This document shows, piece by piece, positions 1 through 64,000 of a stretch of 64,000 nt of DNA. Location: the NCBI GenBank assembly GCA_947629305.1, contig CANRDD010000001.1:6311-70310 (forward strand), read 5' to 3'. Source of the DNA: an uncultured Bacilli bacterium. Its GTDB lineage: Bacteria; Bacillota_I; Bacilli_A; RF39; UBA660. Positions within the stretch are counted from its first letter, which is position 1, and every line of letters starts with the position of its first letter. Under the pieces are notes generated by a model, which worked only from the letters and a program-made list of their open reading frames with translations, was not told where the DNA came from and made no database searches. The position numbers were made by a program, and so were the translations under genes.

Positions 1-11
1 ATTTTATTATT

Positions 12-725
12 TTATTCATTATAGATAAATAAATAACGATCTAATCCAGCTAAATCTTTAAAAAATTCATATTTAATATTATAATTTTCCTTGATATAAT
101 TAATTAATAATTCTTTTTGATTATCGCCAATTTCAAAAGCTATTATTCCTTTGGGATTTAAATGTTTAAAAGCATAACTTAATATTTTTTTATAATAATA
201 TAAACCTTGATCTAAAGCAAATAAAGCTATATTTGGTTCATTATCTTTAACAATTTTACTAACATAACCATCAAAAGGTATATAGGGAGGATTAGAAATA
301 ATAATATCATATTTACCCTTTATTTCTTCTTCTATATTACTTTCATAAAAATTAATATAGACATTATTTAATTTAGCATTTTCTTTAGCTAAAACTAAAG
401 CATCTTTACTAATATCAAGAGCATCAACATCACAGGAAAGATGCTTTTTTAAACTTATGGCAATACACCCTGATCCAGTGCCAAGATCAATTATTTTAAT
501 TTTATTCTTAAAATTAGCTAAAGCATATTCAATTGTTCTTTCAACTAAACCTTCCGTTTCAAACCTAGGAATTAAGACTCTGGGATCAACTTTAATAAGT
601 GAACCATAAAAGTTAACATTACCTATTATATATTGAACAGGTTCATTATTTTCTAATCTTTTTAAAGCCATATTCCATTTATCTTGGGGTAAATATTTTT
701 TTAAATATTTAATCTCCTCATCCAT
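12..725 (-). CDS. prmC: Release factor glutamine N5-methyltransferase PrmC/HemK
   Basis: NPPY motif (IISNPPYIP); GTGSGCIAI SAM-binding motif; immediately downstream of prfA as in Bacillus. Confidence 0.8.
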   Translation of the reverse strand: MDEEIKYLKKYLPQDKWNMALKRLENNEPVQYIIGNVNFYGSLIKVDPRVLIPRFETEGLVERTIEYALANFKNKIKIIDLGTGSGCIAISLKKHLSCDVDALDISKDALVLAKENAKLNNVYINFYESNIEEEIKGKYDIIISNPPYIPFDGYVSKIVKDNEPNIALFALDQGLYYYKKILSYAFKHLNPKGIIAFEIGDNQKELLINYIKENYNIKYEFFKDLAGLDRYLFIYNE

Positions 726-726
726 C

Positions 727-1791
727 TTAATTTCCTTTTTCCCCTGCTAATTTCAAACGTAAATCTTCATTAATTAAAGCTGTAATTATAGCTTCTAAAT
801 CACCATCCATAACTTTATCTAAGTTCATAACAGAAAAATTAATCCGATGATCAGTTACTCTATTTTGAGGATAATTATATGTTCTTATTTTTTCTGATCT
901 ATCCCCAGTTCCTATTTTAGATTTTCGCTCAGCTCCAAGTTCTGTTTCTTGTTTATGCATTAATTCATCATTTAATTTAATTTTTAATAAATTTAAAGCT
1001 CTTTCTTTATTCATTAACTGACTTCTTTCCGTTTGACAAGTAACGGCAACACCAGTTGGGATGTGCGTAATCCGGACAGCTGAATTACTGGTATTAACAG
1101 ATTGACCTCCGGCACCACTGGAATGGAAAACATCAATTTTTAATTCTGATTCTTTAACTTCAATATTAACATTTTCTACTTCAGGCATAACTAACACAGT
1201 CGCGGTTGATGTATGCACTCTTCCTTGGGTTTCTGTCTCAGGCACTCTTTGAACTCGGTGAGATCCACTTTCATATTTTAGTTTGGAATAAACATTAGAT
1301 CCTTTCACCATAAATTCAATTTGGGCAAATCCTCCACTTGTTCCTTCAACTTCATGAATAACTTCAATTTTCCAACCATTTGCATCAGCATAATGACTAT
1401 ACATCCTAAATAAATCCCCAGCAAAAATGTTAGCTTCATCTCCCCCAGCAGCTCCTCTTATTTCCATGATAACATTTTTACCATCATTTTCATCTTTAGG
1501 AACTAACATTATTTCTAACTTTTGGGCTAATTCTTCTTTTTTTATCGTTAATTCATCTAATTCTAATGCTGCCATTTCTTTTAACTCAGGATCACTAGCC
1601 ATATCTTCTGCTTGTTTTAAATTATTCTCTATTCTTTTATATTCTTCATATGTTTCAACAATTTCTTTTAAATCACTTTGTTCTTTAGATAATTCTTTTA
1701 ATTTATTAAAATCATTTAATACTTCTGGTTTAACTAATTCTTCACTAATATTATTATATTTTTCTAATATTGCATCTAATCTTTTAAACAT
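727..1791 (-). CDS. prfA: Peptide chain release factor 1
   Basis: GGQ motif (SGAGGQSVNTSNSAVRITHIPTG); HRVQRVP-x-TE...GRVHTS core; typical length (354 aa); tripeptide motif reads PET rather than PAT/PVT. Confidence 0.9.
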   Translation of the reverse strand: MFKRLDAILEKYNNISEELVKPEVLNDFNKLKELSKEQSDLKEIVETYEEYKRIENNLKQAEDMASDPELKEMAALELDELTIKKEELAQKLEIMLVPKDENDGKNVIMEIRGAAGGDEANIFAGDLFRMYSHYADANGWKIEVIHEVEGTSGGFAQIEFMVKGSNVYSKLKYESGSHRVQRVPETETQGRVHTSTATVLVMPEVENVNIEVKESELKIDVFHSSGAGGQSVNTSNSAVRITHIPTGVAVTCQTERSQLMNKERALNLLKIKLNDELMHKQETELGAERKSKIGTGDRSEKIRTYNYPQNRVTDHRINFSVMNLDKVMDGDLEAIITALINEDLRLKLAGEKGN

Positions 1792-2028
1792 AATCTATTC
1801 ACCCTTGTTTTTATATTTTATCAAATAATCATAGAAAAAAAAAGGCTATTTCCATCTTTAAGTAAGAAAGATTATTTAATTTTAGCCTTTATTTTAATTA
1901 TCTTTTTGCAAATAGCCTTGATTTTTACTTTTGTAAAATAGTTAAATATGCAAAAAAGTACTCAATCTAACTAGATTAAACATAAATACTATATCTTTTC
2001 AAGTTTTTCCATCGATGCCCAAGATAAT

Positions 2029-3636
2029 CTATTTTTTATTATTAATTGAAGCTTTAATAAAGCCAACAAATAAAGGATGAGGTCTAGTTGGTCTACTTTT
2101 AAATTCAGGATGGAATTGACTAGCAATAAAAAATTTATGATGAGGATATTCAATTATTTCTACTAAATTACTAGCTTCATTTATTCCTGATAAAACTAAA
2201 CCATTTTCTTCTAATATCTTTTTATAATTATTATTAAATTCATAACGATGACGATGTCTTTCTAATATTTTATCTGTTTTATATAAATTATAAGCTAAAG
2301 TATTTTTACTTATTGTACATTCATAATTACCTAATCTTAATGTTCCTCCCATATTAAGAATGTATTTTTGATCCGCCATAAGGTCAATAATGGGATTTGC
2401 ACAAGTTTCTTTAAATTCTGTTGATGTTGCATCTTCTAAATGACATACATGCCGAGCAAATTCAATAACCGCTAGTTGCATCCCAAGACATATACCTAAA
2501 TAAGGAACATCATTCACTCTTGCATATTCAATAGCTTTAATTTTTCCTTCAATTCCTCTTGATCCAAATCCCCCAGGAACAAGTATACCCGTTACATCTT
2601 TAAATATTTCTTTTAAATTAACATCTGGTTTTTCTAAGTTTTCGGCATCAATAAACTTAATATTTACTTTATAATTAAATTTATATCCAGCATGTTTTAA
2701 AGATTCAATGACGGATATATAAGCATCATGTAATTCAATATATTTTCCAACTAAAGCAATACTAACTTCATCTTTTAAATTATTTACCGTATTAATTAAA
2801 TTTTGCCATTCTTTTAAATCAGCTTTCTTTAAATCTAATTTAAATTGTTTTAAAATAATTTCATCTATTTTTTGATTATAATAATTAATAGGTATTTCAT
2901 ATATATTTTTAACATCAATAGAATCAATAATATTTTCTAAAGGAACACTACAAAAAGTAGATATTTTTAATTTTAATGATGCTGGTGTTGCAAATGGTGC
3001 TCTTAAAACTAAAGCATTAGGATAAATACCTAAACCGGTTAAATCTTTAACACTATTTTGGGTTGGTTTACTTTTTAATTCTTCTGATCCATAGATAAAA
3101 GGAACTAAAGTGGTATGTACAATAAATATTTCTTCATTACCAAGTTCATGTTGCATTTGTCTTATAGCTTCTAAAAAAGTTAAAGATTCAATATCTCCAA
3201 CCGTACCACCAATTTCGGTAATAACTATGTCAGCATTAGAAGAAACCCCAGCTTCAATTATTTTATTTTTAATTTCATTTGTAACATGAGGTATCATTTG
3301 CACTGTTGCCCCTAAGTATTCCCCTTTTCTTTCTTTTTCAATAACTGATTTATATATTTTCCCACTGGTAATATTTGATGAATAATTTAATTCTTCATCT
3401 ATAAATCTTTCATAATGTCCTAAATCTAAATCTGTTTCACAACCATCATAAGTTACAAAAACTTCCCCATGCTGAATCGGATTCATTGTTCCTGGATCCA
3501 CATTAATATAAGGATCAAACTTTTGCATAAATACCTTATAACCTCTTGCTTTTAATAATAAAGCAATTGATGATGCTGTTATACCTTTTCCTAAACCAGA
3601 GACCACTCCTCCAGTTACAAATACATATTTTGTCAT
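2029..3636 (-). CDS. pyrG: CTP synthase
   Basis: N-terminal [19 protein letters not shown]; glutamine amidotransferase C-terminal domain (GICLGMQ); 535 aa. Confidence 0.95.
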
Positions 3637-3720
3637 TAAATACTCCTTTTACAATGAGAGTACTATAGGCTCTCTTAAATTATAACATATCCCCCAAATT
3701 AAAAAAAGACTAATTAGATT

Positions 3721-4170
3721 TTATTCTAAATTAGCCTCATCATTTTCATCTACAATCATTAAATCTGCTAAATCATCATCTTCAACATCATCTGTATCTT
3801 CATCTTTATCATAGAAAATATCTTCTTCTTCCTCATCTTCATCTATATCATCAATGACTTCATCATTAACATCATCAACAATTTCTTCATCTTCTTCCAT
3901 ATCTTCAACAACCATATTTAAATTATGTCTTGATTGTAAATCCCAATAGCCATTTTCTAACATAACAAATTTTTTATTAATAGACATTTTTTCAAAAAAA
4001 GCAATTAATTCTTCTTCATAAACACTATCTGGTAATTCTAATGCTTCACATATTTTCTTAAATATATCCTTTAAAGTCATTTTCTTTCCAGATTCTTGTA
4101 ATACAATTAAAGCAATATCATCATAACTCATTAATTCTAATTCATCTTTAGGAATATCCCTTAATTTCAT
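3721..4170 (-). CDS. rpoE: DNA-directed RNA polymerase delta subunit (HARE-HTH N-domain plus polyacidic tail)
   Basis: N-terminal SYDDIALIVLQESGKKMTLKDIF...NGYWDLQSR; Asp/Glu-rich C-terminal half; adjacent to pyrG as in B. subtilis. Confidence 0.8.
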   Translation of the reverse strand: MKLRDIPKDELELMSYDDIALIVLQESGKKMTLKDIFKKICEALELPDSVYEEELIAFFEKMSINKKFVMLENGYWDLQSRHNLNMVVEDMEEDEEIVDDVNDEVIDDIDEDEEEEDIFYDKDEDTDDVEDDDLADLMIVDENDEANLE

Positions 4171-4185
4171 TTTTATCCTTCTTTC

Positions 4186-5790
4186 TTACATTTTTTCAGG
4201 AGGTATAACCCCAATTAAATTTAACGCATTAAAGATGGTAATTTGTACCCCTTTAATTAAATTTAATCTTTCCAAAGTTTCTTCTTCATTATCTGTTAAT
4301 ATCCTTATTTGTTGATAATAATTATGAAATAATGTTGCTAGTTCATAAACATAATTAACAATTAAATGAGGTAATTCCTTTAAAGCAGCCATTTTAACTA
4401 CATCTGGGAATTCATAAACTTTTTCTAAAACATTATATGTTATTTCTTCATTTAATGCAACATATTTTGTAATATTTTTAGATAACTCTTTTTCTTTTAA
4501 TATAGAACATATTCTTGCATAAGCATAACTAACGTAATATACAGGGTTTTCATTAGACTTAGCTTTAGCTAAATTAAGATCAAAATCCATTTGAGTATCT
4601 AAACTATATTTAGCAAAATAATAACGAGCAGCATTAACCCCAACTTCAGCAATTAATTCTTTTAAAGTAACGGATTTACCTGTTCTTTTACTCATTTTAA
4701 CAACTTCACCATTTTCGACTAAACGAACTAATTGTAATAATTTAACTTCTAAAAGATCAGGATCATTACCTAAGGCTTTAACACTACTTTTAAGACGAGC
4801 CACATAACCATGATGATCAGTTCCTAATATATCAATAATTTTTGTATAACCTCTTTTATATTTATCATAATGATAGGCTATATCTGGTACTAAATAAGTA
4901 AGACTTCCATCTTCTTTAATTAATACATGATCTTTATCATCATAAATACTACTACATTTAAACCAAGTAGCTCCATCTTGTTTATATATATATCCATTTT
5001 TATCTAATTTATTAATTATTTCATAAGGATCATATTCTTTTCTAATCTCTTTTTCACTCGTTAATTTATCATATTCTATTCGATATTCTTTTAAATCATC
5101 TAATATTTTATTTAATAATTCTTTTATACCTAATTCTTTAAAAAATTCTAAATCTTTATCTAATGCTTTATCTTGATATTCATTATAAATTTTTGTAGCT
5201 AATTCTTTTATTTCTGAACCAAAATAGCCACCTTCTGGCATTTCTTCTTTAATCCCACATAATTCCTTATAACGACAAAGAATTGATAAACCTAAGTTAT
5301 TAATTTGATTACCTGCATCATTAACATAATATTCTTTGGTAACATCATATCCAGAAAAAGCCATGATTCGAGCTAAAGAATCACCATAAGCTCCTCCTCT
5401 AGCATTACCTAAATGTAATATTCCCGTTGGATTAGCACTAACAAATTCAATATTAACTTTTTGCCCTTCTCCTATATTACTTCGACCATAATTTTCTTTT
5501 TCTTCTAATACTTTATTTAAATTTGTAAATAAATAATCTTTGCGAACAAAAAAATTAATAAATCCAGGTTCTTTTACTTCTATCTTTATAATATCTTCAT
5601 CATTTATTTTATCTTTAATCCATAAAGCTATATCCATTGGTTTTTGTTTAAATATACTAGCAAGTTTCATGGCAATATTACTGGCATAATCCCCATGAGA
5701 TGCATCTTTACTCTTTGTTACTTCTACATCTATATCTATACCTTTTTCTTTTATTACTTCTTTTATTATATTTATTAATTTATCTTTCAT
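4186..5790 (-). CDS. argS: Arginine--tRNA ligase
   Basis: PTGILHLGNARGGAYGDSLARIM (class I HIGH region of ArgRS); KMSKRTGKSV; DALR anticodon-binding C-terminus; 534 aa. Confidence 0.9.
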   Translation of the reverse strand: MKDKLINIIKEVIKEKGIDIDVEVTKSKDASHGDYASNIAMKLASIFKQKPMDIALWIKDKINDEDIIKIEVKEPGFINFFVRKDYLFTNLNKVLEEKENYGRSNIGEGQKVNIEFVSANPTGILHLGNARGGAYGDSLARIMAFSGYDVTKEYYVNDAGNQINNLGLSILCRYKELCGIKEEMPEGGYFGSEIKELATKIYNEYQDKALDKDLEFFKELGIKELLNKILDDLKEYRIEYDKLTSEKEIRKEYDPYEIINKLDKNGYIYKQDGATWFKCSSIYDDKDHVLIKEDGSLTYLVPDIAYHYDKYKRGYTKIIDILGTDHHGYVARLKSSVKALGNDPDLLEVKLLQLVRLVENGEVVKMSKRTGKSVTLKELIAEVGVNAARYYFAKYSLDTQMDFDLNLAKAKSNENPVYYVSYAYARICSILKEKELSKNITKYVALNEEITYNVLEKVYEFPDVVKMAALKELPHLIVNYVYELATLFHNYYQQIRILTDNEEETLERLNLIKGVQITIFNALNLIGVIPPEKM

Positions 5791-6156
5791 TTAGACATCT
5801 TTCCTTTGAATAATTAAAGTTTTTATATCATCATCAAAATTATACTTTAATTTTATTTCCTTATTATTATCTACATATTCACATTCTATATCAATATCAC
5901 AACTTTCCCCATTTAAAAAGATAAAACTCCCTATTTTTTTCTTAAAATCAATAATCATTTTATATTCTTTTGTTATTCTTTGATATATTTTATTTTCCCT
6001 ATCAATAATTTGTTTAGGTTCTTCATCAATAACTATTTGGGAATTATCAAAACTAGTTAATAAATCATTTTGCCAAACTATTTGTTCATTACTTAATAGT
6101 TTCCAACTAACCATTTCTTTCAAAAGACAAGTTCCTCCCTTGTTTTTCGAGAACAA
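5791..6156 (-). CDS. Hypothetical protein (possibly DUF1934-like, position conserved upstream of argS in Firmicutes)
   Basis: ORF abutting argS start (1 bp gap); no recognisable motif; call based on position only. Confidence 0.3.
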   Translation of the reverse strand: MFSKNKGGTCLLKEMVSWKLLSNEQIVWQNDLLTSFDNSQIVIDEEPKQIIDRENKIYQRITKEYKMIIDFKKKIGSFIFLNGESCDIDIECEYVDNNKEIKLKYNFDDDIKTLIIQRKDV

Positions 6157-6250
6157 TTATAGCATGATATATTTTACTTGTAAACTAAAAAATTTCTTAT
6201 ATTAAAAAGAATACTATTATTTATTACTTAAATAGTATTCTTAATTATTA

Positions 6251-9200
6251 TTAATCTTTTTTTAAAGTTAATACTTTATTATCATCAGTTGCTATATCTA
6301 TCATAGTATCTAAAAAAACATTTATATTATCTTTATATATTAATAATACTTTTCTTGTTACATCTATTACTTCCGCGGGTTCTATATTTAAAAAGGATGA
6401 GATAGATTCCGTGGAAAAACATTTACCATCTATATATCCTAATTTTAAAGCAATAATAACCGCTTCTTTAACTGATAAAGTACTCATCATTTGCGTAAAT
6501 GATGGAGCTCTTAATAATTCTAATAATTTTAAAGAATCTTCTCTTGTCATCTCTATCTTTGTAAATTTTGATTCTATTTTAGGTTCTGTTTTAGATATTA
6601 AATCCCCATTTACTTGTTCTGTTTGAGACAATTCATTCTTAATCCTATTTTCTCTTTCCTTAGTTGAATTTTCTAATAACCTGCGCATTTTCGGTACTAA
6701 CGTATTATAAAACTTAGCACTTAATGTTCTATTTAATTTTGTTGAAACATGTTTATTTAAATCATCTCCATAACGAAGTCTTAATAATTCTTGATCATTT
6801 TCATTTAATTTGGTTAACATTTCATCTATTTGTTCTTTAGAATAATCTTCAAAATATTCATATATTGTTTTTATTGGTCCTTCTTTGGTAGGATTTTCTA
6901 ATAATCTGCGCATTCTTGGTACTAACATATTATAAAATTTATTACTTTGTTCTTTATTTAATTTGGTTGAAATAGGATTATTTAAATCATTACCATAACG
7001 AAGTTTTAATATTTCTTTTTCTTCTTCATTTAATTTGGTTAACATTTCATCTATTTGTTCTTTAGAATAATCTTCAAAATATTCATATATTGTTTTTATT
7101 GATCCTTCTTTAGTTGGATTTTCTAATAATCTTCGCATTCTTGGTAATAATGTACCATAAAATTTAATACTTTGTTCTTTATTTAATTCTGTTGAAATAG
7201 GCTTATTTAAATCATTACCATAACGAAGAGTCAACATTTCTTTTTCTTCTTCATTTAATTTGGTTAACATTTCATCTATTTGTTCTCTAGTATATGTTCC
7301 AAAATATTCATATATTGTCTTTATTTTTCGCACTTTTTCTTTTTTCCTTTCAACTATTTTTTCTTCATTTCCATTTATTTTTGATTCAGTTTCTATTCTT
7401 TTACTTTTATTTTTTCCTTTTCTTTCTTTTGTTGGATTCTTTAGTAATCGCTTCATTCGAGGAATTAATATATTATAAAATTTTATGCTTTGATCTTTAG
7501 TTAATTTTGTTGAAACAGGATTATTTAAATCTGCTCCATACCTAAGTCTTATTAATTCTTGATCTTCTTCATTTAATTTTAATATCACTTCATCTACTTC
7601 TTCTTTAGGATAGTCTTCAAAAAGTTCATATATTGTTTTTATTGTTCCTTCTCTAGTAGGATTTTCTAATAATCTTCGCATTCGAGAAATTAATAAACTA
7701 TAAAATTTTGTACTTTGGTCATTATTTAATTCTGTTAAAGCTGGATTATTTAAATCTTCTCCATAACGGAGCTTTAATATCTCTTTTTCTTCTTCATTTA
7801 ATCTTGTTATTACTTCATCTACTTGTTCTTTGGTATATGTTCCAAAATGTTCATATATTGTTTTTATTCTTCGAGGTTGTTCAGTTACATTCTCTTTCAT
7901 TTTTAAGCTATTTTCTTTTAAAGTAGCCCTTTTAGGATTATCTGTTTCTCTATAAATTGTTCTATATTTATCTATATTTTTTAAAGATAAATCGGGATAA
8001 GGTGTATATAAAGCTAAATCTTTAACATATTTTGACCATCTAATACGCATCAAAGCTGTGGCTTCAATTTGTTGGATTCTTTGTCTAGTTAAATGATATT
8101 TTTTACTTATTTCATTAAAAGTCATAGGTTTTTGATTATCAAACCCACATCGCATCTTTAATACTTCTATTTCCATTGGTTTCAAATTACAATTATCAAA
8201 TAAGTTTTGCACTATATCCGGCAAAGATTCATTTATAATTATTTCTTCAGGAGTCTCAGTTGAACTTGGTATTAAATTTTCTAACTCCGTGTCCTCTTCA
8301 TCATTAACAAAATTATTAATACTTACTGTATCAACTTGCAAATTAGATAATTCTGAAACAAATGAAACAGATAATCCCATTTCCTTAGCTATTTCATTTA
8401 TAGTTGGATTTCTACCTAATTTTTCTTCCAATTTAGTTATTGTTTTTTTATATAATGCTATCTTTTCATGCAAGTGCACGGGTATTCTTACATTTCGACC
8501 TTTATCCGCGATAGATCTAGTTATAGCTTGTCTTATCCACCATGTAGCATAGGTTGAAAATTTATAATTTTTATTTAAATCAAATCTATCTACCGCGGTC
8601 ATTAAACCAATGTTACCTTCTTGAACAAGATCTAAGAAAGAAAGGCCCCTTCCATAATATTTTCTAGCTATACTAATTACTAATCTTAAATTACTTTCAA
8701 TAAATAATTTTCTCGCATTATAATCACCTAGAGCCATTTTATTAAGAAGATCTTTTTCTTGTTCATCTGTGAGAAGTGGTCTTTTCCCAACTTCCCTAAA
8801 ATACATATCTGTGGCACTCATAACACCTAAATATTCTTCATCATAGGCATTTTCATTTACATTTTCTAATTCATTTATGTCAATATTATTTAACATACAA
8901 TATGTATCTATAATTGACTCTAATAAATTATCATTAAATTGTTCATCTACATTACCAGATTTTAATTGTTTATAATATTCTTTAAATACAACTATAATCA
9001 TTTTATTAAAAATACTATTTTCATTTATAAGTTTAATTAATAAATCTATACTTGGAACATAATTATAACTTTCTAAAAATCTACTTAATTTTTTAAAATT
9101 TTTGATTGCTCCTTCATAATTTTCTATTTTTATAAATTTTTGATTTATATAATTATTTAATAATATAAATGATTGATTTGCATCTAAAAGCATATTTTTA

Positions 9201-9433
9201 GTAATTTTAGCTATTTTAATTTTAATTTGTTTATTTATATATTCATTATAATTTGGTACACCTTTATATGTTTTTTTAGAAATATCAATTTCATTTAAAA
9301 CTAATTTTTCATAATCTTCCCTCGAAATATTTAAATACTTTGTCGATATATATATTTTATTAATAACAGGCATAATTATTTCATATATTTGTTTTGAATC
9401 TAATTCTTGAATATTATATAAATTTAATTCCAT
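6251..9433 (-). CDS. RpoD-family (group 1/2, SigA-like) sigma factor with unusual ~200-aa N-terminal domain and ~450-aa C-terminal extension of five tandem ~75-aa degenerate region-4-like repeats plus a terminal region-4-like domain
   Basis: Region 1.2 ([12 protein letters not shown]); region 2 ([17 protein letters not shown]...[19 protein letters not shown]); region 3; region 4.2 ([30 protein letters not shown]); then repeats [71 protein letters not shown] x5; C-terminal [45 protein letters not shown]. Confidence 0.85.
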
Positions 9434-9458
9434 TTATTTTCTCCTGTTCTAAAGATTA

Positions 9459-11006
9459 TTAATCTTTTTTTAAAGTTAATACTTTTTCTTTTCTTTTTTC
9501 TTCTGTAGCTATTTCTATTACATTATCTAAAAAACTATTTAATAATACTTTCTTTGTTATATCTATTACTTCTTCTGGTTCTATATTTAAAAAGGCCGAG
9601 ATAGATTTCGTGGAAAAACACCTGCCATCAATATACCCTAATCTTAAAGCTATAACTACGGCTTCTTTAACAGATAAAATCTTCATCAATTGAGCAAAGG
9701 ATGGTGCTTTTACTAAATCGATTAACTTCAAACAGTCTTCTTTAGTTATTTCAATATTATTAGTTTCTGATACTGTTTCTTTTTGCCCTAATTCTTCTTT
9801 AATTTCTAAAACTGGTTTCTTAACTTCTTTTTTAATTCTTTGTGTTCTTTTTCCTGTTGGATTTTCTAATAACTTCTTCATTCTTGGTACTAATACACTA
9901 TAAAATTTATTACTTTCTTCCTTAGTGAGTTTTGTTAAAACATGCTCATTTAAATCATCACCATACCTAAGTCTTATTAATTTCTTATCTTCTTCACTTA
10001 ATTTACTTAACATTTCATCTACTTGTTCTTTAGAATAATTATTAAAATGTTCATATATTGTTTTTAATTTTATTAAATTTGTATTTGGGTTTTTTAATAA
10101 TCTTTTCATTTTAGTTGCTAATAACCCATAGAATTTATAACTTTGTTCTTCTGTTAAATTGGTTGAAGATGAAATATTTAAATCTTCGCCAAAACGAAGT
10201 CTGATTAATTTCATCTCTTCTCCATTTAATTTTGTTAACATTTCATCTATTTGTTCTTTAGAATAATTTCCAAAATATTCATATATTGTATTAGCATTTC
10301 GTCTTTTTCTTTTGCCACTTTCAATTATATCTAATTCTATTATATCTTTATCCCTTAATTTTTCTCTTAATTCCTTAACTGTCTTGATAATTATTCGGGA
10401 AACATATGACTGAGAAATGTTTAACATCTCGGCAATTTCCTTTTGGTTATAAGTCCGATTATTATAAAAACCAAAATGAAGTTTAATGATTTTTTTACTT
10501 TTATCTGGTAATTCATTTATTAATTCTCTTAAAACTTGATAAAGATTAGATGTTTCATTATTATCTATATAATCACCTGCGAAGTCTTTACCATCACTAA
10601 GATAATCTTCCAACTTAATTTTACTACCATCACGATTTTGAAAAATAACTTTATCTAAACTTTCAATTTTCTTATCTTTATCTAATTTTCTTAAAAACAT
10701 TATTATTTCATTATCAATACATCTAGAAGCATAAGAAGAAAATCTAATATTTTTTGATATATCAAAAGTATCAACAGCTTTAAATAACCCTAAAATACCT
10801 ATAGATACTAATTCTTTTTTTTCATAATCAACTGTTTTAAATTTATTTGTTACTTCATATAAAACTAATCTAGTATTATGTTCTATTATTTTATTTCTTG
10901 CTTCATTATCACCATTTTGGGCTTGTTGAAGCAAATCACAAAATTCTTCATCAGATAATAATTTAGGTAATTTATGTCCATCTATAAATATTTCTTCTGT
11001 ACTCAT
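9459..11006 (-). CDS. SigE/SigK-family (sporulation-type, group 3) sigma factor paralog with C-terminal extension of two region-4-like repeats plus the same terminal domain as the upstream sigma
   Basis: LSDEEFCDLLQQAQNGDNEARNKIIEHNTRLVLYEVTNKF (region 2, SigK/E/G-like); YASRCIDNEIIMFLRKL; region 4 IIKLHFGFYNNRTYNQKEIAEMLNISQSYVSRII; then [22 protein letters not shown]...LIRLRFGEDLN repeats; C-terminus ~70% identical to that of the 1060-aa protein (both end VLTLKKD). Confidence 0.8.
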   Translation of the reverse strand: MSTEEIFIDGHKLPKLLSDEEFCDLLQQAQNGDNEARNKIIEHNTRLVLYEVTNKFKTVDYEKKELVSIGILGLFKAVDTFDISKNIRFSSYASRCIDNEIIMFLRKLDKDKKIESLDKVIFQNRDGSKIKLEDYLSDGKDFAGDYIDNNETSNLYQVLRELINELPDKSKKIIKLHFGFYNNRTYNQKEIAEMLNISQSYVSRIIIKTVKELREKLRDKDIIELDIIESGKRKRRNANTIYEYFGNYSKEQIDEMLTKLNGEEMKLIRLRFGEDLNISSSTNLTEEQSYKFYGLLATKMKRLLKNPNTNLIKLKTIYEHFNNYSKEQVDEMLSKLSEEDKKLIRLRYGDDLNEHVLTKLTKEESNKFYSVLVPRMKKLLENPTGKRTQRIKKEVKKPVLEIKEELGQKETVSETNNIEITKEDCLKLIDLVKAPSFAQLMKILSVKEAVVIALRLGYIDGRCFSTKSISAFLNIEPEEVIDITKKVLLNSFLDNVIEIATEEKRKEKVLTLKKD

Positions 11007-11038
11007 ACTGATTCTCCTTATCTTTAGAAGAAGTATAT

Positions 11039-13684
11039 TTATTTCTTTTTTGGTAATAAAGATAAAACTAATTCCATATTATTATCATCTTTTCGATATT
11101 GATAAAATCTTTTATTTTTTCTTACTTCTTCTAATATTTTCTTTGTTTTTTCACTCTTATTTTTACTTTTTTCAACTGAATTTAAAAATATATCTCCTTT
11201 ATCATTAATTCCTTGCATATAAAATTCTCTTGCATAAATAAGTTTAATAATATTTGCCTCTTCTAAGGTTAAACCTAATTGCAGAGATGCTGTTTCAACA
11301 TCTAATCCTGATTCAATAATAAAGTCATTTATTTTTGGAAAATTAAAACCATAATAATTAACTAACTTATTATAATCAAAATCTTCTTCAAGCATTTTAA
11401 AGATAGGTTTTCGATCTTCTACATCTATTTCCCCTTTTAATGCCATGATAAGATCTTGATAATCATAAGGCAAATTTTCTTGTTTTGCTAAGCTATTGGC
11501 CACAGTTAAATATTCTATTGCTATTTTCTTTTGATATTTTTTCGTATAAGCAAAACCTAATTTAGCATAGACAATGGCTCGAGGACTTTTAAACATTTGT
11601 AGTAATTGTAAATATTTTTCTATGCATTCATTATAATTTCCTTCACTATAAGCTTTATTTCCTAAATTTATAAGTTCTTTACCATTAACATATCCTTGAA
11701 TTTTTGGTTTATATCTTAAAACTACTTGTTGTTCATTACCTTCACCAATTACAAAAGCAACCATATCCTTATAATTTTCCATCATATCCATTATTCTCTT
11801 AATTTTATTTTCAGGCATAGGATTTAATAAGATAATACTTTTTTTAACAAGTAATTCCGCATATTTTTTATCTATATATTTTTTTAAATTATCTTTTTCA
11901 GGAATCATTTCTTCTTTAGGTATTTCTGTTCTTTGTTCTTGAACTTGAATTTTTTCCTCTTGAGGTAACAAAACTTCTTCTTTTTCTTTCTTTGGTTCTT
12001 CTTTAATAGTAGGTTTTTGAATTCTAGTTCTTTCTTCTTTTTCTTTCTTTGGCTCTACTTTAGAAGCAAAATTTGGCAAACTAGCTCCATCCTTTTTTTG
12101 ATTATTTTCTAAAGCTATATTAAATATTTCTAATTCTTTATTATTTTGCTTATTATCTAACATTTTTTCTGATATTTCTAATATTTGATATAATCCATCT
12201 GTGATAACACAGTCTTGACCTAACTTATTACCTTTAGTAATTATATCTAAATAAACTCTTGCTTCAGCCAATTTATCTTGAGATAACTTAATATAAAATT
12301 CTTGAATATAGGTTGCTATATCAAAAGAATAATTATCTTTACTAACTAAAGTTAAGGCCATCATTGGTTTGGTAAAAGTAATATCTTTTTCTAATAAACT
12401 AATTTTAATTAAATCAATAATTAAAAATTCATAATCACTTTTATTTAAACTATTTAAATAAGTTCTTAAGAATTTTAAAGAATTTTCTAAATCACCTTTC
12501 ATTAAATATGTAATAATATTTGCCAAAGAAGGATCAGCCTTTTTTATTGTTGGTTCAGCTTCCTTAACCTTATTTTCTTTAACTGGATTATTTTCGAAAA
12601 TAGGCTTAGTTTTTTCCCTTAATTCTTGATTAGAATTATTTTCCAAGTTATTAATTGAACTTGTTTTTTGTTCCTTTTTAGCACTTTTTCTTATATTATT
12701 ACAACTATTAACTATTTCGACAAGTAACAAATAAATTGAATCATCATTACTAACCTTAAATTTAGCATTCTTTTTCTTAATTAAATCTAAAGCTAATTCA
12801 TAATTTTGGCCATCAATTGCATTAAAAAAATCATTAGTATTATATTCTTGAATTTCAGGAATAATTTTTGTTTTATTAATATTTAATAAATCTTTTGTTA
12901 AAATATAAACATAACTTTCGGAAATACTTAAACGATGCGAAGCTTCTCTTTTTTTATAAAAATCTATTATATCTTGATATTGTTTTTGTTTAATTAAATT
13001 TATGATTTCCTTTCGATTTTTATTTTGAACATCAAGGGCTTGGATAAGTAAATTCTTAATTAATAAATCTTGAACTTTAATAGATCCTTTATCTCGAATT
13101 AATTCATTTAATTGAAGAAGAGCTAATGAAAATCTTTGATTAAGAGCTGACAACCTCATTTTATTTTGCTTAGGTATATTCTCATATCTTTTATCATTAT
13201 AATCGACTCTAATATCATCATATTCTAAATATTTAGCATATTCTTGATATTTTTCAGGAATATCCGTGATCATATTTAATAAGTATAAATAATAATTACA
13301 ATCTATATTATAAAATTCATTTTCACTATCTTGAAAAATATCATAATAGACAAAAGCTTTCTTGTAATCTTTCTCATTAATACATTTTAAAAATAAACGA
13401 AAAGCTACCCCTTTGTGGCGTGGATCTAATTCAAAACATTTTTGAAAACATAAATCAGCTTTAGCATATTCTTTTTGAGCAATTAAAGTCTTTCCATAAT
13501 AAAATAAGTCATCTACTGATTTTAAAGAATATAAACCTCTTCTAACTCTTATAATTTTTTCTTGATCAATTAAATCTTTTAAATCTTTAGAATTAAAACC
13601 AAGACTATTTAATTCTTTAGTTGTTAATTCTTTTTCTTCTAAAACATTATTATATAATTTAGTTAAACTTTCTTCATTAATCAT
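11039..13684 (-). CDS. Large TPR-repeat protein with N-terminal AbiEi-like winged-helix DNA-binding domain
   Basis: N-terminus LTTKELNSLGFNSKDLKDLIDQEKIIRVRRGLYSL matches AbiEi_4-type wHTH signature (...RxRRGxY); multiple TPR-like helical repeats (e.g. YYGKTLIAQKEYAKADLCFQKCFELDP, LGNKAYSEGNYNECIEKYLQLLQM); Lys/Glu-rich linker; 4-bp overlap with upstream gene. Confidence 0.55.
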   Translation of the reverse strand: MINEESLTKLYNNVLEEKELTTKELNSLGFNSKDLKDLIDQEKIIRVRRGLYSLKSVDDLFYYGKTLIAQKEYAKADLCFQKCFELDPRHKGVAFRLFLKCINEKDYKKAFVYYDIFQDSENEFYNIDCNYYLYLLNMITDIPEKYQEYAKYLEYDDIRVDYNDKRYENIPKQNKMRLSALNQRFSLALLQLNELIRDKGSIKVQDLLIKNLLIQALDVQNKNRKEIINLIKQKQYQDIIDFYKKREASHRLSISESYVYILTKDLLNINKTKIIPEIQEYNTNDFFNAIDGQNYELALDLIKKKNAKFKVSNDDSIYLLLVEIVNSCNNIRKSAKKEQKTSSINNLENNSNQELREKTKPIFENNPVKENKVKEAEPTIKKADPSLANIITYLMKGDLENSLKFLRTYLNSLNKSDYEFLIIDLIKISLLEKDITFTKPMMALTLVSKDNYSFDIATYIQEFYIKLSQDKLAEARVYLDIITKGNKLGQDCVITDGLYQILEISEKMLDNKQNNKELEIFNIALENNQKKDGASLPNFASKVEPKKEKEERTRIQKPTIKEEPKKEKEEVLLPQEEKIQVQEQRTEIPKEEMIPEKDNLKKYIDKKYAELLVKKSIILLNPMPENKIKRIMDMMENYKDMVAFVIGEGNEQQVVLRYKPKIQGYVNGKELINLGNKAYSEGNYNECIEKYLQLLQMFKSPRAIVYAKLGFAYTKKYQKKIAIEYLTVANSLAKQENLPYDYQDLIMALKGEIDVEDRKPIFKMLEEDFDYNKLVNYYGFNFPKINDFIIESGLDVETASLQLGLTLEEANIIKLIYAREFYMQGINDKGDIFLNSVEKSKNKSEKTKKILEEVRKNKRFYQYRKDDNNMELVLSLLPKKK

Positions 13685-14682
13685 TTCTTTATTCCTCCCT
13701 TTAACCTTTTTAATTTTATTTGTTCATTTTTGGAAAAACCTTCTTTATCAAATTCATTTGATAAAGATACAGGATACATGGTAATAATATCTTTTGTTCC
13801 AAGCATCGTAACTACACATAAATCATTTGTAATTGTCTCATTTTTATAACCAATTGGTGTATCTAATCTAAATCGGTACATATCTGATACTTCAAAATGA
13901 TTTGCATTCATATTTTCAATTATTACTCTTGCATCTAATAATAATTTCTTTAAATCAAGATATTTAAAGAAACAACCATTGGTATTCTTTTCTTCTTGGT
14001 TTTGATGTTTTGCTATATGGAATAATAATAATTCTTCACTATGATCATATAATCTATATATCATATAATCTTTTTCTTTATCATAATTATTATCTAATAA
14101 CTTTAATTTTCCTAAATAATATTTTATATAATTATTTAAAATATCATAATGTTGTGTTAACTTTGGAGTTAAAGAAGACCTATCAATTTTCATAATATAT
14201 TGTTCAGCTTGATAAAAATCTTTTTCAAGTATTTTTAAACAAATTAAGCCTTTAGTTGCTTGAATATAAAACTTAGGATTTAATTGCAAAGTTTGATACA
14301 TTCTCTCAGCAATAGAATAATCACCAGTTTGCACATTAAGTTTAGCTAAAGCCATAAGAGCTTTATATTGTAATTCTGGGGAAGTCATACATTCCCTATA
14401 ATATTTTTTACTTTGTTCAAAATTATTTTCAATATTTTCTAATAAGCCATATAATAATTTAAATATAGGTTTATCTTGATCAGGATTATTATTTAATATT
14501 TCTCTAGCTTTTGCATATTTACCTTCTCTAAGTTCAATTTGAATAAGTTTTGTTAAAGACTGAACTCTAAAACCATCATGTTGATAAGATATATTAAACC
14601 AATATCTAGCATTTATATAATCATTAGTATTATAATATTCTAATCCTTTAAAAAAGGCTTCTTTTAAATCTTTATTTGTCAT
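13681..14682 (-). CDS. TPR-repeat protein (Rap/RRNPP-like size, 333 aa)
   Basis: Repeated TPR-like helices (FFKGLEYYNTNDYINARYWF, KALMALAKLNVQTGDYSIAERMYQ); translationally coupled (4-bp overlaps) on both sides. Confidence 0.5.
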   Translation of the reverse strand: MTNKDLKEAFFKGLEYYNTNDYINARYWFNISYQHDGFRVQSLTKLIQIELREGKYAKAREILNNNPDQDKPIFKLLYGLLENIENNFEQSKKYYRECMTSPELQYKALMALAKLNVQTGDYSIAERMYQTLQLNPKFYIQATKGLICLKILEKDFYQAEQYIMKIDRSSLTPKLTQHYDILNNYIKYYLGKLKLLDNNYDKEKDYMIYRLYDHSEELLLFHIAKHQNQEEKNTNGCFFKYLDLKKLLLDARVIIENMNANHFEVSDMYRFRLDTPIGYKNETITNDLCVVTMLGTKDIITMYPVSLSNEFDKEGFSKNEQIKLKRLKGGIKK

Positions 14683-15680
14683 CTTTTTAAAACCCGACTT
14701 AAATTTTCATAATATCCTTGATCATTAACTGAGGATAAATCCTGTACTTTTCCTTGATAATCATTTAAACAAAGACCATCAGGTGTAAAATAACATATTT
14801 GACAACATTTCATATCCGGATAAATTTTTAAAGGCATTGTTGTTTTAAGACCTAAATGCCAGTATCCTTTGTAGCCAGTGGAACCTAAGCCAGCTGAACA
14901 ATGGACATGTTCACCAAGTCTTCCTAAAGAACTTCGGCCATTTAAAACTGGGATTAAATTATAAGTTTCTGTCCATTCATTAGTTCTAGCCATATATATT
15001 TCATCAGGATATAAATAAAAACCATTGTCATTAATTTCTACTTCTTCAATAGGATTATTCTTTTTTAAATCTAAAACATTATCCCTAAAAAAAGCTATTC
15101 TTTTATTTAAAGTTAAATTAACAGAATTAGGATTAATAACAATATTATCTTTATTGGAAATAATAATATCTCCTTGTTCCATTCTCTTCATTATTTCTTT
15201 CCCACTTAACATACCTATATCTAAAGAATTATCTAAACTTCTAAAAAAAGCTAAATTACCTATTTCCATATTAGGATAAATATAAATAGGTTTAGTACAA
15301 GTAATACATAATAATAAATAATCATTAAAATGATCATCTTTATATTCATTATTAAGACTAATACTAATTCCAAGTAATGATAATGATACTTTGCCATTTA
15401 GAAAAGGAACAAAACCATTGGTTTTAACTTTTTGTTCTGTTTGGGCTAAATAAACTTTACCAGGTTCTAATAAAAAACCAGATTTAGGTATTTTTTCTTC
15501 TTTTAAACCATGGGTATAACCATTTTTAGTATCGACTAAATAATCATCTTCTTGATAATAAAGAGTATCACCTAAATTAAGACGACAACTATTAGGTTTA
15601 TCTAAAGAATTATCTTTTAAATTAGTTATTTCAATATGACCTAAAGCCATTTGTTTTTTTATTTCTTCATTTGTTAACAT
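14679..15680 (-). CDS. Tandem two-domain dCTP deaminase/dUTPase-fold protein (Dcd-Dcd fusion) with degenerate catalytic residues
   Basis: Both halves start with a Dcd N-terminal signature (LTNEEIKKQMALGHIEI...; LSGKEIMKRMEQGDIII...). Second half retains GRSSLGRLG (Ser/Ser/Arg motif) but has HLGL where the catalytic VLEF Glu is expected. First half lacks both motifs. Confidence 0.6.
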   Translation of the reverse strand: MLTNEEIKKQMALGHIEITNLKDNSLDKPNSCRLNLGDTLYYQEDDYLVDTKNGYTHGLKEEKIPKSGFLLEPGKVYLAQTEQKVKTNGFVPFLNGKVSLSLLGISISLNNEYKDDHFNDYLLLCITCTKPIYIYPNMEIGNLAFFRSLDNSLDIGMLSGKEIMKRMEQGDIIISNKDNIVINPNSVNLTLNKRIAFFRDNVLDLKKNNPIEEVEINDNGFYLYPDEIYMARTNEWTETYNLIPVLNGRSSLGRLGEHVHCSAGLGSTGYKGYWHLGLKTTMPLKIYPDMKCCQICYFTPDGLCLNDYQGKVQDLSSVNDQGYYENLSRVLKR

Positions 15681-15681
15681 A

Positions 15682-16218
15682 TTACTTTCTTCTTTCTAAT
15701 TTAGGAACATATTCTCTTTCAATCCGTGATTCTGTGGCTTTAACTTGTCCTAAATATTTACCCTTATATTCAATAGAATTATCCCCGATTAAAGGAAAAT
15801 AATATAAACGGCCGATAGGCATATTAGGATAAACTTTGGTTGGATAAGTGCAAACAATTTCAAGTGTCCATGTTCCTTCAAAACCATGATCACCAAATCC
15901 CGCGGTTACATGAATTTCCATGCCAAGAGCAGCTAGCTTATCAATACCACCTAGTAAAGGAACAAAATTATAAGTTTTAGTATATTCATTGGTTCTCCCT
16001 AAATATAATTTACCTGGCTCTAAAACTAAACCTTCTTCAGGAATAAGAATTTTTTGGGTAGGATTACTTTTCTTAATATCTAAAAAGGGTTCAGTATATA
16101 CTTTTAAATCATTAGCAAGTGTTACATTAAGATAATTTTCTCCTAACGTATCTTCATTTACTTTATAAATATCGATATTATGAGGATAATTAGCTATTAT
16201 TTCATTTCTACTTAACAT
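15682..16218 (-). CDS. dcd: dCTP deaminase (single dUTPase-fold domain)
   Basis: IHVTAGFGDHGFEGTWTLEIVCTYPTKVYPNMPIGRLYYF matches the Dcd core including the catalytic Glu (TLEI); the SSxR motif is replaced (GGIDKLAALG); 178 aa. Confidence 0.65.
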   Translation of the reverse strand: MLSRNEIIANYPHNIDIYKVNEDTLGENYLNVTLANDLKVYTEPFLDIKKSNPTQKILIPEEGLVLEPGKLYLGRTNEYTKTYNFVPLLGGIDKLAALGMEIHVTAGFGDHGFEGTWTLEIVCTYPTKVYPNMPIGRLYYFPLIGDNSIEYKGKYLGQVKATESRIEREYVPKLERRK

Positions 16219-16232
16219 AATTATTACTTCCT

Positions 16233-17420
16233 TTAAATCTTTCTGGTTAAAGATATACCTTCTTTAAATTTACATTCAGATGGACAAGTAAAATTAGGAA
16301 ATGTACAACGAGATCCATGCGAATATTTAACTAATTCCGCATATATTTTTTGATCATTAGGGCTTTTTGATGCCTTTAAAGTATTAACATATTTTGTTAA
16401 TACTTCTTTTGTAATTTGCATAACTTCTAACTGAGGTGCTGTACAAATTCTTTCAAATAATTTTAAAATAAAATCTTCATATTTACCTGTTTCATTAACA
16501 TTTACGAGTAACCCTTGAGGATAATCCGATAAACTTGATATATCTTTTAACCATTCTTGGGATAAATAATCATTATCTCTAATAATAATTGGTACATAAT
16601 ATTCTTTTGTTTCTTTTAATGATAAAGAATAATCTAAAGTTCTATGTCTTAATAAATCGGCTAAAGCAACAAATGTCGCATCATAATTGACTGAGTAACT
16701 CCGGCTAAAGTGATCATCATAAGTATTATCATCTTGAATTAAAGAAAAATGTCTATTACGATAATCTTTAATATCTTGATCAATAAAACCTGTACTTAAT
16801 AAAGCCTTTTGAAACTCTTTTAAATAAGGCTTTAATTCTTGAATTAAAGGATTATTTGTATCTTCATTTAACATTTTAATTGTAAAATCATAAATATAAT
16901 TTAATTGTCTAAATGATGTTGTATATTTTAATTTAGTTCGCATAAATACTGACAACAAATAACGGGCATTTTCTTTAGCTTTTTTATCTATCATAGCTGG
17001 AGTTAAATAAACATTATCAGGATAAACCTTAGTTATTTCTTCTTTAAATATTTTATGCCATTTACGATATAATTCATTTTCTTCTTCTGTTCCAAACATT
17101 GTTGTATAACGTCCTGATTTTTCCGAAGTATTATATTCATGTTCATTATTAATCATCATCGCTAATAACTTGGGAATATTTTCAAAATATATTTGAATTG
17201 TATCATGCCCAAAGACCGAATGATGTCTATTTTTTTTATTACCATCTGCCCTATTTAACGTTTTTTCAATTGGTTCTTTTAATATTTCATCATAATTTTT
17301 AGCCGTATAACAAATATTTGCTGAATGTCCCCCGTTGATTTCTAAATCTTTTAAACTAGTTTCCTTGATTATTTCTTCATCTGTTGTAGTTATACCTACT
17401 ACTTTTGCATTTATTTCCAT
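16233..17420 (-). CDS. ThyX-like (flavin-dependent thymidylate synthase family) divergent paralog. RHR motif not conserved. Extra ~170-aa C-terminal region
   Basis: Alignable to the ThyX core: HHSVFGHD (cf. GHETPFEH) ... NNEHEYNTSEKSGRY (cf. FRHRIASYNELSGRY). SGRY is conserved but RHR reads NEH. Likely start MEINAKVVG at 17420 with GGAGG RBS; longer ORF to 17492 is possible. Confidence 0.5.
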   Translation of the reverse strand: MEINAKVVGITTTDEEIIKETSLKDLEINGGHSANICYTAKNYDEILKEPIEKTLNRADGNKKNRHHSVFGHDTIQIYFENIPKLLAMMINNEHEYNTSEKSGRYTTMFGTEEENELYRKWHKIFKEEITKVYPDNVYLTPAMIDKKAKENARYLLSVFMRTKLKYTTSFRQLNYIYDFTIKMLNEDTNNPLIQELKPYLKEFQKALLSTGFIDQDIKDYRNRHFSLIQDDNTYDDHFSRSYSVNYDATFVALADLLRHRTLDYSLSLKETKEYYVPIIIRDNDYLSQEWLKDISSLSDYPQGLLVNVNETGKYEDFILKLFERICTAPQLEVMQITKEVLTKYVNTLKASKSPNDQKIYAELVKYSHGSRCTFPNFTCPSECKFKEGISLTRKI

Positions 17421-17546
17421 TATTCCTCCCATAGCCCCCTTTTTAGTTCTAAATCTACTTAAAATTTTATCAAATATATCACTAAAAATCAATTCCCTTA
17501 GGAATTTTTTTCCAAAACTATTCCATAATAAAAAAGGTGATATCTT

Positions 17547-19505
17547 TTGAAAATACTAAAATTTCTAATTAAATCTTTTATCTTTTTATTTATATCTATG
17601 GTTGTTGTTATAATTGGTTTATATACTTATGCTTATTTAAGTCCTAAATTAGATTTAAAAAAATCAGGTAGTTTATATATTTATGATCAAAATAATAGTT
17701 TAATATATCAAGGATCTAGTTCTAATGAATGGGTTGATATAGAAAATATAAGTCCTTATTTAAAAGAAGCTATTATTTCAGTTGAAGATAAAAATTTTTA
17801 TAATCATCATGGTTTTGATTATTTAAGAATAGCTAAAGCAATGTATTTAAATATTAAAAATAAAGCTATTGTTCAAGGAGCTTCAACTATTTCTCAACAA
17901 TATATTAAAAATTTATATTTAGATTTTAATCAAACTTGGAAAAGAAAAATAGAAGAAGCTTTTTTAACTTTAGAATTAGAAGTACATTATGATAAAGATG
18001 AAATATTAGAAGGTTATTTAAATACCATTAATTATGGTCAAGGTAATTTAGGTATTGTTAATGCTTCTAGTTATTATTTTAATAAAAAAGCAAGTGATTT
18101 ATCTTTAGAAGAAGCTATTATGTTAGCAGGAATATCTAAGAATCCTAGTAAATATAATCCTGTTTCTAGTTATGATAATTGTATTAAAAGAGCTAAAATT
18201 GTGGCTAAAAGTATGTTAAATAATGGTTATATTGATAATGATACATATAATAATTTATTTAAAGAACAAATACCTATCTATGGCAAAACAAATGAATTAA
18301 ATCTCCAAATGCTTCTTTATTATCAAGATGCTGTCTTAAATGAATTAAATAATATTGATGTTATATCTCCATCACTTATTTCCTCAGGTGGTTTAAAAAT
18401 ATATACAACATTAGATTTAGATGCCCAAAGGAAAATGGAAGAAAGTATTTTAAATAATACAACTGATTCTGAGATTGAAGTAGCTAGCATTATTGTAGAT
18501 CCTGCAACAGGTGCTGTTAAAGCTTTAACAGGAGGCATGGATTATGCTAAAAGTCAGTTTAATAGAGCTTTAAATTCGAAAAGACAAGTTGGTTCAACCA
18601 TGAAAACATTTCTTTATTATGCGGCCTTAGAAAATAATTTAACAATGTCTAGTACTTTTGCCTCGAAACCAACAACCTTTAACTTAGCCAGTGGCAAAAC
18701 TTATTCACCTATTAATGCAAGTAATGTTTATGCCAATAAAGATATAACCATGGCCGCGGCTGTTGCTTTCTCAGATAATATTTATGCGATTAAAACTCAT
18801 TTATTTTTAGGGATGGATAAAATGATCGAAGTAGCAACAAGAACAGGTATTAAAGAAAAATTAAATCAAGTGGCTTCTCTTCCTTTAGGAACAAGTGAAA
18901 TAAATATTTTAGACTATGCCACTGGTTATACAACTTTTGCCTCCGGTGGTTATAAAAAAGATTTATATTTTATTGAAAAAATAGAAGATTTAGAAGGAAA
19001 TATTTTATATGAAAAAAAACAAGAAAAAGATTTAGTTTTAAATCCAAATTATACTTATATTTTAAATGAAATGTTAACATCAACATCAAATAGTGCTTTT
19101 ATTGATTATACAACCCCGACTGCTTTTTCTATTGCTAAAAAATTTACTCATAAATATGCCATTAAAACCGGAACCACTAATACCGACTACTGGATCGTTG
19201 GTTATAATCCTAATGCTTTAGTTATGACTTGGATGGGTTATGATGATAATAAATCGATGAATACTGAAGTCCGTAAAAGCGGAAGAAATGCCTGGGCAGA
19301 TATGATGGAAGCTTATTTAGAAAATAAAGATGTTAGTTGGTATGAAACGCCTGAGAATGTTGTTGCTCTTCCCCTTGATGCTATCAGTGGAACAGCAACA
19401 AATAACACAAGCCGAATAACTTTATTTTATTACTTAAAAGGAACAGAACCAAATTATACAGGAGAACAAACTGTTTTAGCTCCCAAAAAAGAGGATTTAG
19501 ATTAA
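17547..19505 (+). CDS. Class A penicillin-binding protein (PBP1A family: glycosyltransferase + transpeptidase)
   Basis: GT51 motifs EDKNFYNHHGFD and GASTISQQYIKN; transpeptidase SxxK (GSTMK), SxN (FSDN), KTG (KTGTT); N-terminal TM helix. Confidence 0.9.
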   Translation: MKILKFLIKSFIFLFISMVVVIIGLYTYAYLSPKLDLKKSGSLYIYDQNNSLIYQGSSSNEWVDIENISPYLKEAIISVEDKNFYNHHGFDYLRIAKAMYLNIKNKAIVQGASTISQQYIKNLYLDFNQTWKRKIEEAFLTLELEVHYDKDEILEGYLNTINYGQGNLGIVNASSYYFNKKASDLSLEEAIMLAGISKNPSKYNPVSSYDNCIKRAKIVAKSMLNNGYIDNDTYNNLFKEQIPIYGKTNELNLQMLLYYQDAVLNELNNIDVISPSLISSGGLKIYTTLDLDAQRKMEESILNNTTDSEIEVASIIVDPATGAVKALTGGMDYAKSQFNRALNSKRQVGSTMKTFLYYAALENNLTMSSTFASKPTTFNLASGKTYSPINASNVYANKDITMAAAVAFSDNIYAIKTHLFLGMDKMIEVATRTGIKEKLNQVASLPLGTSEINILDYATGYTTFASGGYKKDLYFIEKIEDLEGNILYEKKQEKDLVLNPNYTYILNEMLTSTSNSAFIDYTTPTAFSIAKKFTHKYAIKTGTTNTDYWIVGYNPNALVMTWMGYDDNKSMNTEVRKSGRNAWADMMEAYLENKDVSWYETPENVVALPLDAISGTATNNTSRITLFYYLKGTEPNYTGEQTVLAPKKEDLD

Positions 19506-20407
19506 CCTAAATTCTCTTTTTGAACATCTTTTAATTTACTTCTTACTCTTTTAACTGCATCAGTTATATTACTTAATTCTTTATTTATATCACTAAATTC
19601 TTCATTTAATATATGATAATTTCTTTGTACATTTAAATTATCTCCATCAAAATCTGCTATAATATCTGGTCCAGAATATTTCCATAAATTATCTTTATTT
19701 ATCCATATACAATGTCCATATCTACAAACACATATATCACTTAAAATACCTTTAGATATAACTAAACTATCAGGCATACTAAATCCTTTATTATCTATAG
19801 CTTTATTTTTATCACAATATGTTCTTAATTGAATATCTTTCTTTAAAAATTTTTTTAAATTTTGATATAATTCAATAATATTAATTGGTAATTCTATATT
19901 ATTTAAAAATTCATCTATTTCTAATGAACTACTATTAAAAATACTTTCATCATAAGAAGATATTATTTTTATATAATTATTTTCATTTTTAACTTTAAGA
20001 CAATAATTTTTATTTTCTTTATTATATAATTTTTCAATAATATTCCCATTCTTTTCTTTATGACTATCTAAAAACACATAATCTAAAACAATACTATCTT
20101 TATCCTTTTTATATACTATTCCTTTTGTTCTATATTTATTATTATAAATAATTTTATTTTGATCAAATTCTAAATCAAAATAAGATCCTTTTTCAGATAT
20201 ACAATTAATTATTCTATTATTATAATTTTTTTGATATATTTGCCATTTATCTTGATTATCAACATTAAAAATATTAAAAATATTTTCAAGATATTTATAA
20301 GCTAAATTTCTTTTAAGTTTATTAAATAATTTTTGTTTTAATTCACATTGTTCAAATATAGTATTAATAACTCCTTCATTTAAGATATTAAAATGATATT
20401 TTAGCAT
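19502..20407 (-). CDS. Hypothetical protein
   Basis: 301-aa ORF convergent with the PBP gene (4-bp overlap); no recognisable motifs. Confidence 0.4.
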   Translation of the reverse strand: MLKYHFNILNEGVINTIFEQCELKQKLFNKLKRNLAYKYLENIFNIFNVDNQDKWQIYQKNYNNRIINCISEKGSYFDLEFDQNKIIYNNKYRTKGIVYKKDKDSIVLDYVFLDSHKEKNGNIIEKLYNKENKNYCLKVKNENNYIKIISSYDESIFNSSSLEIDEFLNNIELPINIIELYQNLKKFLKKDIQLRTYCDKNKAIDNKGFSMPDSLVISKGILSDICVCRYGHCIWINKDNLWKYSGPDIIADFDGDNLNVQRNYHILNEEFSDINKELSNITDAVKRVRSKLKDVQKENLG

Positions 20408-20493
20408 AGCCTAAAACCTCTTTCTTTTAAATTAGGATATACTATAACATAAAATTTCCTATTTGTAAAATAAAAGAGTAATCCATTGTTACT

Positions 20494-21603
20494 CTAATCT
20501 TTCTTTATTTTAATATTAATATGATATTCGTGAGGTAAATTAGTTTCTTCTACCTTAACTTTATCACTATCTAAATGTAAACCACGAATAGTTTGAATTA
20601 TATTACTTAAAAAATCATCTTTTTCAATAGCTTTATCATCTTTAACAGAAGGGATAATAAAATCATCTAACATTTCAATATTATCACTATTATCTAATGT
20701 TATTTTAACTTCTTCTGGTTCTTGATATATAACTGGTTCTTCTTCCATTTTCATATTAGCAGCTTCATCTTCTAAAAAGTTAAAAAATTTATTTGGCATA
20801 ACTTCTGCAGCATCATACATATCTTTAGGATTTATTATTTTTACTTCTTCTGGTTCTTTAATATCATTATCCAGCAAAGTTTCTTCTTTTTTAACTTCTA
20901 TTGGTTTTATATCTTGGGCATTTTTTAACATTGAAGCAAAATCAATAGCTTCAACAGTTGGCACATCACTTGCCCTATTTTCCTCATTCATCTTTTTTAT
21001 TTCCTCCTCTAAAACACGTACAGTCATTCTTTCATTTATAATTCGATCTAAAAGTTCATTTTGTTTTTTCTCATCTTTAACTTTAAGTAAGCTTCTTGCA
21101 TGTCTTTCACTAATTTTTTCTTGCATAACAGCATCTTGAACTTTTTCACTTAAATTAAGTAAACGTAATTTATTAGAAATAGCGGCTTGCGAAAGTCCCA
21201 TTTTCTTAGCTAATTCTTCTTGGGTCATTCCTTCTTTATCAAGTAAAGTTTTATAAGATCTAGCTTCTTCAATCGCGGACAAATCTTTTCTTTGAATATT
21301 TTCCACGATAGCTACTTCCGCGCTTGTGTTATCATCCATTTCAGTGATAATCGCAGGTACTGATACTAAACCAGCCATAGTCGCAGCTTTATAACGTCTT
21401 TCCCCCGCGATTATTTCGTACTTTTCGCCAACTTTTCTTAAAACAAGTGGTTGAATAATTCCATGTTGTTTAATTGAACTAGCTAATTCTTGTAAAGAAC
21501 TTTCATCAAAAGAAAGCCGAGGTTGAAAACGATTTGGTATTATATCTTCAATCGGCACTTGTATTACTTTTGTATCTTTTTCTTTATTATCCAACTTAAT
21601 CAA
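20494..21603 (-). CDS. ParB/Noc-family chromosome partitioning / nucleoid occlusion protein (ParB N-domain + HTH) with long acidic C-terminal extension; no adjacent parA
   Basis: IPNRFQPR...GIIQPLVLR...YEIIAGERRYKAA (ParB box); HTH MTQEELAKKMGLSQAAISNKLRLL; ISERHARSLL; sits directly after rsmG like noc in B. subtilis. Confidence 0.8.
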   Translation of the reverse strand: MIKLDNKEKDTKVIQVPIEDIIPNRFQPRLSFDESSLQELASSIKQHGIIQPLVLRKVGEKYEIIAGERRYKAATMAGLVSVPAIITEMDDNTSAEVAIVENIQRKDLSAIEEARSYKTLLDKEGMTQEELAKKMGLSQAAISNKLRLLNLSEKVQDAVMQEKISERHARSLLKVKDEKKQNELLDRIINERMTVRVLEEEIKKMNEENRASDVPTVEAIDFASMLKNAQDIKPIEVKKEETLLDNDIKEPEEVKIINPKDMYDAAEVMPNKFFNFLEDEAANMKMEEEPVIYQEPEEVKITLDNSDNIEMLDDFIIPSVKDDKAIEKDDFLSNIIQTIRGLHLDSDKVKVEETNLPHEYHINIKIKKD

Positions 21604-21629
21604 CCCTTTACTTACTTTATAATTTTATC

Positions 21630-22355
21630 TTATTTACCTTTATTTTGCAATGGCTTTTTAATAATTTTTTCATAAGGTCTTAATTCTTTTAAATTAGTTA
21701 ATTTATTTTTTTGAATTAATATTAAAGATCTTGATCCTGCTTCTTCTAAATTAAAATTAATAACCTTTATTAAACTACCATGCATAATAAAAATAGTCTT
21801 ATTTGCTTCCTTTAACTCTTCTTCTGCCATACCTTTCATGGCTAAAAAATAACCATTTTCTTTAACAAGTGGTAAAGATAATTCACTTAAGACGCGCATA
21901 CTAGCAACGGCTCTTGAAACAACCAAATCAAAAGTATTTAAATTATTTTTAGCAAAATTTTCTGCCCTATCATGAACATAATTAATGTTGGTAACTTTTA
22001 ACTTATCCCCAAGGAGTTTTAAAAAAGTAATTTTTTTATTATTAGAATCAAGTAAAGTAACATTTAAATGAGGATAAAATATTTTTAAAACCATTCCTGG
22101 AAAACCTGCTCCAGTTCCTATATCTAATAAATTATTTATTTCTTCTAAATTAATAATTTTAACAATAGTTAAAGAATCATAAAAATGTTTTAAATAAACA
22201 TCATCTTTATTTTTAATAGCAGTTAAATTAGTATGTTCATTATATTCTAAAAGAAAATTAACATATATTTCTAATTTTTCTAATATATCATTATTATATT
22301 TAATATTTAATTCTTCTAGTTTTTCTTTAAATTTATCTATATTAATATTAATCAT
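21630..22355 (-). CDS. rsmG: 16S rRNA (guanine527-N7)-methyltransferase RsmG (GidB)
   Basis: LLDIGTGAGFPGMVLKI SAM motif; 241 aa; conserved mnmG-rsmG order. Confidence 0.85.
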   Translation of the reverse strand: MININIDKFKEKLEELNIKYNNDILEKLEIYVNFLLEYNEHTNLTAIKNKDDVYLKHFYDSLTIVKIINLEEINNLLDIGTGAGFPGMVLKIFYPHLNVTLLDSNNKKITFLKLLGDKLKVTNINYVHDRAENFAKNNLNTFDLVVSRAVASMRVLSELSLPLVKENGYFLAMKGMAEEELKEANKTIFIMHGSLIKVINFNLEEAGSRSLILIQKNKLTNLKELRPYEKIIKKPLQNKGK

Positions 22356-24211
22356 CTCCTATTATATTCTTTTTTTAAATATACTGTTAAAACAGAAATA
22401 TCCGCGGGATTTACTCCACTTATTCTTGATGCTTGAGCTATAGTTTTAGGTTTTACTTTAATTAATTTTTGTTTAGCTTCACTAGCTAAATTATTAACTT
22501 TATTATAATCTATATCCTCTGGTATTTCTTTTTCTTCTAATTTTTTTAATTTTTCAACTTCTTTATAAGCTTTATTTATATAACCAGCATATTTGGTCAT
22601 TATTTCTACTTGTTCTTTAACTTCATTACTATAATCAATATTAATAATAGTACTTAAAAAATTAATACTAATTTCAGGTCTTTTTAATAAATCATAATAA
22701 CTCATATTATTTTTAGGTAAATCTAAATTATTTTCTTTAAATATTTCTTTTAAATTATCATTTATTTTTAAATAATTATTTTTTAAATATTCTTCTAATT
22801 GTTTTATTTGTTCTTTTTTTATTAATAAATTATTATATTGTTCTTTAGTTATTGTGCCTATTTTATAAGCATATTCTCTTAATCTTAAATCAGCATTATC
22901 ATGTCTTAAAAGAAGACGAAACTCAGCTCTAGAAGTAAGCATCCTATAGGGTTCAATTGTTCCTTTCGTAACTAAATCATCAATTAAAACCCCAATATAA
23001 GCATCACTCCTTTTTAAAATAAATTCATCTTTACCCGCGAGTTTTAAAGAAGCATTAATTCCGGCCATAATACCTTGACCCGCGGCTTCTTCATAACCAC
23101 TTGTCCCATTAATTTGGCCTGCTGTATATAAATTAGCTAATATTTTATTTTCTAAACTAGGTTTTATTTGCAAAGGATCAATAGCATCATATTCTATCGC
23201 ATAAGCATATTTAGTAATAATAGCTTTTTCTAAACCTTTTAAACTATGAACCATTTTTTCTTGAACATCTACAGGCATACTTGTTGAAAAACCTTGTAAA
23301 TACCATTCATCATAATAAAGACTTTCAGGTTCTAAAAATAATTGATGTCTTGGTTTATCACTAAAACGAACTATTTTATCTTCAATGGAAGGACAATATC
23401 TAGGACCTATGCCCGTGGCATAACCTCCATACATTGCGGACTTTTCTAAATTATCCCGAATTATTTGATGCGTTACTTCATTTGTATATAGTAAATAACA
23501 AGAATGTTGGTTATGAACATCATAACTTGGTTTATTATCTAAACTAAATGTCCAAGGGGTTAAATCCCCTTTTTCTTCTTGCATCTTTGTAAAGTCAATA
23601 GATGAAGCCTTTATCCTTTGAGGTGTTCCTGTTTTAAGACGAATAATTTTTAAACCATAATCTTTTAGACAATCCGATAAATTATCACATCTTTTTTCCC
23701 CATGTGGACCTGATGGTGTATTTGTTGAACCTACCAAAATATTGCCTTTTAAATAAGTTCCTGTGGTAAGAATAACAGCCTTAGCCATAATTTTTTCCCC
23801 AAGTTTGGTTATAACCCCTTTAACCATATTATTTTCAACAATTAAATCTTCCACCATCGCTTCTTTAATTGTTAAATTTTCCGTATTTTTTAAAGCTTCT
23901 TGCATCTTTTTAGGATAAGTTATTTTATCAGCTTGACATCTTAAAGACCGAACAGCTGGTCCTTTGGAATTATTTAACATCTTAATTTGTAAATGACTAA
24001 CGTCAGCAATTTTCCCCATCAAACCACCTAAAGCATCAACTTCTCTAACAATAATTCCTTTAGCTGTACCTCCAATGGAAGGATTACATGGCATATCACC
24101 TATATTATTTAAATTACTACTTATAAGTAAAGTCTTATTTCCAAGAACCGCGGCTATATGTGATGCTTCAATTCCAGCATGTCCTCCTCCAACAACAATA
24201 ATATCATACAT
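22352..24211 (-). CDS. mnmG: tRNA uridine 5-carboxymethylaminomethyl modification enzyme MnmG (GidA)
   Basis: N-terminal FAD motif MYDIIVVGGGHAGIEAS; 619 aa; conserved core. Confidence 0.95.
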   Translation of the reverse strand: MYDIIVVGGGHAGIEASHIAAVLGNKTLLISSNLNNIGDMPCNPSIGGTAKGIIVREVDALGGLMGKIADVSHLQIKMLNNSKGPAVRSLRCQADKITYPKKMQEALKNTENLTIKEAMVEDLIVENNMVKGVITKLGEKIMAKAVILTTGTYLKGNILVGSTNTPSGPHGEKRCDNLSDCLKDYGLKIIRLKTGTPQRIKASSIDFTKMQEEKGDLTPWTFSLDNKPSYDVHNQHSCYLLYTNEVTHQIIRDNLEKSAMYGGYATGIGPRYCPSIEDKIVRFSDKPRHQLFLEPESLYYDEWYLQGFSTSMPVDVQEKMVHSLKGLEKAIITKYAYAIEYDAIDPLQIKPSLENKILANLYTAGQINGTSGYEEAAGQGIMAGINASLKLAGKDEFILKRSDAYIGVLIDDLVTKGTIEPYRMLTSRAEFRLLLRHDNADLRLREYAYKIGTITKEQYNNLLIKKEQIKQLEEYLKNNYLKINDNLKEIFKENNLDLPKNNMSYYDLLKRPEISINFLSTIINIDYSNEVKEQVEIMTKYAGYINKAYKEVEKLKKLEEKEIPEDIDYNKVNNLASEAKQKLIKVKPKTIAQASRISGVNPADISVLTVYLKKEYNRR

Positions 24212-24221
24212 ACTTTTTCCC

Positions 24222-25577
24222 TTACTTTCCTAAACAAAAATTACTAAATATATTATCAACAAGTTCATCAGTATAAGCATCCCCGATTAATTCTCCTAAT
24301 ATATTCCAAGCTTCTTTAATATTTATTTCAATTATATCAATGGGCATATTTTCTAAATAAGCTTTATTAGCATTATTTATTTCTTCTAAAGCTTTATTAA
24401 TTAAATCTATTTGTCTAACATTAGTTAAATAAGCCATATCATTATAAATAATATCTCCTAAATTATATTTATCTATTATTTTTTCTTTTAACTTATCTAA
24501 TCCATCTAAATCTATAGTATTACCTAAAACATAATCATAATCTTTTAATTCATCTAAATTAATTTTTAATTCTAAATCATTTTTATTAATAACAATAATT
24601 AATTTATTTTTATCAATACTTTTTATTAATTCTTTTTCTTCTTCTTTTATTAATTCATTATAATTTAATACTAATAATATTAAATCTGCTTCCTTAAGTA
24701 TTTTCTTACTTTTATTAACACCTATTTGTTCCACGATATCATTTGTTTCTCTAATACCCGCGGTATCAATAAAATTAAGCATTATACCATTTAAAGTTAT
24801 ACTTCCTTCTACAATATCTCTTGTTGTTCCAGGAATATCTGTTACAATAGCTTTTTCTTCATCTAATAAATAATTTAAGATACTACTTTTACCTACATTA
24901 GGACTTCCTACGATAGCTACATTTAAACCATTTTTTATAATACGACCATTTTGACTACCATTTACAATATTTTTTAAATTAATAGTTATATCCTTTAAAT
25001 AATCTTCCATTAATTCATGGGTTACTTCTACTTCATCTTCATATTCAGGATAATCAATATTTACTTCAATATTAGCTAAAATCTTAGCCATTTTATCCCG
25101 AAGATTACGTATTTTTTTAGTTAATAAACCATCGACATTATTAATAGCTAGACTTCTAGCTGCATCTGTTTTAGCATTAATTAAATCATTTACTGCTTCG
25201 GCTTCAAGTAAACTAATTCGGCCATTTAAAAAAGCTCTCTTGGTAAATTCTCCAGCCTCAGCCATCCGACAGCCATTTTTAAGTAATAATTCTAATACTT
25301 TTTGCGTTGTTTTAATTCCTCCATGACAATTGATTTCCACGGTATCCTCTTTGGTATAAGTTTTAGGAGATCTCATAACATTAACTAAAACTTCATCAAT
25401 TACTTCATCATTATCTTTTATATGGCCATATAAAATAGTATGACTAGGTGTATTTAATAAATTTTTATTAGTAAAAATTTTAGCCACATTAAAAATAGCC
25501 TCAGATCCACTTACTCTGATTATCGAAATAGCTTGCGCCGTCAATGCTGTAGCTATAGCCACGATCGTATCATCCAT
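24222..25577 (-). CDS. mnmE: tRNA modification GTPase MnmE (TrmE)
   Basis: G-domain GSPNVGKSS, DTAGIRE, NKNDL; C-terminal CLGK; 451 aa. Confidence 0.95.
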   Translation of the reverse strand: MDDTIVAIATALTAQAISIIRVSGSEAIFNVAKIFTNKNLLNTPSHTILYGHIKDNDEVIDEVLVNVMRSPKTYTKEDTVEINCHGGIKTTQKVLELLLKNGCRMAEAGEFTKRAFLNGRISLLEAEAVNDLINAKTDAARSLAINNVDGLLTKKIRNLRDKMAKILANIEVNIDYPEYEDEVEVTHELMEDYLKDITINLKNIVNGSQNGRIIKNGLNVAIVGSPNVGKSSILNYLLDEEKAIVTDIPGTTRDIVEGSITLNGIMLNFIDTAGIRETNDIVEQIGVNKSKKILKEADLILLVLNYNELIKEEEKELIKSIDKNKLIIVINKNDLELKINLDELKDYDYVLGNTIDLDGLDKLKEKIIDKYNLGDIIYNDMAYLTNVRQIDLINKALEEINNANKAYLENMPIDIIEINIKEAWNILGELIGDAYTDELVDNIFSNFCLGK

Positions 25578-25624
25578 GAAAATCTTTCCTTTCTGAACTA
25601 ACGCAAGTATTATAGCATTATTTT

Positions 25625-25957
25625 TTATTTTATTAAAGCATCAATATATCCATCTAATTTTAACTTATTTTCTTTTGTTAATAACTTATATCTATTTAAT
25701 AAATCTATTTCTTCTTGATCTAATTTAGAATCATTTAAAAATCTTGTTGGTACAGAATTATCAGTTAAACCTAAAAGATAATCTGTACTTGTATCTAAAA
25801 ATTTAGCAAGTTCAATTAATGTTTGGGCACTAGGATAAGCTTTACCTGATTCATAGGAACTTATCATTTCTTGGGAAACACCAACATTTATAGCTACATT
25901 TAATTGATTACGTTTTCTTTTTTCTCTAATGTTTTTTAAATTTTCCATAGTTATCAT
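25625..25957 (-). CDS. XRE-family helix-turn-helix transcriptional regulator
   Basis: LNVAINVGVSQEMISSYESGKAYPSAQTLIELAKFL HTH_3 signature; 110 aa. Confidence 0.75.
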   Translation of the reverse strand: MITMENLKNIREKRKRNQLNVAINVGVSQEMISSYESGKAYPSAQTLIELAKFLDTSTDYLLGLTDNSVPTRFLNDSKLDQEEIDLLNRYKLLTKENKLKLDGYIDALIK

Positions 25958-25991
25958 TCATCTTTTCTATTTCTAATTTTATAACAATAAC

Positions 25992-26020
25992 TTGTATTTT
26001 TTATAATTATAACTTATAAT
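25992..26020 (+). promoter_or_regulatory. Sigma-A type promoter (TTGTAT-17-TATAAT), copy 1 of a duplicated ~35-bp promoter element
   Basis: ttgtat 25992-25997, 17-nt spacer, tataat 26015-26020; RBS taggaga and ATG at 26055 follow; near-identical copy at 26920-26948. Confidence 0.6.
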
Positions 26021-26054
26021 TTAATATAAGAATAAATTGTATAGGAGAATGATA

Positions 26055-26750
26055 ATGAAAAAATTAGGTATTTTAACTATTTTCTTATTTTTAATAATTA
26101 TAAATATAACTTATAATTATAATCAAAATAAAGAAATACTAGTAGGAGAAAAAGAAGCAAAAATTGAAGAAACTAATAGTTCTATTGCTATAATGTTACA
26201 AAATGAAGAAGGAGAATATATTAAATCAACGGATAATGAATGGCCAAAGGATGGTTATACCTTTAATGAAACATATTCTAGTTGTGAAAATGGTAGTAAA
26301 CTTTCATGGAATATAAAAACTGGAGAAATAACCTTAATAAGTAATATTAGTGATAAATGTTATGTTTATTTTGATAAAAAGAAAAATGAACCTTTAGAAA
26401 TAGAAAATGTTGAAGTTGATAATAAAAGTACATATAATACTGTAAAACTAACTGTTAAGGCAACAGGTGGAACAGGAAAAATTAGTTATTCAGTTGAAAA
26501 TACTTGTACTAGATGTAATGACTCTGTAGATAGTTGTGGATATGATTCAACTAATGGAGACATTTCAATTAATAATAATATTATTACTATTAATAATTTA
26601 AATAGTTGTTATACACATAGTTTTACTGTTAAAGCTCAAGACGAGGTTGGCGCCATAGTTACTTCTCAAGTGTCAGATATTAGTGTTTCTAGTTATGCTT
26701 TATCAGAACCATGTGCTCCATGTGGTGTGGATCCTAGTACTAAAAATTGA
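26055..26750 (+). CDS. Hypothetical secreted/membrane-anchored Cys-rich protein
   Basis: N-terminal hydrophobic segment KKLGILTIFLFLIIINIT; start chosen at third in-frame ATG (26055) with RBS aggaga; ends at TGA followed by ~55 stop-free codons interrupted only by a second TGA. Confidence 0.5.
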   Translation: MKKLGILTIFLFLIIINITYNYNQNKEILVGEKEAKIEETNSSIAIMLQNEEGEYIKSTDNEWPKDGYTFNETYSSCENGSKLSWNIKTGEITLISNISDKCYVYFDKKKNEPLEIENVEVDNKSTYNTVKLTVKATGGTGKISYSVENTCTRCNDSVDSCGYDSTNGDISINNNIITINNLNSCYTHSFTVKAQDEVGAIVTSQVSDISVSSYALSEPCAPCGVDPSTKN

Positions 26751-26919
26751 AATCTTCCAAGTTTATGTCCTTCATGCAATACTGAAGTTGGTGGTTCTGG
26801 TTCTAGTTCTACTGATTTTAATTGATTAATTAGAAAAACTAAAATTATTAGAGAATATAATATTTCTGATATTTGTCTATTCTTTTCATTTGATATTTTC
26901 TTGGATAAAGCATTATAAC

Positions 26920-26948
26920 TTGTATTTTTTATAATTATACTTTATAAT
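26920..26948 (+). promoter_or_regulatory. Sigma-A type promoter (TTGTAT-17-TATAAT), copy 2 of duplicated element
   Basis: ttgtat 26920-26925, 17-nt spacer, tataat 26943-26948; 33/35 identical to the 25987-26021 element; RBS aagagg and ATG 26982 follow. Confidence 0.6.
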
Positions 26949-26981
26949 TTTGTTATAATAATTATAAAATAAGAGGTTAAA

Positions 26982-27620
26982 ATGAAAAAGAAAAGTTTAT
27001 TAATCATATTATTTAGTTTAATAATTATAATTGGAGGTCTTTTAGTTAGTAAAGCAGCCTATTCTTTTCTTGGTCCTAAAATAGATCAAGATTTAATTCA
27101 AAAAGGTGTTATTGTTAATACTGAAGGTACCTTAATCTTTGTTCCTGGTGATGATTTAAATTTAAATCCATCTATTGATAATTTTAATTCTACGACCAAA
27201 AATTTAGTTAGTAGTACTAAACCTAAAGTAATATTTTTAAAAAATGAAAAAGAACCAGATAAAACAAGTGAAAATTATTATGTTGGTTTTCGAATAAATA
27301 ATAATAGTTATAAATATACAACAGATAATGAAACTCCAGAAGTAATATTAAGTATTATGGATGAAAATAATAATTATATTAATTCTATTAATAATTTAAA
27401 ATATATTGAAGAATATAATGGCTTTGATATAACTAATAAAAAAGATTTATATGATATAAATTTAAGTAAAGAAATAAGTTTACAAAATAATAAAACATCA
27501 GCAATACATAATTGGACTTTTACATTAACTTTTGTTAATTTAAAAACTGATCAATCATTAAATGAAACAGCTGAATTAGATATTGATTTATTATTTTTAG
27601 ATGAAAAACCAACTGTATAA
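26982..27620 (+). CDS. Hypothetical secreted protein (signal peptide/TM anchor)
   Basis: N-terminal MKKKSLLIILFSLIIIIGGLLVSKAAYS; no recognisable domain. Confidence 0.5.
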   Translation: MKKKSLLIILFSLIIIIGGLLVSKAAYSFLGPKIDQDLIQKGVIVNTEGTLIFVPGDDLNLNPSIDNFNSTTKNLVSSTKPKVIFLKNEKEPDKTSENYYVGFRINNNSYKYTTDNETPEVILSIMDENNNYINSINNLKYIEEYNGFDITNKKDLYDINLSKEISLQNNKTSAIHNWTFTLTFVNLKTDQSLNETAELDIDLLFLDEKPTV

Positions 27621-27650
27621 AAAAACAGAAATATTAAATTCTGTTTTTAT
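27621..27650. terminator. Bidirectional rho-independent terminator between convergent genes
   Basis: aaaaaACAGAAatattaaaTTCTGTttttt: 7-bp stem, 8-nt loop, A-run on the left and T-run on the right. Confidence 0.6.
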
Positions 27651-28252
27651 ATTGGTTTAATAACTACATGTCTATTAGGTTCTTCCCCTTCACTCTCAGT
27701 TTTAACCCCTTTAAAATTAGTTAAACAATTATGAATTATTCTTCTTTCATAACTAGTCATATTATCTAATTTTATTTCCATTTTTGTTTTAACTACTTCT
27801 TTAGCTAATTGAATAGCCATTCTTTCTAAATTCTTTTCTTTTTTAGCTTTATAATTTTCTACATCTAAACTAATTTTATAACGTATACCATATTTTACTT
27901 GAAGCATTTGTCTAACTAAAGCTTCTAAAGCTTTAATAGTACCTCCATTTTTACCTATTAAAATTGGATTATTATTAGAATACATTTTAATAACAGTTCT
28001 ATCTTCATTAATACTAACTTCAAAATTAACTTCTAAATCCCAATAATGTAATATATTATTTAAATATTCTTTTATTTCTTCAATAATATCTTTTTTTAAA
28101 TATAAACTAACTTCTACAATAGATCCTTGAAATAATTTACCTTTCTTTAATGTATGTGTATATACTACATCATCTAATTTTAAATTATTTTCTTCTAATA
28201 AACTATTTAATACTGTTTCTAATTCTTTTCCTTCCTTAGTTATTTTTTCCAT
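27647..28252 (-). CDS. jag: Jag/KhpB RNA-binding protein (KH + R3H domains)
   Basis: KH GXXG (IGKNGGTIKAL); R3H (SYERRIIHNCLTNF...EGEEPNRHVVI); conserved yidC-jag pairing. Confidence 0.85.
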   Translation of the reverse strand: MEKITKEGKELETVLNSLLEENNLKLDDVVYTHTLKKGKLFQGSIVEVSLYLKKDIIEEIKEYLNNILHYWDLEVNFEVSINEDRTVIKMYSNNNPILIGKNGGTIKALEALVRQMLQVKYGIRYKISLDVENYKAKKEKNLERMAIQLAKEVVKTKMEIKLDNMTSYERRIIHNCLTNFKGVKTESEGEEPNRHVVIKPI

Positions 28253-29279
28253 ACTTCATACCTTCTTTCTTTGCTAATTTATCTTTAATCTTTTCCTTTT
28301 TATTCTTTTTATTTGAAATTCTAAATGAACGATTATTAATATAATTTAAGATAATATTTTGAATAGCAATAAAGGCATAAGTAATAATCCAGTAGAAAGC
28401 TAAGGCAATTGGTAATGATAAAGAAGCATAAACAATAACCACTAACATGACATATAACATTATTTTCATTTGTTTTTCCGCTTCTTCATTACCACTTGGA
28501 GTTTGATTCATTGTTTGTTTAAATGATAAATATGTTGATACACCTATTAATACTAATATTAATAAATACCAATAATTACCTTGACCTATTCCTTTGGAAG
28601 GACTCATTCCTAAATTTAAACCAAATAATGTTTCTTCATATATTGCTGGTAATCTATATATTGCTTGTAAAAAAGCAAAGAATAAAGGTAATTGTAAGAA
28701 TGATAATAAACAACCTAACATAGGATTTACTTTATATTTTTTATATATAAGCATCATTTCTTGACTTTTAGCCATTAATGAATCATTATCTGTTTTATTT
28801 TGATATTTTCTTTCTAATCTTTCTAATTCTGGTTGGGCTTTTTTCATATTTTGAGTTTGATTATTACTTTTAATTGTAAATGGTAATAATATTAATCTTA
28901 TAGCTAAACCTATTAATATTAAAGATATACCATAGTTATGAACTAGATCACCTAATTTTAATATTAAATAAGCTAAAGGTTTAACAAATAAAAATTCCCA
29001 TAAACCTGAACTTTCATTAGAATTAATTTTATAACTTGTACATGCTGGTAAATCATTAAATTCTATATCTAATTCTTTGCCATATTCTTCATATAATTTA
29101 TATAAATCACCATCTTTATCTGGTAAACATAATATATCTTTTCTTATTAATTGACCTGTTTGTTCTTGAATAACAAATTCTTTATCATTATCTTTTTGTT
29201 TAATATATTTGGAATTACCACATCCTGATGTTAAAAGAATCATGATACTAAGTAAACAAACCATTACTTTCTTTTTCAT
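28236..29279 (-). CDS. yidC: Membrane protein insertase YidC/SpoIIIJ (lipoprotein type)
   Basis: Lipobox LLTSGC at N-terminus; multi-TM region with YidC-like conserved core (NPMLGCLLSFLQLPLFFAF); Lys-rich tail; position after rnpA. Confidence 0.85.
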   Translation of the reverse strand: MKKKVMVCLLSIMILLTSGCGNSKYIKQKDNDKEFVIQEQTGQLIRKDILCLPDKDGDLYKLYEEYGKELDIEFNDLPACTSYKINSNESSGLWEFLFVKPLAYLILKLGDLVHNYGISLILIGLAIRLILLPFTIKSNNQTQNMKKAQPELERLERKYQNKTDNDSLMAKSQEMMLIYKKYKVNPMLGCLLSFLQLPLFFAFLQAIYRLPAIYEETLFGLNLGMSPSKGIGQGNYWYLLILVLIGVSTYLSFKQTMNQTPSGNEEAEKQMKIMLYVMLVVIVYASLSLPIALAFYWIITYAFIAIQNIILNYINNRSFRISNKKNKKEKIKDKLAKKEGMKYGKNN

Positions 29280-29280
29280 C

Positions 29281-29607
29281 TTAATTATCCTTTCTTAAAA
29301 TATTTACTAAATCTTCTTCTAAATCTTTAAACTTTACCCCATTTGCTTCTCTCTTAATTATTATAATATAATTATAGTTATTTTTAAATAGTAACTTGTG
29401 TTTATCAACAATATTTCTAACTCTTCTTTTAAATTTATTTCTTTCAACAGCATTACCTAAACTTTTCCCAACAGCAAGACCAAAATGAGGTTTTTCTTCT
29501 TCTTTTTCTAAAGAAAATAGAAGAAAATACTTTCCTTTTCTTTTTATTCCTTTATTAATTATTTTATTAAAATCTTCATGTTTTTTAACCATTTCTGTTC
29601 TTTTCAT
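29281..29607 (-). CDS. rnpA: Ribonuclease P protein component
   Basis: KYFLLFSL...HFGLAVGKSLGNAVERNKFKRRVRN; 108 aa; follows rpmH. Confidence 0.85.
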   Translation of the reverse strand: MKRTEMVKKHEDFNKIINKGIKRKGKYFLLFSLEKEEEKPHFGLAVGKSLGNAVERNKFKRRVRNIVDKHKLLFKNNYNYIIIIKREANGVKFKDLEEDLVNILRKDN

Positions 29608-29623
29608 AACAATTACCTTTTTT

Positions 29624-29646
29624 TAAAAAAACCACTGTTAAAGTGG
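29624..29646 (-). terminator. Possible attenuator/terminator hairpin between rpmH and rnpA
   Basis: On minus strand CCACTttaacAGTGG followed by TTTTTTTT; short 5-bp stem. Confidence 0.3.
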
Positions 29647-29651
29647 CTTCA

Positions 29652-29774
29652 TTATTTGCAAAGTCTTTTACGACCTTTTTTGCGACGTGCGTTTAAAACA
29701 TCTGTTCCTTTACGAGCAAAAAAACCATGAGTTTTTGCTTGTTTTCTTTTATTAGGTTGATAAGTTCTTTTCAT
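29652..29774 (-). CDS. rpmH: 50S ribosomal protein L34
   Basis: Manual translation of minus strand: [40 protein letters not shown]; missing from ORF track because of short length. Confidence 0.9.
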
Positions 29775-29889
29775 TTTATAATTCTCCTCTTTCTCTTTAA
29801 GCGTTATTAATATATCATTAACTAGTCCTAAAAGTCAAGTTAAATTGGTTTATTTTATTAATATATAATAAGGATAAAAAGGTATTATT

Positions 29890-30070
29890 GGGGATTGTGG
29901 ATAAAATGTGGATAACTATCAACACAATTAACAACATTAAACCAACAACATGTTTATAACTTATGGCATATGGGGATACTGTTAGTTTAACAATTGGGGA
30001 TTTTGTTGATATATGGCTTTTTTTAAGCTTTTAAGGCTAATTCAATTGGGGATAACTCTGGGGATAATTA
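29890..30070. promoter_or_regulatory. oriC DnaA-box cluster upstream of dnaA
   Basis: Two perfect TGTGGATAA boxes (29896-29904, 29907-29915) plus degenerate boxes tGGGGATAc (29971), tGGGGATAA (30047, 30060) in the rpmH-dnaA intergenic region. Confidence 0.8.
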
Positions 30071-30136
30071 TTTTTATCAATTTTTTCTTTTCTTTTTAAA
30101 AATTTTATATTACAATTTATATAGACAGGTAGTGGG

Positions 30137-31510
30137 GTGAGGTTTAACTTGAAGACAAGCACTCAAGAGTTATTCAACAAATTTTTAACAGAAATAGCAA
30201 GTAAAGTATCACAAAATGCTTATGTTATTTGGTTTTCGCAACTTGAACCTCTATCGATAAATAATGATGTATTTACGATAAAAGTCCCAATGGAAGTTCA
30301 TAAACAAATCTTAAGTGAAACTTATCATGATACAATAGATGCCATCTTTTTTTCCTTAACAGGAATAAATTATACCTTTAAATATGTAACAGAAGAGGAA
30401 ATAGAAGTTACGCCAGAAGTAACTTTGCCTGAATTACCTCAGGTAAAAAAAGAAGAAGAATGGGATACTCATTTAAAAAAAGAATATACTTTTGATAACT
30501 ATGTGGTTGGTAACTCCAATAGATTAGCTTTTATTGCCGCTAGGGCGGTAGCGGAGGCTCCAGGCACAATTCATAATCCTTTGTTTATCTATGGACGAAG
30601 TGGTCTTGGCAAAACCCATTTGATGCATGCCATTGGTAATTACATTACGGAAAATAGTAATAAAAAAGTTTTATATACAACAAGTAATGAATATCGAAAT
30701 GACTTCACGGGTATTGCTTCCATTAACAATGGTGTTAGTAAAATGAATTATGCTAACGAGTTTAAAAATAAATACCGAAATGTGGATGTTTTAATTATTG
30801 ATGATATTCAGTTTTTAACTGATGCAGAGAAAACCCAACAAGAATTTTTTCATACCTTTAATGAACTTCATCAAGCTAATAAACAGATAATTATTAGTAG
30901 TGATCGAAGTCCTGATGATTTAAAGAAAATAGAGGAAAGACTTAGAAGTCGTTTTATGTGGGGATTACCTGTGGATATTTATCCACCTGATTTTAATCTA
31001 AGATGTGATATTATAAGAGCAAAAATTAAAAATACAAGTATTGAAAATAAATTAAATTCTGATGTTATTGAATATATTGCTAATTCTTGTGTTAATGATG
31101 TTAGGCATATTGAAGGAACTATTAGAAGATTACTTGCTTATACAGCCATGATGGTTCCCGATAAAATAACTTTAGACTTTGCCATTGAAGCATTAAAAGA
31201 TTATGTTAATACCAATATATATATCAACAATTCGATAGCTTCAATTCAAAATGCTGTGGCCGAATATTTCAAAATATCAGTAGAAGATTTAAAAGGGAAA
31301 AGAAGAACAAATAATGTTGTTAGACCAAGGCATATTGCTATGTATTTATGCCGAGTGGAAACTGATGAACCTCTTATTAAAATAGGGCTTGAGTTTGGAG
31401 GAAGAGATCATTCCACTGTATCAACAGCGATAGATAAAATAAAAGAAGAATTAGAGACTGATGATAACTTGAATAAAATGTTGAAAGAAATAAAACATAA
31501 GTTACAATAA
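30137..31510 (+). CDS. dnaA: Chromosomal replication initiator protein DnaA
   Basis: AAA+ Walker A GRSGLGKTHL; Walker B VLIIDDIQF; C-terminal DNA-binding domain (HSTV...); GTG start at 30137 or TTG at 30149. Confidence 0.95.
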   Translation: MRFNLKTSTQELFNKFLTEIASKVSQNAYVIWFSQLEPLSINNDVFTIKVPMEVHKQILSETYHDTIDAIFFSLTGINYTFKYVTEEEIEVTPEVTLPELPQVKKEEEWDTHLKKEYTFDNYVVGNSNRLAFIAARAVAEAPGTIHNPLFIYGRSGLGKTHLMHAIGNYITENSNKKVLYTTSNEYRNDFTGIASINNGVSKMNYANEFKNKYRNVDVLIIDDIQFLTDAEKTQQEFFHTFNELHQANKQIIISSDRSPDDLKKIEERLRSRFMWGLPVDIYPPDFNLRCDIIRAKIKNTSIENKLNSDVIEYIANSCVNDVRHIEGTIRRLLAYTAMMVPDKITLDFAIEALKDYVNTNIYINNSIASIQNAVAEYFKISVEDLKGKRRTNNVVRPRHIAMYLCRVETDEPLIKIGLEFGGRDHSTVSTAIDKIKEELETDDNLNKMLKEIKHKLQ

Positions 31511-31544
31511 TGTTGATAACCTTTAGAAGAGAAAAGCCCTAAAA

Positions 31545-31645
31545 AAGGAAAAGAATGTTAATAAAGTTATACTTATCAACATAATCAACGTTATAAATAA
31601 AATAATAAATAAAAATAATAATAAAAGAAAGAAGGAAAAAAAATT
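31545..31645. promoter_or_regulatory. AT-rich putative DNA unwinding element with a DnaA-box-like site between dnaA and dnaN
   Basis: TTATCAACA (31573-31581, one mismatch to TTATCCACA) followed by ~60 nt of A/T-only sequence (aataaaataataaataaaaataataataaaagaaag); B. subtilis-like oriC arrangement. Confidence 0.5.
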
Positions 31646-32764
31646 ATGAAATGGACAATTGAAAAAAATATTATATTAGAAGCATTAAATAATGTTACCA
31701 AAGCATTAAGTCAAAGAACAACAATTCCTGTTTTAAATGGTATTGTTTTTGATGTTAAAGAACAAGGAATAGAAATACTTGCTAGTGATTCAGAATTAAC
31801 AATTAGAGTTATGATTGAAAATAAAGATATTAAATATTTAGAAGGTACAGGTAAAATAATTATTCAAAGTAAATTCTTTATGGATATGATTAGAAAAATG
31901 CCTGCCGATATAATTAATTTTGAAGTAGAAAATGATTTAAAAATTAAAATATCAACACCAAATAATCAATATCAATTAAATTGTTATGATCCTAATGATT
32001 ATCCAAATATTAATATGGAAAAATCTGATAGTGGAATCATTATTAAATCTAGTGTATTAAAAGAAATAATTAATCAAACATCATATGCTTTATCAACCCA
32101 AGAAGTAAGACCTTTATTAACAGGAATGAACTTAAAAATAAATGGAGATATTTTAGAATGTATTGTAACAGATTCTTATAGATTATCTAAGAAAAATATT
32201 AAATTAAATAGCCCAGTTAATAAACTTATCAACATTGTTATTCCTGGAAGAAGTATTACCGAATTAGAAAAAATAATATCAGAAGATGATGATGTGGAAA
32301 TACATGTCTTTAGTAATAAAATATTATTTATATATAAAAATATTTATATTCAAAGTAATTTATTAAATGGAACTTATCCAGAAACATCGCATTTTATTCC
32401 TAATGATTTTGCATATATAATTAATTTAAATGTAAGGGAATTTTATGATGCTGTTGATAGAGCGGCTTTACTTGCTCAAAGTAAAGAAAAGAATATTATT
32501 AAAATGCATATTGAAGATAAAACAATGGTAATTACATCAACATCTAATGAATTAGGGCAAGCTGAAGAAAAATTAAAGATTGATAGTAATAATAAAGAAA
32601 AGATAGAAATATCATTTAGTTCTAAATATATGATGGATGCATTAAAAGTAGTTAAAGAAGATAATATATTATTACTATTAAATACGGATGATAAGCCAAT
32701 TTTAGTTAAACCAGTTGTTGATGAATCATTAATCGAATTAATATTACCAGTTAAAACTTATTAA
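31646..32764 (+). CDS. dnaN: DNA polymerase III beta sliding clamp
   Basis: MKWTIEKNIILEALNNVTKALSQRTTIPVLNGIVFD...; 372 aa; three-domain clamp length. Confidence 0.9.
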   Translation: MKWTIEKNIILEALNNVTKALSQRTTIPVLNGIVFDVKEQGIEILASDSELTIRVMIENKDIKYLEGTGKIIIQSKFFMDMIRKMPADIINFEVENDLKIKISTPNNQYQLNCYDPNDYPNINMEKSDSGIIIKSSVLKEIINQTSYALSTQEVRPLLTGMNLKINGDILECIVTDSYRLSKKNIKLNSPVNKLINIVIPGRSITELEKIISEDDDVEIHVFSNKILFIYKNIYIQSNLLNGTYPETSHFIPNDFAYIINLNVREFYDAVDRAALLAQSKEKNIIKMHIEDKTMVITSTSNELGQAEEKLKIDSNNKEKIEISFSSKYMMDALKVVKEDNILLLLNTDDKPILVKPVVDESLIELILPVKTY

Positions 32765-32814
32765 ATTAATAAAGAAATGGTTAAGAAAAATTAATCATTT
32801 TTTTAAAAAAAGAC

Positions 32815-32843
32815 TTGACGAACATATGTTTATATGTTATAGT
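32815..32843 (+). promoter_or_regulatory. Sigma-A type promoter (TTGACG-17-TATAGT) containing the palindrome AACATATGTT in the spacer
   Basis: ttgacg 32815-32820; spacer aacatatgtttatatgt; tatagt 32838-32843; RBS aaggggg; ATG 32869. Confidence 0.55.
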
Positions 32844-32868
32844 AGATATACACAAGGGGGAAATACAG

Positions 32869-33432
32869 ATGAAAGATTTAGAATATGTAAATAATTTAAG
32901 AGAAGAAATAAGTAGAAAATTAGGTTTACCTAAGGAAGATTTAATGAGTATAAATGATTATTTACGTTATGAAATGTTATTTTTAAAGATTTATCAACTT
33001 ATTATATTTATAAGTATGAATGATCAAAGTATTTTTGAGCAAAGCAAATGGAAAGATAAAACAACTTTAGAAGTATTAAATTTAGATTTAGAAAAAATAG
33101 AAGAAGAAAAATTAATTAGGGCTTTGCATGATTTGGGCTTCTTGTTTAAAGAAGAAAAAGGATACTCGGAGTGTTTGCAAAGGTTTAAAACAACTTATGA
33201 AGATGCTAAATATTATGATTTTACGGGTGTTGATTTACCAAAAGAAAAACCAATAGAAGAAGTGCAAAGAACTTATGCTTCTTTAGTGGAAAGGTTAAAA
33301 GTTGTTAATTATACAATGGCAAGTAGTGTTGAAGCTGAAAAAATAAATAGTTTAAAAGAAGAAATGATAAGTATTTTAAGAGATATACAAACTCTAAAAT
33401 TAGGATATGATGAAAATATTTTAAAAAAATAA
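32869..33432 (+). CDS. Hypothetical protein (occupies the yaaA/S4-like slot between dnaN and recF but is not S4-like)
   Basis: 187-aa ORF from ATG 32869 with RBS. The ORF-track start at 32815 overlaps its own promoter and is unlikely. Confidence 0.5.
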   Translation: MKDLEYVNNLREEISRKLGLPKEDLMSINDYLRYEMLFLKIYQLIIFISMNDQSIFEQSKWKDKTTLEVLNLDLEKIEEEKLIRALHDLGFLFKEEKGYSECLQRFKTTYEDAKYYDFTGVDLPKEKPIEEVQRTYASLVERLKVVNYTMASSVEAEKINSLKEEMISILRDIQTLKLGYDENILKK

Positions 33433-33514
33433 TGATTTTCGCCAAAATTCGACAAAATTTATTCTAAACATATGTTAAGATATTAGGCAATTTTTTAGAA
33501 GGAGTTTAGAATAA

Positions 33515-33958
33515 ATGAATTATATTATTAATGGTAATACTTTATGGATTGAAAGAAAGGAAAATAAAATTTATATTAATGAAATGGGATTTAATAAAGT
33601 AATATACAATGGCAATGTTAGAGAAATAATAAATAAAAGTTGCCTTTACTATGGATCTTCTTATCATGGTCGTATTCAAGGATCATCTTTGATTCTGGAA
33701 GCTAATTATAAACTACCCATTATTATCAAAGACAATGCCGAGTTAATTGTTTTTCCCCTTGTTACTTCAACATTAAAAGATCCTATTTGGTTTATCTATA
33801 ATAATATAAAAGAATATCATCAAATTAAAAAAAATAAAGTCTTGGTGGAATTTACAAATGGGCAAACAGAAGCTTTTAATGTCTCGTTTTATACCTTTAA
33901 TCAACAAATATTAAAAAGTAGTCGTTTGTATGTGGTTAGCAAAACCAGAAATGGGTAA
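33515..33958 (+). CDS. ComK-family competence transcription factor homolog
   Basis: KSCLYYGSSYHGRIQGS...KLPIIIKDNAELIVFPLVTS...PIWFIYNNIKEY...VLVEFTNGQTEAFNVSFYTFNQQ aligns with the B. subtilis ComK core (SCRFFGSSYAGRKAG...KPPIMVDPSNQIFLFPTLSS...GWISHVHVKEF...VTFSNGKTMELPISYNSFENQ). Confidence 0.7.
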   Translation: MNYIINGNTLWIERKENKIYINEMGFNKVIYNGNVREIINKSCLYYGSSYHGRIQGSSLILEANYKLPIIIKDNAELIVFPLVTSTLKDPIWFIYNNIKEYHQIKKNKVLVEFTNGQTEAFNVSFYTFNQQILKSSRLYVVSKTRNG

Positions 33959-34093
33959 AAATAGGGTAAAATTTTCACTGTTGACCACGAATTTTTCTTT
34001 AAAATACTTCTATTTTATGATATAATTAAGTTACGTATAGGTATACAATATTACCTTAAAAATTAAAATAATGTCATAAAAGAGGCTTTAGAA

Positions 34094-35188
34094 ATGAAAT
34101 TAGAAAAATTAGTTATTCAGAATTTTCGCAATTATGACAAATTAACAATTAATTTTGCTGATGGCCTAAATATAATCTATGGATCAAATGGGGCAGGAAA
34201 AACAAATTTAGTTGAAGCTATATATGTTTTGTCTCTAACTAAATCATTTAGACTTTCTAATGATAAAGTTTTAATTAAAAAAGGTAAAGAAAAAGCTAGC
34301 GTAGAAGGAGAAATTAAAAAAAATAAAGATACATCAACGTATAAATTAATATTAAGTGAAGAGGGTAAAAAAGTCGAAATAAATAATAATAAAATGGCCA
34401 AAATAAGTGAATATATATCCCGAATTAACATTGTTTTATTTAATCCTGTAGATACTAACTTAATTATTGCTTCCCCAAGTGATCGCCGAAATTTACTTAA
34501 TATTGAAATTAGTCAACTTTATAAAGAATATTTAATTATATTATCAAATTATAATCGGATATTAAAACAAAGAAATTTTTATTTAAGACAGTTATACGTT
34601 AATGGGAATAATCCAACTGAATATTTAGATATTTTAACAAATAAATTAATTGAATTTGGTTTAAGAATAAATAAATATCGGGAAAGTTTTATTGAAAATA
34701 TTAATAAATATATTGGAAAAATTTATGAAAATATTTTTAAAACTGGGGAAGTAAAAGTAAAATATGTATCTAGTTTTAATAAGAAGGATCCTCAAGAAAT
34801 AATGGCAATGTATAAAAAAAGTTATAGTAAAGAAATGACTTTAGGTAAAACCCTTCTGGGTGTTCATCATGATGATATTATTTTTACTTTAGATAATCAT
34901 CCTTTGAAAGAATGGGGTAGTGAAGGACAAAGAAAAAACAGTATCATTTCTTTTAAATTAGCCCAATTAAATGTTATAAAAGAAATTAAGGGTTATTATC
35001 CTATACTTATATTAGATGACTTGTTTAGTGAACTAGATCAAGAAAAAATTAAAAATATTCTATTAATGTTAAATAATGAAGTACAGACATTTATTACAAC
35101 AACAGAAGTAAATAAAATAAATAAAAAGATACTTCATAAAAGTAAGTTATGGCATTGTTTAGATGGAAAATTGGAGGAAGAGGTATGA
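34094..35188 (+). CDS. recF: DNA replication and repair protein RecF
   Basis: Walker [15 protein letters not shown]; ABC signature region; Walker [12 protein letters not shown]; 364 aa. Confidence 0.9.
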
Positions 35189-37113
35189 GCAGAGAAGAAG
35201 AAAGACATTATTCAGATAACGATATCCAAGTACTAGAAGGATTAGAAGCAGTTCGCAAAAGACCTGGTATGTATATTGGAAGTACAGGTGAAAGGGGTTT
35301 GCATCATCTTGTTTGGGAAATTGTAGATAATGCTGTTGATGAAGCCTTAGCGGGTTTTTGTGATGACATTGAAGTAATTATTGATAAAGGAAATATTATT
35401 GAAATTCGTGATGATGGAAGAGGTATGCCTACGGGAATTAATGCCAAGACTGGTTTATCAACTATCGAAACAATTTTTACCGTTTTACATGCTGGAGGTA
35501 AATTTGGCGGGGAAGGCTATAAAGTAAGTGGAGGTCTTCATGGTGTTGGTGCTTCTGTTGTTAATGCTTTGTCGGAATGGTTAGAAGTTACTGTTTATCG
35601 TGATGGTCAAATTCATTTTCAAAGATTTGAAGATGGAGGTAAACCAAAAGAACCTTTAAAAATTATTGGGGAATGTGACGAAAATAGAACAGGAACAACG
35701 GTAAGATTTAAAGCTGATCCTACTATTTTTACCGAAACAACAATATATAACTACGATACATTATATAAAAGATTACAAGAAATAGCTTTTTTAAATAAAG
35801 GTTTAAGAATTAATTTATATGATGAAAGAGAAGATGAAAAACATGATGTTTTCCTATATAATGGGGGAATTATTGAATATGTGCAAATGCTTAATAAAAG
35901 TAAAAAGCCTTTGCATGATGAAATAATTTATTTAGAAGGTGTAACAGATGGAATTGAAATACAAGTAGCTTGTCAATATAATGAAAGTTATAGTGAATCT
36001 ATTTATTCTTTTACTAATAATATCAATACTTATGAAGGTGGAACCCATGAAGATGGGGTTAAAATGGCTCTTACGAGAGTTATTAATAATTATGCTAAGA
36101 ATGCTAAACTTTTAAAAGATAATGATGACTCTTTAACTGGAGAAGATTGCCGGGAAGGTCTTACAATGATTATTTCTTGTAAACATCCTGATCCTCAGTT
36201 TGAAGGGCAAACTAAAACCAAATTAGGTAATAGTGAAGTTAAAAAGATAGCTAATGATATTTTCTCAAAAGGTTTTGAAAGATTTTTGATGGAAAATCCT
36301 GATGTGGCTAGAGTTATAATTGATAAATGTATGACGGCATCAAGAGCTAGACTGGCCGCGAAAAAAGCTCGGGAATTAACAAGAAGAAAAAGTGATTTAG
36401 ACGTTGTCAACTTTGGAGGAAAATTAGTTGATTGTAAGGAAAAAGATCCATCTGTTTGTGAAATATTCCTAGTCGAAGGGGATAGTGCCGGAGGATCTGC
36501 GATAAAGGGAAGAAATAGTTTAACTCAAGCCATCCTTCCTTTAAGAGGTAAAATATTAAATGTTGAAAAAGCTCGGCTTGATAAAGCTTTAAGTAATGAA
36601 GAAATTAGGACAATTATTACCGCTTTTGGGACAGGAATTGGTCAAGAATTTGATTTAAGTAAATTAAGATATAATAAAATTATTATCATGACCGATGCCG
36701 ATGTTGATGGATCTCACATTCGGGTATTACTTTTAACCTTATTTTATCGTTTCTTTAGACCTATTGTTGAAGAAGGCCATGTATATGCTGCTCAACCACC
36801 TTTATTTTGTATAAAACATGGAAAAACTATAAAATATGTTTTAGACGAAAAAGAAAGAGATGAATATTTAGCAAAATTAAGTGAAAAACATGTAAATTAT
36901 GAAATAACAAGAATGAAAGGTCTTGGGGAAATGGATGCTGAAGAATTAAATGAAACAACCATGGATATTGATAAACGGATATTAAGAAAAATAACTGTTG
37001 ATGATGTAATATCCGCGGATGCTGCCTTTAGTAAACTTATGGGTGAAGAAGTAGAACCAAGAAGAAAATTTATTGAAGATAATGCATCTTATGTTAAGAA
37101 TTTGGATATTTAG
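35185..37113 (+). CDS. gyrB: DNA gyrase subunit B
   Basis: [16 protein letters not shown] (GHKL ATPase); Toprim EGDSAGGSA; start ATG 35185 ([11 protein letters not shown]) with GGAGG RBS; overlaps recF stop (ATGA). Confidence 0.95.
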
Positions 37114-37124
37114 GAGGGTTTGAT

Positions 37125-39590
37125 ATGGATAATAAAGATAGATTAGAAGAAAATAATATAGTTAATGAAATTGAAAGTTCTTTTATTGATTATTCCGTAA
37201 GTGTTATTACTTCAAGAGCTCTTCCTGATTTAAGAGATGGTTTAAAACCTGTACATAGAAGAATTCTTTATTCAATGTATGAATCTGGTTATACACCAGA
37301 TAAACCACATAAAAAAAGTGCACGTATAGTCGGGGATGTCATGGGGAAATATCACCCTCATGGTGACTCATCTATTTACGAAGCTATGGTTAGAATGGCT
37401 CAAGATTTTAATTACCGTTATATGTTAGTTGATGGGCATGGAAATTTTGGTAATATTGAAGGTTATGGTGCCGCAGCGATGCGTTATACCGAATCAAGGC
37501 TTTCCAAAATCTCTTTGGAATTATTAAGAGATATTAATAAAAATACAGTAGATTTTGGACCAAACTTTGATGAATCAGAAAAAGAACCTTTTACTTTACC
37601 AAGTCGTTTTCCTAATATTTTAGTAAATGGTACCATGGGTATCGCAGTTGGTATGGCCACGAATATCCCTCCACATAACCTTGGTGAAGTCATTGATGGT
37701 TGTATTGCATATATTGATAATCCTGATATTGATACCTTAGGATTAATGACTTATATAAAAGGACCTGACTTTCCAACTGGTGGTATAATTCTTGGTAACT
37801 CAGGGATCAAGCAAGCATATGAAACAGGCCGAGGAACTATAACGATTAGAAGTAAAGCCACAATTGAAGAAAAAAACGGTCGTCAATATATTGTTGTTGA
37901 TGAAGTACCTTATGGTGTAAATACTTTAGAATTAAAAAATAAAGTTGCCGAATTAGTTCATAATAAAGTTTTAGATGGTATTTCTGACTATCATACCGAC
38001 TTAAAAGATGGCGTTAAAATAACAATTACGTTGAAAAAAGATGCCAATGCCCAAGTTGTGTTAAATAATTTATATAAACATACAGCATTTCAATCTAATT
38101 TTGGGGTAATATTCTTAATGCTTGATAAAGGTGTTCCTAAAACTTTAGGACTTAAGGATATTATTTCTAAATATGTTGATTATCAAAGAGAAGTTATTAT
38201 TAAAAGAACCCAATTTGATTTAGATAAAGATGAAAAGAGAGTTCATATATTAGAAGGTTTAAAAATTGCTTTAGATAATATTGATGAAGTTATTAAAATA
38301 ATTCGGGGAGCTAATACGGATGAAGAAGCTAAAGCTAATTTAACAAGCCATTATGGCTTAAGTGATGCCCAAACTAGTGCCATTTTGGAAATGCGTTTAA
38401 GACGGTTAACTGGTTTAGAAAGAGATAAAATAGAATCAGAATTACAAGAATTATTAAAAGAAATAGATCGTTTAAGAGCAATTTTAGCCGATCCTAAGAA
38501 GATTGATGAAGTAATTAAAAATGAAATGTTAGAAATAAAGAATAAATATGCTGATGAAAGACGAACTAAAATTGATATGACCGCGGTGGATTATATCGAA
38601 GATGAATCTTTAATTCCAAATGAAGATATTTTAGTAGTGTTAACTAATAAAGGTTACATTAAGAGAACTATTTCAGATACTTTCAAAGCTCAAAGAAGAG
38701 GTGGAGTTGGAATTAAAGGTATTTCAACAAATGATGAAGACTTTGTAGAAAATATGATAAATCTTAATTCTCATGATTATATCTTATTCTTTACAAATAA
38801 AGGTCGTGTTTATAGATTAAAAGGATATGAAATACCAGAATTTAGCAGACAGTCTAAGGGACTGCCAATTATCAATCTTTTATCAATTGGTAAAGATGAA
38901 AAAATAAGCAGTATTTTAAAAATTAATAAAAACGAAGAAAATAAATTTTTATTATTTGCTACGCGTAATGGTATTGTTAAGAAAACTTCTATTCAAGAAT
39001 TTGATAACATAAGAAATAATGGTAAAATATGCATTACATTACGTGATAATGATGAATTAATTGATGTTAAGAAAACTAATGATAATGATTTAATCTTATT
39101 AGGATCTAGTGCGGGACGAATGGTAAAATTCCCTGAAAAAGAAATTAGAAATATGGGACGTACGGCATCTGGTGTTCGTGGTATTAATTTAGAAGATGCT
39201 AAATGTATATGTTGTGAAGTTGTTAAAGATGATGATACCATATTATTAGTAACAGAAAAGGGTTACGGTAAACAAACATATGTTTGTGATTTTAGACAAA
39301 CAAGAAGAGGCAGTAAAGGTGTTAAAGCCCTTAATGTTACTGAAAAAAATGGTAATCTAAGCGCAATAAAAATAGCTAGTTTTGATAAAGATGTTATTAT
39401 TATGACGGATTCTGGTATGACCGTTAGAATGGCTATTGATCAAATATCAATATTAGGTCGTGTTACTCAAGGAGTTCGATTAATAAATCTTAAAGATAAT
39501 CAAAAAGTAGCAACAATTAGCATTGTGGATAAAGATAATGTTGATGAACAACCTCCCGAAAATGTAGACAATATAGAAAATGAAGAATAA
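37125..39590 (+). CDS. gyrA: DNA gyrase subunit A
   Basis: Active-site region [17 protein letters not shown]; [14 protein letters not shown]; C-terminal beta-pinwheel repeats; 821 aa. Confidence 0.95.
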
Positions 39591-39620
39591 TGTTTCACGT
39601 GGAACATTATTTTTTTTTGT
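39588..39620 (+). terminator. Rho-independent terminator of gyrA whose stem is a parS palindrome
   Basis: aATGTTTCACGTGGAACATt hairpin followed by ATTTTTTTTT immediately after the gyrA stop. Confidence 0.6.
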
Positions 39621-40058
39621 ACAATTATATAAATTTACCAAAACAACTAAATAAACCAATGTTCCACGTGAAACATGACATAAATTAATCAAATTAATAT
39701 ATCAAAATAGCTGAATAAATCAATGTTTCACGTGAAACATGACATAAATTAATCAAATAAACATATTAAAATAACTGAATAAATCAATGTTCCACGTGAA
39801 ACATGACATGAATTAATTAAATTAATATATTAAAACAACTTATTAAATCAATGTTCCACGTGAAACATGACATAAATTAATCAAATTAATATATCAAAAT
39901 AGCTGAATAAATCAATGTTCCACGTGAAACATGTATAAATTAATCAAATAAACATATTAAAATAACTAAATAAATCAATGTTCCACGTGAAACATGACAT
40001 GAATTAATTAAATTAATATATTAAAACAACTTATTGAATCAATGTTCCACGTGAAACA
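39591..40058. repeat. Tandem array of eight parS (ParB-binding) sites at ~64-bp periodicity embedded in a ~65-bp/195-bp higher-order direct repeat
   Basis: 16-mers matching the Firmicute parS consensus TGTTNCACGTGAAACA at 39591 (TGTTTCACGTGGAACA), 39660, 39724 (TGTTTCACGTGAAACA), 39788, 39852, 39916, 39979, 40043 (TGTTCCACGTGAAACA). Flanks are three alternating unit variants (A-B-C-A-B-C). Confidence 0.8.
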
Positions 40059-40071
40059 TTATGAAATGATG

Positions 40072-40100
40072 TTGACAATTATCGGAGAGTTTGTTAATAT
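40072..40100 (+). promoter_or_regulatory. Sigma-A type promoter for the SRP RNA (TTGACA-17-TAATAT)
   Basis: ttgaca 40072-40077; 17-nt spacer; taatat 40095-40100 (or tataat 40098-40103); 14 bp downstream of the last parS. Confidence 0.55.
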
Positions 40101-40103
40101 AAT

Positions 40104-40182
40104 GATGTGCAACAAGGATGCTGTAAACTGGTCAGAATCGGAAGATAGCAGCCACATCAGCCTCTGCTTGTGTGCACTTTTT
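40104..40182 (+). ncRNA. ffs: Small signal recognition particle RNA (4.5S/scRNA-like, ffs/scr)
   Basis: GC-rich hairpin GTGCAACAAGG...CTGCTTGTGTGCAC. Apical region GGTCAGAATCGGAAGATAGCAGCC matches the SRP RNA domain IV consensus (GUCAGGUCCGGAAGGAAGCAGC). Ends in TTTTT. Lies in the tadA-dnaX neighbourhood where scr sits in Bacillus. Confidence 0.6.
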
Positions 40183-40195
40183 ATATGGTGATAAA

Positions 40196-40609
40196 ATGAA
40201 TAAATATTGGCAAGAAGTATTAAAATTAACCCAAAAAGCTCAAAAGAAAGGTGAAGTTCCTGTTGGAGCTATTATTGTTTACAATTCGAAGATAATTGCT
40301 AAAGGTTATAATAAAAGAGAAGGGAAACATGATATATTAGGACACGCTGAAATTGAATGTATTAAAAAAGCAAACAAATGTTTGTATAATTGGAAGTTGT
40401 CAGAATGTGAAATGTATGTATCATTAAAACCTTGTTCAATGTGTGAAGCAATTATTAGGCAATCACGTCTAAAAGCAGTACATTATTTACTAGAAAAAGA
40501 TGAAAAAAAACATGAATATGCTAAAACGGCTTTTATTAAAGAAGAAAACTTAGAATATGCCAATAATTTTAAATATGTTTTAAATAATTTTTTTAAGAAA
40601 ATGCGGTAA
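40196..40609 (+). CDS. tadA: tRNA-specific adenosine deaminase TadA
   Basis: Zinc-binding HAE...PCxxC (GHAEIECI ... PCSMCEAII); start at ATG 40196 (MNKYWQEV). The ORF-track GTG at 40172 would overlap the SRP RNA. Confidence 0.8.
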   Translation: MNKYWQEVLKLTQKAQKKGEVPVGAIIVYNSKIIAKGYNKREGKHDILGHAEIECIKKANKCLYNWKLSECEMYVSLKPCSMCEAIIRQSRLKAVHYLLEKDEKKHEYAKTAFIKEENLEYANNFKYVLNNFFKKMR

Positions 40610-40650
40610 TTTTTATTTATATATGATATAATTTTATACGGAGGATCATC

Positions 40651-42318
40651 ATGAATTATAAAGTATTATATCGAAAGTATCGTCCGGATAGTTTTGATAC
40701 TTTAGTAGGACAAAAACCAATCGTGGATATTCTTAAAAATTCCATTAAAGAGGGCAAAATAGCCCATGCTTATATGTTTTCAGGTCCAAGAGGAACTGGA
40801 AAAACAAGCACAGCGCGAATTTTAGCAAAGGCTATTAATTGTTTAAACAATGAAGATGGTATTGCCTGTGGAAAATGTGTTAATTGTTTAAATTTTAACG
40901 ATAGTCCCGATATTATTGAAATAGATGCCGCTTCTAATAATGGTGTAAATGATATTCGGGAATTAATTAACAACATTAAAATTATGCCAACATCATTAAA
41001 ATATAAAATTTATATTATTGATGAAGTTCATATGTTAAGCGAAAGTGCCTTTAATGCCTTGTTATTAACCTTAGAAGAACCACCGGAACATGCAATTTTT
41101 ATTTTAGCAACAACTAATTTAGAAAGGGTTCCTATCACGATTCTTTCTAGGTGTCAAAAGTATGATTTTAAGCGAATATCTTTAACTGACATAGTGAATC
41201 ATTTAAAAGTCATATGTGAAAAGGAAAACATTAAATATACTGATGAAGCTCTTAGTGAAATTGCAACTCTTGCTGAAGGGGGATTAAGAGATGCATTAAG
41301 TATATTAGATCAATTATCTAAAATAGATAAAGATATTACTTTAGATTTAGTTATAAAAGAAATTGGAACTATTTCTAATAAAAAAATAAATGATTTAGTT
41401 AATGCATTAGGTAATAGGAAAATTGATGAAGTTGTAGGTTTTATTAATGAATTTAGAAATATTAATTTAAATTATAAAGTTGTTATTAAAAAAATAATTG
41501 ATGTTCTGGCTAATAATGCTGTTGATGTTTTAAAAAATGGTTCTAAAAATAATTTAGATTATGATGATTATAAAAATTTGATCTTGGAATTAAATGATAT
41601 TATTAACAAAATAGATATTAGTATTGATCCTTATATTTTAATTGAAATGATTATGCTAAAATATGTTGATAATTCAGAAAAAAAATTAAATAATTTTGAA
41701 AAAGTTATAATTCCTGCGAAAAAATCAGAAGAAAGTATATTACCCAAAGAAAAAAATATTTCCCAGGAAATATTTTTAGACAAAGAAATAAAAAATGAGG
41801 ATAAAATTACAAAAAATATTTCCCAGGAAATAAATTTTCATCCTGAAACGTCTGTTGATGATAAAAAAGTTAACTTAAGAATAAATAATTGTTTTACTTC
41901 AGCATCAAAAGATGAATTAAATAACGTAAAAGAAAAATGGTTGAAATTTTTTGAAGAAGCTCCAACGAATATAAAAGGTTTAATTACAGATACTTCGCCA
42001 GTGGCTTCTTCTAAAGATTATGTTATTTTAGAAACAACAATAAAACATAAAGATATAGAGTTAAATAAACAATTAAAATTAATTGAAAATAGCTATAATA
42101 CGTTATTTTCTAATGAACAAAAATTAATTTTTCTTGATTCTGATAAATGGCTTAATGAAAAAAATAAATATATAGTTAATTTGAAAAAAGGATATAAATA
42201 TACTTTAATGAATGAAGAAGAATTAGAGAAAAGTAATGTAAATAATAATTTTAATAAAGAAAATATTGAAGAAATTGCCAATAATATCTTTAATCATGAT
42301 AAAATAGAATTGCAATGA
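40651..42318 (+). CDS. dnaX: DNA polymerase III subunit gamma/tau
   Basis: YRPDSFDTLVGQ; Walker A GPRGTGKTS; zinc module CGKCVNC; Walker B IYIIDEVHML; SRC motif; internal KNISQEI duplication in the linker. Confidence 0.9.
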   Translation: MNYKVLYRKYRPDSFDTLVGQKPIVDILKNSIKEGKIAHAYMFSGPRGTGKTSTARILAKAINCLNNEDGIACGKCVNCLNFNDSPDIIEIDAASNNGVNDIRELINNIKIMPTSLKYKIYIIDEVHMLSESAFNALLLTLEEPPEHAIFILATTNLERVPITILSRCQKYDFKRISLTDIVNHLKVICEKENIKYTDEALSEIATLAEGGLRDALSILDQLSKIDKDITLDLVIKEIGTISNKKINDLVNALGNRKIDEVVGFINEFRNINLNYKVVIKKIIDVLANNAVDVLKNGSKNNLDYDDYKNLILELNDIINKIDISIDPYILIEMIMLKYVDNSEKKLNNFEKVIIPAKKSEESILPKEKNISQEIFLDKEIKNEDKITKNISQEINFHPETSVDDKKVNLRINNCFTSASKDELNNVKEKWLKFFEEAPTNIKGLITDTSPVASSKDYVILETTIKHKDIELNKQLKLIENSYNTLFSNEQKLIFLDSDKWLNEKNKYIVNLKKGYKYTLMNEEELEKSNVNNNFNKENIEEIANNIFNHDKIELQ

Positions 42319-42337
42319 GAAAGGAAGGAAAAATATT

Positions 42338-42634
42338 ATGAATATGCAAGCAATGATGCAACAAGCACAAAGATTACAAAGAGAAATAATGAAAAAGAAA
42401 GAAGAAGTTGAAAAAAAGACTTTTACAGGTAAATCAGAATGGATAGAATTAACCATGAATGGTAAAAAAGAAGTTTTATCTTTAAAAATTACGAAAGATG
42501 GTACTATTGAAAATGATGATAAAGAAATATTAGAAGATATGTTAATATTAGCAATCAAAGATGCAATGAAGAATGTTGATACGGAAACAGAAAAAGCTTT
42601 AGGTCAATATGCTTCTTTAGGTGGTTTAATGTAA
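42338..42634 (+). CDS. ybaB: Nucleoid-associated protein YbaB/EbfC
   Basis: 98 aa; MNMQAMMQQAQRLQ...ASLGGLM pattern; conserved dnaX-ybaB-recR order. Confidence 0.85.
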   Translation: MNMQAMMQQAQRLQREIMKKKEEVEKKTFTGKSEWIELTMNGKKEVLSLKITKDGTIENDDKEILEDMLILAIKDAMKNVDTETEKALGQYASLGGLM

Positions 42635-43236
42635 TGATTTATCCTGAACCAATAGATGATTTAATAAATTGTTTAAAAAAATTACCTGGCATTGGGGAAA
42701 AAAATGCCGAAAGATTAGCCTTAACCATTAAGGATTTTAAAGCTGAAGATATTGACAAATTTTGCCAAGCTTTGAAGGATGTTAAAGAAAAAATTGAAAT
42801 ATGTCCCATCTGTGGTCATTTATCTGCTGGTGATACTTGTTCAATTTGTCAAGATAAAACCCGTGATCATAATCTGATTTGTGTTACAGAAGATTCAAAG
42901 AGTGTATTTTCTTTTGAAAAAGCTGGCAGTTTTCATGGTGTCTATCATGTTTTACATGGTCTTATATCACCCGCGGATGACATAGGACCTGAGAACATTA
43001 ATATAGCTTCTTTAGTTAAAAGAGTTGAAACTTTAGAAAATCCTGAATTAATTTTAGCTTTAAAATCTACTGTAGAAGGAGAAACAACCACTTTGTATAT
43101 TAAAAAAATATTTGAAAAGAAAAAGGTAGCTATTTCGCGTCTTTCTTATGGTATTCCAATGGGAGCAGAAATAGATTATTTAGATATTATAACACTTGAT
43201 AAAGCCTTAGCGGATCGCAAACAAATCTCTTCATAA
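42634..43236 (+). CDS. recR: Recombination protein RecR
   Basis: HhH LKKLPGIGEKNAERLA; C4 zinc finger CPICGHLSAGDTCSIC; Toprim; 200 aa. Confidence 0.9.
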   Translation: MIYPEPIDDLINCLKKLPGIGEKNAERLALTIKDFKAEDIDKFCQALKDVKEKIEICPICGHLSAGDTCSICQDKTRDHNLICVTEDSKSVFSFEKAGSFHGVYHVLHGLISPADDIGPENINIASLVKRVETLENPELILALKSTVEGETTTLYIKKIFEKKKVAISRLSYGIPMGAEIDYLDIITLDKALADRKQISS

Positions 43237-43273
43237 AATGGACAAACCTTGCATATATAAAAGTGAGGTACTT

Positions 43274-43459
43274 ATGAAAAAAATATTTTTTATAGTTAAA
43301 AGAATAATCTTTGCTTTTTGTTTAATTTATGCTTTTAACTTAGTTGTGGTAGGTTTAGAAATTTTTATACCCTTAAATTTAGTAACCATAAGTGTTGTAT
43401 CTTGTCTTGGTATGCCAGGTCTTTTAGCATTGATAGGTTTATTTTTTGTCATAAAGTAG
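43274..43459 (+). CDS. bofA: BofA-family small membrane protein (pro-sigma-K processing inhibitor homolog)
   Basis: Two TM helices; NLVTISVVSCLGMPGLLALIGLFFV resembles BofA C-terminal NPVTSLVSGFLGIPGIAALVVIQL; follows recR as yaaL/bofA do in Bacillus; start ATG 43274 with GTGAGG RBS. Confidence 0.55.
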   Translation: MKKIFFIVKRIIFAFCLIYAFNLVVVGLEIFIPLNLVTISVVSCLGMPGLLALIGLFFVIK

Positions 43460-43470
43460 GAGGAAGTCAT

Positions 43471-44325
43471 TTGAATATAGCAGTACATAACAATTTAAAA
43501 GCCCTCGTGGATTATTATCATGAGAACAAGCTCTCTCATACTTATTTGCTTGAAACAAATGATATTGAAAAATGCTATGCTGAGTTAAAAATTATTATTA
43601 AAAATATTAATTGTCCTCATGAATATCAAGATAATTGTGCAAATTGTAATCTATGTAAATTACTTGATAATAATTATCTTCCCTCATTTTTAGTTATTGA
43701 ACCAGATGGTAAAATAATTAAAAAAGAACAAATTTTAGATTTAAAAACACGTTTTAGTACTATTCCCATATATACTAAAGAAAATATTTATATTATAAAA
43801 AATGCGGAATGTTTAAATGCTACCTCAGCTAATATGATGTTAAAATTTATTGAAGAGCCCGAAAATAATATCTTAGGATTTTTTATAACAAATAATGTTA
43901 ATAATGTTATTAGTACTATTAAAAGTCGTTGTGAAATAGTTAAAGTTTTTTATGAAGCAAATATGGATAGTATCTATAATAATCCCTATTTTTCTTTAGT
44001 TTATTCTTATTTACAAAAAATAGAACTAGAAAAAAGTAAAGCAATCTTGTATAATAAATCTATATTTTTAAATAATGCTAATTTAGATTATAATTTAATT
44101 TTTAAATTAATGCTTGATATATATATTCAAGCTATTAAAGTTAAAATGGGAGAAGAGGACCAAGAATATAGTGAACAATTTGCCTTTCTTTTAAAAAATG
44201 ATTTAAAAGAATTAAGAAGGCGAGAACAAATAATTAGTGCATATTTAGAAGAATTAATTTATAATGTAAATATAGAATTATTTTTAGATAAATTTGTAAT
44301 AGAACTGAGTGATTTTAATGAATAG
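43471..44325 (+). CDS. holB: DNA polymerase III delta-prime subunit
   Basis: LSHTYLLE...; zinc module CANCNLCK; Walker B-like YIIKNAECL; IKSRCEIV sensor; TTG start 43471 after GTAGGAGG RBS (the ORF-track start overlaps bofA). Confidence 0.75.
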   Translation: MNIAVHNNLKALVDYYHENKLSHTYLLETNDIEKCYAELKIIIKNINCPHEYQDNCANCNLCKLLDNNYLPSFLVIEPDGKIIKKEQILDLKTRFSTIPIYTKENIYIIKNAECLNATSANMMLKFIEEPENNILGFFITNNVNNVISTIKSRCEIVKVFYEANMDSIYNNPYFSLVYSYLQKIELEKSKAILYNKSIFLNNANLDYNLIFKLMLDIYIQAIKVKMGEEDQEYSEQFAFLLKNDLKELRRREQIISAYLEELIYNVNIELFLDKFVIELSDFNE

Positions 44326-45085
44326 ATTATATGGAATAGTATTTAAAGATGGAGGTCAAAGTTATTTTTATAAAAGCTTTGATGAATATAATATAAATGA
44401 TTATGTTTTAGTTGATAGTGAAAGAGGTAAACTACTTGGAAAGATAGTTTCTATTTGTGAATCTAGTGATATAGTTGAAAAAGGAAGTATCTTAAAAAAA
44501 GCTAGTGATGAAGAATATAATGAACATTTAGTTAATTTAAAAGATGCAGATAAAGCTTATCATAAATGTTCTGAATTAGTTAAAGAATTAGAATTAAATA
44601 TGCATGTTATTAATGCTCAATTTAATTTTGATCGAAGTCAATTATTATTTAATTTTACCGCGGAAGAAAGAGTTGATTTTCGGGAATTAGCTCGCCGTTT
44701 AGCGGCTATTTATCATACCCGTATTGAACTTCATCAAATTGGTGCTCGTGATAAAGCTAAAGATGTTGGAGGAATAGGCATCTGTGGAAAAAAATTATGT
44801 TGTAGTAGTTTTTTAAAACAAATTGAAACCGTAACAATGAATATGGCGAAAAATCAAAATTTAGCTTTGAATCCCAGTAAAATAAATGGCTGCTGTGGGC
44901 GTTTGCTATGTTGCCTTGCTTATGAGGATAATGAATACTTAGAATGTTCGAAAGGAATGCCTAGTGTTGGTGATGAAATAAAATGTCCATCTGGCCGAGG
45001 CATTGTGCAAAGTGTTGATATATTAAACCGCAAATGTACTGTTTTAGTTGATGGAGAAAAAGAGGACGTTTATTATGATAGTTAA
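44318..45085 (+). CDS. ricT: PSP1-domain protein RicT/YaaT (stage 0 sporulation protein)
   Basis: MNRLYGIVFKDGGQSYFY...; PSP1 C-terminal domain with conserved Cys pairs (GICGKKLCCSSFL, NGCCGRLLCCLAYE); follows holB as in Bacillus. Confidence 0.8.
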   Translation: MNRLYGIVFKDGGQSYFYKSFDEYNINDYVLVDSERGKLLGKIVSICESSDIVEKGSILKKASDEEYNEHLVNLKDADKAYHKCSELVKELELNMHVINAQFNFDRSQLLFNFTAEERVDFRELARRLAAIYHTRIELHQIGARDKAKDVGGIGICGKKLCCSSFLKQIETVTMNMAKNQNLALNPSKINGCCGRLLCCLAYEDNEYLECSKGMPSVGDEIKCPSGRGIVQSVDILNRKCTVLVDGEKEDVYYDS

Positions 45086-45788
45086 AAATGATTTATATGA
45101 TTATCCTCATCGTTACATTTATCAAGATACGGATGGTTTTAAGTTTTCTATAGATTCTCTTCTTCTTGCGGAATTTGTTAAACTTCCCAAAAAAGATGGC
45201 ATAATATTGGATATGTGTACAGGTAATGCTCCCATTCCTTTAGTTTTATCAACAAAAACAAAAAATAAAATTTATGCTTTTGAAATTCAAAAAGCTGTTT
45301 ATGATTTAGCCAAGGATTCTGTAAGCTTAAATGGTTTAGATGATCAAATTGAAATTTATAATAATGATGTTTTAGATATCGATAAAATATTTCCTGGGAA
45401 ATATTTTGATATTATAACTTGTAATCCCCCTTATTTTGTAACAACATCAACTAGCCAACTTAATAAAAATGATTATTTAACAATTGCTCGGCATGAAGTT
45501 AAAATTAAATTAGATGATATTTTTAGAATAGTTAGCACCCATTTAAAAGAAAATGGGCATTTTTACATGGTTCATCGCCCCGAAAGATTAGATGAAATTA
45601 TTTTAACTAGTGAAAAATATAAATTAAAAATGAAAGTTTTCCAAGTTATCACAACCAAGAATAATATTCCATTCATGATTCTTTGTCACTTTCAAAAACA
45701 TGCTAAACATGGGATAAGATTTAATCCTATTTTAGATATAAGTAACTTAAAAAGTTATCAAAATATTTTTTCCAAGGAGGATAAGTAA
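45075..45788 (+). CDS. tRNA (adenine-N6)-methyltransferase YabB/TrmN6-like SAM-dependent methyltransferase
   Basis: ILDMCTGNAPIPL SAM motif; NPPY motif (ITCNPPYF); position after ricT (yabA apparently absent). Confidence 0.7.
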   Translation: MIVKNDLYDYPHRYIYQDTDGFKFSIDSLLLAEFVKLPKKDGIILDMCTGNAPIPLVLSTKTKNKIYAFEIQKAVYDLAKDSVSLNGLDDQIEIYNNDVLDIDKIFPGKYFDIITCNPPYFVTTSTSQLNKNDYLTIARHEVKIKLDDIFRIVSTHLKENGHFYMVHRPERLDEIILTSEKYKLKMKVFQVITTKNNIPFMILCHFQKHAKHGIRFNPILDISNLKSYQNIFSKEDK

Positions 45789-46340
45789 ATGAAATTAATC
45801 GTTGGTCTTGGTAATCCTGGCCAAGAATATAATTATACAAGACATAACACAGGTTTTATGGTTTTAGATTACTATTTAGATAATCCTATGTATCAAGAAA
45901 AGTTTAATGCTTTATATATAAAAAAAACAATAAAAAATGAAATAGTTTATTTTATTAAACCTTTAACTTTTATGAATTTATCTGGACAAGCTGTTCGCCA
46001 ATATGCCAGTTACTTTAATATTGATTCTAAGGATATTTTGGTTATTCAAGATGATTTAGATCAAGACTTTGGTCATTTCAAATTAAAGAAAAATTCTTCC
46101 TCCGGAGGCCATAATGGGATCAAAAACATTATTCAGGAGTTAGGTACTGATGAATTTGCTCGTTTAAAAATAGGTATTAAAAATGAGTATTTGCATAATG
46201 TTATTGATTTTGTTTTAAACAAATTTTCTAAGGAAGAATTAAATACTTTTCAAGAAACATTACCAACTTATAAAAAAATAATTGATTCATTTATTGAATT
46301 TGGTATTGATAAAACCATGAATATTTATAATACTAAGTAA
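45789..46340 (+). CDS. pth: Peptidyl-tRNA hydrolase
   Basis: MKLIVGLGNPGQEYNYTRHNTGF; 183 aa. Confidence 0.9.
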   Translation: MKLIVGLGNPGQEYNYTRHNTGFMVLDYYLDNPMYQEKFNALYIKKTIKNEIVYFIKPLTFMNLSGQAVRQYASYFNIDSKDILVIQDDLDQDFGHFKLKKNSSSGGHNGIKNIIQELGTDEFARLKIGIKNEYLHNVIDFVLNKFSKEELNTFQETLPTYKKIIDSFIEFGIDKTMNIYNTK

Positions 46341-46352
46341 TGAGGTATAGAT

Positions 46353-49300
46353 ATGGATTTTTTAAATAATTTATTTAAATATGAAAATGAAACAGAAATA
46401 TCTGGTTTAACTGAAGAATTATGTAATATATATATCAATAATTTATATCATTTAAAAAATAAAAATATTATAGTTGTTACTAATTCTTTATATGAAGCTA
46501 ATCGTTTTTATAATAATTTAGCTATTTATGAACAAAATCTCTTTTTATTTCCAATGGATGATTTTTTATCTTCCATGATAGTCGCGGAAAGTCCTGATTT
46601 AAAATATAAAAGATTAGAAACTATTGATAAATTAAAAAATAAAGAACAAGGAATTATTTTAACTAATCTACTTGGGTTTCTAAAATATCTTCCATCTATT
46701 AATATTCAAAATAGTATTGAAATAAATCCAAAGATGAATATTAAAAGAGATGATTTTGTTAATAAATTATATGAACTAGGTTATCAAAAATCTTCACTTG
46801 TAACCCAAACAGGAGAAATTGCTGTTCGGGGTTTTATCGTGGATGTTTATCCACTTGATGAAGTTCATCCTTTAAGAGTCGAATTTGATGGTAATGTTAT
46901 TGATTCTATTCGTTATTTTGATGAAGATACCCAAATCTCCTATGGACCAAAGAATAATTTAGTTATTAAAGCAATGGAAGAAATTAAAACTTCTGAGGTT
47001 AGTAGTCTTTTAGATTATGCAGGAGATTCTATTGTTATTTTTATTGATTATAGTCAAATTGAAGCATCTTATCAAAAACTCATAGAAGATATTTTTACTT
47101 ATCAACAAACTAGTGATAATAAAGACAAATTAATGTATGAATTAACGGATTTAAAGCCAGAATATACTATTTATTTAAATAAATTTGCTACAGGTAAGTA
47201 TAATTTAAATGCTAAAAGTATTGAAAATTATAATTCTAATTTTGAAGTTTTAAGTGATGATGTAGCTAAACAACAAAAATTAGGTCATAAAGTTATTTTT
47301 TGTTTATCTAATGATAAACAAATTAAACAAGTTAAAGAATATGTTAGTAATTGTGAATTTATTAAACAAAAAATAAATCAAGGTTTTCAAATAGATAATT
47401 ATTATGTCATTGGCGAAAATGATATTGAAAAAGTAAATAAAAATCCCATTAATTATAAGAATAATTATCATATAGGTAAGAAAATAAAAGATTTTAATCA
47501 ACTTAATGTTGGTGATTATGTTGTGCATTTAGCGCATGGGATAGGTATTTATCAAGGAATAACATCATTAAGTGTAAGAGGAGCCCAAAAAGATTTTATT
47601 GCCATAGCTTATGAAGGCCAAGATAAAATATATGTTCCTGTTGAAAAAATATCGACAATTTATAAATATACAGAAAAAGAAGGAACAGTTCCTAAAATAA
47701 ATAAGTTAGGAAGTCCAGCTTGGGAAAAAACCAGAAGATATGTTGAAGCTAAAATTAAGGATATATCCGCGGATTTAATTCGTTTATATAAAGAAAGAAT
47801 TAGTGTAGTTGGTGATGCTTATAAAGATTATCCTGAAGAAGATATTTTCGCATCCAGTTTTGCTTATGAATTAACTAAAGATCAAGAAAAAACAATTTTA
47901 GAAATAAATGAAGATTTAAAAAAGACTGTTCCAATGGATAGATTATTATGTGGAGATGTTGGCTTTGGTAAAACAGAAGTAGCTTTAAGAGCGATATTTA
48001 AAACAATCCTTAATAATCATCAAGTTATGTATTTATGTCCTACAACTATTTTATCAAAGCAACAGTTCTTAGTGGCCACGGAAAGATTTAAAGACTGGCC
48101 AATTAATATCGAATTATTAAATCGTCATATCACGGGAAAGAAAAAGAAAGAAGTTTTAGAAGGTTTAAAATCAGGTAAAATTGATTTAGTAATAGGTACC
48201 CACCGGTTACTTAGTGATGACATTGCCTTTAAAGATCTTGGTCTTTTAGTAGTTGATGAAGAGCAAAGATTTGGGGTAACGCATAAAGAAAAAATAAAAC
48301 AATTAAAAAAAGATGTTAATGTTTTAACATTAAGTGCAACACCTATCCCAAGAACATTAAAAATGGCCATGTCTGGTTTAAGAGACCTATCGGTCATTGA
48401 TACCCCACCTGTTAATCGATATCCTGTGCAAACCTATGTTGTTTTAGAAGATGATTTAATTATTCGGGATGCTATTTATAAAGAATTATCTCGTCAAGGC
48501 CAAGTTTTTATTCTTTATAATTATGTAGAAACAATTGAAAAATATATGAATCATATCCAAGAACTTATTCCTGAGGCTAGTATTAAATATGCGCATGGCC
48601 AAATGGAAAAAAATGAACTTGATAATATCATGAGTGATTTTGTTAATGCTAAATTTGATATTTTAATTTGTACAACTATTATTGAAAGTGGCATAGATAT
48701 TCCCAATGTTAATACCTTAATAGTGCAAGATGCTGATAAATTTGGTTTAAGTCAACTTTATCAAATAAGAGGCCGTGTTGGGAGAAGTAATAAAATTGCT
48801 TATGCTTATCTATTATATGCTAAGAATAAAGTTTTAAATGAAATTGCTATTAAAAGACTAGAAACTATTAAAGAATTTACTTCCTTAGGAAGTGGCTACC
48901 GAATTGCGATGCGGGATTTAAGTTTACGTGGAGCTGGCGACATCTTTGGTTCTTCCCAAGCAGGTTTTGTTGATTCAGTTGGTATTAATTTATATATGAA
49001 AATGATTGAAGATGAAGTTAAAAGACAACAAGGCCTAGAAGTTGAAGAAGATACCCAAACAAGTGCCTTAATTAATGTTGCCACCCATATTGATGATTCT
49101 TATGTTAGTGATGAAGATATCAAAATAGAAATTCATCAAAAAATTAATGAAATTGATTCTTATGCTAAACTTTTAAGTATTAAAGAAGAATTAGAAGATC
49201 GTTTTGGTAAAATAAATGAAGATTTACTTGTTTATATGTATGAAGAATGGTTTGAAAAAATAGCCTTAAAAAATAATATTACCAAAGTTACTCAAAATGA

Positions 49301-49499
49301 TCGTTATGTTGAAGTTGAATTACCTGAAGAAGTATCTAAAACAATTAAAGGAGATAAATTACTGATGGAAGCTTTAGCTTTAACTCGTAATTTTAATATA
49401 AAATATATGAATAATAAAATAACAATTCAATTATTAATTAATAATTTAGATCGTCACTTTATTTTCTATTTAGTTACTTTATTAGAAAAAGTATTATAA
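46353..49499 (+). CDS. mfd: Transcription-repair coupling factor Mfd
   Basis: 1048 aa; RecG-like helicase motifs (GDVGFGKTEVALRA, DEEQRFGV, TATPIPRTL); TRG motif region; conserved pth-mfd-spoVT order. Confidence 0.95.
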   Translation: MDFLNNLFKYENETEISGLTEELCNIYINNLYHLKNKNIIVVTNSLYEANRFYNNLAIYEQNLFLFPMDDFLSSMIVAESPDLKYKRLETIDKLKNKEQGIILTNLLGFLKYLPSINIQNSIEINPKMNIKRDDFVNKLYELGYQKSSLVTQTGEIAVRGFIVDVYPLDEVHPLRVEFDGNVIDSIRYFDEDTQISYGPKNNLVIKAMEEIKTSEVSSLLDYAGDSIVIFIDYSQIEASYQKLIEDIFTYQQTSDNKDKLMYELTDLKPEYTIYLNKFATGKYNLNAKSIENYNSNFEVLSDDVAKQQKLGHKVIFCLSNDKQIKQVKEYVSNCEFIKQKINQGFQIDNYYVIGENDIEKVNKNPINYKNNYHIGKKIKDFNQLNVGDYVVHLAHGIGIYQGITSLSVRGAQKDFIAIAYEGQDKIYVPVEKISTIYKYTEKEGTVPKINKLGSPAWEKTRRYVEAKIKDISADLIRLYKERISVVGDAYKDYPEEDIFASSFAYELTKDQEKTILEINEDLKKTVPMDRLLCGDVGFGKTEVALRAIFKTILNNHQVMYLCPTTILSKQQFLVATERFKDWPINIELLNRHITGKKKKEVLEGLKSGKIDLVIGTHRLLSDDIAFKDLGLLVVDEEQRFGVTHKEKIKQLKKDVNVLTLSATPIPRTLKMAMSGLRDLSVIDTPPVNRYPVQTYVVLEDDLIIRDAIYKELSRQGQVFILYNYVETIEKYMNHIQELIPEASIKYAHGQMEKNELDNIMSDFVNAKFDILICTTIIESGIDIPNVNTLIVQDADKFGLSQLYQIRGRVGRSNKIAYAYLLYAKNKVLNEIAIKRLETIKEFTSLGSGYRIAMRDLSLRGAGDIFGSSQAGFVDSVGINLYMKMIEDEVKRQQGLEVEEDTQTSALINVATHIDDSYVSDEDIKIEIHQKINEIDSYAKLLSIKEELEDRFGKINEDLLVYMYEEWFEKIALKNNITKVTQNDRYVEVELPEEVSKTIKGDKLLMEALALTRNFNIKYMNNKITIQLLINNLDRHFIFYLVTLLEKVL

Positions 49500-49551
49500 G
49501 TATAATTTTCTAAAAAAGCACCACAATAAGAATAGAATTGGAGTGAAGTAG

Positions 49552-50067
49552 TTGAAATCTACAGGTGTTACAAGAAGAATTGATGAACTTGGAAGAATTG
49601 TTATTCCCAAAGAAATTAGACGTAATTTAGGTATTAGAGATGGGGAAACATTAGAAATATATACAAGTGAGGAAGGAATATTTTTACAAAAACATTCTAT
49701 TTTACATAATTATGCTGAAATAGGAACTAAGTTATGTGAAATAATTAGTTCTGTTTTAAACATCGAAATTATTTTAACTGATCGGGAAAAAGTTATTTCT
49801 TCAACTCATAATAATCACATAATAGGTAAAAATATTCCTCCTGAATTTATTAAACTTATTGATGGAAGAGAAACTTTAAATAGTGAATTTGAAATGGCTG
49901 TTAATATTGATACTGAACAAATAAAAGGTTATTTTAATATTTGTCCTATTATCTCTTCCATTGATTCATTAGGTTTAGTTATCATTGTTAATAATAAACC
50001 AAATAATATGCAAGATATAGCTAAATTAATAGCTAAAATTATGGCTGAAAAATTAGATATATATTAA
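49552..50067 (+). CDS. spoVT: Stage V sporulation protein T (AbrB-type swapped-hairpin N-domain + GAF-like C-domain)
   Basis: MKSTGVTRRIDELGRIVIPKEIRRNLGIRDGETLEIY (AbrB/SpoVT N-domain); 171 aa; directly after mfd as in Bacillus/Clostridium; TTG start. Confidence 0.8.
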   Translation: MKSTGVTRRIDELGRIVIPKEIRRNLGIRDGETLEIYTSEEGIFLQKHSILHNYAEIGTKLCEIISSVLNIEIILTDREKVISSTHNNHIIGKNIPPEFIKLIDGRETLNSEFEMAVNIDTEQIKGYFNICPIISSIDSLGLVIIVNNKPNNMQDIAKLIAKIMAEKLDIY

Positions 50068-50127
50068 TTTTCTAAATTATAGACAAATTTTTCATAATAT
50101 AGTAATATTATATTAGAAAGAAGGTTT

Positions 50128-50697
50128 ATGATGAAAAAAGGTTATATTGTTTTAGGAGTAATTGGCGCCATTATTTTACTTGGTGTTATCTATGGTGTAT
50201 CAACTTATAATAGTTTAGTTAGTTTAAAAGAAACAGTTGATGCTGATGTTAGTGAAATAGATAATCAATTAGAAAGAAGAGCTGATTTAATTCCTAATTT
50301 AGTTAATACTGTTAAAGGTTATATGAAACATGAAGAAGATGTTATAGCAAGTGTAACAGAAGCTCGGGCAAATTTAGTTGGAGCTAGCAATATTAAAGAT
50401 AAAGCTGAAGCTAATGAAAAGTTAGATCAAGCTCTTAATGCTTTACTTGTTATTGTTGAAAATTATCCTGAACTTAAAGCTAATGAAAATTTTATTAATT
50501 TACAAGATGAATTAGCGGGTACAGAAAATAGAATTAGTAATGCCCGACGTAATTATAATGAAGATGTAAAAAAATATAATCAAAGTATTAAACATTTTCC
50601 TAAAAATATTATAGCTAATATGTTTAATTATGATGAAGCTGAATATTTTGAAGCTGATGAAAGTAAAAAAGATGTTCCAAATGTAGATTTTAATTAA
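50128..50697 (+). CDS. lemA: LemA family membrane protein
   Basis: N-terminal TM, then YNSLVSLKETVDADVSEIDNQLERRADLIPNLVNTVKGY (LemA signature); 189 aa. Confidence 0.8.
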   Translation: MMKKGYIVLGVIGAIILLGVIYGVSTYNSLVSLKETVDADVSEIDNQLERRADLIPNLVNTVKGYMKHEEDVIASVTEARANLVGASNIKDKAEANEKLDQALNALLVIVENYPELKANENFINLQDELAGTENRISNARRNYNEDVKKYNQSIKHFPKNIIANMFNYDEAEYFEADESKKDVPNVDFN

Positions 50698-50721
50698 AAA
50701 TCTATATCTTTTTTAATTAAG

Positions 50722-51609
50722 GTGATAATTTTGAAAAAAATATTGATTATATTACTTTTATTATTTGTTTTTCTTTTAGAACCTAAAGCTTTAGTTAAAC
50801 CAACAAAAGAATTTTATGTTAATGATTATGCTAATATATTAAGTAATGAAACAGAAGAATTTATTATTAATCATTCCCAAAGTTTAGAAGCTAAAACTAA
50901 GGCTCAAATTGTTGTTGTAACTGTTCTTAATTTAGAAGGAGAGAATTTGGAAACTTATGCTAATAAATTATTTAATGAATTTGGTATAGGTGATGCTAAA
51001 GAAAATAATGGTTTATTACTTTTACTAGCATTAGATGAAAGGTTATTTAGAGTTGAAGTTGGTTATGGTTTAGAAGGAATATTACCTGATGGTTTAACAG
51101 GTCGTTATCAAGATGATTATATTATTCCTTATTTAAAAGAAAATAAATGGGATGAAGGAATTAAAAATGGTTATTCTGCCTTTTATAAAAAAATATGTGA
51201 AGAATATAATATAGATGCTGATGATATAGTTGTTCAGCAAAATGATAATGAGAATATTGGTGAATTATTTTTTGTAATTCTTTATTCTATTATGTTTTAT
51301 GGTTTTATCTTAGGTCATAACTTTTATTTAGCTAAAAAAAATAAAAGATATTTTCCTTCAATTATTATGAGTATAATTAACATTTTAATTTATGTTTTAA
51401 TTTTCTTTAGTAAATATCAAAGTTTTATTATGCTTTGGGTTATATCCGAATTAATTCTATTTTTTATTGGTATAAATAGTCATAATATTAAAAATGGGGG
51501 AAGTGGGATTTACTTTGGAGGTTCTGGTGGCTTTGGAGGATCATCTGGAGGAGGCTTCTCAGGGGGAGGAGGATCATCCGGAGGAGGAGGTTCTTCCCGT
51601 GGTTTTTAG
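50722..51609 (+). CDS. TPM-domain (YgcG-like) protein with TM segments and Gly-rich tail; canonical LemA partner
   Basis: YVNDYANILS...AQIVVVTV...GLLLLLALDERLFRVEVGYGLEG (TPM domain); C-terminal GGSGGFGGSSGGGFSGGGG. Confidence 0.75.
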   Translation: MIILKKILIILLLLFVFLLEPKALVKPTKEFYVNDYANILSNETEEFIINHSQSLEAKTKAQIVVVTVLNLEGENLETYANKLFNEFGIGDAKENNGLLLLLALDERLFRVEVGYGLEGILPDGLTGRYQDDYIIPYLKENKWDEGIKNGYSAFYKKICEEYNIDADDIVVQQNDNENIGELFFVILYSIMFYGFILGHNFYLAKKNKRYFPSIIMSIINILIYVLIFFSKYQSFIMLWVISELILFFIGINSHNIKNGGSGIYFGGSGGFGGSSGGGFSGGGGSSGGGGSSRGF

Positions 51610-51658
51610 CCTCTTGCACAAATAAAAACTTTATGCTAAACTAAATTATAAGTTGACA

Positions 51659-51850
51659 GAGAAAAAGAGAAAATAATTTTATTTCTTTTCTAGAGAGTTA
51701 ATGGTTGGTGAAAATTAACAAGAAAAAAATTATGGATGGGCTTTGGAGTTAACTAGCTAAATGAGCTTTATAACATTAAAGAGCATGATTTATCATGAAA
51801 TAAGGTGGTACCGCGGATTTAATTCGTCCTTATCTTATTTCATGATTTTT
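51659..51850 (+). promoter_or_regulatory. T-box riboswitch leader (probable Met specifier) with intrinsic terminator, upstream of the HAD-metG operon
   Basis: Stem I with AGAGA element (ctAGAGAGttaatgg); candidate specifier AUG in aaauuAUGGaug; T-box motif AGGTGGTACCGCGG (51803-51818); terminator atcatgaaataagg/ccttatcttatttcatgat + TTTTT (51792-51850). Confidence 0.7.
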
Positions 51851-51867
51851 ATTTGGGAGGTGATAAT

Positions 51868-52488
51868 TTGGTTAAAGCCATAATATTTGATTTAGATAAT
51901 ACCTTAATTGATTGGAAAGATGAATATATTAATTCATTAAAATATGTTTTAAAAGATTATCATTTAAGTAATGATTCTATTTTAAAAATAGATGATATTT
52001 TAAATAATTTAGAAAAGATAGATGAAAAATTAAATATTAATAAAGTAATAAATTATATTAATAAGACTTTAAATTTAAAATTAACTTCTAATTTTTTAGA
52101 AGAATTAATTATAAAACAAGGTAAATGTTATGAAGATGATCTTGTTCTTAGAGAAACAATTAAATATTTATCTTCAAAATATGATTTATATGTGATGAGT
52201 AATTGGTTTACAAAGACTCAAAAAATACGTTTAGCTAATTTAAAAATATTAGAATATTTTAAGGATATTAAAGGGGCAGATCAAAATTATTATAAACCAG
52301 ATAAAAGAGCATATGAATTTATTTTAACTAAATATAAACCTGAAGAATGTCTTTTTATTGGCGATGATTTAGAAATTGATATTAAACCAGCTTTAGAACT
52401 TGGAATGCAAGTTATTTGGAAAACAAAAGAAAATAGTTTAGAATATCAAACTATTAAAGAAATAAAAGAATTAAAAAATATATTATAA
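51868..52488 (+). CDS. HAD-superfamily hydrolase
   Basis: Motif I FDLDNTLID; TTG start 51868 after GGGAGG RBS (the ORF-track start at 51853 would lie inside the T-box terminator). Confidence 0.65.
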   Translation: MVKAIIFDLDNTLIDWKDEYINSLKYVLKDYHLSNDSILKIDDILNNLEKIDEKLNINKVINYINKTLNLKLTSNFLEELIIKQGKCYEDDLVLRETIKYLSSKYDLYVMSNWFTKTQKIRLANLKILEYFKDIKGADQNYYKPDKRAYEFILTKYKPEECLFIGDDLEIDIKPALELGMQVIWKTKENSLEYQTIKEIKELKNIL

Positions 52489-52505
52489 AGAAAGAGGAAT
52501 GAATA

Positions 52506-54044
52506 ATGAATAAAAAATTTTATATTAGTACAGCCATAGCATATACTTCTGCTAAACCGCATATAGGTAATACTTATGAAATTGTCTTAGCGGATGCTAT
52601 AGCTCGTTTTAAAAGATTAGATGGATATGATGTTTATTTTCAAACAGGAACAGATGAACATGGTGAAAAAATTGAACAAAAAGCCAAGGATGAAGGAATA
52701 TTACCTCAAGAATATGTTGATCATATCGCGGGTCAAATTAAAGATATTTGGGATTTAATGAATACTAGTTATGATAAATTTGTTCGAACTACTAATAAAG
52801 AACATGAAAAAGTAGTTCAAAAAATATTTACCAAATTATATGAACAAGGAGATATTTATAAAGGAGAATATAAAGGATTATATTGTGTTCCTTGTGAATC
52901 ATTTTGGACTAGTTCAGCCCTTGTGGATGGTAAATGTCCTGACTGTGGAAGAGAAGTAAAAGAAGCAACCGAAGAAGCTTATTTTTTCAAGATGAGTAAA
53001 TATTCAAAATGGTTAGAAGAATATATTGAAAGTCATCCTCATTTTATTGAACCAGAAGCGAGAAAAAATGAAATAATGAATAATTTTATTAAACCTGGTT
53101 TACAAGATTTATGTGTATCAAGAACTAGTTTTAAATGGGGGATACCGGTTACTTTTGATTCTGATCATGTTATTTATGTTTGGATTGATGCCTTATCCAA
53201 CTATATTACTTTTTTAGGATATGATCCAGATGGAAGTAGTGAAAAATTTAACCAATATTGGCCTTGTGATATTCATTTAATTGGCAAAGATATTTTACGT
53301 TTTCACACAATCTATTGGCCAATTATTCTTCATGCTTTAGGTTTAGAATTACCAAAGCAAATCTTTGGCCATCCTTGGTTATTATTTGGTAGTGATAAAA
53401 TGAGTAAAAGTAAAGGAAATATTGTTTATGCTGATGATTTAGTAAAAGAATTTGGTGTTGATGCGGTTAGATATTATATGCTTCATGAAATGCCTTTTGC
53501 ATCAGATGGAACCTTTACCAGAGAATTATTAATTGAAAGTATTAATAGTAATTTAGCTAATACTTTAGGAAATTTAGTTAATAGAACCATTGGTATGGCC
53601 GAAAAATATTTTACTGGTGTTATAACAAATGCTGAAGAAAAAGAAAGTATTGATGAAGAATTTAAAAATTATATCATGGATAAAAAAGAAAAAGTTTTTG
53701 CTTCAATAGATACTTTCCATGTAGCTGATGCCTTAGATTTTACTTTTGATATTTTTAGAAGAGCTAACAAATATATTGATGAAACATCTCCTTGGGTTTT
53801 AGCTAAAGATTCTTCCAAAGAAAATCGTTTAAAAACGGTTTTATATAACTTAATGGAAGCTATAAGAATAGGCACTGTTCTTTTACAAGCTTTCTTGCCA
53901 GATACAGCTAAAAAAATATTTTATCAAATTAATACAGAAGAAACATCTTTTGCTTCCATAAATGAATTTGGAAAATATAAAAGTGGCACAAAAACTAATC
54001 CTAAAGAAGTTTTATTTAACCGAATCGAGGAAAAAGAATGTTAA
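52506..54044 (+). CDS. metG: Methionine--tRNA ligase (short form, no C-terminal tRNA-binding domain)
   Basis: HIGH region (AKPHIGNTYE); zinc knuckle CVPC...CPDC; KMSKS (DKMSKSKGN); 512 aa. Confidence 0.95.
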   Translation: MNKKFYISTAIAYTSAKPHIGNTYEIVLADAIARFKRLDGYDVYFQTGTDEHGEKIEQKAKDEGILPQEYVDHIAGQIKDIWDLMNTSYDKFVRTTNKEHEKVVQKIFTKLYEQGDIYKGEYKGLYCVPCESFWTSSALVDGKCPDCGREVKEATEEAYFFKMSKYSKWLEEYIESHPHFIEPEARKNEIMNNFIKPGLQDLCVSRTSFKWGIPVTFDSDHVIYVWIDALSNYITFLGYDPDGSSEKFNQYWPCDIHLIGKDILRFHTIYWPIILHALGLELPKQIFGHPWLLFGSDKMSKSKGNIVYADDLVKEFGVDAVRYYMLHEMPFASDGTFTRELLIESINSNLANTLGNLVNRTIGMAEKYFTGVITNAEEKESIDEEFKNYIMDKKEKVFASIDTFHVADALDFTFDIFRRANKYIDETSPWVLAKDSSKENRLKTVLYNLMEAIRIGTVLLQAFLPDTAKKIFYQINTEETSFASINEFGKYKSGTKTNPKEVLFNRIEEKEC

Positions 54045-54799
54045 TAGATACCCATGCGCATATCTATCAAGAATATTATGTTGATAAGTCACTAGTTATC
54101 AACAATGCTTTAAAAAATAATGTTAAGTTAATAATTAACAATGGAGTAGATTATAAAACTAATAAAGAAGTTTTAGAAAATTTAAATGAATATGTCTATG
54201 GAGCTATAGGAATTCATCCTGAAAATGTTTTAGAATATCAAGAAGAAGATTTAAAATTTATCGAAGAAAACCTTGGTAACCCTCATATCGTGGCTATTGG
54301 TGAGATTGGTTTAGATTATCATTATGGTAAAGAAAATAGAGAAAAACAAATAATTCTTTTTGAAAAACAATTAGAATTAGCCCAGAAATATCATATGCCC
54401 GTTATTGTCCATAGCAGAGATGCTACTTTAGATACAATTAATTCTTTAAAAAAATATCATGTGAAAGGAATAATTCATTCTTTCTCAGGAAGTTTAGAAA
54501 CAGCCCAAATATATCTTAAAATGGGATTCCTTCTTGGTGTAAATGGAGTAGTAACCTTTAAAAATGCCCATTTAAAAGATGTTTTAAAAGAATTACCTTT
54601 AACAAGTCTTGTTCTTGAAACAGATAGTCCTTATTTAACACCTGAACCCTTTCGGGGGAAAACAAATGAACCAGCAAATGTTTATTATGTAGCTAAGTTT
54701 CTAAGTGCTTATTTAAATATTCCTTTAGAACAATTAGAAGAAGTAACTAGTGCTAATGCTTTAGAGCTTTTTGACAGAATAAGATCGGATATGCTATAA
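54038..54799 (+). CDS. tatD: TatD-family metal-dependent DNase (YabD)
   Basis: MLIDTHAHI; TIM-barrel hydrolase histidines; conserved metG-tatD order. Confidence 0.85.
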   Translation: MLIDTHAHIYQEYYVDKSLVINNALKNNVKLIINNGVDYKTNKEVLENLNEYVYGAIGIHPENVLEYQEEDLKFIEENLGNPHIVAIGEIGLDYHYGKENREKQIILFEKQLELAQKYHMPVIVHSRDATLDTINSLKKYHVKGIIHSFSGSLETAQIYLKMGFLLGVNGVVTFKNAHLKDVLKELPLTSLVLETDSPYLTPEPFRGKTNEPANVYYVAKFLSAYLNIPLEQLEEVTSANALELFDRIRSDML

Positions 54800-55366
54800 T
54801 TGATTTACCAAGATGAGGTGGATAAAATGCGAAAGATTATTAGTTATTCTCTTCGTTTAACAATATTAATTTTAATCTTGTTTTGTTCAAAATCAACGAC
54901 AAACGCTTTTGAAGCTAAAGTAGAAAATAATAATATTAATAAAACTATTAATTTAAATACGATGGCTATTAAAGTTATCGAAGCTAATGCTTTAGCTAAA
55001 TTTACCGCGAAAGATACTTTCACGGGTGATTTAACTGGTTATGCCTATAATTGTCCTTTGTGCAATGGGACCCTAGCTTGTTTACCTAATTATAATATTA
55101 AAGATGGAACAACAACTTATAATGATGAAGACTATGGCCAAGTGTTTATCGTGGCATCTAGTAAAAATTTATCATGTGGATCTATTTTAAGATTTAAAAG
55201 TGATCGAATTATTGAAGGCCAAGATGTACTAGCTATTGTTCTTGACCGAGGGGTAGGAGGATCTTCTCTTGATTTATTAACCCCATCAGAAGAATATGCT
55301 TCTAAATACATTGGTCGTTCAAGTATAACATATGATGTTTTAAGAAGTGGATGGAATAGAGATTGA
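54800..55366 (+). CDS. 3D-domain (MltA/RlpA-like double-psi beta-barrel) protein, YabE/YuiC-like
   Basis: TGYAYNCPLCNG...IVASS...CGSILRF...AIVLDRGVGG...DLL motif set typical of 3D domains; N-terminal signal/TM; position equivalent to yabE. Confidence 0.65.
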   Translation: MIYQDEVDKMRKIISYSLRLTILILILFCSKSTTNAFEAKVENNNINKTINLNTMAIKVIEANALAKFTAKDTFTGDLTGYAYNCPLCNGTLACLPNYNIKDGTTTYNDEDYGQVFIVASSKNLSCGSILRFKSDRIIEGQDVLAIVLDRGVGGSSLDLLTPSEEYASKYIGRSSITYDVLRSGWNRD

Positions 55367-56118
55367 AAGCAAAAAAAAGATATGGCCAAAATTTTTTAAT
55401 TGATTCTTATTACATTAATAGAATTATTGAAACTATTAATGTTTTTTCTAATGATTTAATAATAGAAATAGGACCTGGAAAAGGAGCTTTAACCAAACTT
55501 TTAAAAGAAAAGAAAGTGGAATTAAGAGCTTATGAAATAGATTTAGATTTAAAACCTATTTTAGATCCCTTAAATGATGAATTAACCCATATTTATTATC
55601 AAGATTTTTTACAAGTAAAAGATTTTCCTTTAGATCGTAATATTATTATTGTAGGTAATTTACCATATTATATAACAACACCTATTTTAGAACATATTAT
55701 AGATGAGAATATTAATCCTAAAAAAATTATTATCATGGTCCAAAAAGAAGTTGCTGATCGTTTCCTAGCTCAACCTCATACCAAAGAATATGGTTATTTT
55801 ACGATTTGGTTAAATCACTTTTTTAAAACAGAAAAAATTGTTGATGTTCCTCCGAAAGCTTTTAATCCTCCTCCAAAAGTTACCAGTACAATTTTAAAAC
55901 TAACTCGTAAATCTTTACCAGATATAGATTTAAAAAAATATCAAAAATTATTACAAGATAGTTTTAAACAAAAAAGAAAAACTTTAAAAAATAATTTAAG
56001 TAATTATGATTGGTTAAAGATAAAAGAAGTATTAGATAGTTTTAATTTAAAAGAAAATGTAAGAGCTGAAGAATTAAGGGAAGAAGTATATTTAGCTATC
56101 TTAAATAAAATGGAGTAA
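55363..56118 (+). CDS. rsmA: 16S rRNA (adenine1518/1519-N6)-dimethyltransferase RsmA/KsgA
   Basis: KKRYGQNFLID...; EIGPGKGALT SAM motif; NLPY motif; TTG start overlapping the upstream stop (gaTTGA). Confidence 0.9.
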   Translation: MKAKKRYGQNFLIDSYYINRIIETINVFSNDLIIEIGPGKGALTKLLKEKKVELRAYEIDLDLKPILDPLNDELTHIYYQDFLQVKDFPLDRNIIIVGNLPYYITTPILEHIIDENINPKKIIIMVQKEVADRFLAQPHTKEYGYFTIWLNHFFKTEKIVDVPPKAFNPPPKVTSTILKLTRKSLPDIDLKKYQKLLQDSFKQKRKTLKNNLSNYDWLKIKEVLDSFNLKENVRAEELREEVYLAILNKME

Positions 56119-56121
56119 GAG

Positions 56122-57720
56122 ATGAAAAAAGAGTATTTAAAATATTATTTAATTATTTTTTTAGTAACAATTATGGTAGGTTTTCCTTTATTTAGGTTAA
56201 ATATGTTAGATGGTCATGATGCTGCTTTTCATTTATATCGTCTTAATTCTTTAAAACTGGCTATTTTAGATAAACAATTAGTTCCCGTGGTTAATCCTTA
56301 TATGTTAGGAAATCTTGGCTATGGAGCAAATTTATTTTATGCTCCTTTAACCTCGGTTGTTATTAATATTATAGCTTTATTTACACCAAGCTTGGGTTTA
56401 GCTACCAATTTATTTATTTTCTTAACTCTTTTTTTATCAGGCTTATTTATGTTTAAATTTGTTTTAACAATAACAAATAAACCTCTTTTAAGTCTTTTAG
56501 CTAGTCTCGGCTATATTGTTTTTCCTTATCATTTATTTGATATTTATACTCGAATGAGTCTTGGAGAAATAGCTTCTTTTGTTTTTATCCCCTTAGTATT
56601 TCGGGGAATATATAATATTGTTAATCATGAAAAGGGTTGGTTAGATTTAACTCTTGGTACCGCGGGTTTATTTTTATCGCACTCTCTTAGTACTTTACTC
56701 GTGGCCATTTTTGCCTTCTTTTATACTCTTTCCTTTACGAAAAAAGTATTTAAAAAACCCGTGATAAAATTACTTATTCTTAGTTTAAGTTTAAGCCTTG
56801 TTTTAAGTTTACCAGTTCTTGTTAGTTTAATTGATACCAAAATAACTAGTGATTATATGGTTTATGATCATACTTATATGAAGACAAATGGGATGGATAT
56901 GGAAAGTCGGGGTATTAATATTTTGGCTAAATCAACTGATAAACCAGTTAAAATAGCTAGAATAGCTTGCATAGAATTAATTCTTTTATTTCCTTTTCTA
57001 TTTATTAAAAAGGATAAAGTTTATTCTACGATTTATCTTTTAACTACTTTATCATTAATTCTATCTTTAAATATTATACCTTGGCATTATTTACCTAATA
57101 TCTTTTCTATGTTTCAATATCCTTTTCGGTTCTTGCAAATGACGAGTTTTTTCCTTCCCATTTTAATTTGTTTAGCTTGGGAAAATTTAATTAACAATAA
57201 TAAATTATTTATTCTTCTTCCTTTAATAATGTTTGTACCTGGTGTAATATCTAATTTAAAACTAACGGAAGAAAGAAAAGTATTACAAGAAAATTATCAT
57301 TATGATTTATTACTTCGTGGTGATATTGTAAGAAGCCGTGGCTCGGCAAGTAGTGAGTATTTACCACGTCAGGCTATCTATGCCTATGATTATTTAAAAA
57401 ATAGAAATGATATTGAAGTATTAAAAGGAGATGCTATAATTACTAATTATGATAAAAAAGGAAGTCATCTTACTTTTAAAGTAAAAGTAAATAAGGCGTC
57501 TTTAATTGAACTTCCTTTTATTTATTATCCAGGTTATAAAGTAAAAATTAATCAAAAAAGGATTAAGAATTATGAAAGCGTGCATGGTCTTTTAGCTCTT
57601 GATTTAGATGAAGGAACATATGAAGTAACAACTCATTATGAAGGACCAATTGTTTTATTTATAGCCTACCTTATATCTTTTTCAACCTTTATAATTTTAA
57701 TTAAAAAACATCGAGCTTGA
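56122..57720 (+). CDS. Polytopic membrane protein, YfhO/PTPS-related GT-C glycosyltransferase-like
   Basis: >10 predicted TM helices; N-terminal loop motif DGHDAAFHLYRL resembling the YfhO/PTPS-related DxxFH motif; C-terminal soluble beta-rich domain; family assignment from motif memory only. Confidence 0.4.
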   Translation: MKKEYLKYYLIIFLVTIMVGFPLFRLNMLDGHDAAFHLYRLNSLKLAILDKQLVPVVNPYMLGNLGYGANLFYAPLTSVVINIIALFTPSLGLATNLFIFLTLFLSGLFMFKFVLTITNKPLLSLLASLGYIVFPYHLFDIYTRMSLGEIASFVFIPLVFRGIYNIVNHEKGWLDLTLGTAGLFLSHSLSTLLVAIFAFFYTLSFTKKVFKKPVIKLLILSLSLSLVLSLPVLVSLIDTKITSDYMVYDHTYMKTNGMDMESRGINILAKSTDKPVKIARIACIELILLFPFLFIKKDKVYSTIYLLTTLSLILSLNIIPWHYLPNIFSMFQYPFRFLQMTSFFLPILICLAWENLINNNKLFILLPLIMFVPGVISNLKLTEERKVLQENYHYDLLLRGDIVRSRGSASSEYLPRQAIYAYDYLKNRNDIEVLKGDAIITNYDKKGSHLTFKVKVNKASLIELPFIYYPGYKVKINQKRIKNYESVHGLLALDLDEGTYEVTTHYEGPIVLFIAYLISFSTFIILIKKHRA

Positions 57721-57772
57721 TAAGCTCTTTTTTAGTTCTATGTTCTATGCTAAGATAGAAATGGTGATGCAA

Positions 57773-58789
57773 ATGGATTATGAAAAAATAGCTAATTTTA
57801 TCCAAAGTAACCGAAGGAAAATGGGGTTAACCCAAGAAGAACTCGCGGATTTAATTCCCATTGGCCGTGGTGCAGTCAGTAAATGGGAAAGAGCTATAAC
57901 TATCCCAGATCCTTTAGTTTTATTAAAATTAAGTGAAATATTTAATGTTAGTATTAATGAAATATTATTAGGTGAAAAAATAAATAATCATAATAAAGAA
58001 GAACTTAATAAAATAACACTAAGTCTTTTTAATAGTATTAATAATAGTAAAAAAAGAATTAAAATATTATTAATAAGTATCTTAATTATCTTATTTTTAT
58101 TTTTTAGTTATTATTTTTTTAATTCTTATAAACAAGTTAAAATATATACAATTAATACAAATAACGATTATTTTAAAATAGAAGATGCGTTATTTATTTA
58201 TACAAGAAATAAAAGTTATTTTAAAATAGGTAAATTACATATTAATAATAATTCTGTCATTATGACTAATGTTGGTATTTATTATAAAGATCAAGATCAA
58301 AAAGAACATTTATTATTTAGTATAAATGGGGATGAAGATATCGTTTATGTTGATTTAAATAATAAAATATTTAAGAAAAAAAATTTAAAACAAATATTAA
58401 ATAATATGTATATAAGATTAATTTATAATGAAGTATTAGAAAAATCATTTAAATTATATTTAGAAGAAGATTATATTAATAAAGAATTATTTAATAAAGT
58501 TAATAATCAAAATATAGAATTTAAAGATTTATTTTTAATGAATAAAGAATATTATATAAATTATATTAAAACTAAATTATATCAAAATAAAAATAATTGT
58601 TTTTATCAAGATCAAGATTTTAAATTTAATTATTTAAATAATTATATTGAATTAATAAATAAGGAAGAAAAATGGCAATATGATGTAATAAATAATAAGT
58701 TATTATTAGAAAAGAATAATAAAATAAAAGAATGTTCTAATAATTGTTCTAATTATTTTTATATAAAATTAGAAGAAGCTTTAACTTAA
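57773..58789 (+). CDS. Membrane-anchored XRE-family HTH regulator (HTH_3 N-domain, single TM, large C-terminal domain)
   Basis: MDYEKIANFIQSNRRKMGLTQEELADLIPIGRGAVSKWERA; TM KILLISILIILFLFFSYYFF; start ATG 57773 with GGTGA RBS (ORF extends upstream to 57740). Confidence 0.65.
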   Translation: MDYEKIANFIQSNRRKMGLTQEELADLIPIGRGAVSKWERAITIPDPLVLLKLSEIFNVSINEILLGEKINNHNKEELNKITLSLFNSINNSKKRIKILLISILIILFLFFSYYFFNSYKQVKIYTINTNNDYFKIEDALFIYTRNKSYFKIGKLHINNNSVIMTNVGIYYKDQDQKEHLLFSINGDEDIVYVDLNNKIFKKKNLKQILNNMYIRLIYNEVLEKSFKLYLEEDYINKELFNKVNNQNIEFKDLFLMNKEYYINYIKTKLYQNKNNCFYQDQDFKFNYLNNYIELINKEEKWQYDVINNKLLLEKNNKIKECSNNCSNYFYIKLEEALT

Positions 58790-58860
58790 GATGAGCTTAT
58801 AAAGTCCTTTCTTTTTTTAATATTAAAGATTAATCTAAAGTTAGGAAAGGAGGGATATAT

Positions 58861-59718
58861 TTGAAAAAAGGAATTATTATTACCATTATTATTTTAATTA
58901 TAAGTATTTCAATAGGTTATATTTTCTTAAAGAAAAAAGATTATAATCCAGGTTATACTGTTTATGAAAAGAAAGCTAGTATAGTTAAAGATGATGGTTG
59001 GTATTATTATTTTTATTTAAATGGCGTAAAAGAAAATAATCAAGGAGAAGTAAAAGATATTAATTATTTCTTTGATGCTATTAATTTAAAATATGAAACT
59101 TTACCTGAATATGGTTATATGGATGAAACAATTAATGAAAATGATGAAAAGGTTAAAATATTTAGACCAAGTTATCCATCTTTAAGTAATTCTTTAAAAG
59201 AAAAAGATGGTATTAAAGAAAGTGAAGAAATATTAATGATAGATAATTATTTTGATCAAAAGAATTTTACCCATTCTATTACTATTAATGATCTAAGTGA
59301 TTTAAAAGTTTATAATTTTGATAAAGAATTAATTGTGGAATTATTTAATAAAATGATTGAAAAAGAATATTCTTCTCATATAACACATTTTACTGTTTAT
59401 CAGGGTGAATATAGGCATGATGAAGAAAAAGATGGGTATATGTGGCATACAAGTGTCTTACCATTTCGAACAGGTTTAGATGCTGTTTATATTGATATTA
59501 TTTATCATAATCAAACTTATTTATCAGATTTAATTAAAGAAAATAAAGCTAATGCTAAACAAAGAGAAATATATGAAAATATAGAAAAAATAGAAAAATA
59601 TATTATTAGTAATCAAACCGTGGAATTAGAAGATACTTTTAAAGAATTAAGTAATAATAAAGATTACCAAAGATTATTTAAAATATTAGCTACATATGAT
59701 GATGGATGGATAGACTAA
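58861..59718 (+). CDS. Hypothetical membrane-anchored protein
   Basis: TTG start with AAGGAGGG RBS; N-terminal TM IIITIIILIISISIGYIF; no recognisable domain. Confidence 0.45.
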   Translation: MKKGIIITIIILIISISIGYIFLKKKDYNPGYTVYEKKASIVKDDGWYYYFYLNGVKENNQGEVKDINYFFDAINLKYETLPEYGYMDETINENDEKVKIFRPSYPSLSNSLKEKDGIKESEEILMIDNYFDQKNFTHSITINDLSDLKVYNFDKELIVELFNKMIEKEYSSHITHFTVYQGEYRHDEEKDGYMWHTSVLPFRTGLDAVYIDIIYHNQTYLSDLIKENKANAKQREIYENIEKIEKYIISNQTVELEDTFKELSNNKDYQRLFKILATYDDGWID

Positions 59719-59759
59719 AGAAAATAACTATGTTATAATTTAGTCAAGGTGGTAAAGAA

Positions 59760-60725
59760 ATGAATAAAGTTTTAAAAATAGTTCTTATATCGATAAGTGT
59801 TATTGTTTTAGTTATTGCTCTTGATACAATTGGCGCAAAAGTTTTTAATCATAGTCCTATTATAAGTATTAGAAAAAATATAGATGGAGGAACAACTGAT
59901 TATCTTAAATCAGGCCTATTTGTTAATTATTATCATTGTGTTAATGGCGAAGAAAAAACCGTTTATAAAAAGACTAAATATTCTTGTCCATTGGAAGAAA
60001 AAGCTGATTCATCTTTAGATAATATCTATCGTAATTCTTTGCTAGAATATGATATTCACAAACTATCAAATGATTATACTTTTAATGATGCTAAAGATGA
60101 TAATTATTTAGCTATTGGTCATGATAATATTTATAATGAAAATAATATTAATATTTTCTTAGAAAATTATCAAAAACAAAAAGATGCTTTTTTAAGAATA
60201 GCTAATGTAACAATTGAAGGAGATTTAATTCTAACTGATTTAATTTATAATTCTCAAGAAGATTTAATTTATGTTGTAATTGATAATACCAGAGATACTT
60301 TTAGTAAAGGAGAAATATCTTTTAAAACATATCAAAATCTTAAAGTAAATGATACAAACTGGGTTTTAACTAATGATAATGATAGTTATACAATTGATTC
60401 TCTTTATAAAAATATAGCTTGTTATAAAGAACAAGTTGGTGCTTATGTTACAAGTGAAAAAATAGTTCCTGAAGAAATAAGTATTGAAAAATTAGTTAAA
60501 GATGATTTAAAAAATATTAAATATTCTTATGGTTTAAAAAATTCATTAGGACATATAGCTTTAATTGTTAATTCTCCTAATAAAGCAACAATGAAAGAAA
60601 TAGAAGAAGTTTTAAATAAAAAATATAGTGATTTAAAAAAAGTAGAATTAAATGATAATTTTTATATATATGTTTTTAATGGAGATTCTAAGTTAGATTT
60701 AAGTAATTTGAATAATGCTTGTTAG
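59760..60725 (+). CDS. Hypothetical secreted/membrane-anchored protein
   Basis: N-terminal TM/signal KIVLISISVIVLVIAL; no recognisable domain. Confidence 0.45.
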   Translation: MNKVLKIVLISISVIVLVIALDTIGAKVFNHSPIISIRKNIDGGTTDYLKSGLFVNYYHCVNGEEKTVYKKTKYSCPLEEKADSSLDNIYRNSLLEYDIHKLSNDYTFNDAKDDNYLAIGHDNIYNENNINIFLENYQKQKDAFLRIANVTIEGDLILTDLIYNSQEDLIYVVIDNTRDTFSKGEISFKTYQNLKVNDTNWVLTNDNDSYTIDSLYKNIACYKEQVGAYVTSEKIVPEEISIEKLVKDDLKNIKYSYGLKNSLGHIALIVNSPNKATMKEIEEVLNKKYSDLKKVELNDNFYIYVFNGDSKLDLSNLNNAC

Positions 60726-60760
60726 AAAAATGCAAACTATAAAAGGTTTGCATTTTTAAG
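60726..60760 (+). terminator. Rho-independent terminator
   Basis: aaAAATGCAAACtataaaagGTTTGCATTTTT: 10-bp stem, 8-nt loop, T-run. Confidence 0.65.
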
Positions 60761-60857
60761 ACTTAGCAACTAAATAGAGACAAAAAACAACTTAAAAGTG
60801 GTAGAATGCAACCAGTAGAAAGTTATAAAATATGGGCAAGAAAGAAGGAATAATATT

Positions 60858-62306
60858 GTGAATAATCAATTCGCGGAGAATTTAAAAAAAATAAGAAAGG
60901 ATCATCATTTATCCCAAGAAGATCTTGCTAGTGAACTTAATGTTTCAAGACAAGCTATATCCAAATGGGAATCATCTTTAGCTTATCCTGAGATGGATAA
61001 AATTATTGCTTTATGTGATAAATTTAATTTAAATATTGATGATTTATTACATCATGATATAAATGAAATAAAAAAAGAAGAAGAGGGAAAGAAGAAAGTA
61101 AATAAATTTATTGATGATTTTTTAAATTTTATTACTGATACTGTTAATTTATTTAGTAATATGGATTTTAAAAGAAAAATTAAATGTTTAATAGAACAAA
61201 TAATTATTATTACATTATTAATTATTTGTTCTAATATTATCGTTTATTTTAGTGATTATATCTTTAATAATATATTTAGTTTTTTACCTCATTTTAAAAT
61301 AAGTTTATTTATGTCTAGTTTATTTAATATAATCTCTATTATAATATGTGTTATATTTTCTCTTATTATCTTTATTCATGTCTTTAAAACAAGATATTTA
61401 GATTATTATAATAAGTATAAAAAAGAAATTAATTTAAATAATAATACTAATAAAGTAGTATTTAAAGATAAAGAAGAAAATATTATTATTAGAGATCCTA
61501 AACATAGTGAATATCGTTTTATTAATGGTTTATTAAAATTCTTTATATTTCTTATAAAATTATTTTCTTTAATGATAGCTATATTTATTAGTTTTATAAT
61601 TATTCTTTTATTTATTTGTTTAATAGTATCTTTTTTACTATATAAAACTAAGTTATTTTTTCTAGGTTTAATATTAGCTATTATATCTTCTATTGTTTTA
61701 ATAACTATTATCTTTTTACTAATATTAAATTTTATTTTTAATAGAGAAAATGATAAAAAGAAAATGATTTGGAGTATTATCTTTTCTCTTGGTTTATTTG
61801 GCATTGGCTTAGGTTTTATATTTGTTGGTTCTTTAAATTTTGAAATGTTAAGTAATCCTAAAGAATTATATAGAACTAAAACAAGTGAATATGTAATGCA
61901 AGATGATTTATTTCTTTTAATAGGAAATGTTAATTATATTGAAAAAGATATTCCTAATATTGAAATAACATATGAGTATAATAAATATTATGATTTAATT
62001 GAATATAAGGATAAAGGAATAGATGTCTGGTTAGAATTAAATAATCCTTTTCCATTAATAAAAGAAGTTATTAAATATTTAAATAATAATAAAGTAATCA
62101 ATTTTACAAATAATATAACAATTAATGTTTATGCTTCAAAAGAAAATATTGCTATCTTAAAAAATAATTGGAATAGATATATTAATAATTTAGATGAAAT
62201 AGGAATAATGCAAGAAAATTATGAGAATAGGATTCAAGAATTAGAAGAACTTAATTATATATATCAAGAACAATTAGAAGAATATCGAGAATTATTAGAT
62301 AGATAA
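60858..62306 (+). CDS. Membrane-anchored XRE-family HTH regulator with multi-TM region and C-terminal coiled-coil
   Basis: LKKIRKDHHLSQEDLASELNVSRQAISKWESS; at least 5 hydrophobic helices; GTG start with AGAAGGAA RBS. Confidence 0.65.
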   Translation: MNNQFAENLKKIRKDHHLSQEDLASELNVSRQAISKWESSLAYPEMDKIIALCDKFNLNIDDLLHHDINEIKKEEEGKKKVNKFIDDFLNFITDTVNLFSNMDFKRKIKCLIEQIIIITLLIICSNIIVYFSDYIFNNIFSFLPHFKISLFMSSLFNIISIIICVIFSLIIFIHVFKTRYLDYYNKYKKEINLNNNTNKVVFKDKEENIIIRDPKHSEYRFINGLLKFFIFLIKLFSLMIAIFISFIIILLFICLIVSFLLYKTKLFFLGLILAIISSIVLITIIFLLILNFIFNRENDKKKMIWSIIFSLGLFGIGLGFIFVGSLNFEMLSNPKELYRTKTSEYVMQDDLFLLIGNVNYIEKDIPNIEITYEYNKYYDLIEYKDKGIDVWLELNNPFPLIKEVIKYLNNNKVINFTNNITINVYASKENIAILKNNWNRYINNLDEIGIMQENYENRIQELEELNYIYQEQLEEYRELLDR

Positions 62307-62362
62307 ACTATAGTGAAAAATTTTACTAAATATATAAAAATATTTCAGTATAATTATGCTAG

Positions 62363-63562
62363 ATGAAGCAGAAAATGATTAAAAGAGAACATTATTTAAA
62401 ACAAATAAGAGAATTTTATGATTCAGATTTAATTAAGATAATAACAGGCATAAGAAGATGTGATAAATCAGTTGTTTTAGAACAAATAATGACAGAAATA
62501 AAAAAGAAAAGTAAAAATATTATTTATCTTAATTTTGAAGATAAAAGAAATTTTAATACTATTAATACTAGTGATTTATTAATTCAATATGTAGATAAAC
62601 ATAAAGATAATAAGAGTAAATGTTATATTTTTCTTGATGAAATTCAAACTTTAGATAATTGGCAAGATGCTTGTAAAACTTTAAGATTAGATAATAATTC
62701 TCTTTTTATAACTGGTTCTAATTCGAAATTATTATCTAAAGAATTTACTAAAGAATTAAGTGGAAGATATGTATCTTTTCAAATAAGACCATTTGTTTAT
62801 AAAGAAATAAATGAATATATGAAAGAATTAAAAAAAGAATGTAGTATAACAGACTATCTTATCTGGGGAGGTTTTCCAAAAAGATTTGAATTTTCAAGTA
62901 CAGATGCCCAAATAAAATATTTAAATGATTTAGATAATACAATTGTTATAAATGATTTAATAAATCGTTATAAAATAAAAAAAGTAGCTTTATTTAAAAG
63001 TTTTGTTAATTATGTATTAAGATCTAATAGTAGGATTTTTTCAGCTAAATCTATTCATGATTATATAAAGGATAAAAATGAAAGTTGTTCTATTAATACG
63101 ATTATGAAATATTTAAATTATTTGGAAGAAGCATATATTATAGAAAGAGTAAAACAATATTCTTCTAAAGTAAATAGAGAATTAAATTATTATTATAAAA
63201 TATATAATGAAGATGTTAGTTTTAATTCTTTAAGATGTATAGATAATCATTATGATATATCACATAATTTAGAAAATATAGTTTATAATGAATTAATTTA
63301 TATGGGATATGATTTAAAAGTATTTATTAATAATGGAAAAGAAATAGATTTTATAGCTTCTAAAAATAATAAAACATATTATATTCAAGTAGCATACACT
63401 CTTAGTGAAGATAAGACATATAATAGAGAATTTAAAGCATTTAATAATTTAGATAATATAAATAAAAAGATAATTATTACAAATGATGATTTAGATTATT
63501 CTACTAGTTTAATAGAACATATTAAATTAAAAGATTTTTTACTTATGGAATCATTAGATTAA
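62363..63562 (+). CDS. COG1373-type AAA+ ATPase (DUF4143 family)
   Basis: P-loop-like ITGIRRCDKSVVL; Walker B YIFLDEIQ; overall architecture of predicted AAA+ ATPases with a C-terminal DUF4143-like region. Confidence 0.55.
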   Translation: MKQKMIKREHYLKQIREFYDSDLIKIITGIRRCDKSVVLEQIMTEIKKKSKNIIYLNFEDKRNFNTINTSDLLIQYVDKHKDNKSKCYIFLDEIQTLDNWQDACKTLRLDNNSLFITGSNSKLLSKEFTKELSGRYVSFQIRPFVYKEINEYMKELKKECSITDYLIWGGFPKRFEFSSTDAQIKYLNDLDNTIVINDLINRYKIKKVALFKSFVNYVLRSNSRIFSAKSIHDYIKDKNESCSINTIMKYLNYLEEAYIIERVKQYSSKVNRELNYYYKIYNEDVSFNSLRCIDNHYDISHNLENIVYNELIYMGYDLKVFINNGKEIDFIASKNNKTYYIQVAYTLSEDKTYNREFKAFNNLDNINKKIIITNDDLDYSTSLIEHIKLKDFLLMESLD

Positions 63563-63585
63563 AGACAAATTAGTCTTTTTTTTCT
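63562..63585 (+). terminator. Possible rho-independent terminator
   Basis: AAGACaaattaGTCTT followed by TTTTTTTT; short stem. Confidence 0.35.
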
Positions 63586-63618
63586 TATTTAAGAATAAAA
63601 TTTTTTAGGTGATTATTA

Positions 63619-64000
63619 ATGGCTATTAAAAAAGGGGATTATGTAACAAGAAATAGTTATCATAATGATACAGTATTTAAAGTAATAAATATTCATGATG
63701 GAAAATGCTATTTAAAAGGAATGGAAGTAAGATTATATGCTGATAGTCCTGAAGATGATTTAGAATTAGTAGATAATTTTACTATAGAAGATAATATTGA
63801 TGATTTAGATATTAAAGAAGAATTATTAAGTAGGGCAGATTTTTTCTATTTGCCTCCTCGTATTATGCAAATAGATGGCGATTCGGAGTACATGGAAAGA
63901 TGTCTTAAATTTTATAAAAAAAATGGCATCATGGCCATTGGAAAGAAAATAAGTGAAAAACATATTGCCGAACAAATTAAAGGTTTATTATTAGAATATA
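63619..64000 (+). CDS. yabG: Sporulation-specific protease YabG (5' partial, continues beyond window)
   Basis: MAIKKGDYVTRNSYHNDTVFKVINI...EVRLYADSPEDDLELV resembles the B. subtilis YabG N-terminus (IGDMVARKSYQMDVLFRVIGI...EIRLIADSP); not in ORF track because it is truncated by the window end. Confidence 0.65.
   Translation, partial: MAIKKGDYVTRNSYHNDTVFKVINIHDGKCYLKGMEVRLYADSPEDDLELVDNFTIEDNIDDLDIKEELLSRADFFYLPPRIMQIDGDSEYMERCLKFYKKNGIMAIGKKISEKHIAEQIKGLLLEY

Follow-up and report, generated by a model that had tools for sequence, protein, structure and literature searches.

A seven-gene block in an uncultured gut bacterium as a possible composite of a putative thymidylate-supply unit and a sigma factor regulatory set

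Several described systems resemble parts of the locus reported here. Within the sigma-70 family, the ECF41 and ECF42 types carry regulatory C-terminal extensions, that of ECF42 being TPR-like, and regulators of the RRNPP type join an HTH to TPR repeats. [quoted passage not shown] The monomeric dUTPases of herpesviruses and the single-chain, pseudo-heterotrimeric dUTPase of Drosophila virilis consist of duplicated domains whose motifs are kept only at one shared active site (PMC12524310). With these systems we compared a block of seven genes from a 64-kb stretch of DNA, hereafter the window, which belongs to the MAG of an uncultured low-GC gut bacterium.

Layout and transcription signals of the block

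All seven ORFs lie on the minus strand and follow one another, in transcription order, as ThyX-like, Dcd178, Dcd2_333, TPR333, wHTH881, SigEK515 and SigA1060. Recomputation of the ORFs bore out the coordinates given in a preliminary description of this DNA, and the measured junctions (+14, +1, -4, -4, +32 and +25 nt in transcription order) agree with the 4-bp overlaps and gaps of at most 32 bp that it reported. Each gene has a Shine-Dalgarno-like sequence of its own except TPR333, which overlaps its neighbours on either side by 4 bp (ATGA) and relies on that overlap at its start. This tight spacing is unexceptional and the norm for this genome, since gaps of 32 nt or less separate 23 of the 42 same-strand neighbour pairs outside the block (55%), and two further seven-gene runs in the window, recR..mfd and HAD-metG-tatD..ksgA, both of unrelated housekeeping genes, are equally tight. 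The coding density of the window is 94%.

The spacing, together with weak signals at the two ends of the block, suggests that the seven genes are probably co-transcribed. A promoter-like site with an extended -10 element (17464..17492, minus strand; consensus match TTGATT-17-TGaTAAAAT) lies upstream of the ThyX-like gene and is divergent from the PBP gene; promoter consensus matches in this AT-rich window numbered 127, against 136 expected in shuffled sequence. A terminator-like hairpin (6202..6242, minus strand), 9 nt past the SigA1060 stop codon, combines a perfect AT-rich stem of 12 bp with a 12-nt loop and UUUUU. The hairpin is weak (-10.7 kcal/mol, z = -1.9), and a consensus scan missed it because its stem holds only two G-C pairs. 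The small gene and argS are preceded by a promoter-like site of their own, with TG, at 6184-6156. The preliminary description saw the block as an insertion between argS and the PBP gene; none of the relatives retrieved had that flank.

The ThyX-like and Dcd genes

The long-form ThyX-like gene (16233..17420, minus strand; Pfam Thy1) most likely starts at ATG 17420 and so encodes 395 aa. The domain call of the preliminary description stands, whereas its start, TTG 17492, to which the ORF can be extended, falls within the promoter-like site; the ATG is favoured by a strong Shine-Dalgarno sequence, with GGAGG 6 nt upstream, and by the length of 395 aa recorded for an NCBI-sourced family member on a 71,431-bp contig. 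Pfam Thy1 matches residues 57-199 only, at 46.7 bits against a threshold of 24.8, and the NCBIfam thyX model (TIGR02170) gives 26.4 bits, below its cut-off of 87.9. In the family alignment HHSV, NNE.EY.TSEKS.RY, ENARY and C326/C372/C379/C383 are invariant, and QRH is conserved with a nearly invariant R. The protein thus resembles ThyX (PF02511, TIGR02170) in its Thy1-like N-terminal half, in the retention of HxSxxxH, E..S.RY and ENARY-type elements of the dUMP site, and in a gene that often adjoins the thymidylate kinase gene (tmk). It departs from the ThyX motif RHRxxSxxxxSxR, keeping S.RY with NNE instead of RHR; it has an extra C-terminal domain of ~130 aa with the four invariant Cys, and solved ThyX structures match it at E ~0.01 only.

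With 2816 matches, the family is present in at least 584 GTDB species and also in large viral contigs, some of which carry a Dcd gene as well. Elsewhere the gene usually stands alone or beside tmk, its commonest neighbour (15 of 80 loci), and its neighbours are otherwise heterogeneous. The protein is a putative, divergent enzyme of thymidylate supply, a role for which the support is contextual, from the tmk neighbours.

Both Dcd proteins pass the Pfam DCD threshold. Dcd178 (15682..16218, minus strand) has a single Dcd-fold domain and Dcd2_333 (14679..15680, minus strand) has two; against the TIGR02274 cut-off of 92.8, Dcd178 scores 60.7 and falls below, and Dcd2_333 scores 124.8 and lies above, with its two domains summed. 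Single-domain relatives carry the full signature G[RK]SS.GRLG...AGFGD.GFKG.WTLE, of which the three domains in the window have lost complementary halves. Dcd178 keeps motif III, the catalytic Glu (AGFGDHGFEGTWTLE) and the C-terminal lid KY.GQ...SR, and has GGIDKLAALG in place of the phosphate-binding GRSS..R motif. The N-domain of Dcd2_333 (about 15216-15680, minus strand) has lost both motifs, and its C-domain (about 14679-15215, minus strand) keeps GRSSLGRLG and lacks the Asp of motif III as well as the catalytic Glu (WHLGL), both lost. GRSS..R and motif III with its Glu (TLE) occur together in no single domain, and the full set is found only across the two proteins. The same pattern of motif loss recurs in diverged two-domain relatives and in two single-chain fusions of three domains (P0383 and P0384), in which the domain order is that of the Dcd genes of the block.

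The complementary losses and the single-chain fusions argue for a pseudo-trimeric dCTP deaminase with one active site, predicted from sequence to be formed by Dcd178 and Dcd2_333, and the fusions indicate that the two genes form one unit. In such a pseudo-trimer, motif III, the catalytic Glu and the C-terminal lid would come from Dcd178 and the phosphate-binding motif II from the C-domain of Dcd2_333, whose N-domain would be structural only. The preliminary description had regarded the Dcd and ThyX-like products as pseudo-enzymes; the Dcd motif losses speak against this, as they are complementary and conserved in the manner of one working heteromeric enzyme. A like selective retention of motifs is seen in the monomeric dUTPases of herpesviruses (PMC12524310; PMC4827122).

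The TPR, winged-helix and sigma factor genes

TPR333 (13681..14682, minus strand) consists of an N-terminal TPR half, with weak TPR matches, and a C-terminal domain of about 125 aa (13684-14064, minus strand) that has no match in Pfam or among PDB sequences. This C-domain occurs at 73-78% identity in six other genomes; its homologue in locus L004 is a standalone ORF of 127 aa, and in P0012/L007 it is joined in frame to the wHTH protein. The adjoining wHTH881 (11039..13684, minus strand; AbiEi_4 and TPR_2 matches) has a winged helix (residues 4-54), TPR-like solenoids (58-343 and 387-530), an alpha/beta R3H-like domain (596-660), two disordered linkers, and a TPR and helical C-terminus. At least 161 full-length relatives exist, with 40-62% identity among the 120 listed, many of which match R3H. 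The fold matches of an AlphaFold2 model (mean pLDDT 78) were generic TPR scaffolds only. Several genomes carry the TPR333/wHTH881 pair again, one of them as a fusion, and in loci centred on wHTH881 the TPR333-type gene upstream is usually all that is kept of the block.

SigEK515 (9459..11006, minus strand) contains sigma regions 2 and 4 and matches SigK and SigE best, with scores below those of either equivalog (183 vs 252 for the SigK subfamily, 171 vs 339 for SigE). Residues 1-225 form a sigma-E/K-like sigma2-sigma4 core that lacks a pro-sequence, beginning 6 residues ahead of the mature-type FIDGHKLP motif; a homologue at L025 (37% identity) bears one. Downstream of this core are two region-4.1-like repeats (nt 9855-10289, minus strand) and a second sigma4-like domain at the C-terminus (nt 9462-9755, minus strand). 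The orthologue at L088 (383 aa) has the C-terminal domain and no repeats, and that at L099 (481 aa) has one repeat and the C-terminal domain.

SigA1060 (6251..9433, minus strand) is RpoD-like and passes the Pfam thresholds for r1_2, r2, r3 and r4. Its sigma regions 1.2-4 (residues 208-474) are preceded by a novel helical N-domain (1-200) for which no matches were found, and are accompanied by five region-4.1-like repeats of 75 aa (nt 6656-7867, minus strand) and a second sigma4-like C-terminal domain (nt 6254-6568, minus strand). The 225-bp repeats are 82-88% identical at the DNA level and their copy number is as assembled in a MAG, the other members of the cluster being fragments on short contigs, so that this number is provisional. 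Among solved sigma structures, the profile of the C-terminal domain matches region 4 over its full length (1tty, E = 1e-5) and that of the repeats matches region 4.1 only. Every member of the sigma families has the C-terminal domain, and the repeats vary from 0 to 5. Between SigEK515 and SigA1060 the coding regions of this domain share 79% nucleotide identity, and this common domain shows that the two sigmas co-evolve. Some family members have a C-terminal TPR-like extension, with no detectable homology to TPR333 or wHTH881.

SigA1060 might instead be the housekeeping sigma of its lineage, making the cluster core transcription machinery and the extension a lineage-specific decoration. Regions 1.2-4 are indeed all present with a group-1 signature, region 4.2 of the family consensus still reads TRERVRQIE, and the window encodes no other primary-type sigma. 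However, SigA1060 scores far below the RpoD equivalog cut-offs (293 vs 572 for PRK09210, the Firmicute model; 303 vs 354 for RpoD_Cterm), its N-terminus is unrelated to region 1.1, and its own region 4.2 reads TRQRIQQ. The SigA-like gene adjoined dnaG at none of seven loci, and the family comprises only ~28 clusters with architectures of 589-1256 aa. A housekeeping role is therefore highly doubtful.

Comparison with other genomes and known systems

The preliminary description treated the seven genes as a single system, and its domain relationships all hold on HMM profiling. To compare neighbourhoods, all seven proteins were searched by tblastn against ThyX-like-anchored loci of 80 species. In none of these species did a Dcd gene lie beside the ThyX-like gene, and Dcd genes were near neither the ThyX-like gene nor the regulators in the other loci examined. 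A sigma or wHTH relative was near the ThyX-like gene in only 2-4 of the 80 (L025/26, L028 and L074), approximately the chance expectation. The seven-gene block is not one conserved system.

The claim that the sigmas and TPR proteins belong together fared better. At L099 a SigA-like gene, TPR334, wHTH851 and SigEK481 are contiguous in an order that differs from that of the block (respectively 52, 62, 48 and 45% identical to their counterparts in the window), and at L088 the SigEK and SigA orthologues stand in tandem, both with the C-terminal domain; the recurrent and once fused TPR333/wHTH881 pair points the same way. All four regulatory genes are clustered in only one other genome, L099, and the pairs lie apart in most loci. 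Sigmas are absent from most wHTH loci, as is a wHTH gene from most SigA-like loci, which, with the dense coding, the frequent short junctions and the two other heterogeneous runs of the window, would suit a fortuitous juxtaposition in which genome compaction packed at least four unrelated gene pairs and the sigma pair has no link to the TPR-wHTH pair. Against this stand the second contiguous set at L099 (a rough Poisson estimate for two four-gene clusters by chance is about 0.014), the sigma tandem of L088, the co-evolution seen in the common sigma C-terminal domain and the Dcd fusions that make genes 2 and 3 one unit, and we regard it as rather unlikely.

We lean towards reading the block as a composite of a thymidylate-supply unit (A) and a regulatory unit (B) that are adjacent only in this genome, on the grounds that ThyX-like loci lack Dcd genes and have heterogeneous neighbours, that wHTH881 loci usually keep only the TPR333-type gene and that tight spacing is genome-wide. 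The ThyX-like genes found next to a wHTH gene (L074) and near a SigA-like gene (L028) speak against a complete separation, and some link between units A and B may exist. In unit A, the ThyX-like enzyme and the heteromeric dCTP deaminase would together supply thymidylate, the one complete active site of the pseudo-trimer making dUTP or dUMP from dCTP to feed the ThyX-like enzyme. Unit B would be a lineage-specific regulatory set of four genes, in which TPR333 and wHTH881, linked by translational coupling in the block and by fusion in one genome, may form one complex. Its two alternative sigmas would be one derived from sigma-E/K, with no pro-sequence, and one group-1/2-like with the novel N-domain. 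Their common C-terminal module may serve as a shared regulatory handle, perhaps by docking a partner, by imitating the true region 4 or by binding DNA, and through it the TPR/wHTH scaffold might control both sigmas.

The earlier proposal of one integrated, phage- or island-derived module for takeover or defence, coupling RNA polymerase specificity to manipulation of the dNTP pool, draws on the probable single transcript, on the ThyX-like gene beside a wHTH gene in L074 and near a SigA-like gene in L028, and on the occurrence of the long ThyX family in viral contigs. In L002, L074 and L099 the TPR/wHTH genes also have a conserved tyrosine recombinase gene immediately upstream, preceded in L099 by small HTH genes. 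However, conservation between L002 and L099 is similar for the recombinase (72%) and for TPR333 (67%), which fits vertical inheritance, the adjacency of ThyX-like gene and regulators is at chance level, and Dcd genes are never near either elsewhere. The window contains no att repeat, tRNA gene, integrase or GC anomaly (24.4% in the block vs 25.5% outside), the block is flanked by no direct repeats, and neither INPHARED nor IMG/VR contains relatives of wHTH881, TPR333 or the sigma C-terminus. PADLOC matches are to generic sigma and wHTH domains only. The resemblance of wHTH881 to AbiEi is confined to a wHTH match of ~40 aa (PADLOC E = 6e-8; Pfam below the gathering score), with no AbiEii nucleotidyltransferase gene nearby. 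The sigma-70 core aligns with the MZA sigma MzaA (PADLOC E = 3e-50; NCBIfam 291 bits), but the match is limited to the generic core and lies far under the cut-off of 800, MzaB-E genes are absent, and the other Mza proteins had no matches among the nine proteins searched (seven of the block and two flanking ORFs). A takeover or defence module is thus improbable.

That the locus is not a described system, as first proposed, can be upheld for the four-gene regulatory set of the composite, with its sigmas extended by their own region 4, for which a limited literature search found no description; it does not extend to a seven-gene system. Like RRNPP-type regulators and AbiEi, wHTH881 places an N-terminal DNA-binding (w)HTH before TPR repeats, with a weak AbiEi_4 match, but it is three times larger, has an R3H-like domain, long disordered linkers and an obligatory small partner domain (the C-domain of TPR333), and has no AbiEii toxin or peptide gene nearby. 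The block sigmas share canonical sigma2-sigma4 cores with ECF41/ECF42, SigA and SigE/SigK; their C-terminal part is conserved within the family, as in ECF41/ECF42, and the TPR-like extension of some relatives recalls ECF42. They are not ECF sigmas, and their extension, of a kind for which the same search found no account, duplicates region 4 of the sigma itself, as a complete second sigma4 with 0-5 region-4.1 half-units, and is common to two sigma classes encoded side by side.

The Dcd pair has the fold and motifs (Pfam DCD) of homotrimeric dCTP deaminases and DCD-DUT enzymes of the dUTPase superfamily (e.g. 2qxx, 1ogh, 1xs1), its best solved relatives being the bifunctional DCD-DUT of Mycobacterium tuberculosis and Methanocaldococcus jannaschii. 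A Dcd gene beside a thymidylate-synthase-type gene is likewise found in haloarchaeal viruses, among them HF1/HF2, and Dcd adjoins ThyX there and in three IMG/VR contigs carrying the long ThyX. In contrast to the homotrimers, no domain of the block has the full motif set, three different domains are distributed over two chains (one chain in P0383/P0384), and one active site per pseudo-trimer is predicted instead of three. Duplicated dUTPase-fold domains with selective motif retention are shared with the herpesvirus and Drosophila virilis enzymes, but those are dUTPases of eukaryotes or eukaryotic viruses, whereas the pair described here is bacterial, belongs to the Dcd branch and has its domains divided 1+2 between two coupled genes.

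Gene order and conservation of the block

Seven minus-strand ORFs lie exactly where the preliminary description had placed them (17492 to 6251), and Pfam, NCBIfam and PHROGs profiles upheld all of its domain calls. In transcription order they encode a ThyX-like protein, Dcd178, Dcd2_333, TPR333, wHTH881, SigEK515 and SigA1060, and the six junctions measure +14, +1, -4, -4, +32 and +25 nt. Position 17420 is the likeliest start of the ThyX-like gene; this start gives a protein of 395 aa, is served by a GGAGG Shine-Dalgarno sequence, and reproduces the length on record for a family member from a 71,431-bp NCBI contig. A promoter-like site (TTGATT-17-TGnTAAAAT) lies upstream of this start, and past the stop codon of SigA1060 lies a 12-bp hairpin with a U-run. 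Promoter and intrinsic-terminator scans are uninformative in such AT-rich DNA. Given the promoter-like site and Shine-Dalgarno sequence at the 5’ end, the hairpin at the 3’ end, and a separate promoter-like site before argS, we infer that transcription of the block as a single 11-kb unit is plausible.

The argS site, which is strong (TTTACA-17-TGnTATAAT, 6184-6156) and separate from the block, stands ahead of both argS and a small upstream ORF of 121 aa (5791-6156), whose TTG start overlaps the -10 element. This ORF has neither a Shine-Dalgarno sequence nor a family match; its true start probably lies deeper in the frame, if it is a gene at all. argS has no T-box leader, the sole one of the window (51650-51834) being that ahead of the HAD-metG gene run.

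The seven genes had been described as packed into one operon. The window is 94% coding, gaps of 32 nt or less occur at 23 of 42 same-strand junctions outside the block, and two further seven-gene runs of mixed function (recR-holB-yaaT-methyltransferase-pth-mfd and HAD-metG-tatD-ksgA-yfhO-HTH) are just as tight. The packing is therefore not meaningful in itself, a caution that overlaps and short gaps alone define no system in genomes that are 94% coding.

We compared all seven block proteins by tblastn with ThyX-like loci from 80 species. A Dcd gene adjoined the ThyX-like gene in none of these loci, and a sigma or wHTH relative lay near it only in L025/26, L028 and L074, roughly the adjacency expected by chance. 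The commonest neighbour was thymidylate kinase (15 of 80 loci), and the closest relatives were flanked by unrelated genes. Neighbourhoods of wHTH881 likewise varied among genomes, with an upstream TPR333-type gene as the sole one retained (L002, L004, L006, L007 and L099). Because the neighbours of the ThyX-like and wHTH881 genes differ between genomes, the block is not, as judged from sequence comparison, a conserved seven-gene unit. The preliminary description was thus confirmed in its observation and partly supported in its interpretation. The novelty lies not in a seven-gene system but in the duplicated-region-4 sigma factors beside a TPR/wHTH scaffold, a putative one-site pseudo-trimeric Dcd, and a Cys4 ThyX family that lacks RHR.

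Chromosomal setting and possible mobile origin

The window covers the replication-origin region of a bacterium of about 25% GC, with dnaA, dnaN, recF, gyrB and gyrA on the plus strand from about 30.1 kb, and rnpA, yidC, jag, mnmE, mnmG, rsmG and parB/noc on the minus strand. Its exact proteins are also present on a 71,431-bp NCBI MAG contig, and the nearest relatives are uncultured gut ‘Bacilli’ MAGs. Sporulation-type genes occur in the window (a SpoVT-like gene after mfd, 49552-50067) and in relatives: yabP/yabQ-like ORFs spotted by eye in L091 (1178-1803), a SigK/E-like sigma factor bearing a pro-sequence in L025 (11187-11879), and a SigG-like sigma factor adjoining a PRC-barrel gene in L089 (8831-9860). 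The lineage is therefore probably a spore-former or the descendant of one.

Two other features of the window were noted. Between the PBP gene and parB/noc, a 301-aa ORF (19502-20407) lies within the most AT-rich stretch, at 18% GC, and has no family match in Pfam, PHROGs, NCBIfam or PADLOC. An SRP RNA (40101-40186) overlaps the predicted GTG start (40172) of a tadA-like deaminase ORF, so that this start is probably wrong.

A defence or phage-takeover module, as earlier suggested, is poorly supported. PADLOC returned generic-domain matches only, both for the seven block proteins with two flanking ORFs and for seven proteins at L099 outside its four-gene set. Among 50,697 phage records searched by tblastn, the ThyX-like protein and the sigma C-terminus had no match and Dcd2_333 had distant Dcd matches only. 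Scans of IMG/VR gave no relatives of wHTH881, TPR333 or the sigma C-terminus; of the block proteins checked, the ThyX-like family alone had viral relatives there. Repeats of at least 14 nt, direct or inverted, are absent from the block borders, as are tRNA genes and any shift in GC.

In three other genomes the TPR/wHTH genes come shortly after a conserved tyrosine recombinase gene of 72-81% identity (L002, 4799-8848; L099, 5186-9744; L074, 8514-9609). In L002 and L099 its companions are an Amidoligase_2 gene and two genes for predicted membrane proteins; L099 adds a GGACT gene and, ahead of the recombinase gene, small genes of the HTH_3 and HTH_26 types. In L074 the recombinase gene stands alone ahead of the ThyX-like and wHTH genes. 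This group may be an island or may reflect conserved synteny, and the conservation of the recombinase (72%) is in line with that of the neighbouring genes, as expected under vertical inheritance.

Sigma factors with a second region 4 and their TPR/wHTH neighbours

Both sigma factors carry 75-aa repeats, five in SigA1060 and two in SigEK515, followed by a common C-terminal domain of about 105 aa, and across their last 280 aa the two proteins are 59% identical. At the DNA level, identity is 82-88% among the SigA1060 repeats and 79% between the regions coding for the shared domain. Against solved structures, a profile of this domain aligns with sigma region 4 through both 4.1 and the 4.2 HTH (1tty, E = 1e-5), with the customary -35-contacting residues replaced, as read by eye from the 1tty alignment; the repeat profile matches region 4.1 alone (KEQ..D.L..L...E...L.LR(F/Y)G). 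In an AlphaFold2 model (pLDDT 70) the repeats fold into small helical units, and the C-terminal domain takes the form of a three-helix HTH. The SigA-like family comprises about 28 clusters of 589-1256 aa, all with the C-terminal domain and a novel N-domain that matches nothing in Pfam nor any PDB sequence, with 0 to 5 repeats and, in some members, an added TPR-like tail. No relevant paper emerged from a literature search that covered heteromeric Dcd, Cys-rich ThyX and the duplication of sigma region 4, and, to our knowledge, a self-duplicated region 4 is absent from the current classification of sigma factors.

The repeats of SigA1060 are encoded as 225-bp tandem units at 6656-7872. Since other public copies of the gene are fragments on short contigs and copy number in relatives ranges from 0 to 5, the array evidently breaks short-read assemblies and may be hypervariable. 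Some SigA-like proteins of 884-1256 aa (P0284-P0286 and P0290; L090 3802-7572) extend past the second sigma4 into a long C-terminal array of repeats, whose units (‘KYEDAIEEAKKHPNNE...’) give weak TPR/BTAD matches. No homology was detected between the sigma TPR-extension and TPR333 or wHTH881.

That SigA1060 is the housekeeping sigma factor is unlikely, as it falls below every RpoD equivalog cut-off and never adjoins dnaG in the 7 loci compared. SigEK515 in turn scores below the SigE and SigK cut-offs and has no pro-sequence.

Full-length relatives of wHTH881 number at least 161, with 40-62% identity among the 120 matches listed. The wHTH881 model (pLDDT 78) combines a winged helix, TPR solenoids, two disordered linkers and an alpha/beta R3H-like domain, and many relatives match R3H; a fold search with the model found generic TPR scaffolds only (Ctr9, IFT and APC among them). 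The C-terminal 125 aa of TPR333, for which neither Pfam nor any PDB sequence gave a match, show 73-78% identity between genomes whose wHTH proteins share 44-60%. This domain is also encoded on its own, by a 127-aa ORF that overlaps the start of wHTH, and P0012 joins it to wHTH in one reading frame. We infer that wHTH881 is a TPR scaffold that binds nucleic acid and that TPR333-C is its small, obligatory partner.

Chance might have brought together the last four genes of the block. This is contradicted by L099, which holds a contiguous run of SigA-like, TPR334, wHTH851 and SigEK481 genes, and by L088, where SigEK and SigA orthologues stand in tandem with the C-terminal domain on both. In the mechanism we propose, the scaffold would act on the module common to both sigma factors, switching the two through their common extra sigma4 handle. 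Taken together, the parts allow a tentative reading, one we would not expect to hold in full: an undescribed four-gene control system in spore-former-like low-GC gut Bacilli, in which scaffold-switched sigma factors are tied to thymidylate supply by the same transcript. It takes in two sigma classes, each ending in a second sigma4 and a variable array of region-4.1 half-units; a coupled or fused TPR333-C/wHTH-TPR-R3H scaffold; and, in this genome, the sharing of a transcript with genes for a pseudo-trimeric dCTP deaminase of one active site and for a ThyX-type enzyme that has Cys4 but no RHR. Two sigma classes that share a region-4 module, encoded next to a conserved TPR/wHTH scaffold, would give this large uncultured gut lineage a new means of regulating or retargeting RNA polymerase.

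The ThyX-like family and the Dcd pair

Elements of the HxSxxxH, E..S.RY and ENARY types persist in the ThyX-like protein. Throughout the family (window 16233-17420; loci L008-L087 and L100-L116), NNE stands where the ThyX motif has RHR, and a C-terminal extension carries four invariant Cys (ERxC...RC..x..C..xC). The protein, of about 395 aa, scores 26 against a thyX equivalog cut-off of 88, and solved ThyX structures match it at an E of about 0.01 only. The family, labelled ‘FAD-dependent thymidylate synthase’ in public records, gave 2816 hits and is carried, within Clostridia and Bacilli, by at least 584 GTDB species; should its chemistry differ, thymidylate synthesis would be mis-described in many of these bacteria. 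Relatives that keep the Cys motifs occur on 17 IMG/VR contigs, with a Dcd-like gene upstream in 3, and those aligned over most of their length lie on contigs of 45-268 kb; the large viral contigs that carry the family span 94-268 kb.

Single-domain Dcd relatives (L092-L094) have the full signature G[RK]SS.GRLG...AGFGD.GFKG.WTLE, which the window divides between two proteins. GRSS..R is gone from Dcd178, where motif III, the KY.GQ..SR lid and the catalytic Glu remain; in the C-domain of Dcd2_333, GRSSLGRLG is intact, with Asp replaced by Ser and Glu by Gly; and neither motif survives in the Dcd2_333 N-domain. Relatives with two domains came out of an exhaustive search, as did two fusions of three domains in a single chain, P0383 (532 aa) and P0384 (549 aa), in which domain order and motif retention are those of the window genes. 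These fusions contradict a chance juxtaposition of Dcd178 and Dcd2_333. One two-domain relative, P0457, has the reverse order, with GRSS in its first domain and motif III and Glu in its second; this complementary pattern in the opposite order suggests that Dcd sub-functionalisation arose more than once.

In the trimeric dUTPase superfamily, active sites lie in clefts between subunits, and the monomeric dUTPases of herpesviruses retain solely the motifs that face one site (PMC4827122, PMC12524310). The motif pattern is most simply read as a 1+2 pseudo-trimer whose single complete active site would lie where Dcd178 meets the C-domain of Dcd2_333. With complementary active-site halves and natural fusions in its support, the pair would be a clean natural case of subunit sub-functionalisation in a trimeric enzyme. 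Its product would be dUTP or dUMP; among solved structures, the closest relatives are bifunctional DCD-DUTs.

Follow-up and report, generated by a model that had tools for sequence, protein, structure and literature searches.

Region 4 is the hub of sigma factors: promoters and the RNA polymerase beta flap act through it, as do activators, anti-sigma factors and phage proteins. In other bacteria, separate anti-sigma factors or activators contact the true region 4, and phage proteins such as T4 AsiA and gp67 of phage G1 attack it. ECF sigma factors without an anti-sigma factor carry regulatory C-terminal extensions, and the TPR extension of ECF42 has been proposed to work via protein interaction (PMC8999054). 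The window analyzed here, a 64,000-nt stretch of contig CANRDD010000001.1 from an uncultured Bacilli bacterium of the RF39 lineage, encodes two adjacent sigma factors with long C-terminal tails, p1 and p2. As with the extended ECF factors, p1 would be a sigma factor with a regulatory or interaction domain of its own, and some of its relatives are fused to TPR regions. However, the cores of p1 and p2 are RpoD-like and SigE/K-like, respectively, and neither is the minimal sigma-2/sigma-4 core of an ECF factor, given that p1 has regions 1.2 and 3 and p2 is nearest to SigE/SigK. Duplication of region 4 in variable tandem number is likewise absent from the extensions listed in that review (PMC8999054). 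Another long member of the sigma-70 family with additional regions is MzaA of the MZA anti-phage system (NF041931), whose match to the p1 core reaches 291 bits; however, this is far under the 800-bit cut-off and covers only the common sigma core (a.a. 149–479), and no MZA partner genes were seen using PADLOC and NCBIfam.

The p1 ORF (nt. 6251–9433, 1060 a.a.) is a real gene and, as a correction to the reading made from the sequence alone, lies on the minus strand according to the ORF list. In order, the product comprises a ~205-a.a. N-terminal domain (nt. 8819–9433), an RpoD-like core with regions 1.2 to 4 (nt. 8024–8812), five 75-a.a. repeats, and an end domain of ~100 a.a., all on the minus strand. 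Like the group 1 and 2 sigma-70 factors (SigA/RpoD, RpoS, HrdA-D), p1 has regions 1.2 (nt. 8723–8812, a.a. 208–237), 2 (nt. 8495–8704, a.a. 244–313), 3 (nt. 8243–8467, a.a. 323–397) and 4 (nt. 8024–8239, with the Pfam match at a.a. 417–465), found in this order by Pfam as expected of the complete core first recognized, together with the conserved region 2 motif. The −35 helix of region 4.2 reads TRQRIQQIE in p1 and TRER[IV]RQIE in most orthologues, the latter being shared with group 1 and 2 factors. By phmmer against the PDB, a.a. 204–473 align with C. difficile SigA (E 1e-66) and a.a. 208–469 with B. subtilis SigA (211 bits). The original description of the core as very similar to B. subtilis SigA was nevertheless overstated, as p1 reaches 211–229 bits with SigA structures, compared to 499 bits for the true SigA of the related MAG L077. 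A promoter and terminator scan gave matches no more frequent than in shuffled sequence.

In other respects p1 departs from the group 1 and 2 factors, most visibly in an unrelated 205-a.a. N-terminal domain without region 1.1 and a 590-a.a. tail. The N-terminal domain had been called non-homologous, and a.a. 1–205 indeed lack a Pfam match, including to Sigma70_r1_1, which the canonical SigA of L077 does contain. The domain is conserved (36–58% identity to the copies in orthologues), takes the position of region 1.1 and is confined to those tailed sigma factors that are RpoD-like; hhalign found it unrelated to region 4, the repeats and the end domain, and detected no internal repeat. Furthermore, p1 falls short of the RpoD equivalog models TIGR02393 (303 bits, cut-off 354) and PRK09210 (293 bits, cut-off 572). 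The housekeeping gene of Firmicutes is set in a dnaG-sigA operon; upstream of p1 lie p2 and the TPR genes, and dnaG does not adjoin. The search for another canonical sigA proved fruitful in related MAGs, where it coexists with a p1-type gene as dnaG-sigA (L077 and L042) or with a p2-type gene as sigA-trmK (L029). Because these relatives carry an ordinary sigA, the tailed RpoD-like factor is a paralogue, probably group-2-like, and a housekeeping role is unlikely, as judged from the genomes of relatives. The same genes leave p1 as the cell's SigA unsupported, and on their account we rejected p1 as the housekeeping sigma factor of a reduced genome.

The tail spans ~590 a.a. (a.a. 471–1060), longer than the ~450 a.a. 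initially estimated. It begins with a moderately conserved spacer (a.a. 471–521, nt. 7871–8023) that separates canonical region 4 from repeats R1 (a.a. 522–596, nt. 7646–7870) and R2 (a.a. 597–671, nt. 7421–7645), which together occupy nt. 7421–7870. A K/E-rich linker of 31 a.a. (a.a. 672–702, nt. 7328–7420, pI 10.1) follows, and then R3 (a.a. 703–777, nt. 7103–7327), R4 (a.a. 778–852, nt. 6878–7102) and R5 (a.a. 853–927, nt. 6653–6877), together nt. 6653–7327. The five tandem repeats of ~75 a.a. seen at first inspection were thus all located. At the DNA level, Tandem Repeats Finder reported two 225-nt arrays, at nt. 6656–7325 (3 copies, 88% matches) and nt. 7454–7872 (1.9 copies, 82% matches). 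A variable linker predicted to be disordered (a.a. 928–957, nt. 6563–6652, pLDDT <50), the segment of lowest conservation, leads to the end domain (a.a. 958–1060, nt. 6254–6562).

Both kinds of module lie close to region 4 in profile comparisons. When compared by hhalign with the canonical region 4 from the same set of proteins, the repeat family reached 94.5% probability (E 8e-8) and the end domain 94.8% (E 5e-8), and a profile of repeat plus end domain matched no PDB chains other than those of sigma-A region 4 (E 8e-8). These comparisons indicate that the repeats and the end domain are both derived from sigma region 4, in agreement with the sequence-only reading, which had called both region-4-like, the repeats with a degenerate recognition helix. 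In the Pfam check that it suggested, single repeats gave partial matches to Sigma70_r4/r4_2 at 13–20 bits, all below the gathering thresholds (24.1 and 25.7) and confined to the first 22–27 positions, stopping before the helix-turn-helix (HTH), and the end domain gave none. Consistent with membership of the region 4 superfamily, the repeats (~15–29% identity to real region 4) combine profile–profile similarity with a sigma-4-like helical fold. They retain the helical scaffold (4.1 and the end of 4.2), while the HTH part has degenerated; in the AlphaFold2 model of R4–R5 (pLDDT 88), a 13-residue loop sits where the first HTH helix belongs. They also bear a conserved P-[KR]-M-[KR]-[KR]-L-L helix, are mildly basic, and keep two DNA-contact positions basic under one of two possible alignments. 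The end domain has a complete sigma-4 fold with HTH and likewise falls within the superfamily. Compared to Sigma70_r4/r4_2 and YlxM/UPF0122 (1xsv), the modules differ in the loop and lost DNA-contact residues of the repeats, in the acidity of the end domain, and in being arrayed 1 to at least 14 times.

The protein had been described as singular, with no comparable sigma factor; our searches instead recovered a large family, of which 1251 cluster representatives match the repeat profile with 1 to at least 14 repeats each. The RpoD-like members usually have one repeat but reach 11, and other bearers include SigE/K-like sigma factors, tail-only proteins, fusions with TPR proteins and a metallophosphoesterase. 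We therefore place p1 within a large family of tailed sigma factors from uncultured gut Bacilli that has so far gone undescribed. In L006, an N-terminal domain and tail are found on a SigA-like core, which may reflect gene conversion or an assembly chimera. The notion that five repeats are exceptional was dropped, as five are also found in P0081 and 10–11 in P0054 to P0057, and P0058 has 14, the number reached in repeat-only proteins. No model of the tail was found in Pfam or NCBIfam, a literature search for region-4-like repeats or extensions of sigma factors in this lineage returned nothing relevant, and long unexplained segments of family members are mostly without a Pfam match. No relatives of the tail were found in IMG/VR viral contigs, and a phage origin is therefore unsupported. 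One repeat-bearing protein sits within an integrase-flanked island. A portable module for interactions would fit this distribution, in which the same tail is borne by two unrelated sigma classes (RpoD-like and SigE/K-like) and by a metallophosphoesterase, and also stands by itself.

Separated from p1 by 25 bp, p2 (nt. 9459–11006, likewise on the minus strand) lies upstream and encodes a 515-a.a. SigE/SigK-like sigma factor, as identified by Pfam, NCBIfam and the repeat profile, with a p1-type tail of two repeats (nt. 10074–10298 and 9846–10070) and an end domain (about nt. 9462–9764). The p1–p2 adjacency recurs on an independent contig (L075). Further upstream, again on the minus strand, lie genes for two candidate tail partners: TPR881 (nt. 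11039–13684), an 881-a.a. protein with an AbiEi-like wHTH and TPR repeats (Pfam, PADLOC and PDB TPR matches), and TPR333 (nt. 13681–14682), a 333-a.a. TPR protein (Pfam) whose gene overlaps that of TPR881 by 4 nt. A TPR333 homologue is found next to a gene for a tailed sigma factor at 5 of 22 loci, among them L002, where it comes after a p1-type gene; for TPR881 this is so at 3 of 22. Among metagenome gene calls, P0150 and P0182 are fusions of sigma factor, repeats and a TPR881-like region, P0131 joins sigma factor, repeats and TPR, and P0194 carries a TPR881-like segment inside the tail. Comparison of 40 p1-type loci found no conserved neighbour, and PADLOC and NCBIfam gave no defence-system assignment for the neighbours of p1, the sigma-core matches being generic only.

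Our leading reading, to which we grant somewhat less than an even chance, is that p1 is a paralogous RpoD-like sigma factor whose tail, built from duplicated region 4, serves as an arm for protein docking or regulation. Its conserved binding head would be the end domain, suspended on the disordered linker, with the repeats and linkers setting reach and valency. The likeliest partners are the wHTH-TPR and TPR products of the adjoining upstream genes (nt. 11039–14682), by which tailed sigma factors would be tethered, activated or sequestered, and the arrangement would substitute for separate anti-sigma factors or activators. We infer all three elements of this scheme, namely that the tail binds protein and not DNA, which partner it binds, and what this does to regulation; the neighbouring wHTH-TPR proteins are the best partner candidates. 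Against a docking arm, the TPR link is partial, with most p1-type genes lacking a conserved neighbour, and the conserved basic helix of the repeats could touch DNA or the beta flap.

The sequence-only reading had suggested that the modules could bind multiple −35-like elements, alongside multivalent beta-flap binding or a role as scaffold or decoy. As extra DNA readers, they would bind several −35-like or upstream AT-rich elements, and the sigma factor would gain promoter contacts in a genome of 25% G+C. The modules do originate from a DNA-binding HTH, the HTH geometry of the end domain is intact, the repeats keep their basic helix, and the intermediate repeats of P0104 have an intact, fully recognizable HTH. 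However, the median pI falls from 9.8 (net +5) in canonical region 4 to 8.2 (+1) in the repeats and 4.8 (−5) in the end domain, whose HTH span has a pI of 5.2 versus 10.0 in the canonical domain. In the hhalign alignment, the R584, R586 and R588 positions are occupied in the end domain by a non-conserved residue, Glu and Ile; a basic recognition helix and R584/E585/R586/R588/Q589-type contacts, by which a −35 reader is known, are thus lacking, and the repeats have the loop noted above instead of a first HTH helix, with Pfam matches that end before the HTH. The tail therefore looks unlike a DNA binder, as charge and the loss of contact residues argue against −35 reading, at least for the end domain, and we consider promoter reading by the tail quite unlikely. 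Binding of the pseudo-sigma-4 modules to the beta-flap tip helix is also unlikely in our estimation, whether on the factor's own enzyme (as auto-inhibition or release of −35 recognition) or on others (as polymerase clustering), with tail-only proteins acting as flap-blocking inhibitors. The parts that the repeats retain, 4.1 and the C-terminal half of the 4.2 helix, are those we take to be flap-contacting in sigma-4/flap and AsiA structures; the end domain model superposes on whole sigma-4 domains at 1.2–1.8 Å, including that of the sigma-4/flap-tip chimera 6ono_B; and a partner common to all, core polymerase for example, would fit a tail found on varied sigma classes and non-sigma proteins. 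Nonetheless, 5 to 14 copies are unexplained with one flap per enzyme, the repeats are only ~15–29% identical to real region 4, and the TPR fusions are left unaccounted for.

Two further explanations bear on the variable number of repeats. Slippery tandem duplication without function, with only the core mattering, draws on the low dS between repeats (0.2–0.65), which therefore reflects recent duplications or gene conversion, on a repeat-to-repeat dN/dS just moderately below 1 (0.34–0.76), and on in-frame stops or frameshifts that separate the core from the tail in L077 and L002. This we regard as highly improbable, since one repeat and the end domain are retained in ~40 species-level MAGs, with conservation across 25 one-repeat orthologues (repeat 0.65, end domain 0.66) equal to that of the sigma core (0.65) and above that of the linker (0.26), and invariant residues persist across 18–33 distant sequences in a family of 1251 clusters. 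These patterns, along with the dN/dS values between repeats, indicate that the tail is under selection. Alternatively, the repeats may be decoys that lure phage or other attackers of region 4, expanded and varied by an arms race; such a role would be in keeping with the spread in copy number among lineages, from 1 to at least 14, with a possible variation of that number across samples (P0001), with the tail-only proteins and with the integrase-flanked island. The repeat surface is strongly unlike that of real region 4, however, and mimicry would therefore be poor; the single-repeat form is the conserved norm, with an end domain as conserved as the core; and viral relatives are absent from IMG/VR. 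A decoy is accordingly very unlikely in our view.

Returning to the tail as a docking arm, a broader proposal that we hold as possible but doubtful is that tailed sigma factors form an unrecognized control system in an order-level lineage of uncultured gut Bacilli, in which pseudo-region-4 arrays would act as multivalent docking sites linking alternative sigma factors, and with them RNA polymerase, to partners of the wHTH-TPR kind or to other polymerases. Current annotation ('RpoD', 'sigma-70 family') would hide both the tail and the paralogy to the real SigA, and a defined domain family absent from Pfam and NCBIfam is gained. A large and conserved family in which two different sigma classes have gained 1 to at least 14 C-terminal copies of the region-4 hub is unusual. 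If the proposal is true, it would represent a new mode of sigma recruitment or sequestration, in which the domain targeted by activators and anti-sigma factors is re-used as a repeatable handle. Copies without DNA-reading residues, combined with TPR proteins, point to an unexplored form of sigma control in gut bacteria that are abundant and uncultured and have small genomes.

The tailed RpoD-like sigma factor p1 is encoded by a 1060-a.a. ORF (6251..9433, minus strand), in which Pfam recognized Sigma70 regions 1.2 (a.a. 208-237), 2 (a.a. 244-313), 3 (a.a. 323-397), and 4 (a.a. 417-465), while the N-terminal ~205 a.a. returned no Pfam match. Against all PDB chains (phmmer), a.a. 204-473 matched C. 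difficile SigA (E 1e-66) and a.a. 208-469 matched B. subtilis SigA (211 bits). Canonical region 4 is followed by a 51-a.a. spacer, five 75-a.a. repeats (a.a. 522-596, 597-671, 703-777, 778-852, and 853-927) with a 31-a.a. K/E-rich linker behind the second, a variable 30-a.a. linker, and a C-terminal end domain of ~100 a.a. The repeat-tailed sigma factor described in the sequence-only reading is thus real, although its C-terminal extension measures ~590 a.a. rather than ~450 a.a. In the nucleotide sequence, Tandem Repeats Finder located two arrays of 225-nt units, one of 3 copies at 6656-7325 (88% matches) and one of 1.9 copies at 7454-7872 (82% matches). The repeats share 57-83% protein and 74-89% DNA identity among themselves, with pairwise dS of 0.2-0.65 and dN/dS of 0.34-0.76.

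On a 1364-bp ENA contig from another sample, the family protein P0001 is 99% identical to window 6653-7327, with repeats 3 and 4 merged as one hybrid repeat; this reflects either one copy fewer via recombination between repeats or a short-read assembly collapse. An 87-a.a. ORF antisense within p1 (8289-8552, plus strand) is probably spurious. Among promoter-like sites in this region, the best (6156-6184, minus strand; TTTACA-17-TATAAT with TG) lies between the p1 stop codon and a 121-a.a. ORF/argS; the TTG annotated as the start of this ORF coincides with the end of the -10 element and is therefore doubtful as a start.

Single repeats matched just the first 22-27 positions of the Pfam models Sigma70_r4/r4_2 (E 5e-4 to 0.06), none reaching the gathering score, and NCBIfam RpoD models matched the same N-terminal stretch. 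With hhalign, a profile built from 94 repeats aligned to a canonical region 4 profile from the same proteins over 49 columns (94.5% probability, E 8e-8), and an end-domain profile did so over 48 columns spanning the helix-turn-helix (94.8%, E 5e-8). A search of all PDB sequences with a profile of one repeat and the end domain gave sigma-A region 4 in 33 of 34 matches, led by Thermus SigA via the end domain (E 8e-8). The repeats of another family protein, P0104, have the same N- and C-terminal motifs with a fully recognizable HTH (Pfam r4, 231 bits) and are intermediate forms. The earlier proposal that the repeats and terminal domain are region-4-like was therefore borne out, and a region-4 origin of the tail modules is demonstrated by profile comparison.

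The tail is not confined to p1. The neighboring SigE/SigK-like sigma factor p2 (515 a.a.; 9459..11006, minus strand) carries two repeats of the same kind along with the end domain. A word-indexed search using the tail as query yielded 53 proteins, mostly ~460-490-a.a. sigma factors of the p2 kind, with some tail-only proteins and three metallophosphoesterases bearing one repeat. Scanning one genome per species gave 70 tail loci, all from metagenome-derived uncultured genomes (G+C 22-33%; mostly animal and human guts) labeled mostly Bacilli, Tenericutes, or Erysipelotrichaceae, with a few other bin labels. The p1 architecture (N-terminal domain, RpoD-like core, and tail; typically 700-800 a.a. 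with a single repeat) occurs at 41 of the 70, the p2 architecture at 17, tail-only or truncated forms at nine, and core-only fragments at three. Exhaustive HMMER comparison of the repeat profile with 1.84 billion cluster representatives returned 1251 proteins at E <= 1e-3 (803 at E <= 1e-10); the best 146 of the 1251 include p1-type proteins with up to 11 repeats (P0054, 1474 a.a.) and repeat-only proteins with up to 14 (P0058). A second 1060-a.a. five-repeat protein, P0081, shares 40% identity with p1. No description of the tail was found in Pfam, NCBIfam, or the literature. Given these loci and cluster representatives, what had appeared a singular protein is instead one member of a family characteristic of an uncultured lineage. 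In an alignment of 25 one-repeat orthologues, conservation (frequency of the most common residue at each position, averaged over a segment) was 0.65 for both the core and the repeat and 0.66 for the end domain, compared to 0.50, 0.46, and 0.26 for the N-terminal domain, spacer, and linker, respectively, indicating that the folded tail modules are under constraint equal to the sigma core.

Several loci depart from these architectures. In L063 (uncultured Mycoplasma sp. MAG), a 167-a.a. ORF joins the first ~85 a.a. of the p1-type N-terminal domain straight to the end domain, as if core and repeats had been lost by internal deletion. L043 holds three tandem SigE/K-like sigma genes (2561-7446), the first (881 a.a.) with an end domain and no recognizable repeat, the second a standard p2-type. 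In L001 (8001-17386), the p2-type sigma P0010 is encoded immediately upstream of a type VII secretion cluster composed of an acetyltransferase gene, WXG100 genes, and an EssC-like FtsK/SpoIIIE gene; in L072, an island with the repeat-bearing metallophosphoesterase is followed by the same acetyltransferase and 393-a.a. gene pair.

The relationship of p1 to SigA was clarified by related loci. L077 has the gene order proS, dnaG, a 362-a.a. SigA (regions 1.1-4), trmK, and a p1-type gene (6435-8621; 58% identity to p1 over 479 a.a., N-terminal domain included). A canonical sigA also lies behind dnaG and beside a p1-type gene in L042, and in L029 a canonical sigA followed by trmK lies beside a p2-type gene. 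Against B. subtilis SigA, the 362-a.a. protein scored 499 bits versus 211 for p1, which is without region 1.1, does not adjoin dnaG, and falls under the NCBIfam RpoD cut-offs. Besides p1, no further RpoD-type gene is present in the 64-kb window, which includes the replication-origin region. Rather than SigA itself, p1 is therefore probably a (group-2-like) SigA paralogue and not the housekeeping sigma factor, the canonical sigA being known from relatives. The L077 p1-type gene contains one in-frame TAA directly behind region 4, its 480-a.a. core and its tail (P0012, 206 a.a., beginning at an internal ATG) being called separately, and a frameshift interrupts the L002 p1-type gene at this junction. 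Among the proteins classed as "tail-only," some may be split sigma genes, sequencing errors, or true two-part versions. In L006 (contig CANPXR010000048.1), a 716-a.a. ORF pairs the tail and an N-terminal domain of the p1 type (51% identity to p1) with a core 81% identical to the L077 canonical SigA and just 45% to that of p1; either the paralogues underwent gene conversion or the assembly is chimeric.

On the minus strand, p2 and p1 are preceded by genes for a 333-a.a. TPR protein (TPR333, 13681-14682) and an 881-a.a. AbiEi-like wHTH-TPR protein (TPR881, 11039-13684), with gaps of -4, 32, and 25 nt in the order TPR333, TPR881, p2, p1. Homologues adjoin a tailed sigma gene in 5/22 loci for TPR333, including L002 behind its frameshifted gene, and in 3/22 for TPR881. 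P0150 (1717 a.a.) and P0182 (1987 a.a.) unite an RpoD-like core and repeats with a 650-770-a.a. region that runs collinear with TPR881 and takes in the wHTH end; in P0194, the tail itself contains a TPR881-like segment, and P0131 consists of a p2-like sigma, repeats, TPR, and end domain. Most p1-type loci showed no conserved neighbors, and IMG/VR contained no tail relatives.

The TPR genes are immediately preceded by two dCTP-deaminase-like genes (333 and 178 a.a.) and a long ThyX-like gene (419 a.a.; together 14679-17492), all likewise on the minus strand; PADLOC detected no defence systems there. The replication-origin region (~26000-39600; cumulative GC skew minimum near 25-30 kb) contains dnaA (30137-31510), with mnmE and mnmG on the other side and ORFs behind dnaA that fit dnaN, gyrB, and gyrA by size and position alone. 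At 57740-64000, G+C falls to 19-20%, with genes for two XRE-type HTH proteins (349 and 482 a.a.), a DUF4362 protein, and an AAA_14/DUF4143 ATPase, a type of gene that likewise flanks the L001 p2-type sigma. Across the window, Rfam matched only a small SRP RNA (40101-40186) and a T-box leader (51650-51834).

Charge bears on what the tail may bind. Median pI and net charge were 9.8 and +5 for canonical region 4 (46 sequences), 8.2 and +1 for the repeats (94), and 4.8 and -5 for the end domain (103); restricted to the HTH, pI was 5.2 in the end domain and 10.0 in canonical region 4. In the hhalign alignment, the -35 contact positions T-R-E-R-V-R-Q of orthologues become x-x-x-E-V-I-[DE] in the end domain, and the repeats, whose last-helix register is ambiguous, retain at most two basic contact positions. 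The tail modules may bind DNA at multiple sites; from their sequences, they do not look like DNA readers. They may alternatively bind the beta-flap tip helix, resulting in auto-inhibition or clustering, or act as decoys for region-4-targeting proteins. In p1's own region 4 (8024-8239), the 4.2 helix (a.a. 449-457) reads TRQRIQQIE where nearly all p1-type orthologues have the canonical TRER[IV]RQIE, and MRCGF replaces LR[YF]GF; given these departures, its -35 reading may be altered.

The best-supported reading, held tentatively, is that the tail is a portable region-4-derived protein-interaction (docking/regulatory) arm; our confidence in the layout, region-4 origin, charge, family, selection, and paralogue status is considerably higher. 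A conserved acidic pseudo-sigma-4 head would be carried on a flexible tether, with degenerate sigma-4 beads, variable in number, setting reach or valency, and the wHTH-TPR and TPR proteins would be the most likely partners. The tailed sigmas parallel those ECF sigma factors in which regulatory C-terminal extensions replace anti-sigma factors, for example ECF42, whose TPR extension is proposed to work by protein interaction (PMC8999054). The tail would then be a regulatory extension on a sigma-70 factor, a known arrangement made here of an unprecedented material, tandem pseudo-region-4 modules.

Follow-up and report, generated by a model that had tools for sequence, protein, structure and literature searches.

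A C-terminal module derived from sigma region 4 is shared by two non-ECF sigma factors of an uncultured gut Bacilli bacterium

To our knowledge, almost all sigma factors with a built-in regulatory extension belong to the ECF group. Described C-terminal extensions include the SnoaL-like domain of ECF41, the TPR domain of ECF42 and the Cys-rich domain of ECF238; those of the ECF41 type inhibit in cis, and the TPR extension of ECF42 is thought to bind another protein (PMC8999054). Mimicry of a sigma factor has been described for PhyR-NepR, where PhyR is a separate response regulator that combines a full sigma-2/sigma-4-like domain with a receiver (PMC4551977, PMC4814048). TPR proteins of the Rap family bind and block the tetrahelical HTH domain of ComA, a four-helix domain of the LuxR/sigma-4 type (PMC3246441).

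The window analyzed here, 64,000 nt of contig CANRDD010000001.1 from an uncultured Bacilli bacterium (RF39; assembly GCA_947629305.1), encodes two sigma-70-family alternative factors back to back on one strand, a SigE/K-like protein of 515 aa (B type) and an RpoD-like paralog of 1060 aa (A type) (Table 1). A hairpin closes the string of TPR and sigma genes. Common to these two sigma classes, neither of them ECF, is an extension that reuses the promoter-recognition domain of the sigma factor itself. As in the ECF proteins, where the added domain modulates activity, an extra C-terminal domain is carried by a sigma-70-family factor and would replace or supplement a separate anti-sigma. The likeness to ECF42 goes further, as the module is followed by fused TPR repeats in loci L049 and L042, and TPR repeats are also encoded beside the sigma genes of the window. 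In contrast to the ECF cases, the hosts are SigE/K-like group-3 and RpoD-like (regions 1.2-4) factors and not group 4, and the extension has no ligand-binding fold but consists of tandem degenerate region-4 copies, variable in number and common to both classes. Unlike in PhyR-NepR, region 4 alone has been copied, in cis on active-looking sigmas, with neither a receiver nor a known anti-sigma.

Table 1. Features of the sigma factor locus, in window coordinates
Feature	Position	Strand	Basis or remark
515-aa SigE/K-like sigma with C-terminal module (B-like)	9459-11006	-	ORF, Pfam, NCBIfam
Sigma core of 515-aa protein (aa 1-222)	10341-11006	-	Pfam, NCBIfam; AF2 pLDDT 80-95 over both domains
Sigma-2 of 515-aa protein (Sigma70_r2, aa 41-109)	10680-10886	-	Pfam
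Sigma-4 of 515-aa protein (Sigma70_r4, aa 163-215)	10362-10520	-	Pfam
Repeat 1 of 515-aa protein (aa 237-311), degenerate, sigma-4-derived	10074-10298	-	repeat HMM, hhalign, AF2
Repeat 2 of 515-aa protein (aa 313-387), degenerate, sigma-4-derived	9846-10070	-	repeat HMM, hhalign, AF2
Lys-rich disordered linker of 515-aa protein (aa 388-418)	9753-9845	-	pLDDT <50
Terminal domain of 515-aa protein (aa 419-505), acidic sigma-4 fold with extra C-terminal helix	9492-9752	-	
1060-aa RpoD-like paralog (A-like)	6251-9433	-	ORF, Pfam, NCBIfam, repeat HMM
N-terminal domain of 1060-aa protein	8819-9433	-	
Core regions 1.2-4 of 1060-aa protein	8006-8818	-	
Repeats 1-2 of 1060-aa protein	7421-7870	-	
Repeats 3-5 of 1060-aa protein	6653-7327	-	
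Terminal domain of 1060-aa protein	6275-6565	-	
Exact 30-nt match to 9455-9484	6247-6276	-	covers the final 7.7 codons, the stop and 4 nt beyond
Terminator-like AT-rich 12-bp hairpin and U-run, 3' of 1060-aa gene	6204-6242	-	dG -10.7 kcal/mol, z=-2.4
881-aa protein, AbiEi_4-like wHTH N-terminus and TPR repeats	11039-13684	-	32 nt upstream of 515-aa gene
333-aa TPR protein	13681-14682	-	overlaps 881-aa gene by 4 nt

The resemblance of the two genes, put at about 80% for their 3' ends in an earlier sequence-only reading of the window, reflects true homology. With the low-complexity filter off, the 3' 840 nt of the 515-aa gene gave a blastn alignment of 866 nt (74% identity, E=6e-160) with the matching end of the 1060-aa gene, and the terminal 240 nt of both genes are 79% identical. 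Identity across the module DNA is 74-79%, and the codon alignment of the terminal domains gives 78%, with up to 90% in 30-nt windows. The proteins are 51% identical over 363 aa (E=3e-103, filters off), and the two copies differ with dS ~0.64 and dN/dS ~0.28; an AT-rich low-complexity artefact is ruled out by the two alignments and the dN/dS ratio. As that reading had also noted, both ORFs end in KVLTLKKD and carry the same repeats, followed by a common terminal domain. The repeats have a period of 225 nt and occur in two copies in the 515-aa gene and in five in the 1060-aa gene. The 30 nt it had described as shared downstream sequence are an exact match, with exactly two occurrences where shuffles expect 0, but they consist mostly of coding sequence (23 nt) and the stop codon, with just 4 nt beyond. 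The similarity stops there, and the 30-mer is therefore not a common downstream element.

Behind each core the module follows the same order: n repeats of 75 aa, disordered basic linkers and a terminal domain of ~90 aa. The repeats and the terminal domain both go back to duplication and divergence of sigma region 4, an origin that is new here and had been overlooked in the first reading. The repeat profile matched the family's own region 4 in hhalign with a probability of 94% (E=9e-8); for the terminal domain, hhalign does not separate A-type from B-type region 4 as the source. AF2 models of the repeats (pLDDT 85-94) contain a short helix, two helices and one long 20-aa helix, and the helix-turn-helix is predicted to have merged into that single long helix. 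The terminal domain, in its predicted fold, has four helices superposable on the sigma-4/LuxR-type tetrahelical HTH. Its 'recognition helix' reads E-x-x-E-V-I-E versus T-R-E-R-I-R-Q in sigma-70, the consensus being x, x, E, I, E at the positions aligned to R584, E585, R586, R588 and Q589 (E. coli numbering). Of the 79 terminal domains, 50-75 have Glu, Val, Ile and Glu at the -35-reading positions, Arg is conserved at none of the -35-contact positions, and the domain is acidic family-wide (mean net charge -4); the basic recognition helix of a -35-binding region 4 is thus absent. Since region 4.1 has kept some of its basic, backbone-contacting residues (K in LSxKE, K/R in LKLGY) and a mildly basic character is seen in repeats and linkers (pI ~8; +6 for the linker of 31 aa in the 1060-aa protein), the module may make non-specific nucleic-acid contact. 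The linker of the 515-aa protein varies in sequence and length among orthologs. AF2 returned no confident inter-domain packing, the module not being docked on the core (pTM 0.30), and a fold search with the full-length model retrieved whole sigma factors only.

The 515-aa protein belongs to the sigma-70 family, with regions 2 and 4 above the Pfam gathering scores (Sigma70_r2, 41.1 bits, cut-off 24; Sigma70_r4, 68.5 bits, cut-off 24.1). SigE and SigK are made with an N-terminal pro-sequence that is removed by SpoIIGA or SpoIVFB. The proposal that the 515-aa protein has a sporulation core of this type is borne out at the level of family likeness: SigK (183 bits) and SigE (171 bits) are the top NCBIfam matches of the core, including its N-terminal 'G..LP.PLS.EE' segment and region 2, and sigma-K is its top PDB match. 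It does not extend to identity with either factor. All equivalog scores are under the curated NCBIfam cut-offs, both for SigK (NF004471, 182.8 bits against 252; TIGR02846, 171.5 against 298.65) and for SigE (NF006158, 170.9 against 339; TIGR02835, 166.3 against 348.6). A pro-sequence is absent from the NCBIfam alignments, in which query residue 7-10 aligns from model position 19-33, so that ~20 N-terminal model residues are missing and the start is at the mature-protein position. Because of the low scores and the missing cleavable pro-sequence, the protein is, judged by its sequence, a SigE/K-related paralog and neither SigE nor SigK proper; its 290-aa C-terminal module, never described for either, is a further difference. 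Neither host is an ECF factor with an extension, which would have a group-4 core (sigma-2 and sigma-4 only, with an ECF signature) and an appended SnoaL or TPR domain: the cores are matched best by models of groups 3 and 1, the Sigma70_ECF score of 19.2 bits stays below the cut-off of 21.1, and the extension is sigma-4-derived.

In the 1060-aa protein, sigma regions 1.2, 2, 3 and 4 are all over the Pfam cut-off. It falls outside the primary sigmas RpoD/SigA by equivalog score (RpoD_Cterm, 303 bits, cut-off 354; PRK09210, 293, cut-off 572) and by region 1.1, for which Pfam and NCBIfam searches gave no match. Related genomes encode a separate canonical SigA of 363 aa with regions 1.1-4 (L021:417-1508, L034:7283-8359), and the second 'A-like' gene of L034 proved to be canonical SigA. 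Judged from the genomes of these relatives, the 1060-aa protein is therefore unlikely to be the housekeeping sigma and is more probably an RpoD paralog that bears an N-terminal domain of its own. This N-terminal domain is family-specific, kept in 47 loci, and has no match in Pfam or PDB. An identity with MzaA of the MZA anti-phage system was rejected (NCBIfam NF041931, 291 bits against 800), as PADLOC matches the generic sigma part only. A defence system was discarded as well; PADLOC shows just generic MzaA and AbiEi matches, and the neighbours are without other defence-model matches.

Domain shuffling or gene conversion had been proposed from the similarity of the 3' ends. An identity of ~80% is by itself not evidence of conversion, because AT-biased codon usage brings the terminal domains of other species to 74-77% DNA identity with those of the window. 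The longest identical run between the copies is not significant (p=0.13), and given this and the dS value nothing indicates a recent event; recent gene conversion is not supported. Exchange as such is, and the comparison of sigma-core and extension phylogenies suggested in the earlier reading argues for it. Permutation of type labels revealed no sigma-type signal in the terminal domains (p=0.95) or the repeats (p=0.71). In bootstraps based on p-distances, the window's two terminal domains were sisters in 160 of 200 replicates, and the B-type modules of other genomes nest within A-type modules of their own lineage (184/200 and 192/200). The two window copies have derived codons and residues in common that occur in none of 10 related loci, drawn from both types. 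Same-genome A/B pairs are limited to the window and one other (L007/L071), in which L071 is without the terminal domain. Ancient independent fusions without exchange are ruled out by the permutation, the bootstraps and the common derived codons. Module trees that follow lineage and not host gene, together with these codons, indicate that the copies on both sigma types have probably been homogenised within lineages, that is, by concerted evolution and not in a recent event.

Module carriers amount to ~1000 protein clusters, all from uncultured gut Bacilli/Mycoplasmatota-like MAGs. The module occurs on both sigma types, stand-alone and fused to TPR repeats, whereas the 'stand-alone' module of L004 is actually a frameshifted or truncated A-like gene. 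Its copy number varies from 1 to >10, single proteins having as many as 10-18 stretches that match. Collapsed repeats were seen in one public fragment (P0002), and the repeat count of the 1060-aa gene may therefore be mis-assembled. The exact 515-aa protein (P0040) is present in NCBI and ENA assemblies, and its 90%-identity cluster has 4 further 515-aa members from other ENA contigs. A phage or mobile origin was rejected, as a scan of viral contigs gave no relative of the module and PHROGs match generic sigma families only. There is no name, Pfam model or NCBIfam model for the module, and a literature search found no paper describing it.

We tentatively favor, with a confidence just short of even, a reading in which the module is a sigma-4-mimicking, non-DNA-binding docking or regulatory appendage through which one lineage-specific partner acts on both sigmas. 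The module would have lost DNA reading and would mimic sigma-4 in the service of protein docking and regulation, allowing that partner to recruit or control both alternative factors. The partner would be one that ordinarily recognizes region 4, for example the RNA polymerase flap, an activator or a regulator of the anti-sigma type. The co-operonic TPR proteins would be the best candidates at hand. Variation in repeat number would set valency or reach, and gene conversion would hold both sigmas compatible with one partner. The suggestion of a shared partner, already made in the sequence-only reading, is plausible, although gene conversion can by itself produce concerted evolution, with no selection for a partner in common.

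The 333-aa and 881-aa TPR genes are a conserved gene pair, and homologs of the 881-aa protein adjoin B-like sigmas in L007 and L033. Rap-ComA is a possible model for TPR333 or TPR881 binding the terminal domain, as an analogy only, the genomic TPR-sigma link here being facultative. An obligate TPR partner is weakened by the TPR333-anchored loci, 4/4 of which are without an adjacent sigma gene; the link is therefore facultative at best. Synteny around the sigma genes is not conserved, the top neighbor families occurring in at most 7 of ~68 loci.

A bolder form of the docking reading, which we hold to be rather doubtful, is that the region-4 copy arrays are an unrecognized regulatory device, 'cis sigma-4 mimicry', serving clade-wide on group-1-like and group-3 sigmas as a multivalent platform for docking or as a decoy. 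The proteins drawn to the arrays would be ones whose usual target is region 4, namely an activator or anti-sigma, the flap of the polymerase or even sigma-4 inhibitors encoded by phages. If true, two otherwise unrelated sigma regulons would be under one lineage-specific switch, with the arrays kept interchangeable by gene conversion.

It is unlikely that the module is instead an extra nucleic-acid-binding arm, in which sigma-4-derived units and basic linkers touch DNA upstream of -35, or RNA, and widen the promoter specificity or strength of both sigmas like an on-board alpha-CTD/UP-element reader. The fold is of a DNA-binding type, the repeats have a basic mean pI, the linkers are Lys/Arg-rich and a variable repeat number would suit a reach-adjusting array, but the residues at the -35-reading positions, the acidity of the terminal domain and the lack of a helix-turn-helix in the modeled repeats speak against it, and the TPR-fused and stand-alone forms suit protein interaction better. 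Purely cis autoinhibition also appears improbable. Here, the acidic sigma-4 look-alike would fold onto the real sigma-2/sigma-4 or block core binding until released by a signal or by linker proteolysis, and would replace the SigE/K pro-sequence that the 515-aa protein lacks. The acidic region 1.1 of primary sigmas plays a similar role and provides one parallel. The ECF41-type extensions provide another (PMC8999054), and the disordered basic linkers between core, repeats and terminal domain would be accessible to proteases. However, AF2 does not place the module against the core, the same module is carried by the RpoD-like paralog, for which a pro-sequence never existed, module proteins also occur in free-standing form, and the many matched stretches in some proteins are hard to fit to simple masking. 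A trivial resemblance through AT-rich low complexity, an assembly chimera or a functionless neutral selfish repeat expansion is scarcely credible, and refuted as regards the module's existence, for although the genome has a GC content of 24-25% and the repeat count is open to mis-assembly, the alignment scores, the dN/dS ratio, the recovery of the 515-aa protein from two sources and of its cluster members from other contigs, the ~1000 clusters and the confidently predicted repeat fold all oppose it.

If the module is a sigma-4 mimic as in the docking reading, it would represent a new wiring of sigma activity to a partner, and a clear case of concerted evolution holding two regulators compatible. 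The family merits a domain model, its genes now being annotated merely as 'sigma-70 family RNA polymerase sigma factor.' The findings are relevant to gene regulation, and possibly to sporulation control, in uncultured gut lineages of the RFN20/RF39 type, which are known through gene inventories only (PMC10868615). As a separate observation on sporulation genes, SpoIIM, SpoIIID and CotE are encoded in related genomes.

The C-terminal module shared by two adjacent sigma factors, a 515-aa SigE/K-like protein (B-like) and a 1060-aa RpoD-like protein (A-like), is a duplicated region 4, which is the key addition to an earlier sequence-only reading. The architecture is a sigma core followed by n degenerate sigma-4 units (the 75-aa repeats) and one acidic sigma-4-fold domain (the terminal domain). 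A profile made from 36 terminal domains matched isolated sigma region 4 in the PDB, with T. maritima RpoD as best hit (1tty, E=5e-6, 65 residues) and T. aquaticus sigma-4 structures next, and aligned with the family's own region 4 at 97% probability (hhalign, E=1e-10). The repeat profile matched PDB structures at region 4.1 (E about 0.006) and, with 94% probability (hhalign, E=9e-8), the region 4 of the family itself, the latter alignment extending through the first HTH helix; in predicted structures, the HTH-equivalent part of the repeat is one 20-residue helix. The sigma-70 recognition helix motif T-R-E-R-I-R-Q has become E-x-x-E-V-I-E in the terminal-domain family, and the terminal domains (n=79) average a net charge of -4 and a pI of 4.9, the repeats being mildly basic. 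Judged from sequence, repeats and terminal domain appear to have lost what reading a -35 element requires. The module falls outside every Pfam, NCBIfam, PADLOC and PHROG model, and no published description of it was found in the literature.

The layout first read from the 515-aa sequence, a sigma core with two ~75-aa repeats and a terminal domain as also found on the 1060-aa protein, was borne out, and ORF translation gave the same last eight residues for both proteins. Pfam places Sigma70_r2 at aa 41-109 and Sigma70_r4 at aa 163-215. The proposed SigE/K-type core agrees with the top NCBIfam models (SigK, 183 bits; SigE, 171 bits) and with the closest solved structure, sigma-K (8vjl), but both scores lie under the curated cut-offs and the alignments begin ~20 residues into the models, so that the pro-sequence is missing; by both criteria the protein is neither SigE nor SigK. 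An AlphaFold2 model built with 72 orthologs resembled beads on a string (pTM 0.30), with pLDDT of 85-95 for sigma-2, sigma-4 and the repeats, 58-91 (moderate) for the terminal domain, and disordered linkers. The exact protein is present in both NCBI and ENA, with 4 further cluster members, also of 515 aa, on other ENA contigs.

Features of the sigma gene string and of the 515-aa protein
Feature	Position	Strand	Description
Three nucleotide-metabolism paralogs	14679-17492	-	unusual; directly upstream of TPR333, 4-nt overlap with TPR333
TPR333	13681-14682	-	
TPR881	11039-13684	-	AbiEi_4-wHTH/TPR protein
SigE/K-like sigma gene	9459-11006	-	ORF, 515 aa, ends KVLTLKKD
RpoD-like sigma gene	6251-9433	-	ORF, 1060 aa, ends KVLTLKKD; next downstream, same strand
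Hairpin closing the string	6204-6242	-	AT-rich, 12 bp, then U-run, after 1060-aa gene
Promoter-like site for following genes	6184-6156	-	strong; near-consensus extended -10, TTTACA-17-TGnTATAAT, before orf121/argS
Repeat 1, 515-aa protein	aa 237-311		75 aa
Repeat 2, 515-aa protein	aa 313-387		75 aa
Linker, 515-aa protein	after repeat 2		31 aa
Terminal domain, 515-aa protein	C-terminal, after linker		~90 aa

The 1060-aa protein, complete only in the NCBI contig, begins with a 205-aa domain of its own that has no match in Pfam or PDB. Its RpoD-like core (regions 1.2-4) reaches 303 bits with RpoD_Cterm against a cut-off of 354; behind it, a Lys-rich linker separates a first pair of repeats from a further three, and the terminal domain comes last. 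By NCBIfam score the protein is neither RpoD nor MzaA. Related genomes encode a separate canonical 363-aa SigA (regions 1.1-4); on the evidence of these relatives, the A-like protein is probably an extra paralog and not the housekeeping sigma. The five repeats are one another's closest relatives, as are those within the related loci L036 and L048, and repeat expansions are lineage-specific. The count of five is provisional, as it rests on one short-read assembly and such assemblies collapse 225-nt repeats. The 225-nt repeats at 6653-7870 (minus strand) are 75-88% identical, and in P0002, a public 285-aa fragment of the gene (ENA), the beginning of repeat 3 runs straight into the end of repeat 4. 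The N-terminal domain (8819-9433, minus strand) is kept in 47 loci; by eye, similar sequence seems present in ORFs without a sigma core (L079:10626-12404 and L068:10584-11300), one of which appears to pair it with a repeat and a terminal domain.

The two 3' ends, first read as about 80% identical, are indeed alike at the DNA level. With low-complexity filtering off, blastn gave an alignment of 866 nt with 74% identity (E=6e-160) between the last ~840 nt of the 515-aa gene and the 3' end of the 1060-aa gene, which speaks for homology, and further alignments with internal repeats of the latter; the terminal 240 nt are 79% identical, and the terminal-domain codon alignment 78%, with 30-nt windows spanning 63% to 90%. 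Terminal-domain DNA of other species is 74-77% identical to that of the window, and the headline figure therefore mostly reflects protein conservation and AT-biased codons. An exactly shared 30-mer does occur twice (6247-6276 and 9455-9484), but it is not downstream sequence as had been thought: it comprises 23 coding nt, the stop codon and only 4 nt more, past which the sequences are unrelated.

Comparison of core and extension phylogenies placed the modules by lineage, not by sigma type. The A- and B-type terminal domains are fully intermixed in a neighbour-joining tree, their between-type distances are no larger than the within-type ones (difference -0.02, p=0.95), and the same holds for the repeats (p=0.71). 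The window's two terminal domains are sisters in 160/200 bootstraps, the B-type module of L007 falls with its A-type counterparts in L028 and L015 in 184/200, and B-type L003 with A-type L008, L005 and L004 in 192/200. L071, an A-like core from the same MAG as L007, is nearest to exactly L028 and L015; same-genome A/B pairs comprise the window and only one more. In a codon alignment with 10 related loci of both types, the two copies from the window have derived states in common that none of those loci shows, namely codons (TCC-ACG instead of TCA-ACA; ATC) and residues (Asn in place of Gly in FL(N)IE, Asp in place of Glu, and Ala in place of Ser in IIAL and of Thr in R(A)P). The pattern is concerted evolution, with repeated exchange between the two genes within lineages. 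The suggested gene conversion thus gains from the tree, the sister terminal domains and the shared codons, but the ~80% identity is not the sign of a recent event: recent exchange is not supported, with dS of 0.64 and dN of 0.18 between the two copies and an unremarkable longest identical run (p=0.13).

When 1.84 billion cluster representatives were searched exhaustively by profile, the module was found in 1015 proteins at E<=1e-10 (456 at E<=1e-30), and some reach 1400-1700 aa with 10-18 matched stretches; a scan of viral contigs found none encoding it. Scanning one genome per GTDB species yielded 79 loci, by record title nearly all from MAGs of uncultured Bacilli, Tenericutes or Erysipelotrichaceae, with a few under other binning labels (Clostridia, Clostridium sp., Firmicutes, one Methanobrevibacter bin). 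Named carriers include Ca. Scybalousia, Ca. Faecisoma (Mycoplasmatota incertae sedis at NCBI) and Clostridium sp. CAG:433, from rabbit, human, ruminant and chicken guts. A census of the 79 loci by ORF calling and HMM counted about 49 A-like carriers (typically 720-790 aa, one repeat) and about 19 B-like carriers (445-515 aa, one repeat), multi-repeat forms occurring in the window, L048, L036/L066 and L053. Truly free-standing module ORFs are found in L069, L070 and L079, and fusions to TPR repeats in L049 (1196 aa) and L042. More than 120 module-bearing B-like orthologs were retrieved at E<1e-104, whose only name in any source is 'sigma-70 family RNA polymerase sigma factor'. The sigma-factor architecture seen here is real and conserved, and no name has yet been given to it. 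L077:4672-10396 holds three tandem RpoD-like paralogs, with a terminal domain only, a repeat only, and two repeats plus terminal domain. A Clostridium sp. CAG:433-like lineage (L002:9378-11386; P0022, P0026, P0034) carries the module on a sigma with normal region 1.1 (P0022); the L002 gene was called as two ORFs and P0022 apparently lacks regions 3-4, so that this form may be genuine or may stem from a frameshift or from the assembly.

The sigma genes, 25 nt apart, close a minus-strand string of a ThyX-like gene, two dCTP-deaminase-like genes, TPR333 (333-aa TPR protein), TPR881 (881 aa) and the 515-aa and 1060-aa sigmas, with junctions of 4-nt overlaps or 25-32 nt. The AT-rich closing hairpin was overlooked by a G+C-based terminator scan. 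Of the three upstream genes, one encodes a 419-aa Thy1/ThyX-like protein (Pfam 46.7 bits; below the thyX cut-off of NCBIfam), one a dCTP-deaminase-like protein of 178 aa and one a protein of 333 aa that joins a DCD_N-like N-terminus to a DCD domain; PADLOC gave no match for them. TPR333 and TPR881 homologs both adjoin module-sigma genes in L007 and L033, and only TPR333 was found in L004 and L018, the gene order varying. Together with the ~800-880-aa AbiEi_4-wHTH/TPR protein, TPR333 makes up a two-gene cassette that is conserved (133 clusters at E<=1e-10) and variable in genomic position, often beside integrase or resolvase genes, and without a sigma neighbour in 4/4 long contigs sampled from the TPR333 side (L083-L086). 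Among the loci compared, only the window has A and B genes side by side, and no conserved synteny beyond the TPR adjacency was found. The window also contains a chromosomal origin (dnaA 30137-31510; GC-skew switch near 30 kb), and its GC content is 23-27% across most of its length. Positions 58000-64000, with a GC of 19-20% against about 26% elsewhere and genes for a 482-aa HTH_3 protein, an AAA_14/DUF4143 ATPase and a DUF4362 protein, are probably an accessory island.

The module retains a sigma-4 fold without the DNA-reading residues of sigma-4, and its copies on the two different sigmas stay alike. Regulators are known to target region 4 often, and many of the closest PDB entries are sigma-4 complexed with WhiB1, phage ORF67 or anti-sigma factors. 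Our preferred reading, offered tentatively, sees the module as a sigma-4 mimic that binds protein and would give both alternative sigmas a common handle for one lineage-specific partner, which might be an anti-sigma-like regulator, an activator or the RNAP flap; given the TPR fusions and recurrent adjacency, TPR proteins would be the best candidates. An arm contacting DNA or RNA would suit the basic linkers, yet is unlikely in view of the acidic recognition helix and the collapsed HTH of the repeats. Equally doubtful is a purely cis-acting autoinhibitory or pro-sequence-like extension, as free-standing modules and long arrays exist and no docking was predicted, even though the 515-aa protein is missing its pro-sequence and ECF41 offers a precedent. 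The module is clade-wide, under purifying selection and able to exist as a separate protein, and an artefact or neutral repeat is scarcely credible.

The closest working likenesses to a sigma-4 mimic borne on sigma factors are ECF41, ECF42 and ECF238, ECF sigmas with regulatory C-terminal extensions (PMC8999054), and PhyR-type sigma mimicry (PMC4551977). The module sigmas are members of neither, having group-3 and group-1-like cores and a tandem region 4 as extension, unlike the ECF sigmas, and lacking the receiver domain of PhyR; their architecture extends the known theme of sigma factors with regulatory extensions, or of sigma mimicry. Related uncultured orders mix spore-formers and non-spore-formers (PMC10868615) and relatives of the window genome carry SpoIIM, SpoIIID and CotE, so that a link of the module sigmas to sporulation is possible. 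In L001:13621-21130, the genes downstream of the B-like sigma P0016 are those of a type VII secretion locus (two WXG100 genes and one FHA/FtsK-SpoIIIE gene, EssC-like), an arrangement that could be a hint of its regulon or a coincidence.

What the first reader, a model, noticed from the sequence alone, without database searches (positions are those of the whole stretch)
14679..16218. Possible split heteromeric dCTP deaminase: single-domain Dcd retaining the catalytic Glu plus a fused two-domain Dcd-like protein retaining the Ser-Ser-x-Arg motif
Dcd/dUTPase-fold enzymes are homotrimers whose active sites are built at subunit interfaces from residues of different chains. Here three jelly-roll domains are encoded as 1 + 2. 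The 178-aa protein keeps the catalytic E (TWTLEI) but has GGIDKLAALG where KSSLARLG is expected. The second half of the 333-aa fusion keeps GRSSLGRLG but has HLGL in place of VLEF. Its first half has lost both motifs. The losses are complementary. A pseudo-trimer of one single-domain and one tandem chain would therefore have reduced active-site multiplicity. This could be a regulated or repurposed dCTP deaminase/dUTPase, for example for nucleotide-pool control.
Basis: inference. Interest (0 to 1): 0.6.

Follow-up and report, generated by a model that had tools for sequence, protein, structure and literature searches.

The report
Split three-domain dCTP deaminase
Two adjacent genes encode one plus two copies of the dCTP-deaminase fold. 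Each chain keeps only half of the catalytic site, so together they probably form a three-domain ring with one working site, in a family so far described only as rings of three identical subunits.

Summary
The 178-aa protein (15682-16218, minus strand) keeps the base-binding hairpin, the catalytic Glu (TWTLEI) and the C-terminal lid, but has lost the Arg-Ser-Ser…Arg motif. The C-terminal domain of the 333-aa protein (14679-15680, minus strand) keeps GRSSLGR and the motif IV Gln, but has Gly for the Glu and Ser for the hairpin Asp. Its N-terminal domain has lost both sets.

The pattern is family-wide: Glu is 121/121 in the single-domain family and R-S-S…R is 121/121 in the tandem family. In all six split lineages examined (window included) the single-domain gene sits directly upstream of the tandem gene, while other neighbours differ. 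At least three lineages have fused all three domains into one protein.

AlphaFold2 gives compact three-domain models (pTM 0.88 for a natural fusion, 0.86 for the window pair joined end to end). Consecutive domains superpose on the solved tandem deaminase 2R9Q but not on EBV dUTPase. That polarity puts the Glu half-site against the RSS…R half-site.

No paper found describes a heteromeric dCTP deaminase. Verdict: a probably housekeeping heteromeric deaminase with one composite active site, a new variant of a known enzyme. Assembly and activity are inferred, not shown.

The parts
15682..16218 (-). Gene for domain D1 (178 aa). Single Dcd-fold chain that supplies the base-side half-site.
   Evidence: ORF. 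PF22769 E 1.5e-23; TIGR02274 scores 60.7 bits, below its 92.8 cut-off. RBS-like AGGAAG lies upstream of the ATG.
15856..15912 (-). D1 motif III hairpin and catalytic Glu: HVTAGFGDHGFEGTWTLEI (aa 103-121; Asp110, Glu120).
   Evidence: Aligned to E. coli H121-F139. Mean column conservation is 97% in 121 sequences, with Asp and Glu 121/121. Coordinates verified.
15724..15768 (-). D1 C-terminal lid: YKGKYLGQVKATESR (aa 151-165), equivalent to E. coli K178, Y179, Q182, S188 and R189.
   Evidence: Y, G, K, Y and Q are invariant or nearly so in the family. Aligns to the M. tuberculosis tail SKYQGQRGPTPSR.
15922..15951 (-). D1 degenerate motif II: GGIDKLAALG (family consensus SGLEELAALG). No Arg/Ser/Ser/Arg.
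14679..15680 (-). Gene for the tandem chain (333 aa), domains D2 + D3. Its ATG lies 1 nt after the D1 stop (TAAtATG). Its TGA overlaps the ATG of the next gene (ATGA).
   Evidence: ORF; junctions read. PF22769 matches twice, E 1.6e-48.
15213..15680 (-). D2 (aa 1-156). Catalytically dead Dcd-fold domain: motif II is NGKVSLSLLG (15369-15398), the Glu position is Cys (family: Ser), and there is no C-terminal lid.
   Evidence: As a phmmer query against 1.84 billion representatives it finds only 11 clusters at E<=1e-30.
14682..15212 (-). D3 (aa 157-333). Supplies the phosphate-side half-site: NPNSVNLTLNK (15102-15134), NGRSSLGRLG (14913-14942) and the motif IV CQ in DMKCCQICY (14790-14816). Its own motif III, HCSAGLGSTGYKGYWHLGL (14847-14903), lacks the Asp and the Glu.
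   Evidence: R, S, S and R are 121/121. The Glu position is Gly in 110, otherwise Ala or Ser.
16233..17492 (-). Upstream gene of the same co-directional gene string: a long-form flavin-dependent thymidylate synthase (ThyX). The likely start is the ATG at 17420. It would consume the dUMP produced downstream of the deaminase.
   Evidence: Pfam Thy1 E 4e-12. It belongs to a family of about 395-aa proteins that NCBI names FAD-dependent thymidylate synthase in Erysipelotrichales, Clostridia and Bacilli MAGs. The adjacency to the Dcd pair was not seen in any other locus examined.

Best explanation
The two genes encode the two chains of a heteromeric dCTP deaminase. One 178-aa chain (D1) and one 333-aa chain (D2-D3) assemble 1:1 into a ring of three dUTPase-fold domains that mimics the usual Dcd homotrimer.

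Only one of the three inter-domain pockets is catalytic. D1 gives the base-side half: the motif III hairpin with Asp110, the water-activating Glu120 and the C-terminal lid with its Lys/Tyr/Gln. D3 gives the phosphate-side half: the NPNS motif I region, Arg249-Ser250-Ser251...Arg254 of motif II, and the motif IV Gln.

The pocket between D3 and D2 is degenerate but still strongly conserved. The pocket between D2 and D1 is the least conserved.

The enzyme most likely makes dUTP or, more probably, dUMP from dCTP for thymidylate synthesis. In this window it would feed the adjacent ThyX.

Shown: the fold, the motif distribution, family-wide conservation, gene linkage, natural fusions and confident compact models.

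Inferred: the physical assembly of the split chains, the polarity of the ring, the activity and the product.
For: 1. Complementary half-sites, in the window and in 121+121 homologues. Mean column conservation is 97% for the D1 base side and 89-92% for the D3 phosphate side. It is 63-77% for the remaining motifs of D1 and D2 and the D3 C-terminal tail.
2. Superfamily architecture. [quoted passage not shown] EBV monomeric dUTPase keeps exactly one such set across two domains (PMC12524310).
3. Gene linkage. The single-domain gene lies immediately upstream of the tandem gene, abutting or overlapping, in the window, L001, L002-5, L007-8, L009-10 and L011. The other neighbours differ. About 33 single/tandem pairs share a longest-contig length.
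4. Natural fusions in the order D1-linker-D2-D3 occur in three lineages. Each lineage's closest relatives are split-type proteins: P0002; P0013; and P0029/P0033/P0058.
5. AF2 models. Natural fusion P0002: pLDDT 86.1, pTM 0.88, with only the linker disordered. Window D1+D2D3 joined end to end: pLDDT 85.1, pTM 0.86.
6. Polarity. Consecutive model domains superpose on the solved tandem DCD 2R9Q (TMt 0.70-0.73, rmsd 3.7-4.8 A, 341-361 columns). They do not superpose on EBV dUTPase (TMt 0.32-0.35, rmsd 8-11 A). In the 2R9Q sequence the N-domain holds motifs I/II/IV and the C-domain holds motif III, the Glu and the tail. So each later domain's motif III faces the earlier domain's motif II. Ring closure then pairs D1 motif III with D3 motif II.
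7. Housekeeping context. The window spans oriC (dnaA, dnaN, gyrBA), ThyX is adjacent and there is no PADLOC match.
8. By profile search the nearest solved relatives are the bifunctional dUMP-forming enzymes: M. jannaschii 7e-16 and B. halodurans 1e-15, against E. coli 3e-5.
Against: - There is no direct evidence that the separate chains bind each other. AlphaFold-multimer was not available, so the window pair was modelled as an artificial end-to-end fusion.
- Model coordinates could not be inspected, so the distance from Glu120 (D1) to Ser250/Arg254 (D3) was never measured.
- The polarity argument is indirect. It assumes that the intrachain interface of 2R9Q is its active site. No paper on 2R9Q was found.
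- D1's part of the AF2 alignment was only 6 rows deep.
- No activity data exist. The assignment of S111/R115 and E138 to different chains in Dcd rests on homology to dUTPase motifs, and on my recollection of Johansson et al. 2005 that the Dcd site is built from two subunits.
- Whether these genomes also carry a canonical dcd or dut is unknown.
Confidence: 0.75

Rival explanations
1. The three-domain ring forms, but with the opposite polarity. D1's Glu pocket faces D2's degenerate motif II, and D3's RSS...R faces D2's dead motif III. No pocket then has the full canonical catalytic set. The complex would be a nucleotide-binding or regulatory protein, or would use altered chemistry (for example dUTPase only).
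For: Polarity was inferred only indirectly. D2's motif II keeps a conserved Lys/Arg, and in about 60% of sequences a Ser at the S112-equivalent position. EBV dUTPase shows that tandem fusions can have N(motif III)->C(motif II) polarity.
Against: Both half-sites are invariant (121/121 for Glu, Asp and R-S-S...R). That is hard to explain if they never meet. Both models fit 2R9Q and not EBV. D1 alone keeps the lid residues that act together with motif III.
Confidence: 0.1
2. The two proteins act separately. The 178-aa protein forms its own homotrimer and the tandem protein forms its own oligomer. One or both are non-catalytic pseudoenzymes, or bind other ligands.
For: Each chain is a complete Dcd-fold protein. 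Homotrimers are the only described state of Dcd (PMC10733785).
Against: Neither chain alone has a full catalytic set. Gene linkage is strict across lineages. There are three independent triple fusions. The three-domain models are compact and confident.
Confidence: 0.08
3. It is an anti-phage or mobile-element dCTP-depleting deaminase rather than a housekeeping enzyme.
For: dCTP deaminases are used in nucleotide-depletion defence (my own knowledge of Tal et al. 2022). The 881-aa protein downstream in the same gene string has an AbiEi-like HTH.
Against: Neither Dcd chain has a PADLOC match. There is no kinase or other sensor domain. The locus lies in the oriC-proximal core genome. In relatives the pair sits among housekeeping genes such as ValRS and Lon, and the TPR/AbiEi-like genes are absent there.
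Confidence: 0.03

Closest known systems
Homotrimeric dCTP deaminase and bifunctional dCTP deaminase-dUTPase (E. coli 1XS1; M. tuberculosis 2QLP/2QXX; M. jannaschii 1OGH; B. halodurans 4XJC)
   Same: Same fold (PF22769; Foldseek TMt 0.7-0.86 per domain). Same catalytic residue set (Ser/Arg of motif II, Asp and Glu after motif III, C-terminal Lys/Tyr/Gln lid). The chemistry is presumably the same.
   Different: Those enzymes are three identical chains with three identical sites and dTTP-linked cooperativity. Here there are three different domains on two chains. The catalytic set is complete only in trans and in only one of the three pockets. The 178-aa chain falls below the TIGR02274 cut-off.
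Tandem 2'-deoxycytidine 5'-triphosphate deaminase of Proteobacteria (Pfam PF06559 + PF22769, NCBIfam NF005734/PRK07559; PDB 2R9Q)
   Same: A two-domain Dcd chain whose domains pack like neighbouring subunits. It is the best structural match to both models (TMt 0.70-0.73). It also shows complementary degeneration of half-sites.
   Different: In 2R9Q the two halves are N-domain motifs I/II/IV and C-domain motif III + Glu + tail. They can complete one site within a single chain. In the window's tandem chain that intrachain pocket is degenerate, and the intact phosphate-side half needs a third domain encoded separately. Sequence relationship is marginal: NF005734 scores 13.7 bits against a 283 cut-off, neither phmmer nor a profile search finds 2R9Q, and hhalign gives E 0.005.
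Monomeric herpesvirus dUTPase (EBV 2BSY; PRV 8ZWQ)
   Same: Duplication of the fold, followed by loss of redundant motifs, leaves a single composite active site between two domains.
   Different: It is a dUTPase, not a deaminase. It is a single chain of two fold domains plus a small third. The polarity is opposite (motif III in the first domain). It is viral. The models do not superpose on it as a two-domain unit (TMt 0.32-0.35).
Single-chain pseudo-heterotrimeric dUTPases (Drosophila virilis; engineered covalent human dUTPase trimers)
   Same: Three dUTPase-fold domains form one trimer-like body, as in the natural triple fusions P0002, P0029 and P0033.
   Different: Those keep all five motifs, and three active sites, in nearly identical repeats. 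Here the domains are diverged (about 30% identical), only one site survives, and most lineages encode the ring as 1+2 chains.

Membership tests
dCTP deaminase / DCD-DUT (PF22769, TIGR02274) | dUTPase-like jelly-roll fold that matches the DCD profile | tested here: met
   PF22769 E 1.5e-23 (178 aa) and 1.6e-48 (333 aa, two stretches). Foldseek matches to Dcd chains have TMt 0.7-0.86.
dCTP deaminase / DCD-DUT (PF22769, TIGR02274) | Each subunit carries the full catalytic set (E. coli S111, R115, D128, E138) | tested here: not met
   No domain has the full set. D1 has the Asp and Glu only, D3 has Ser/Ser/Arg only, and D2 has none. The set is complete only across the two chains.
dCTP deaminase / DCD-DUT (PF22769, TIGR02274) | Score above the curated equivalog cut-off (TIGR02274, 92.8 bits) | tested here: inconclusive
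   The 178-aa chain scores 60.7 bits (fails). The 333-aa chain scores 124.8 bits summed over two domains (passes).
dCTP deaminase / DCD-DUT (PF22769, TIGR02274) | Homotrimeric quaternary structure | not testable with these tools
   Fusions and AF2 models point to a hetero pseudo-trimer. No multimer prediction or experiment was available.
dCTP deaminase / DCD-DUT (PF22769, TIGR02274) | Catalyses dCTP -> dUTP (or dUMP + PPi + NH3) | not testable with these tools
   Needs an enzyme assay.
Tandem 2'-deoxycytidine 5'-triphosphate deaminase (PF06559 DCD_N + PF22769; NF005734) | Match to the full-length family model | tested here: not met
   NF005734 scores 13.7 bits against a 283 cut-off. PF06559 scores exactly at its cut-off (21.4 bits, E 2.5e-4), over aa 2-85 only.
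Tandem 2'-deoxycytidine 5'-triphosphate deaminase (PF06559 DCD_N + PF22769; NF005734) | The N-domain keeps motifs I/II/IV and the C-domain keeps motif III + Glu + tail, so the site is self-sufficient within one chain | tested here: not met
   In the 333-aa chain the N-domain motif II is degenerate and the C-domain lacks the Asp and Glu. The 2R9Q pattern was read.
Tandem 2'-deoxycytidine 5'-triphosphate deaminase (PF06559 DCD_N + PF22769; NF005734) | Two Dcd-fold domains packed like adjacent trimer subunits | tested here: met
   Foldseek against 2R9Q: TMt 0.70-0.73 over 341-361 columns.
Anti-phage dCTP deaminase (nucleotide-depletion defence) | Match to PADLOC defence models; fused sensor or kinase domain; defence-island context | tested here: not met
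   No PADLOC match at E<=0.01. There are no extra domains. The locus lies in an oriC-proximal core context.
Monomeric herpesvirus-type dUTPase | [quoted passage not shown] | tested here: not met
   The polarity is opposite and the two-domain superposition is poor (TMt 0.32-0.35, rmsd 8-11 A). The deaminase Glu/Ser/Arg set is present instead.

The most novel reading that the evidence does not exclude
After the catalytic set collapsed into one pocket, the intrachain D3-D2 pocket became a dedicated non-catalytic nucleotide sensor, for example for dTTP. It is still 88% (D3 side) and 72-77% (D2 side) conserved, has lost the Asp, Glu and Arg115 equivalents, and sits where the 2R9Q active site sits. 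The ring would then be a natural enzyme with separate catalytic and regulatory sites, derived from three identical sites. In homotrimeric Dcd, by contrast, dTTP competes in the active site and acts cooperatively through the central channel.
Probability: 0.25. Interest if true: 0.72.

Novelty: new variant of a known kind. Interest (0 to 1): 0.6.

Why it matters
dCTP deaminases, and the dUTPase superfamily in cells generally, are textbook homotrimers with three shared active sites. Their cooperativity and dTTP feedback are attributed to that symmetry.

A natural obligate hetero-assembly (1+2 chains, or one fused chain) with a single composite site would be new for the deaminase branch in three ways:
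- It would be the first heteromeric member.
- It would be a bacterial counterpart of the herpesvirus 'monomeric' dUTPase.
- It would be a ready-made asymmetric system for asking what the other two sites are for. So far that question has only been approached with engineered covalent dUTPase trimers (PMC4827122).

It is also a clean example of complementary degeneration that locks paralogous chains into an obligate complex, with repeated gene fusion as independent confirmation.

There is a practical consequence. The tandem chain is annotated as 'hypothetical protein' or 'dCTP deaminase', and the small chain falls below the curated cut-off. Pathway reconstructions for these uncultured gut Bacillota could therefore miscall dTMP synthesis.

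Tried and rejected
- Paired MSA.
- Adding the 60-120 single-domain homologues to the fusion alignment. MAFFT placed them on domain 3 or produced a 999-column alignment, so D1 had only 6 rows in the alignments actually used (A4, A5).
- The search for related loci on genome contigs with the single protein returned only one locus. Context had to come from the look-up of encoding contigs.
- Sequence searches do not connect the family to 2R9Q: phmmer with the N-domain and a profile of the family found nothing. hhalign against the S. meliloti homologue is marginal (E 0.005). Common ancestry of the two tandem families is therefore unresolved.
- Ten 300-430-aa hits of the N-domain search were canonical Dcd fusions, not PRK07559 proteins.
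- The promoter/terminator scan is uninformative in this AT-rich DNA: 53 sites found against 55 expected.
- thyX-dcd linkage as a family feature is rejected. ThyX is absent next to the pair in other lineages, and the pair is absent next to ThyX homologues.
- A separate-gene 1+1+1 arrangement was considered. The one 177-aa N-domain-only hit (P0245) ends abruptly inside the next domain and looks truncated.
- Literature searches for heterotrimer, tandem, pseudo-trimer, heteromeric or pseudoenzyme together with 'dCTP deaminase', and for 2R9Q, found nothing relevant. PMC2732909 is not held.
Full report
**What is there**

The minus strand of the window carries a tightly packed gene string:
- a ThyX-like gene (16233-17492);
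- a 178-aa Dcd-like gene (15682-16218);
- a 333-aa gene with two Dcd-like domains (14679-15680);
- two TPR proteins (13681-14682 and 11039-13684).

The junctions are short. An AGGAAG lies before the 178-aa ATG. TAAtATG joins the two Dcd genes. ATGA joins the tandem gene to the first TPR gene. An HMM of the single-domain family finds exactly three Dcd-fold domains in the 64 kb.

The window is the chromosomal origin region of a roughly 25% GC member of the Bacillota. The GC skew changes sign at about 30 kb. dnaA, dnaN, gyrB, gyrA, mnmE, mnmG and parB are present, as are a T-box and the SRP RNA. The closest named relatives of its proteins come from 'Bacilli bacterium', 'Erysipelotrichales bacterium' and 'uncultured Mycoplasma sp.' MAGs.

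**Checking the observation**

I aligned the domains to E. coli Dcd and to the M. tuberculosis, M. jannaschii and B. halodurans enzymes.

| Element | D1 (178 aa) | D2 (333 aa, N-half) | D3 (333 aa, C-half) |
|---|---|---|---|
| Motif II (E. coli DGRSSLARLG) | GGIDKLAALG, lost | NGKVSLSLLG, lost | NGRSSLGRLG, kept |
| Motif III hairpin Asp | kept (HVTAGFGDHGF) | lost | Ser |
| Catalytic Glu | kept (TWTLEI) | Cys | Gly |
| Motif IV Gln | Arg | Asn | kept (CQ) |
| C-terminal lid | kept (Y-x-G-K-Y-x-x-Q...S-R) | absent | partial (Tyr, Gly and Gln kept; Lys and Tyr lost) |

D3 also keeps an NPNS motif I region. D1 holds the whole base-side half-site and D3 holds the whole phosphate-side half-site.

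**It is a family, not a decaying paralogue**

Both proteins have many homologues. I examined 121 sequences of each family.
- In the single-domain family, the D1 hairpin-to-Glu stretch averages 97% column identity. Asp and Glu are 121/121. Its motif II is (S/A)G(L/T)(E/D)ELA, with no Arg or Ser.
- In the tandem family, D3 has R, S, S and R at 121/121. Its Glu position is Gly in 110 sequences and Ala or Ser in the rest, never Glu. Its hairpin Asp position is Ser or Ala in 119 of the 121.
- D2 has Leu for Arg115 and Ser/Thr/Asn/Cys for the Glu.

A phmmer search with D2 against 1.84 billion cluster representatives gives only 11 clusters at E<=1e-30. This is a compact clade embedded in ordinary Dcd diversity.

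**Linkage and fusion**

In the window and in every other split locus retrieved, the single-domain gene lies immediately upstream of the tandem gene, abutting or overlapping it. That is six split lineages in all: the window, L001, L002-5, L007-8, L009-10 and L011. All other neighbours differ: ValRS, ABC transporters, Lon/Spo0A, a phosphatase.

In at least three lineages the three domains are a single polypeptide in the order D1-linker-D2-D3. These are P0002 (532 aa), P0013, and the P0029/P0033/P0058 clade. Each lineage's nearest relatives are split-type proteins (60-67% identical) rather than the other fusions (43-50%). The reading frames are continuous in the contigs. Repeated fusion of the same three domains in the same order is strong evidence that they work as one unit at 1:1 stoichiometry.

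**Structure**

AF2 on the natural fusion P0002 gives pLDDT 86.1 and pTM 0.88, with only the 24-residue linker disordered. The window's two proteins joined end to end give pLDDT 85.1 and pTM 0.86. These pTM values mean the relative placement of the three domains is predicted with confidence.

Foldseek against the PDB puts the A. tumefaciens tandem deaminase 2R9Q first for both models (TMt 0.70-0.73, 341-361 columns, rmsd 3.7-4.8 A). Single Dcd and DCD-DUT chains follow. The two-domain EBV dUTPase aligns over its full length but superposes badly (TMt 0.32-0.35, rmsd 8-11 A).

**Which pocket is the active one?**

I could not read model coordinates, so I used the two natural two-domain relatives as rulers.

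[quoted passage not shown] I recovered the 2R9Q sequence through a Sinorhizobium homologue. It shows the reverse order:
- The N-domain keeps QPASLDLRLG, NPKSSTGRLD and LSQIRF, but has a degenerate hairpin.
- The C-domain keeps HYAGFFDPGF, AVLEV and the SNYQAQG tail, but has lost motif II.

So 2R9Q pairs C(motif III) with N(motif II). The models match 2R9Q and not EBV. In them, therefore, each later domain presents motif III to the earlier domain's motif II: D2 to D1 and D3 to D2. Closing the ring pairs D1's motif III, Glu and lid with D3's RSS...R.

This agrees with the conservation ranking of the three pockets:
- site 1: 97% (D1 base side) and 89-92% (D3 phosphate side);
- site 2: 88% (D3 base side) and 72-77% (D2 phosphate side);
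- site 3: 65% (D2 base side) and 70-76% (D1 phosphate side).

The argument is indirect. It assumes that the intrachain interface of 2R9Q is its active site.

**Function**

The deaminase-specific residues survive, in trans. The family profile matches the bifunctional dUMP-forming enzymes best: M. jannaschii 7e-16 and B. halodurans 1e-15, against E. coli 3e-5. The neighbouring gene in the window is a long-form ThyX, of a type common in Bacillota.

The most likely role is the housekeeping supply of dUMP or dUTP for thymidylate synthesis. The thyX linkage is specific to this lineage. Nothing suggests defence: there is no PADLOC match, no sensor domain and the context is core genome.

**Comparison with the known and novelty**

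The fold and presumed chemistry are those of Dcd. The defining 'full catalytic set in each of three identical subunits' is not met, so this is not a conventional member.

It resembles the 2R9Q-type tandem enzyme in domain packing. It fails that family's model (13.7 bits against a 283 cut-off), and its intrachain pocket is degenerate. It resembles herpesvirus monomeric dUTPase in evolutionary logic, but not in chemistry, polarity or chain count.

Papers in the held library describe dCTP deaminases as homotrimers. None found describes a heteromeric or split one. Databases call the tandem chain 'hypothetical protein' or 'dCTP deaminase'.

I class it as a new variant of a known kind, with moderate-to-high specialist interest.

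**Limits**

Assembly of the separate chains, the position of the active site and the activity are all inferred. The alignment depth for D1 in the AF2 runs was only 6 rows. Polarity rests on superposition statistics rather than inspected coordinates. The rest of the genome is unseen, so a canonical dcd or dut elsewhere cannot be excluded.

Noticed in passing
window 16233-17492 (-): This is a long-form ThyX. It is 419 aa from the TTG start, or more likely about 395 aa from the ATG at 17420. The Pfam Thy1 match covers aa 57-199 only, and RHRTLDYS does not come until aa 282, which implies an insertion of about 80 aa. It scores below the TIGR02170 cut-off and has no PDB sequence match. It belongs to a large family of about 395-aa proteins in Erysipelotrichales, Clostridia and Bacilli MAGs.
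   Followed up: partly
window 11039-14682 (-): Two TPR-repeat proteins (333 aa and 881 aa) are joined to the tandem Dcd gene and to each other by ATGA overlaps. The 881-aa protein has an AbiEi-like HTH at its N-terminus (Pfam PF13338; PADLOC AbiEi 5.6e-8). They are not found next to the Dcd pair in other lineages.
   Followed up: partly
window 6251-11006 (-): Two oversized sigma-70-like proteins. One is 1060 aa, with regions 2, 3 and 4 plus a second region-4-like stretch and a FakA-like C-terminal hit. The other is 515 aa.
   Followed up: no
window ~29300-31510: Replication origin region. The GC skew changes sign and gene orientation flips. dnaA (30137-31510) is followed by dnaN, gyrB and gyrA. 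mnmE, mnmG and parB lie on the other side.
   Followed up: partly
window 51650-51834 (+) and 40101-40186 (+): A T-box leader (106.5 bits) lies upstream of the ORF at 51853-52488. The small SRP RNA is also present.
   Followed up: no
window 58000-64000: GC content drops to 19-20%, against about 25% elsewhere in the window.
   Followed up: no
L012 2480-3577 (S. meliloti homologue of PDB 2R9Q): The only solved tandem dCTP deaminase itself shows complementary half-site loss. Its N-domain keeps motifs I/II/IV and its C-domain keeps motif III, the Glu and the tail. This is the opposite order to EBV dUTPase. I found no paper that discusses this structure.
   Followed up: partly
Tandem family, D3 motif III (window 14847-14903): The catalytically dead hairpin of D3 (HCSAGMGSIGYKGYWHMG) is 88% conserved, far more than the dead hairpin of D2 (65%). 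A purely structural role may not explain this.
   Followed up: partly
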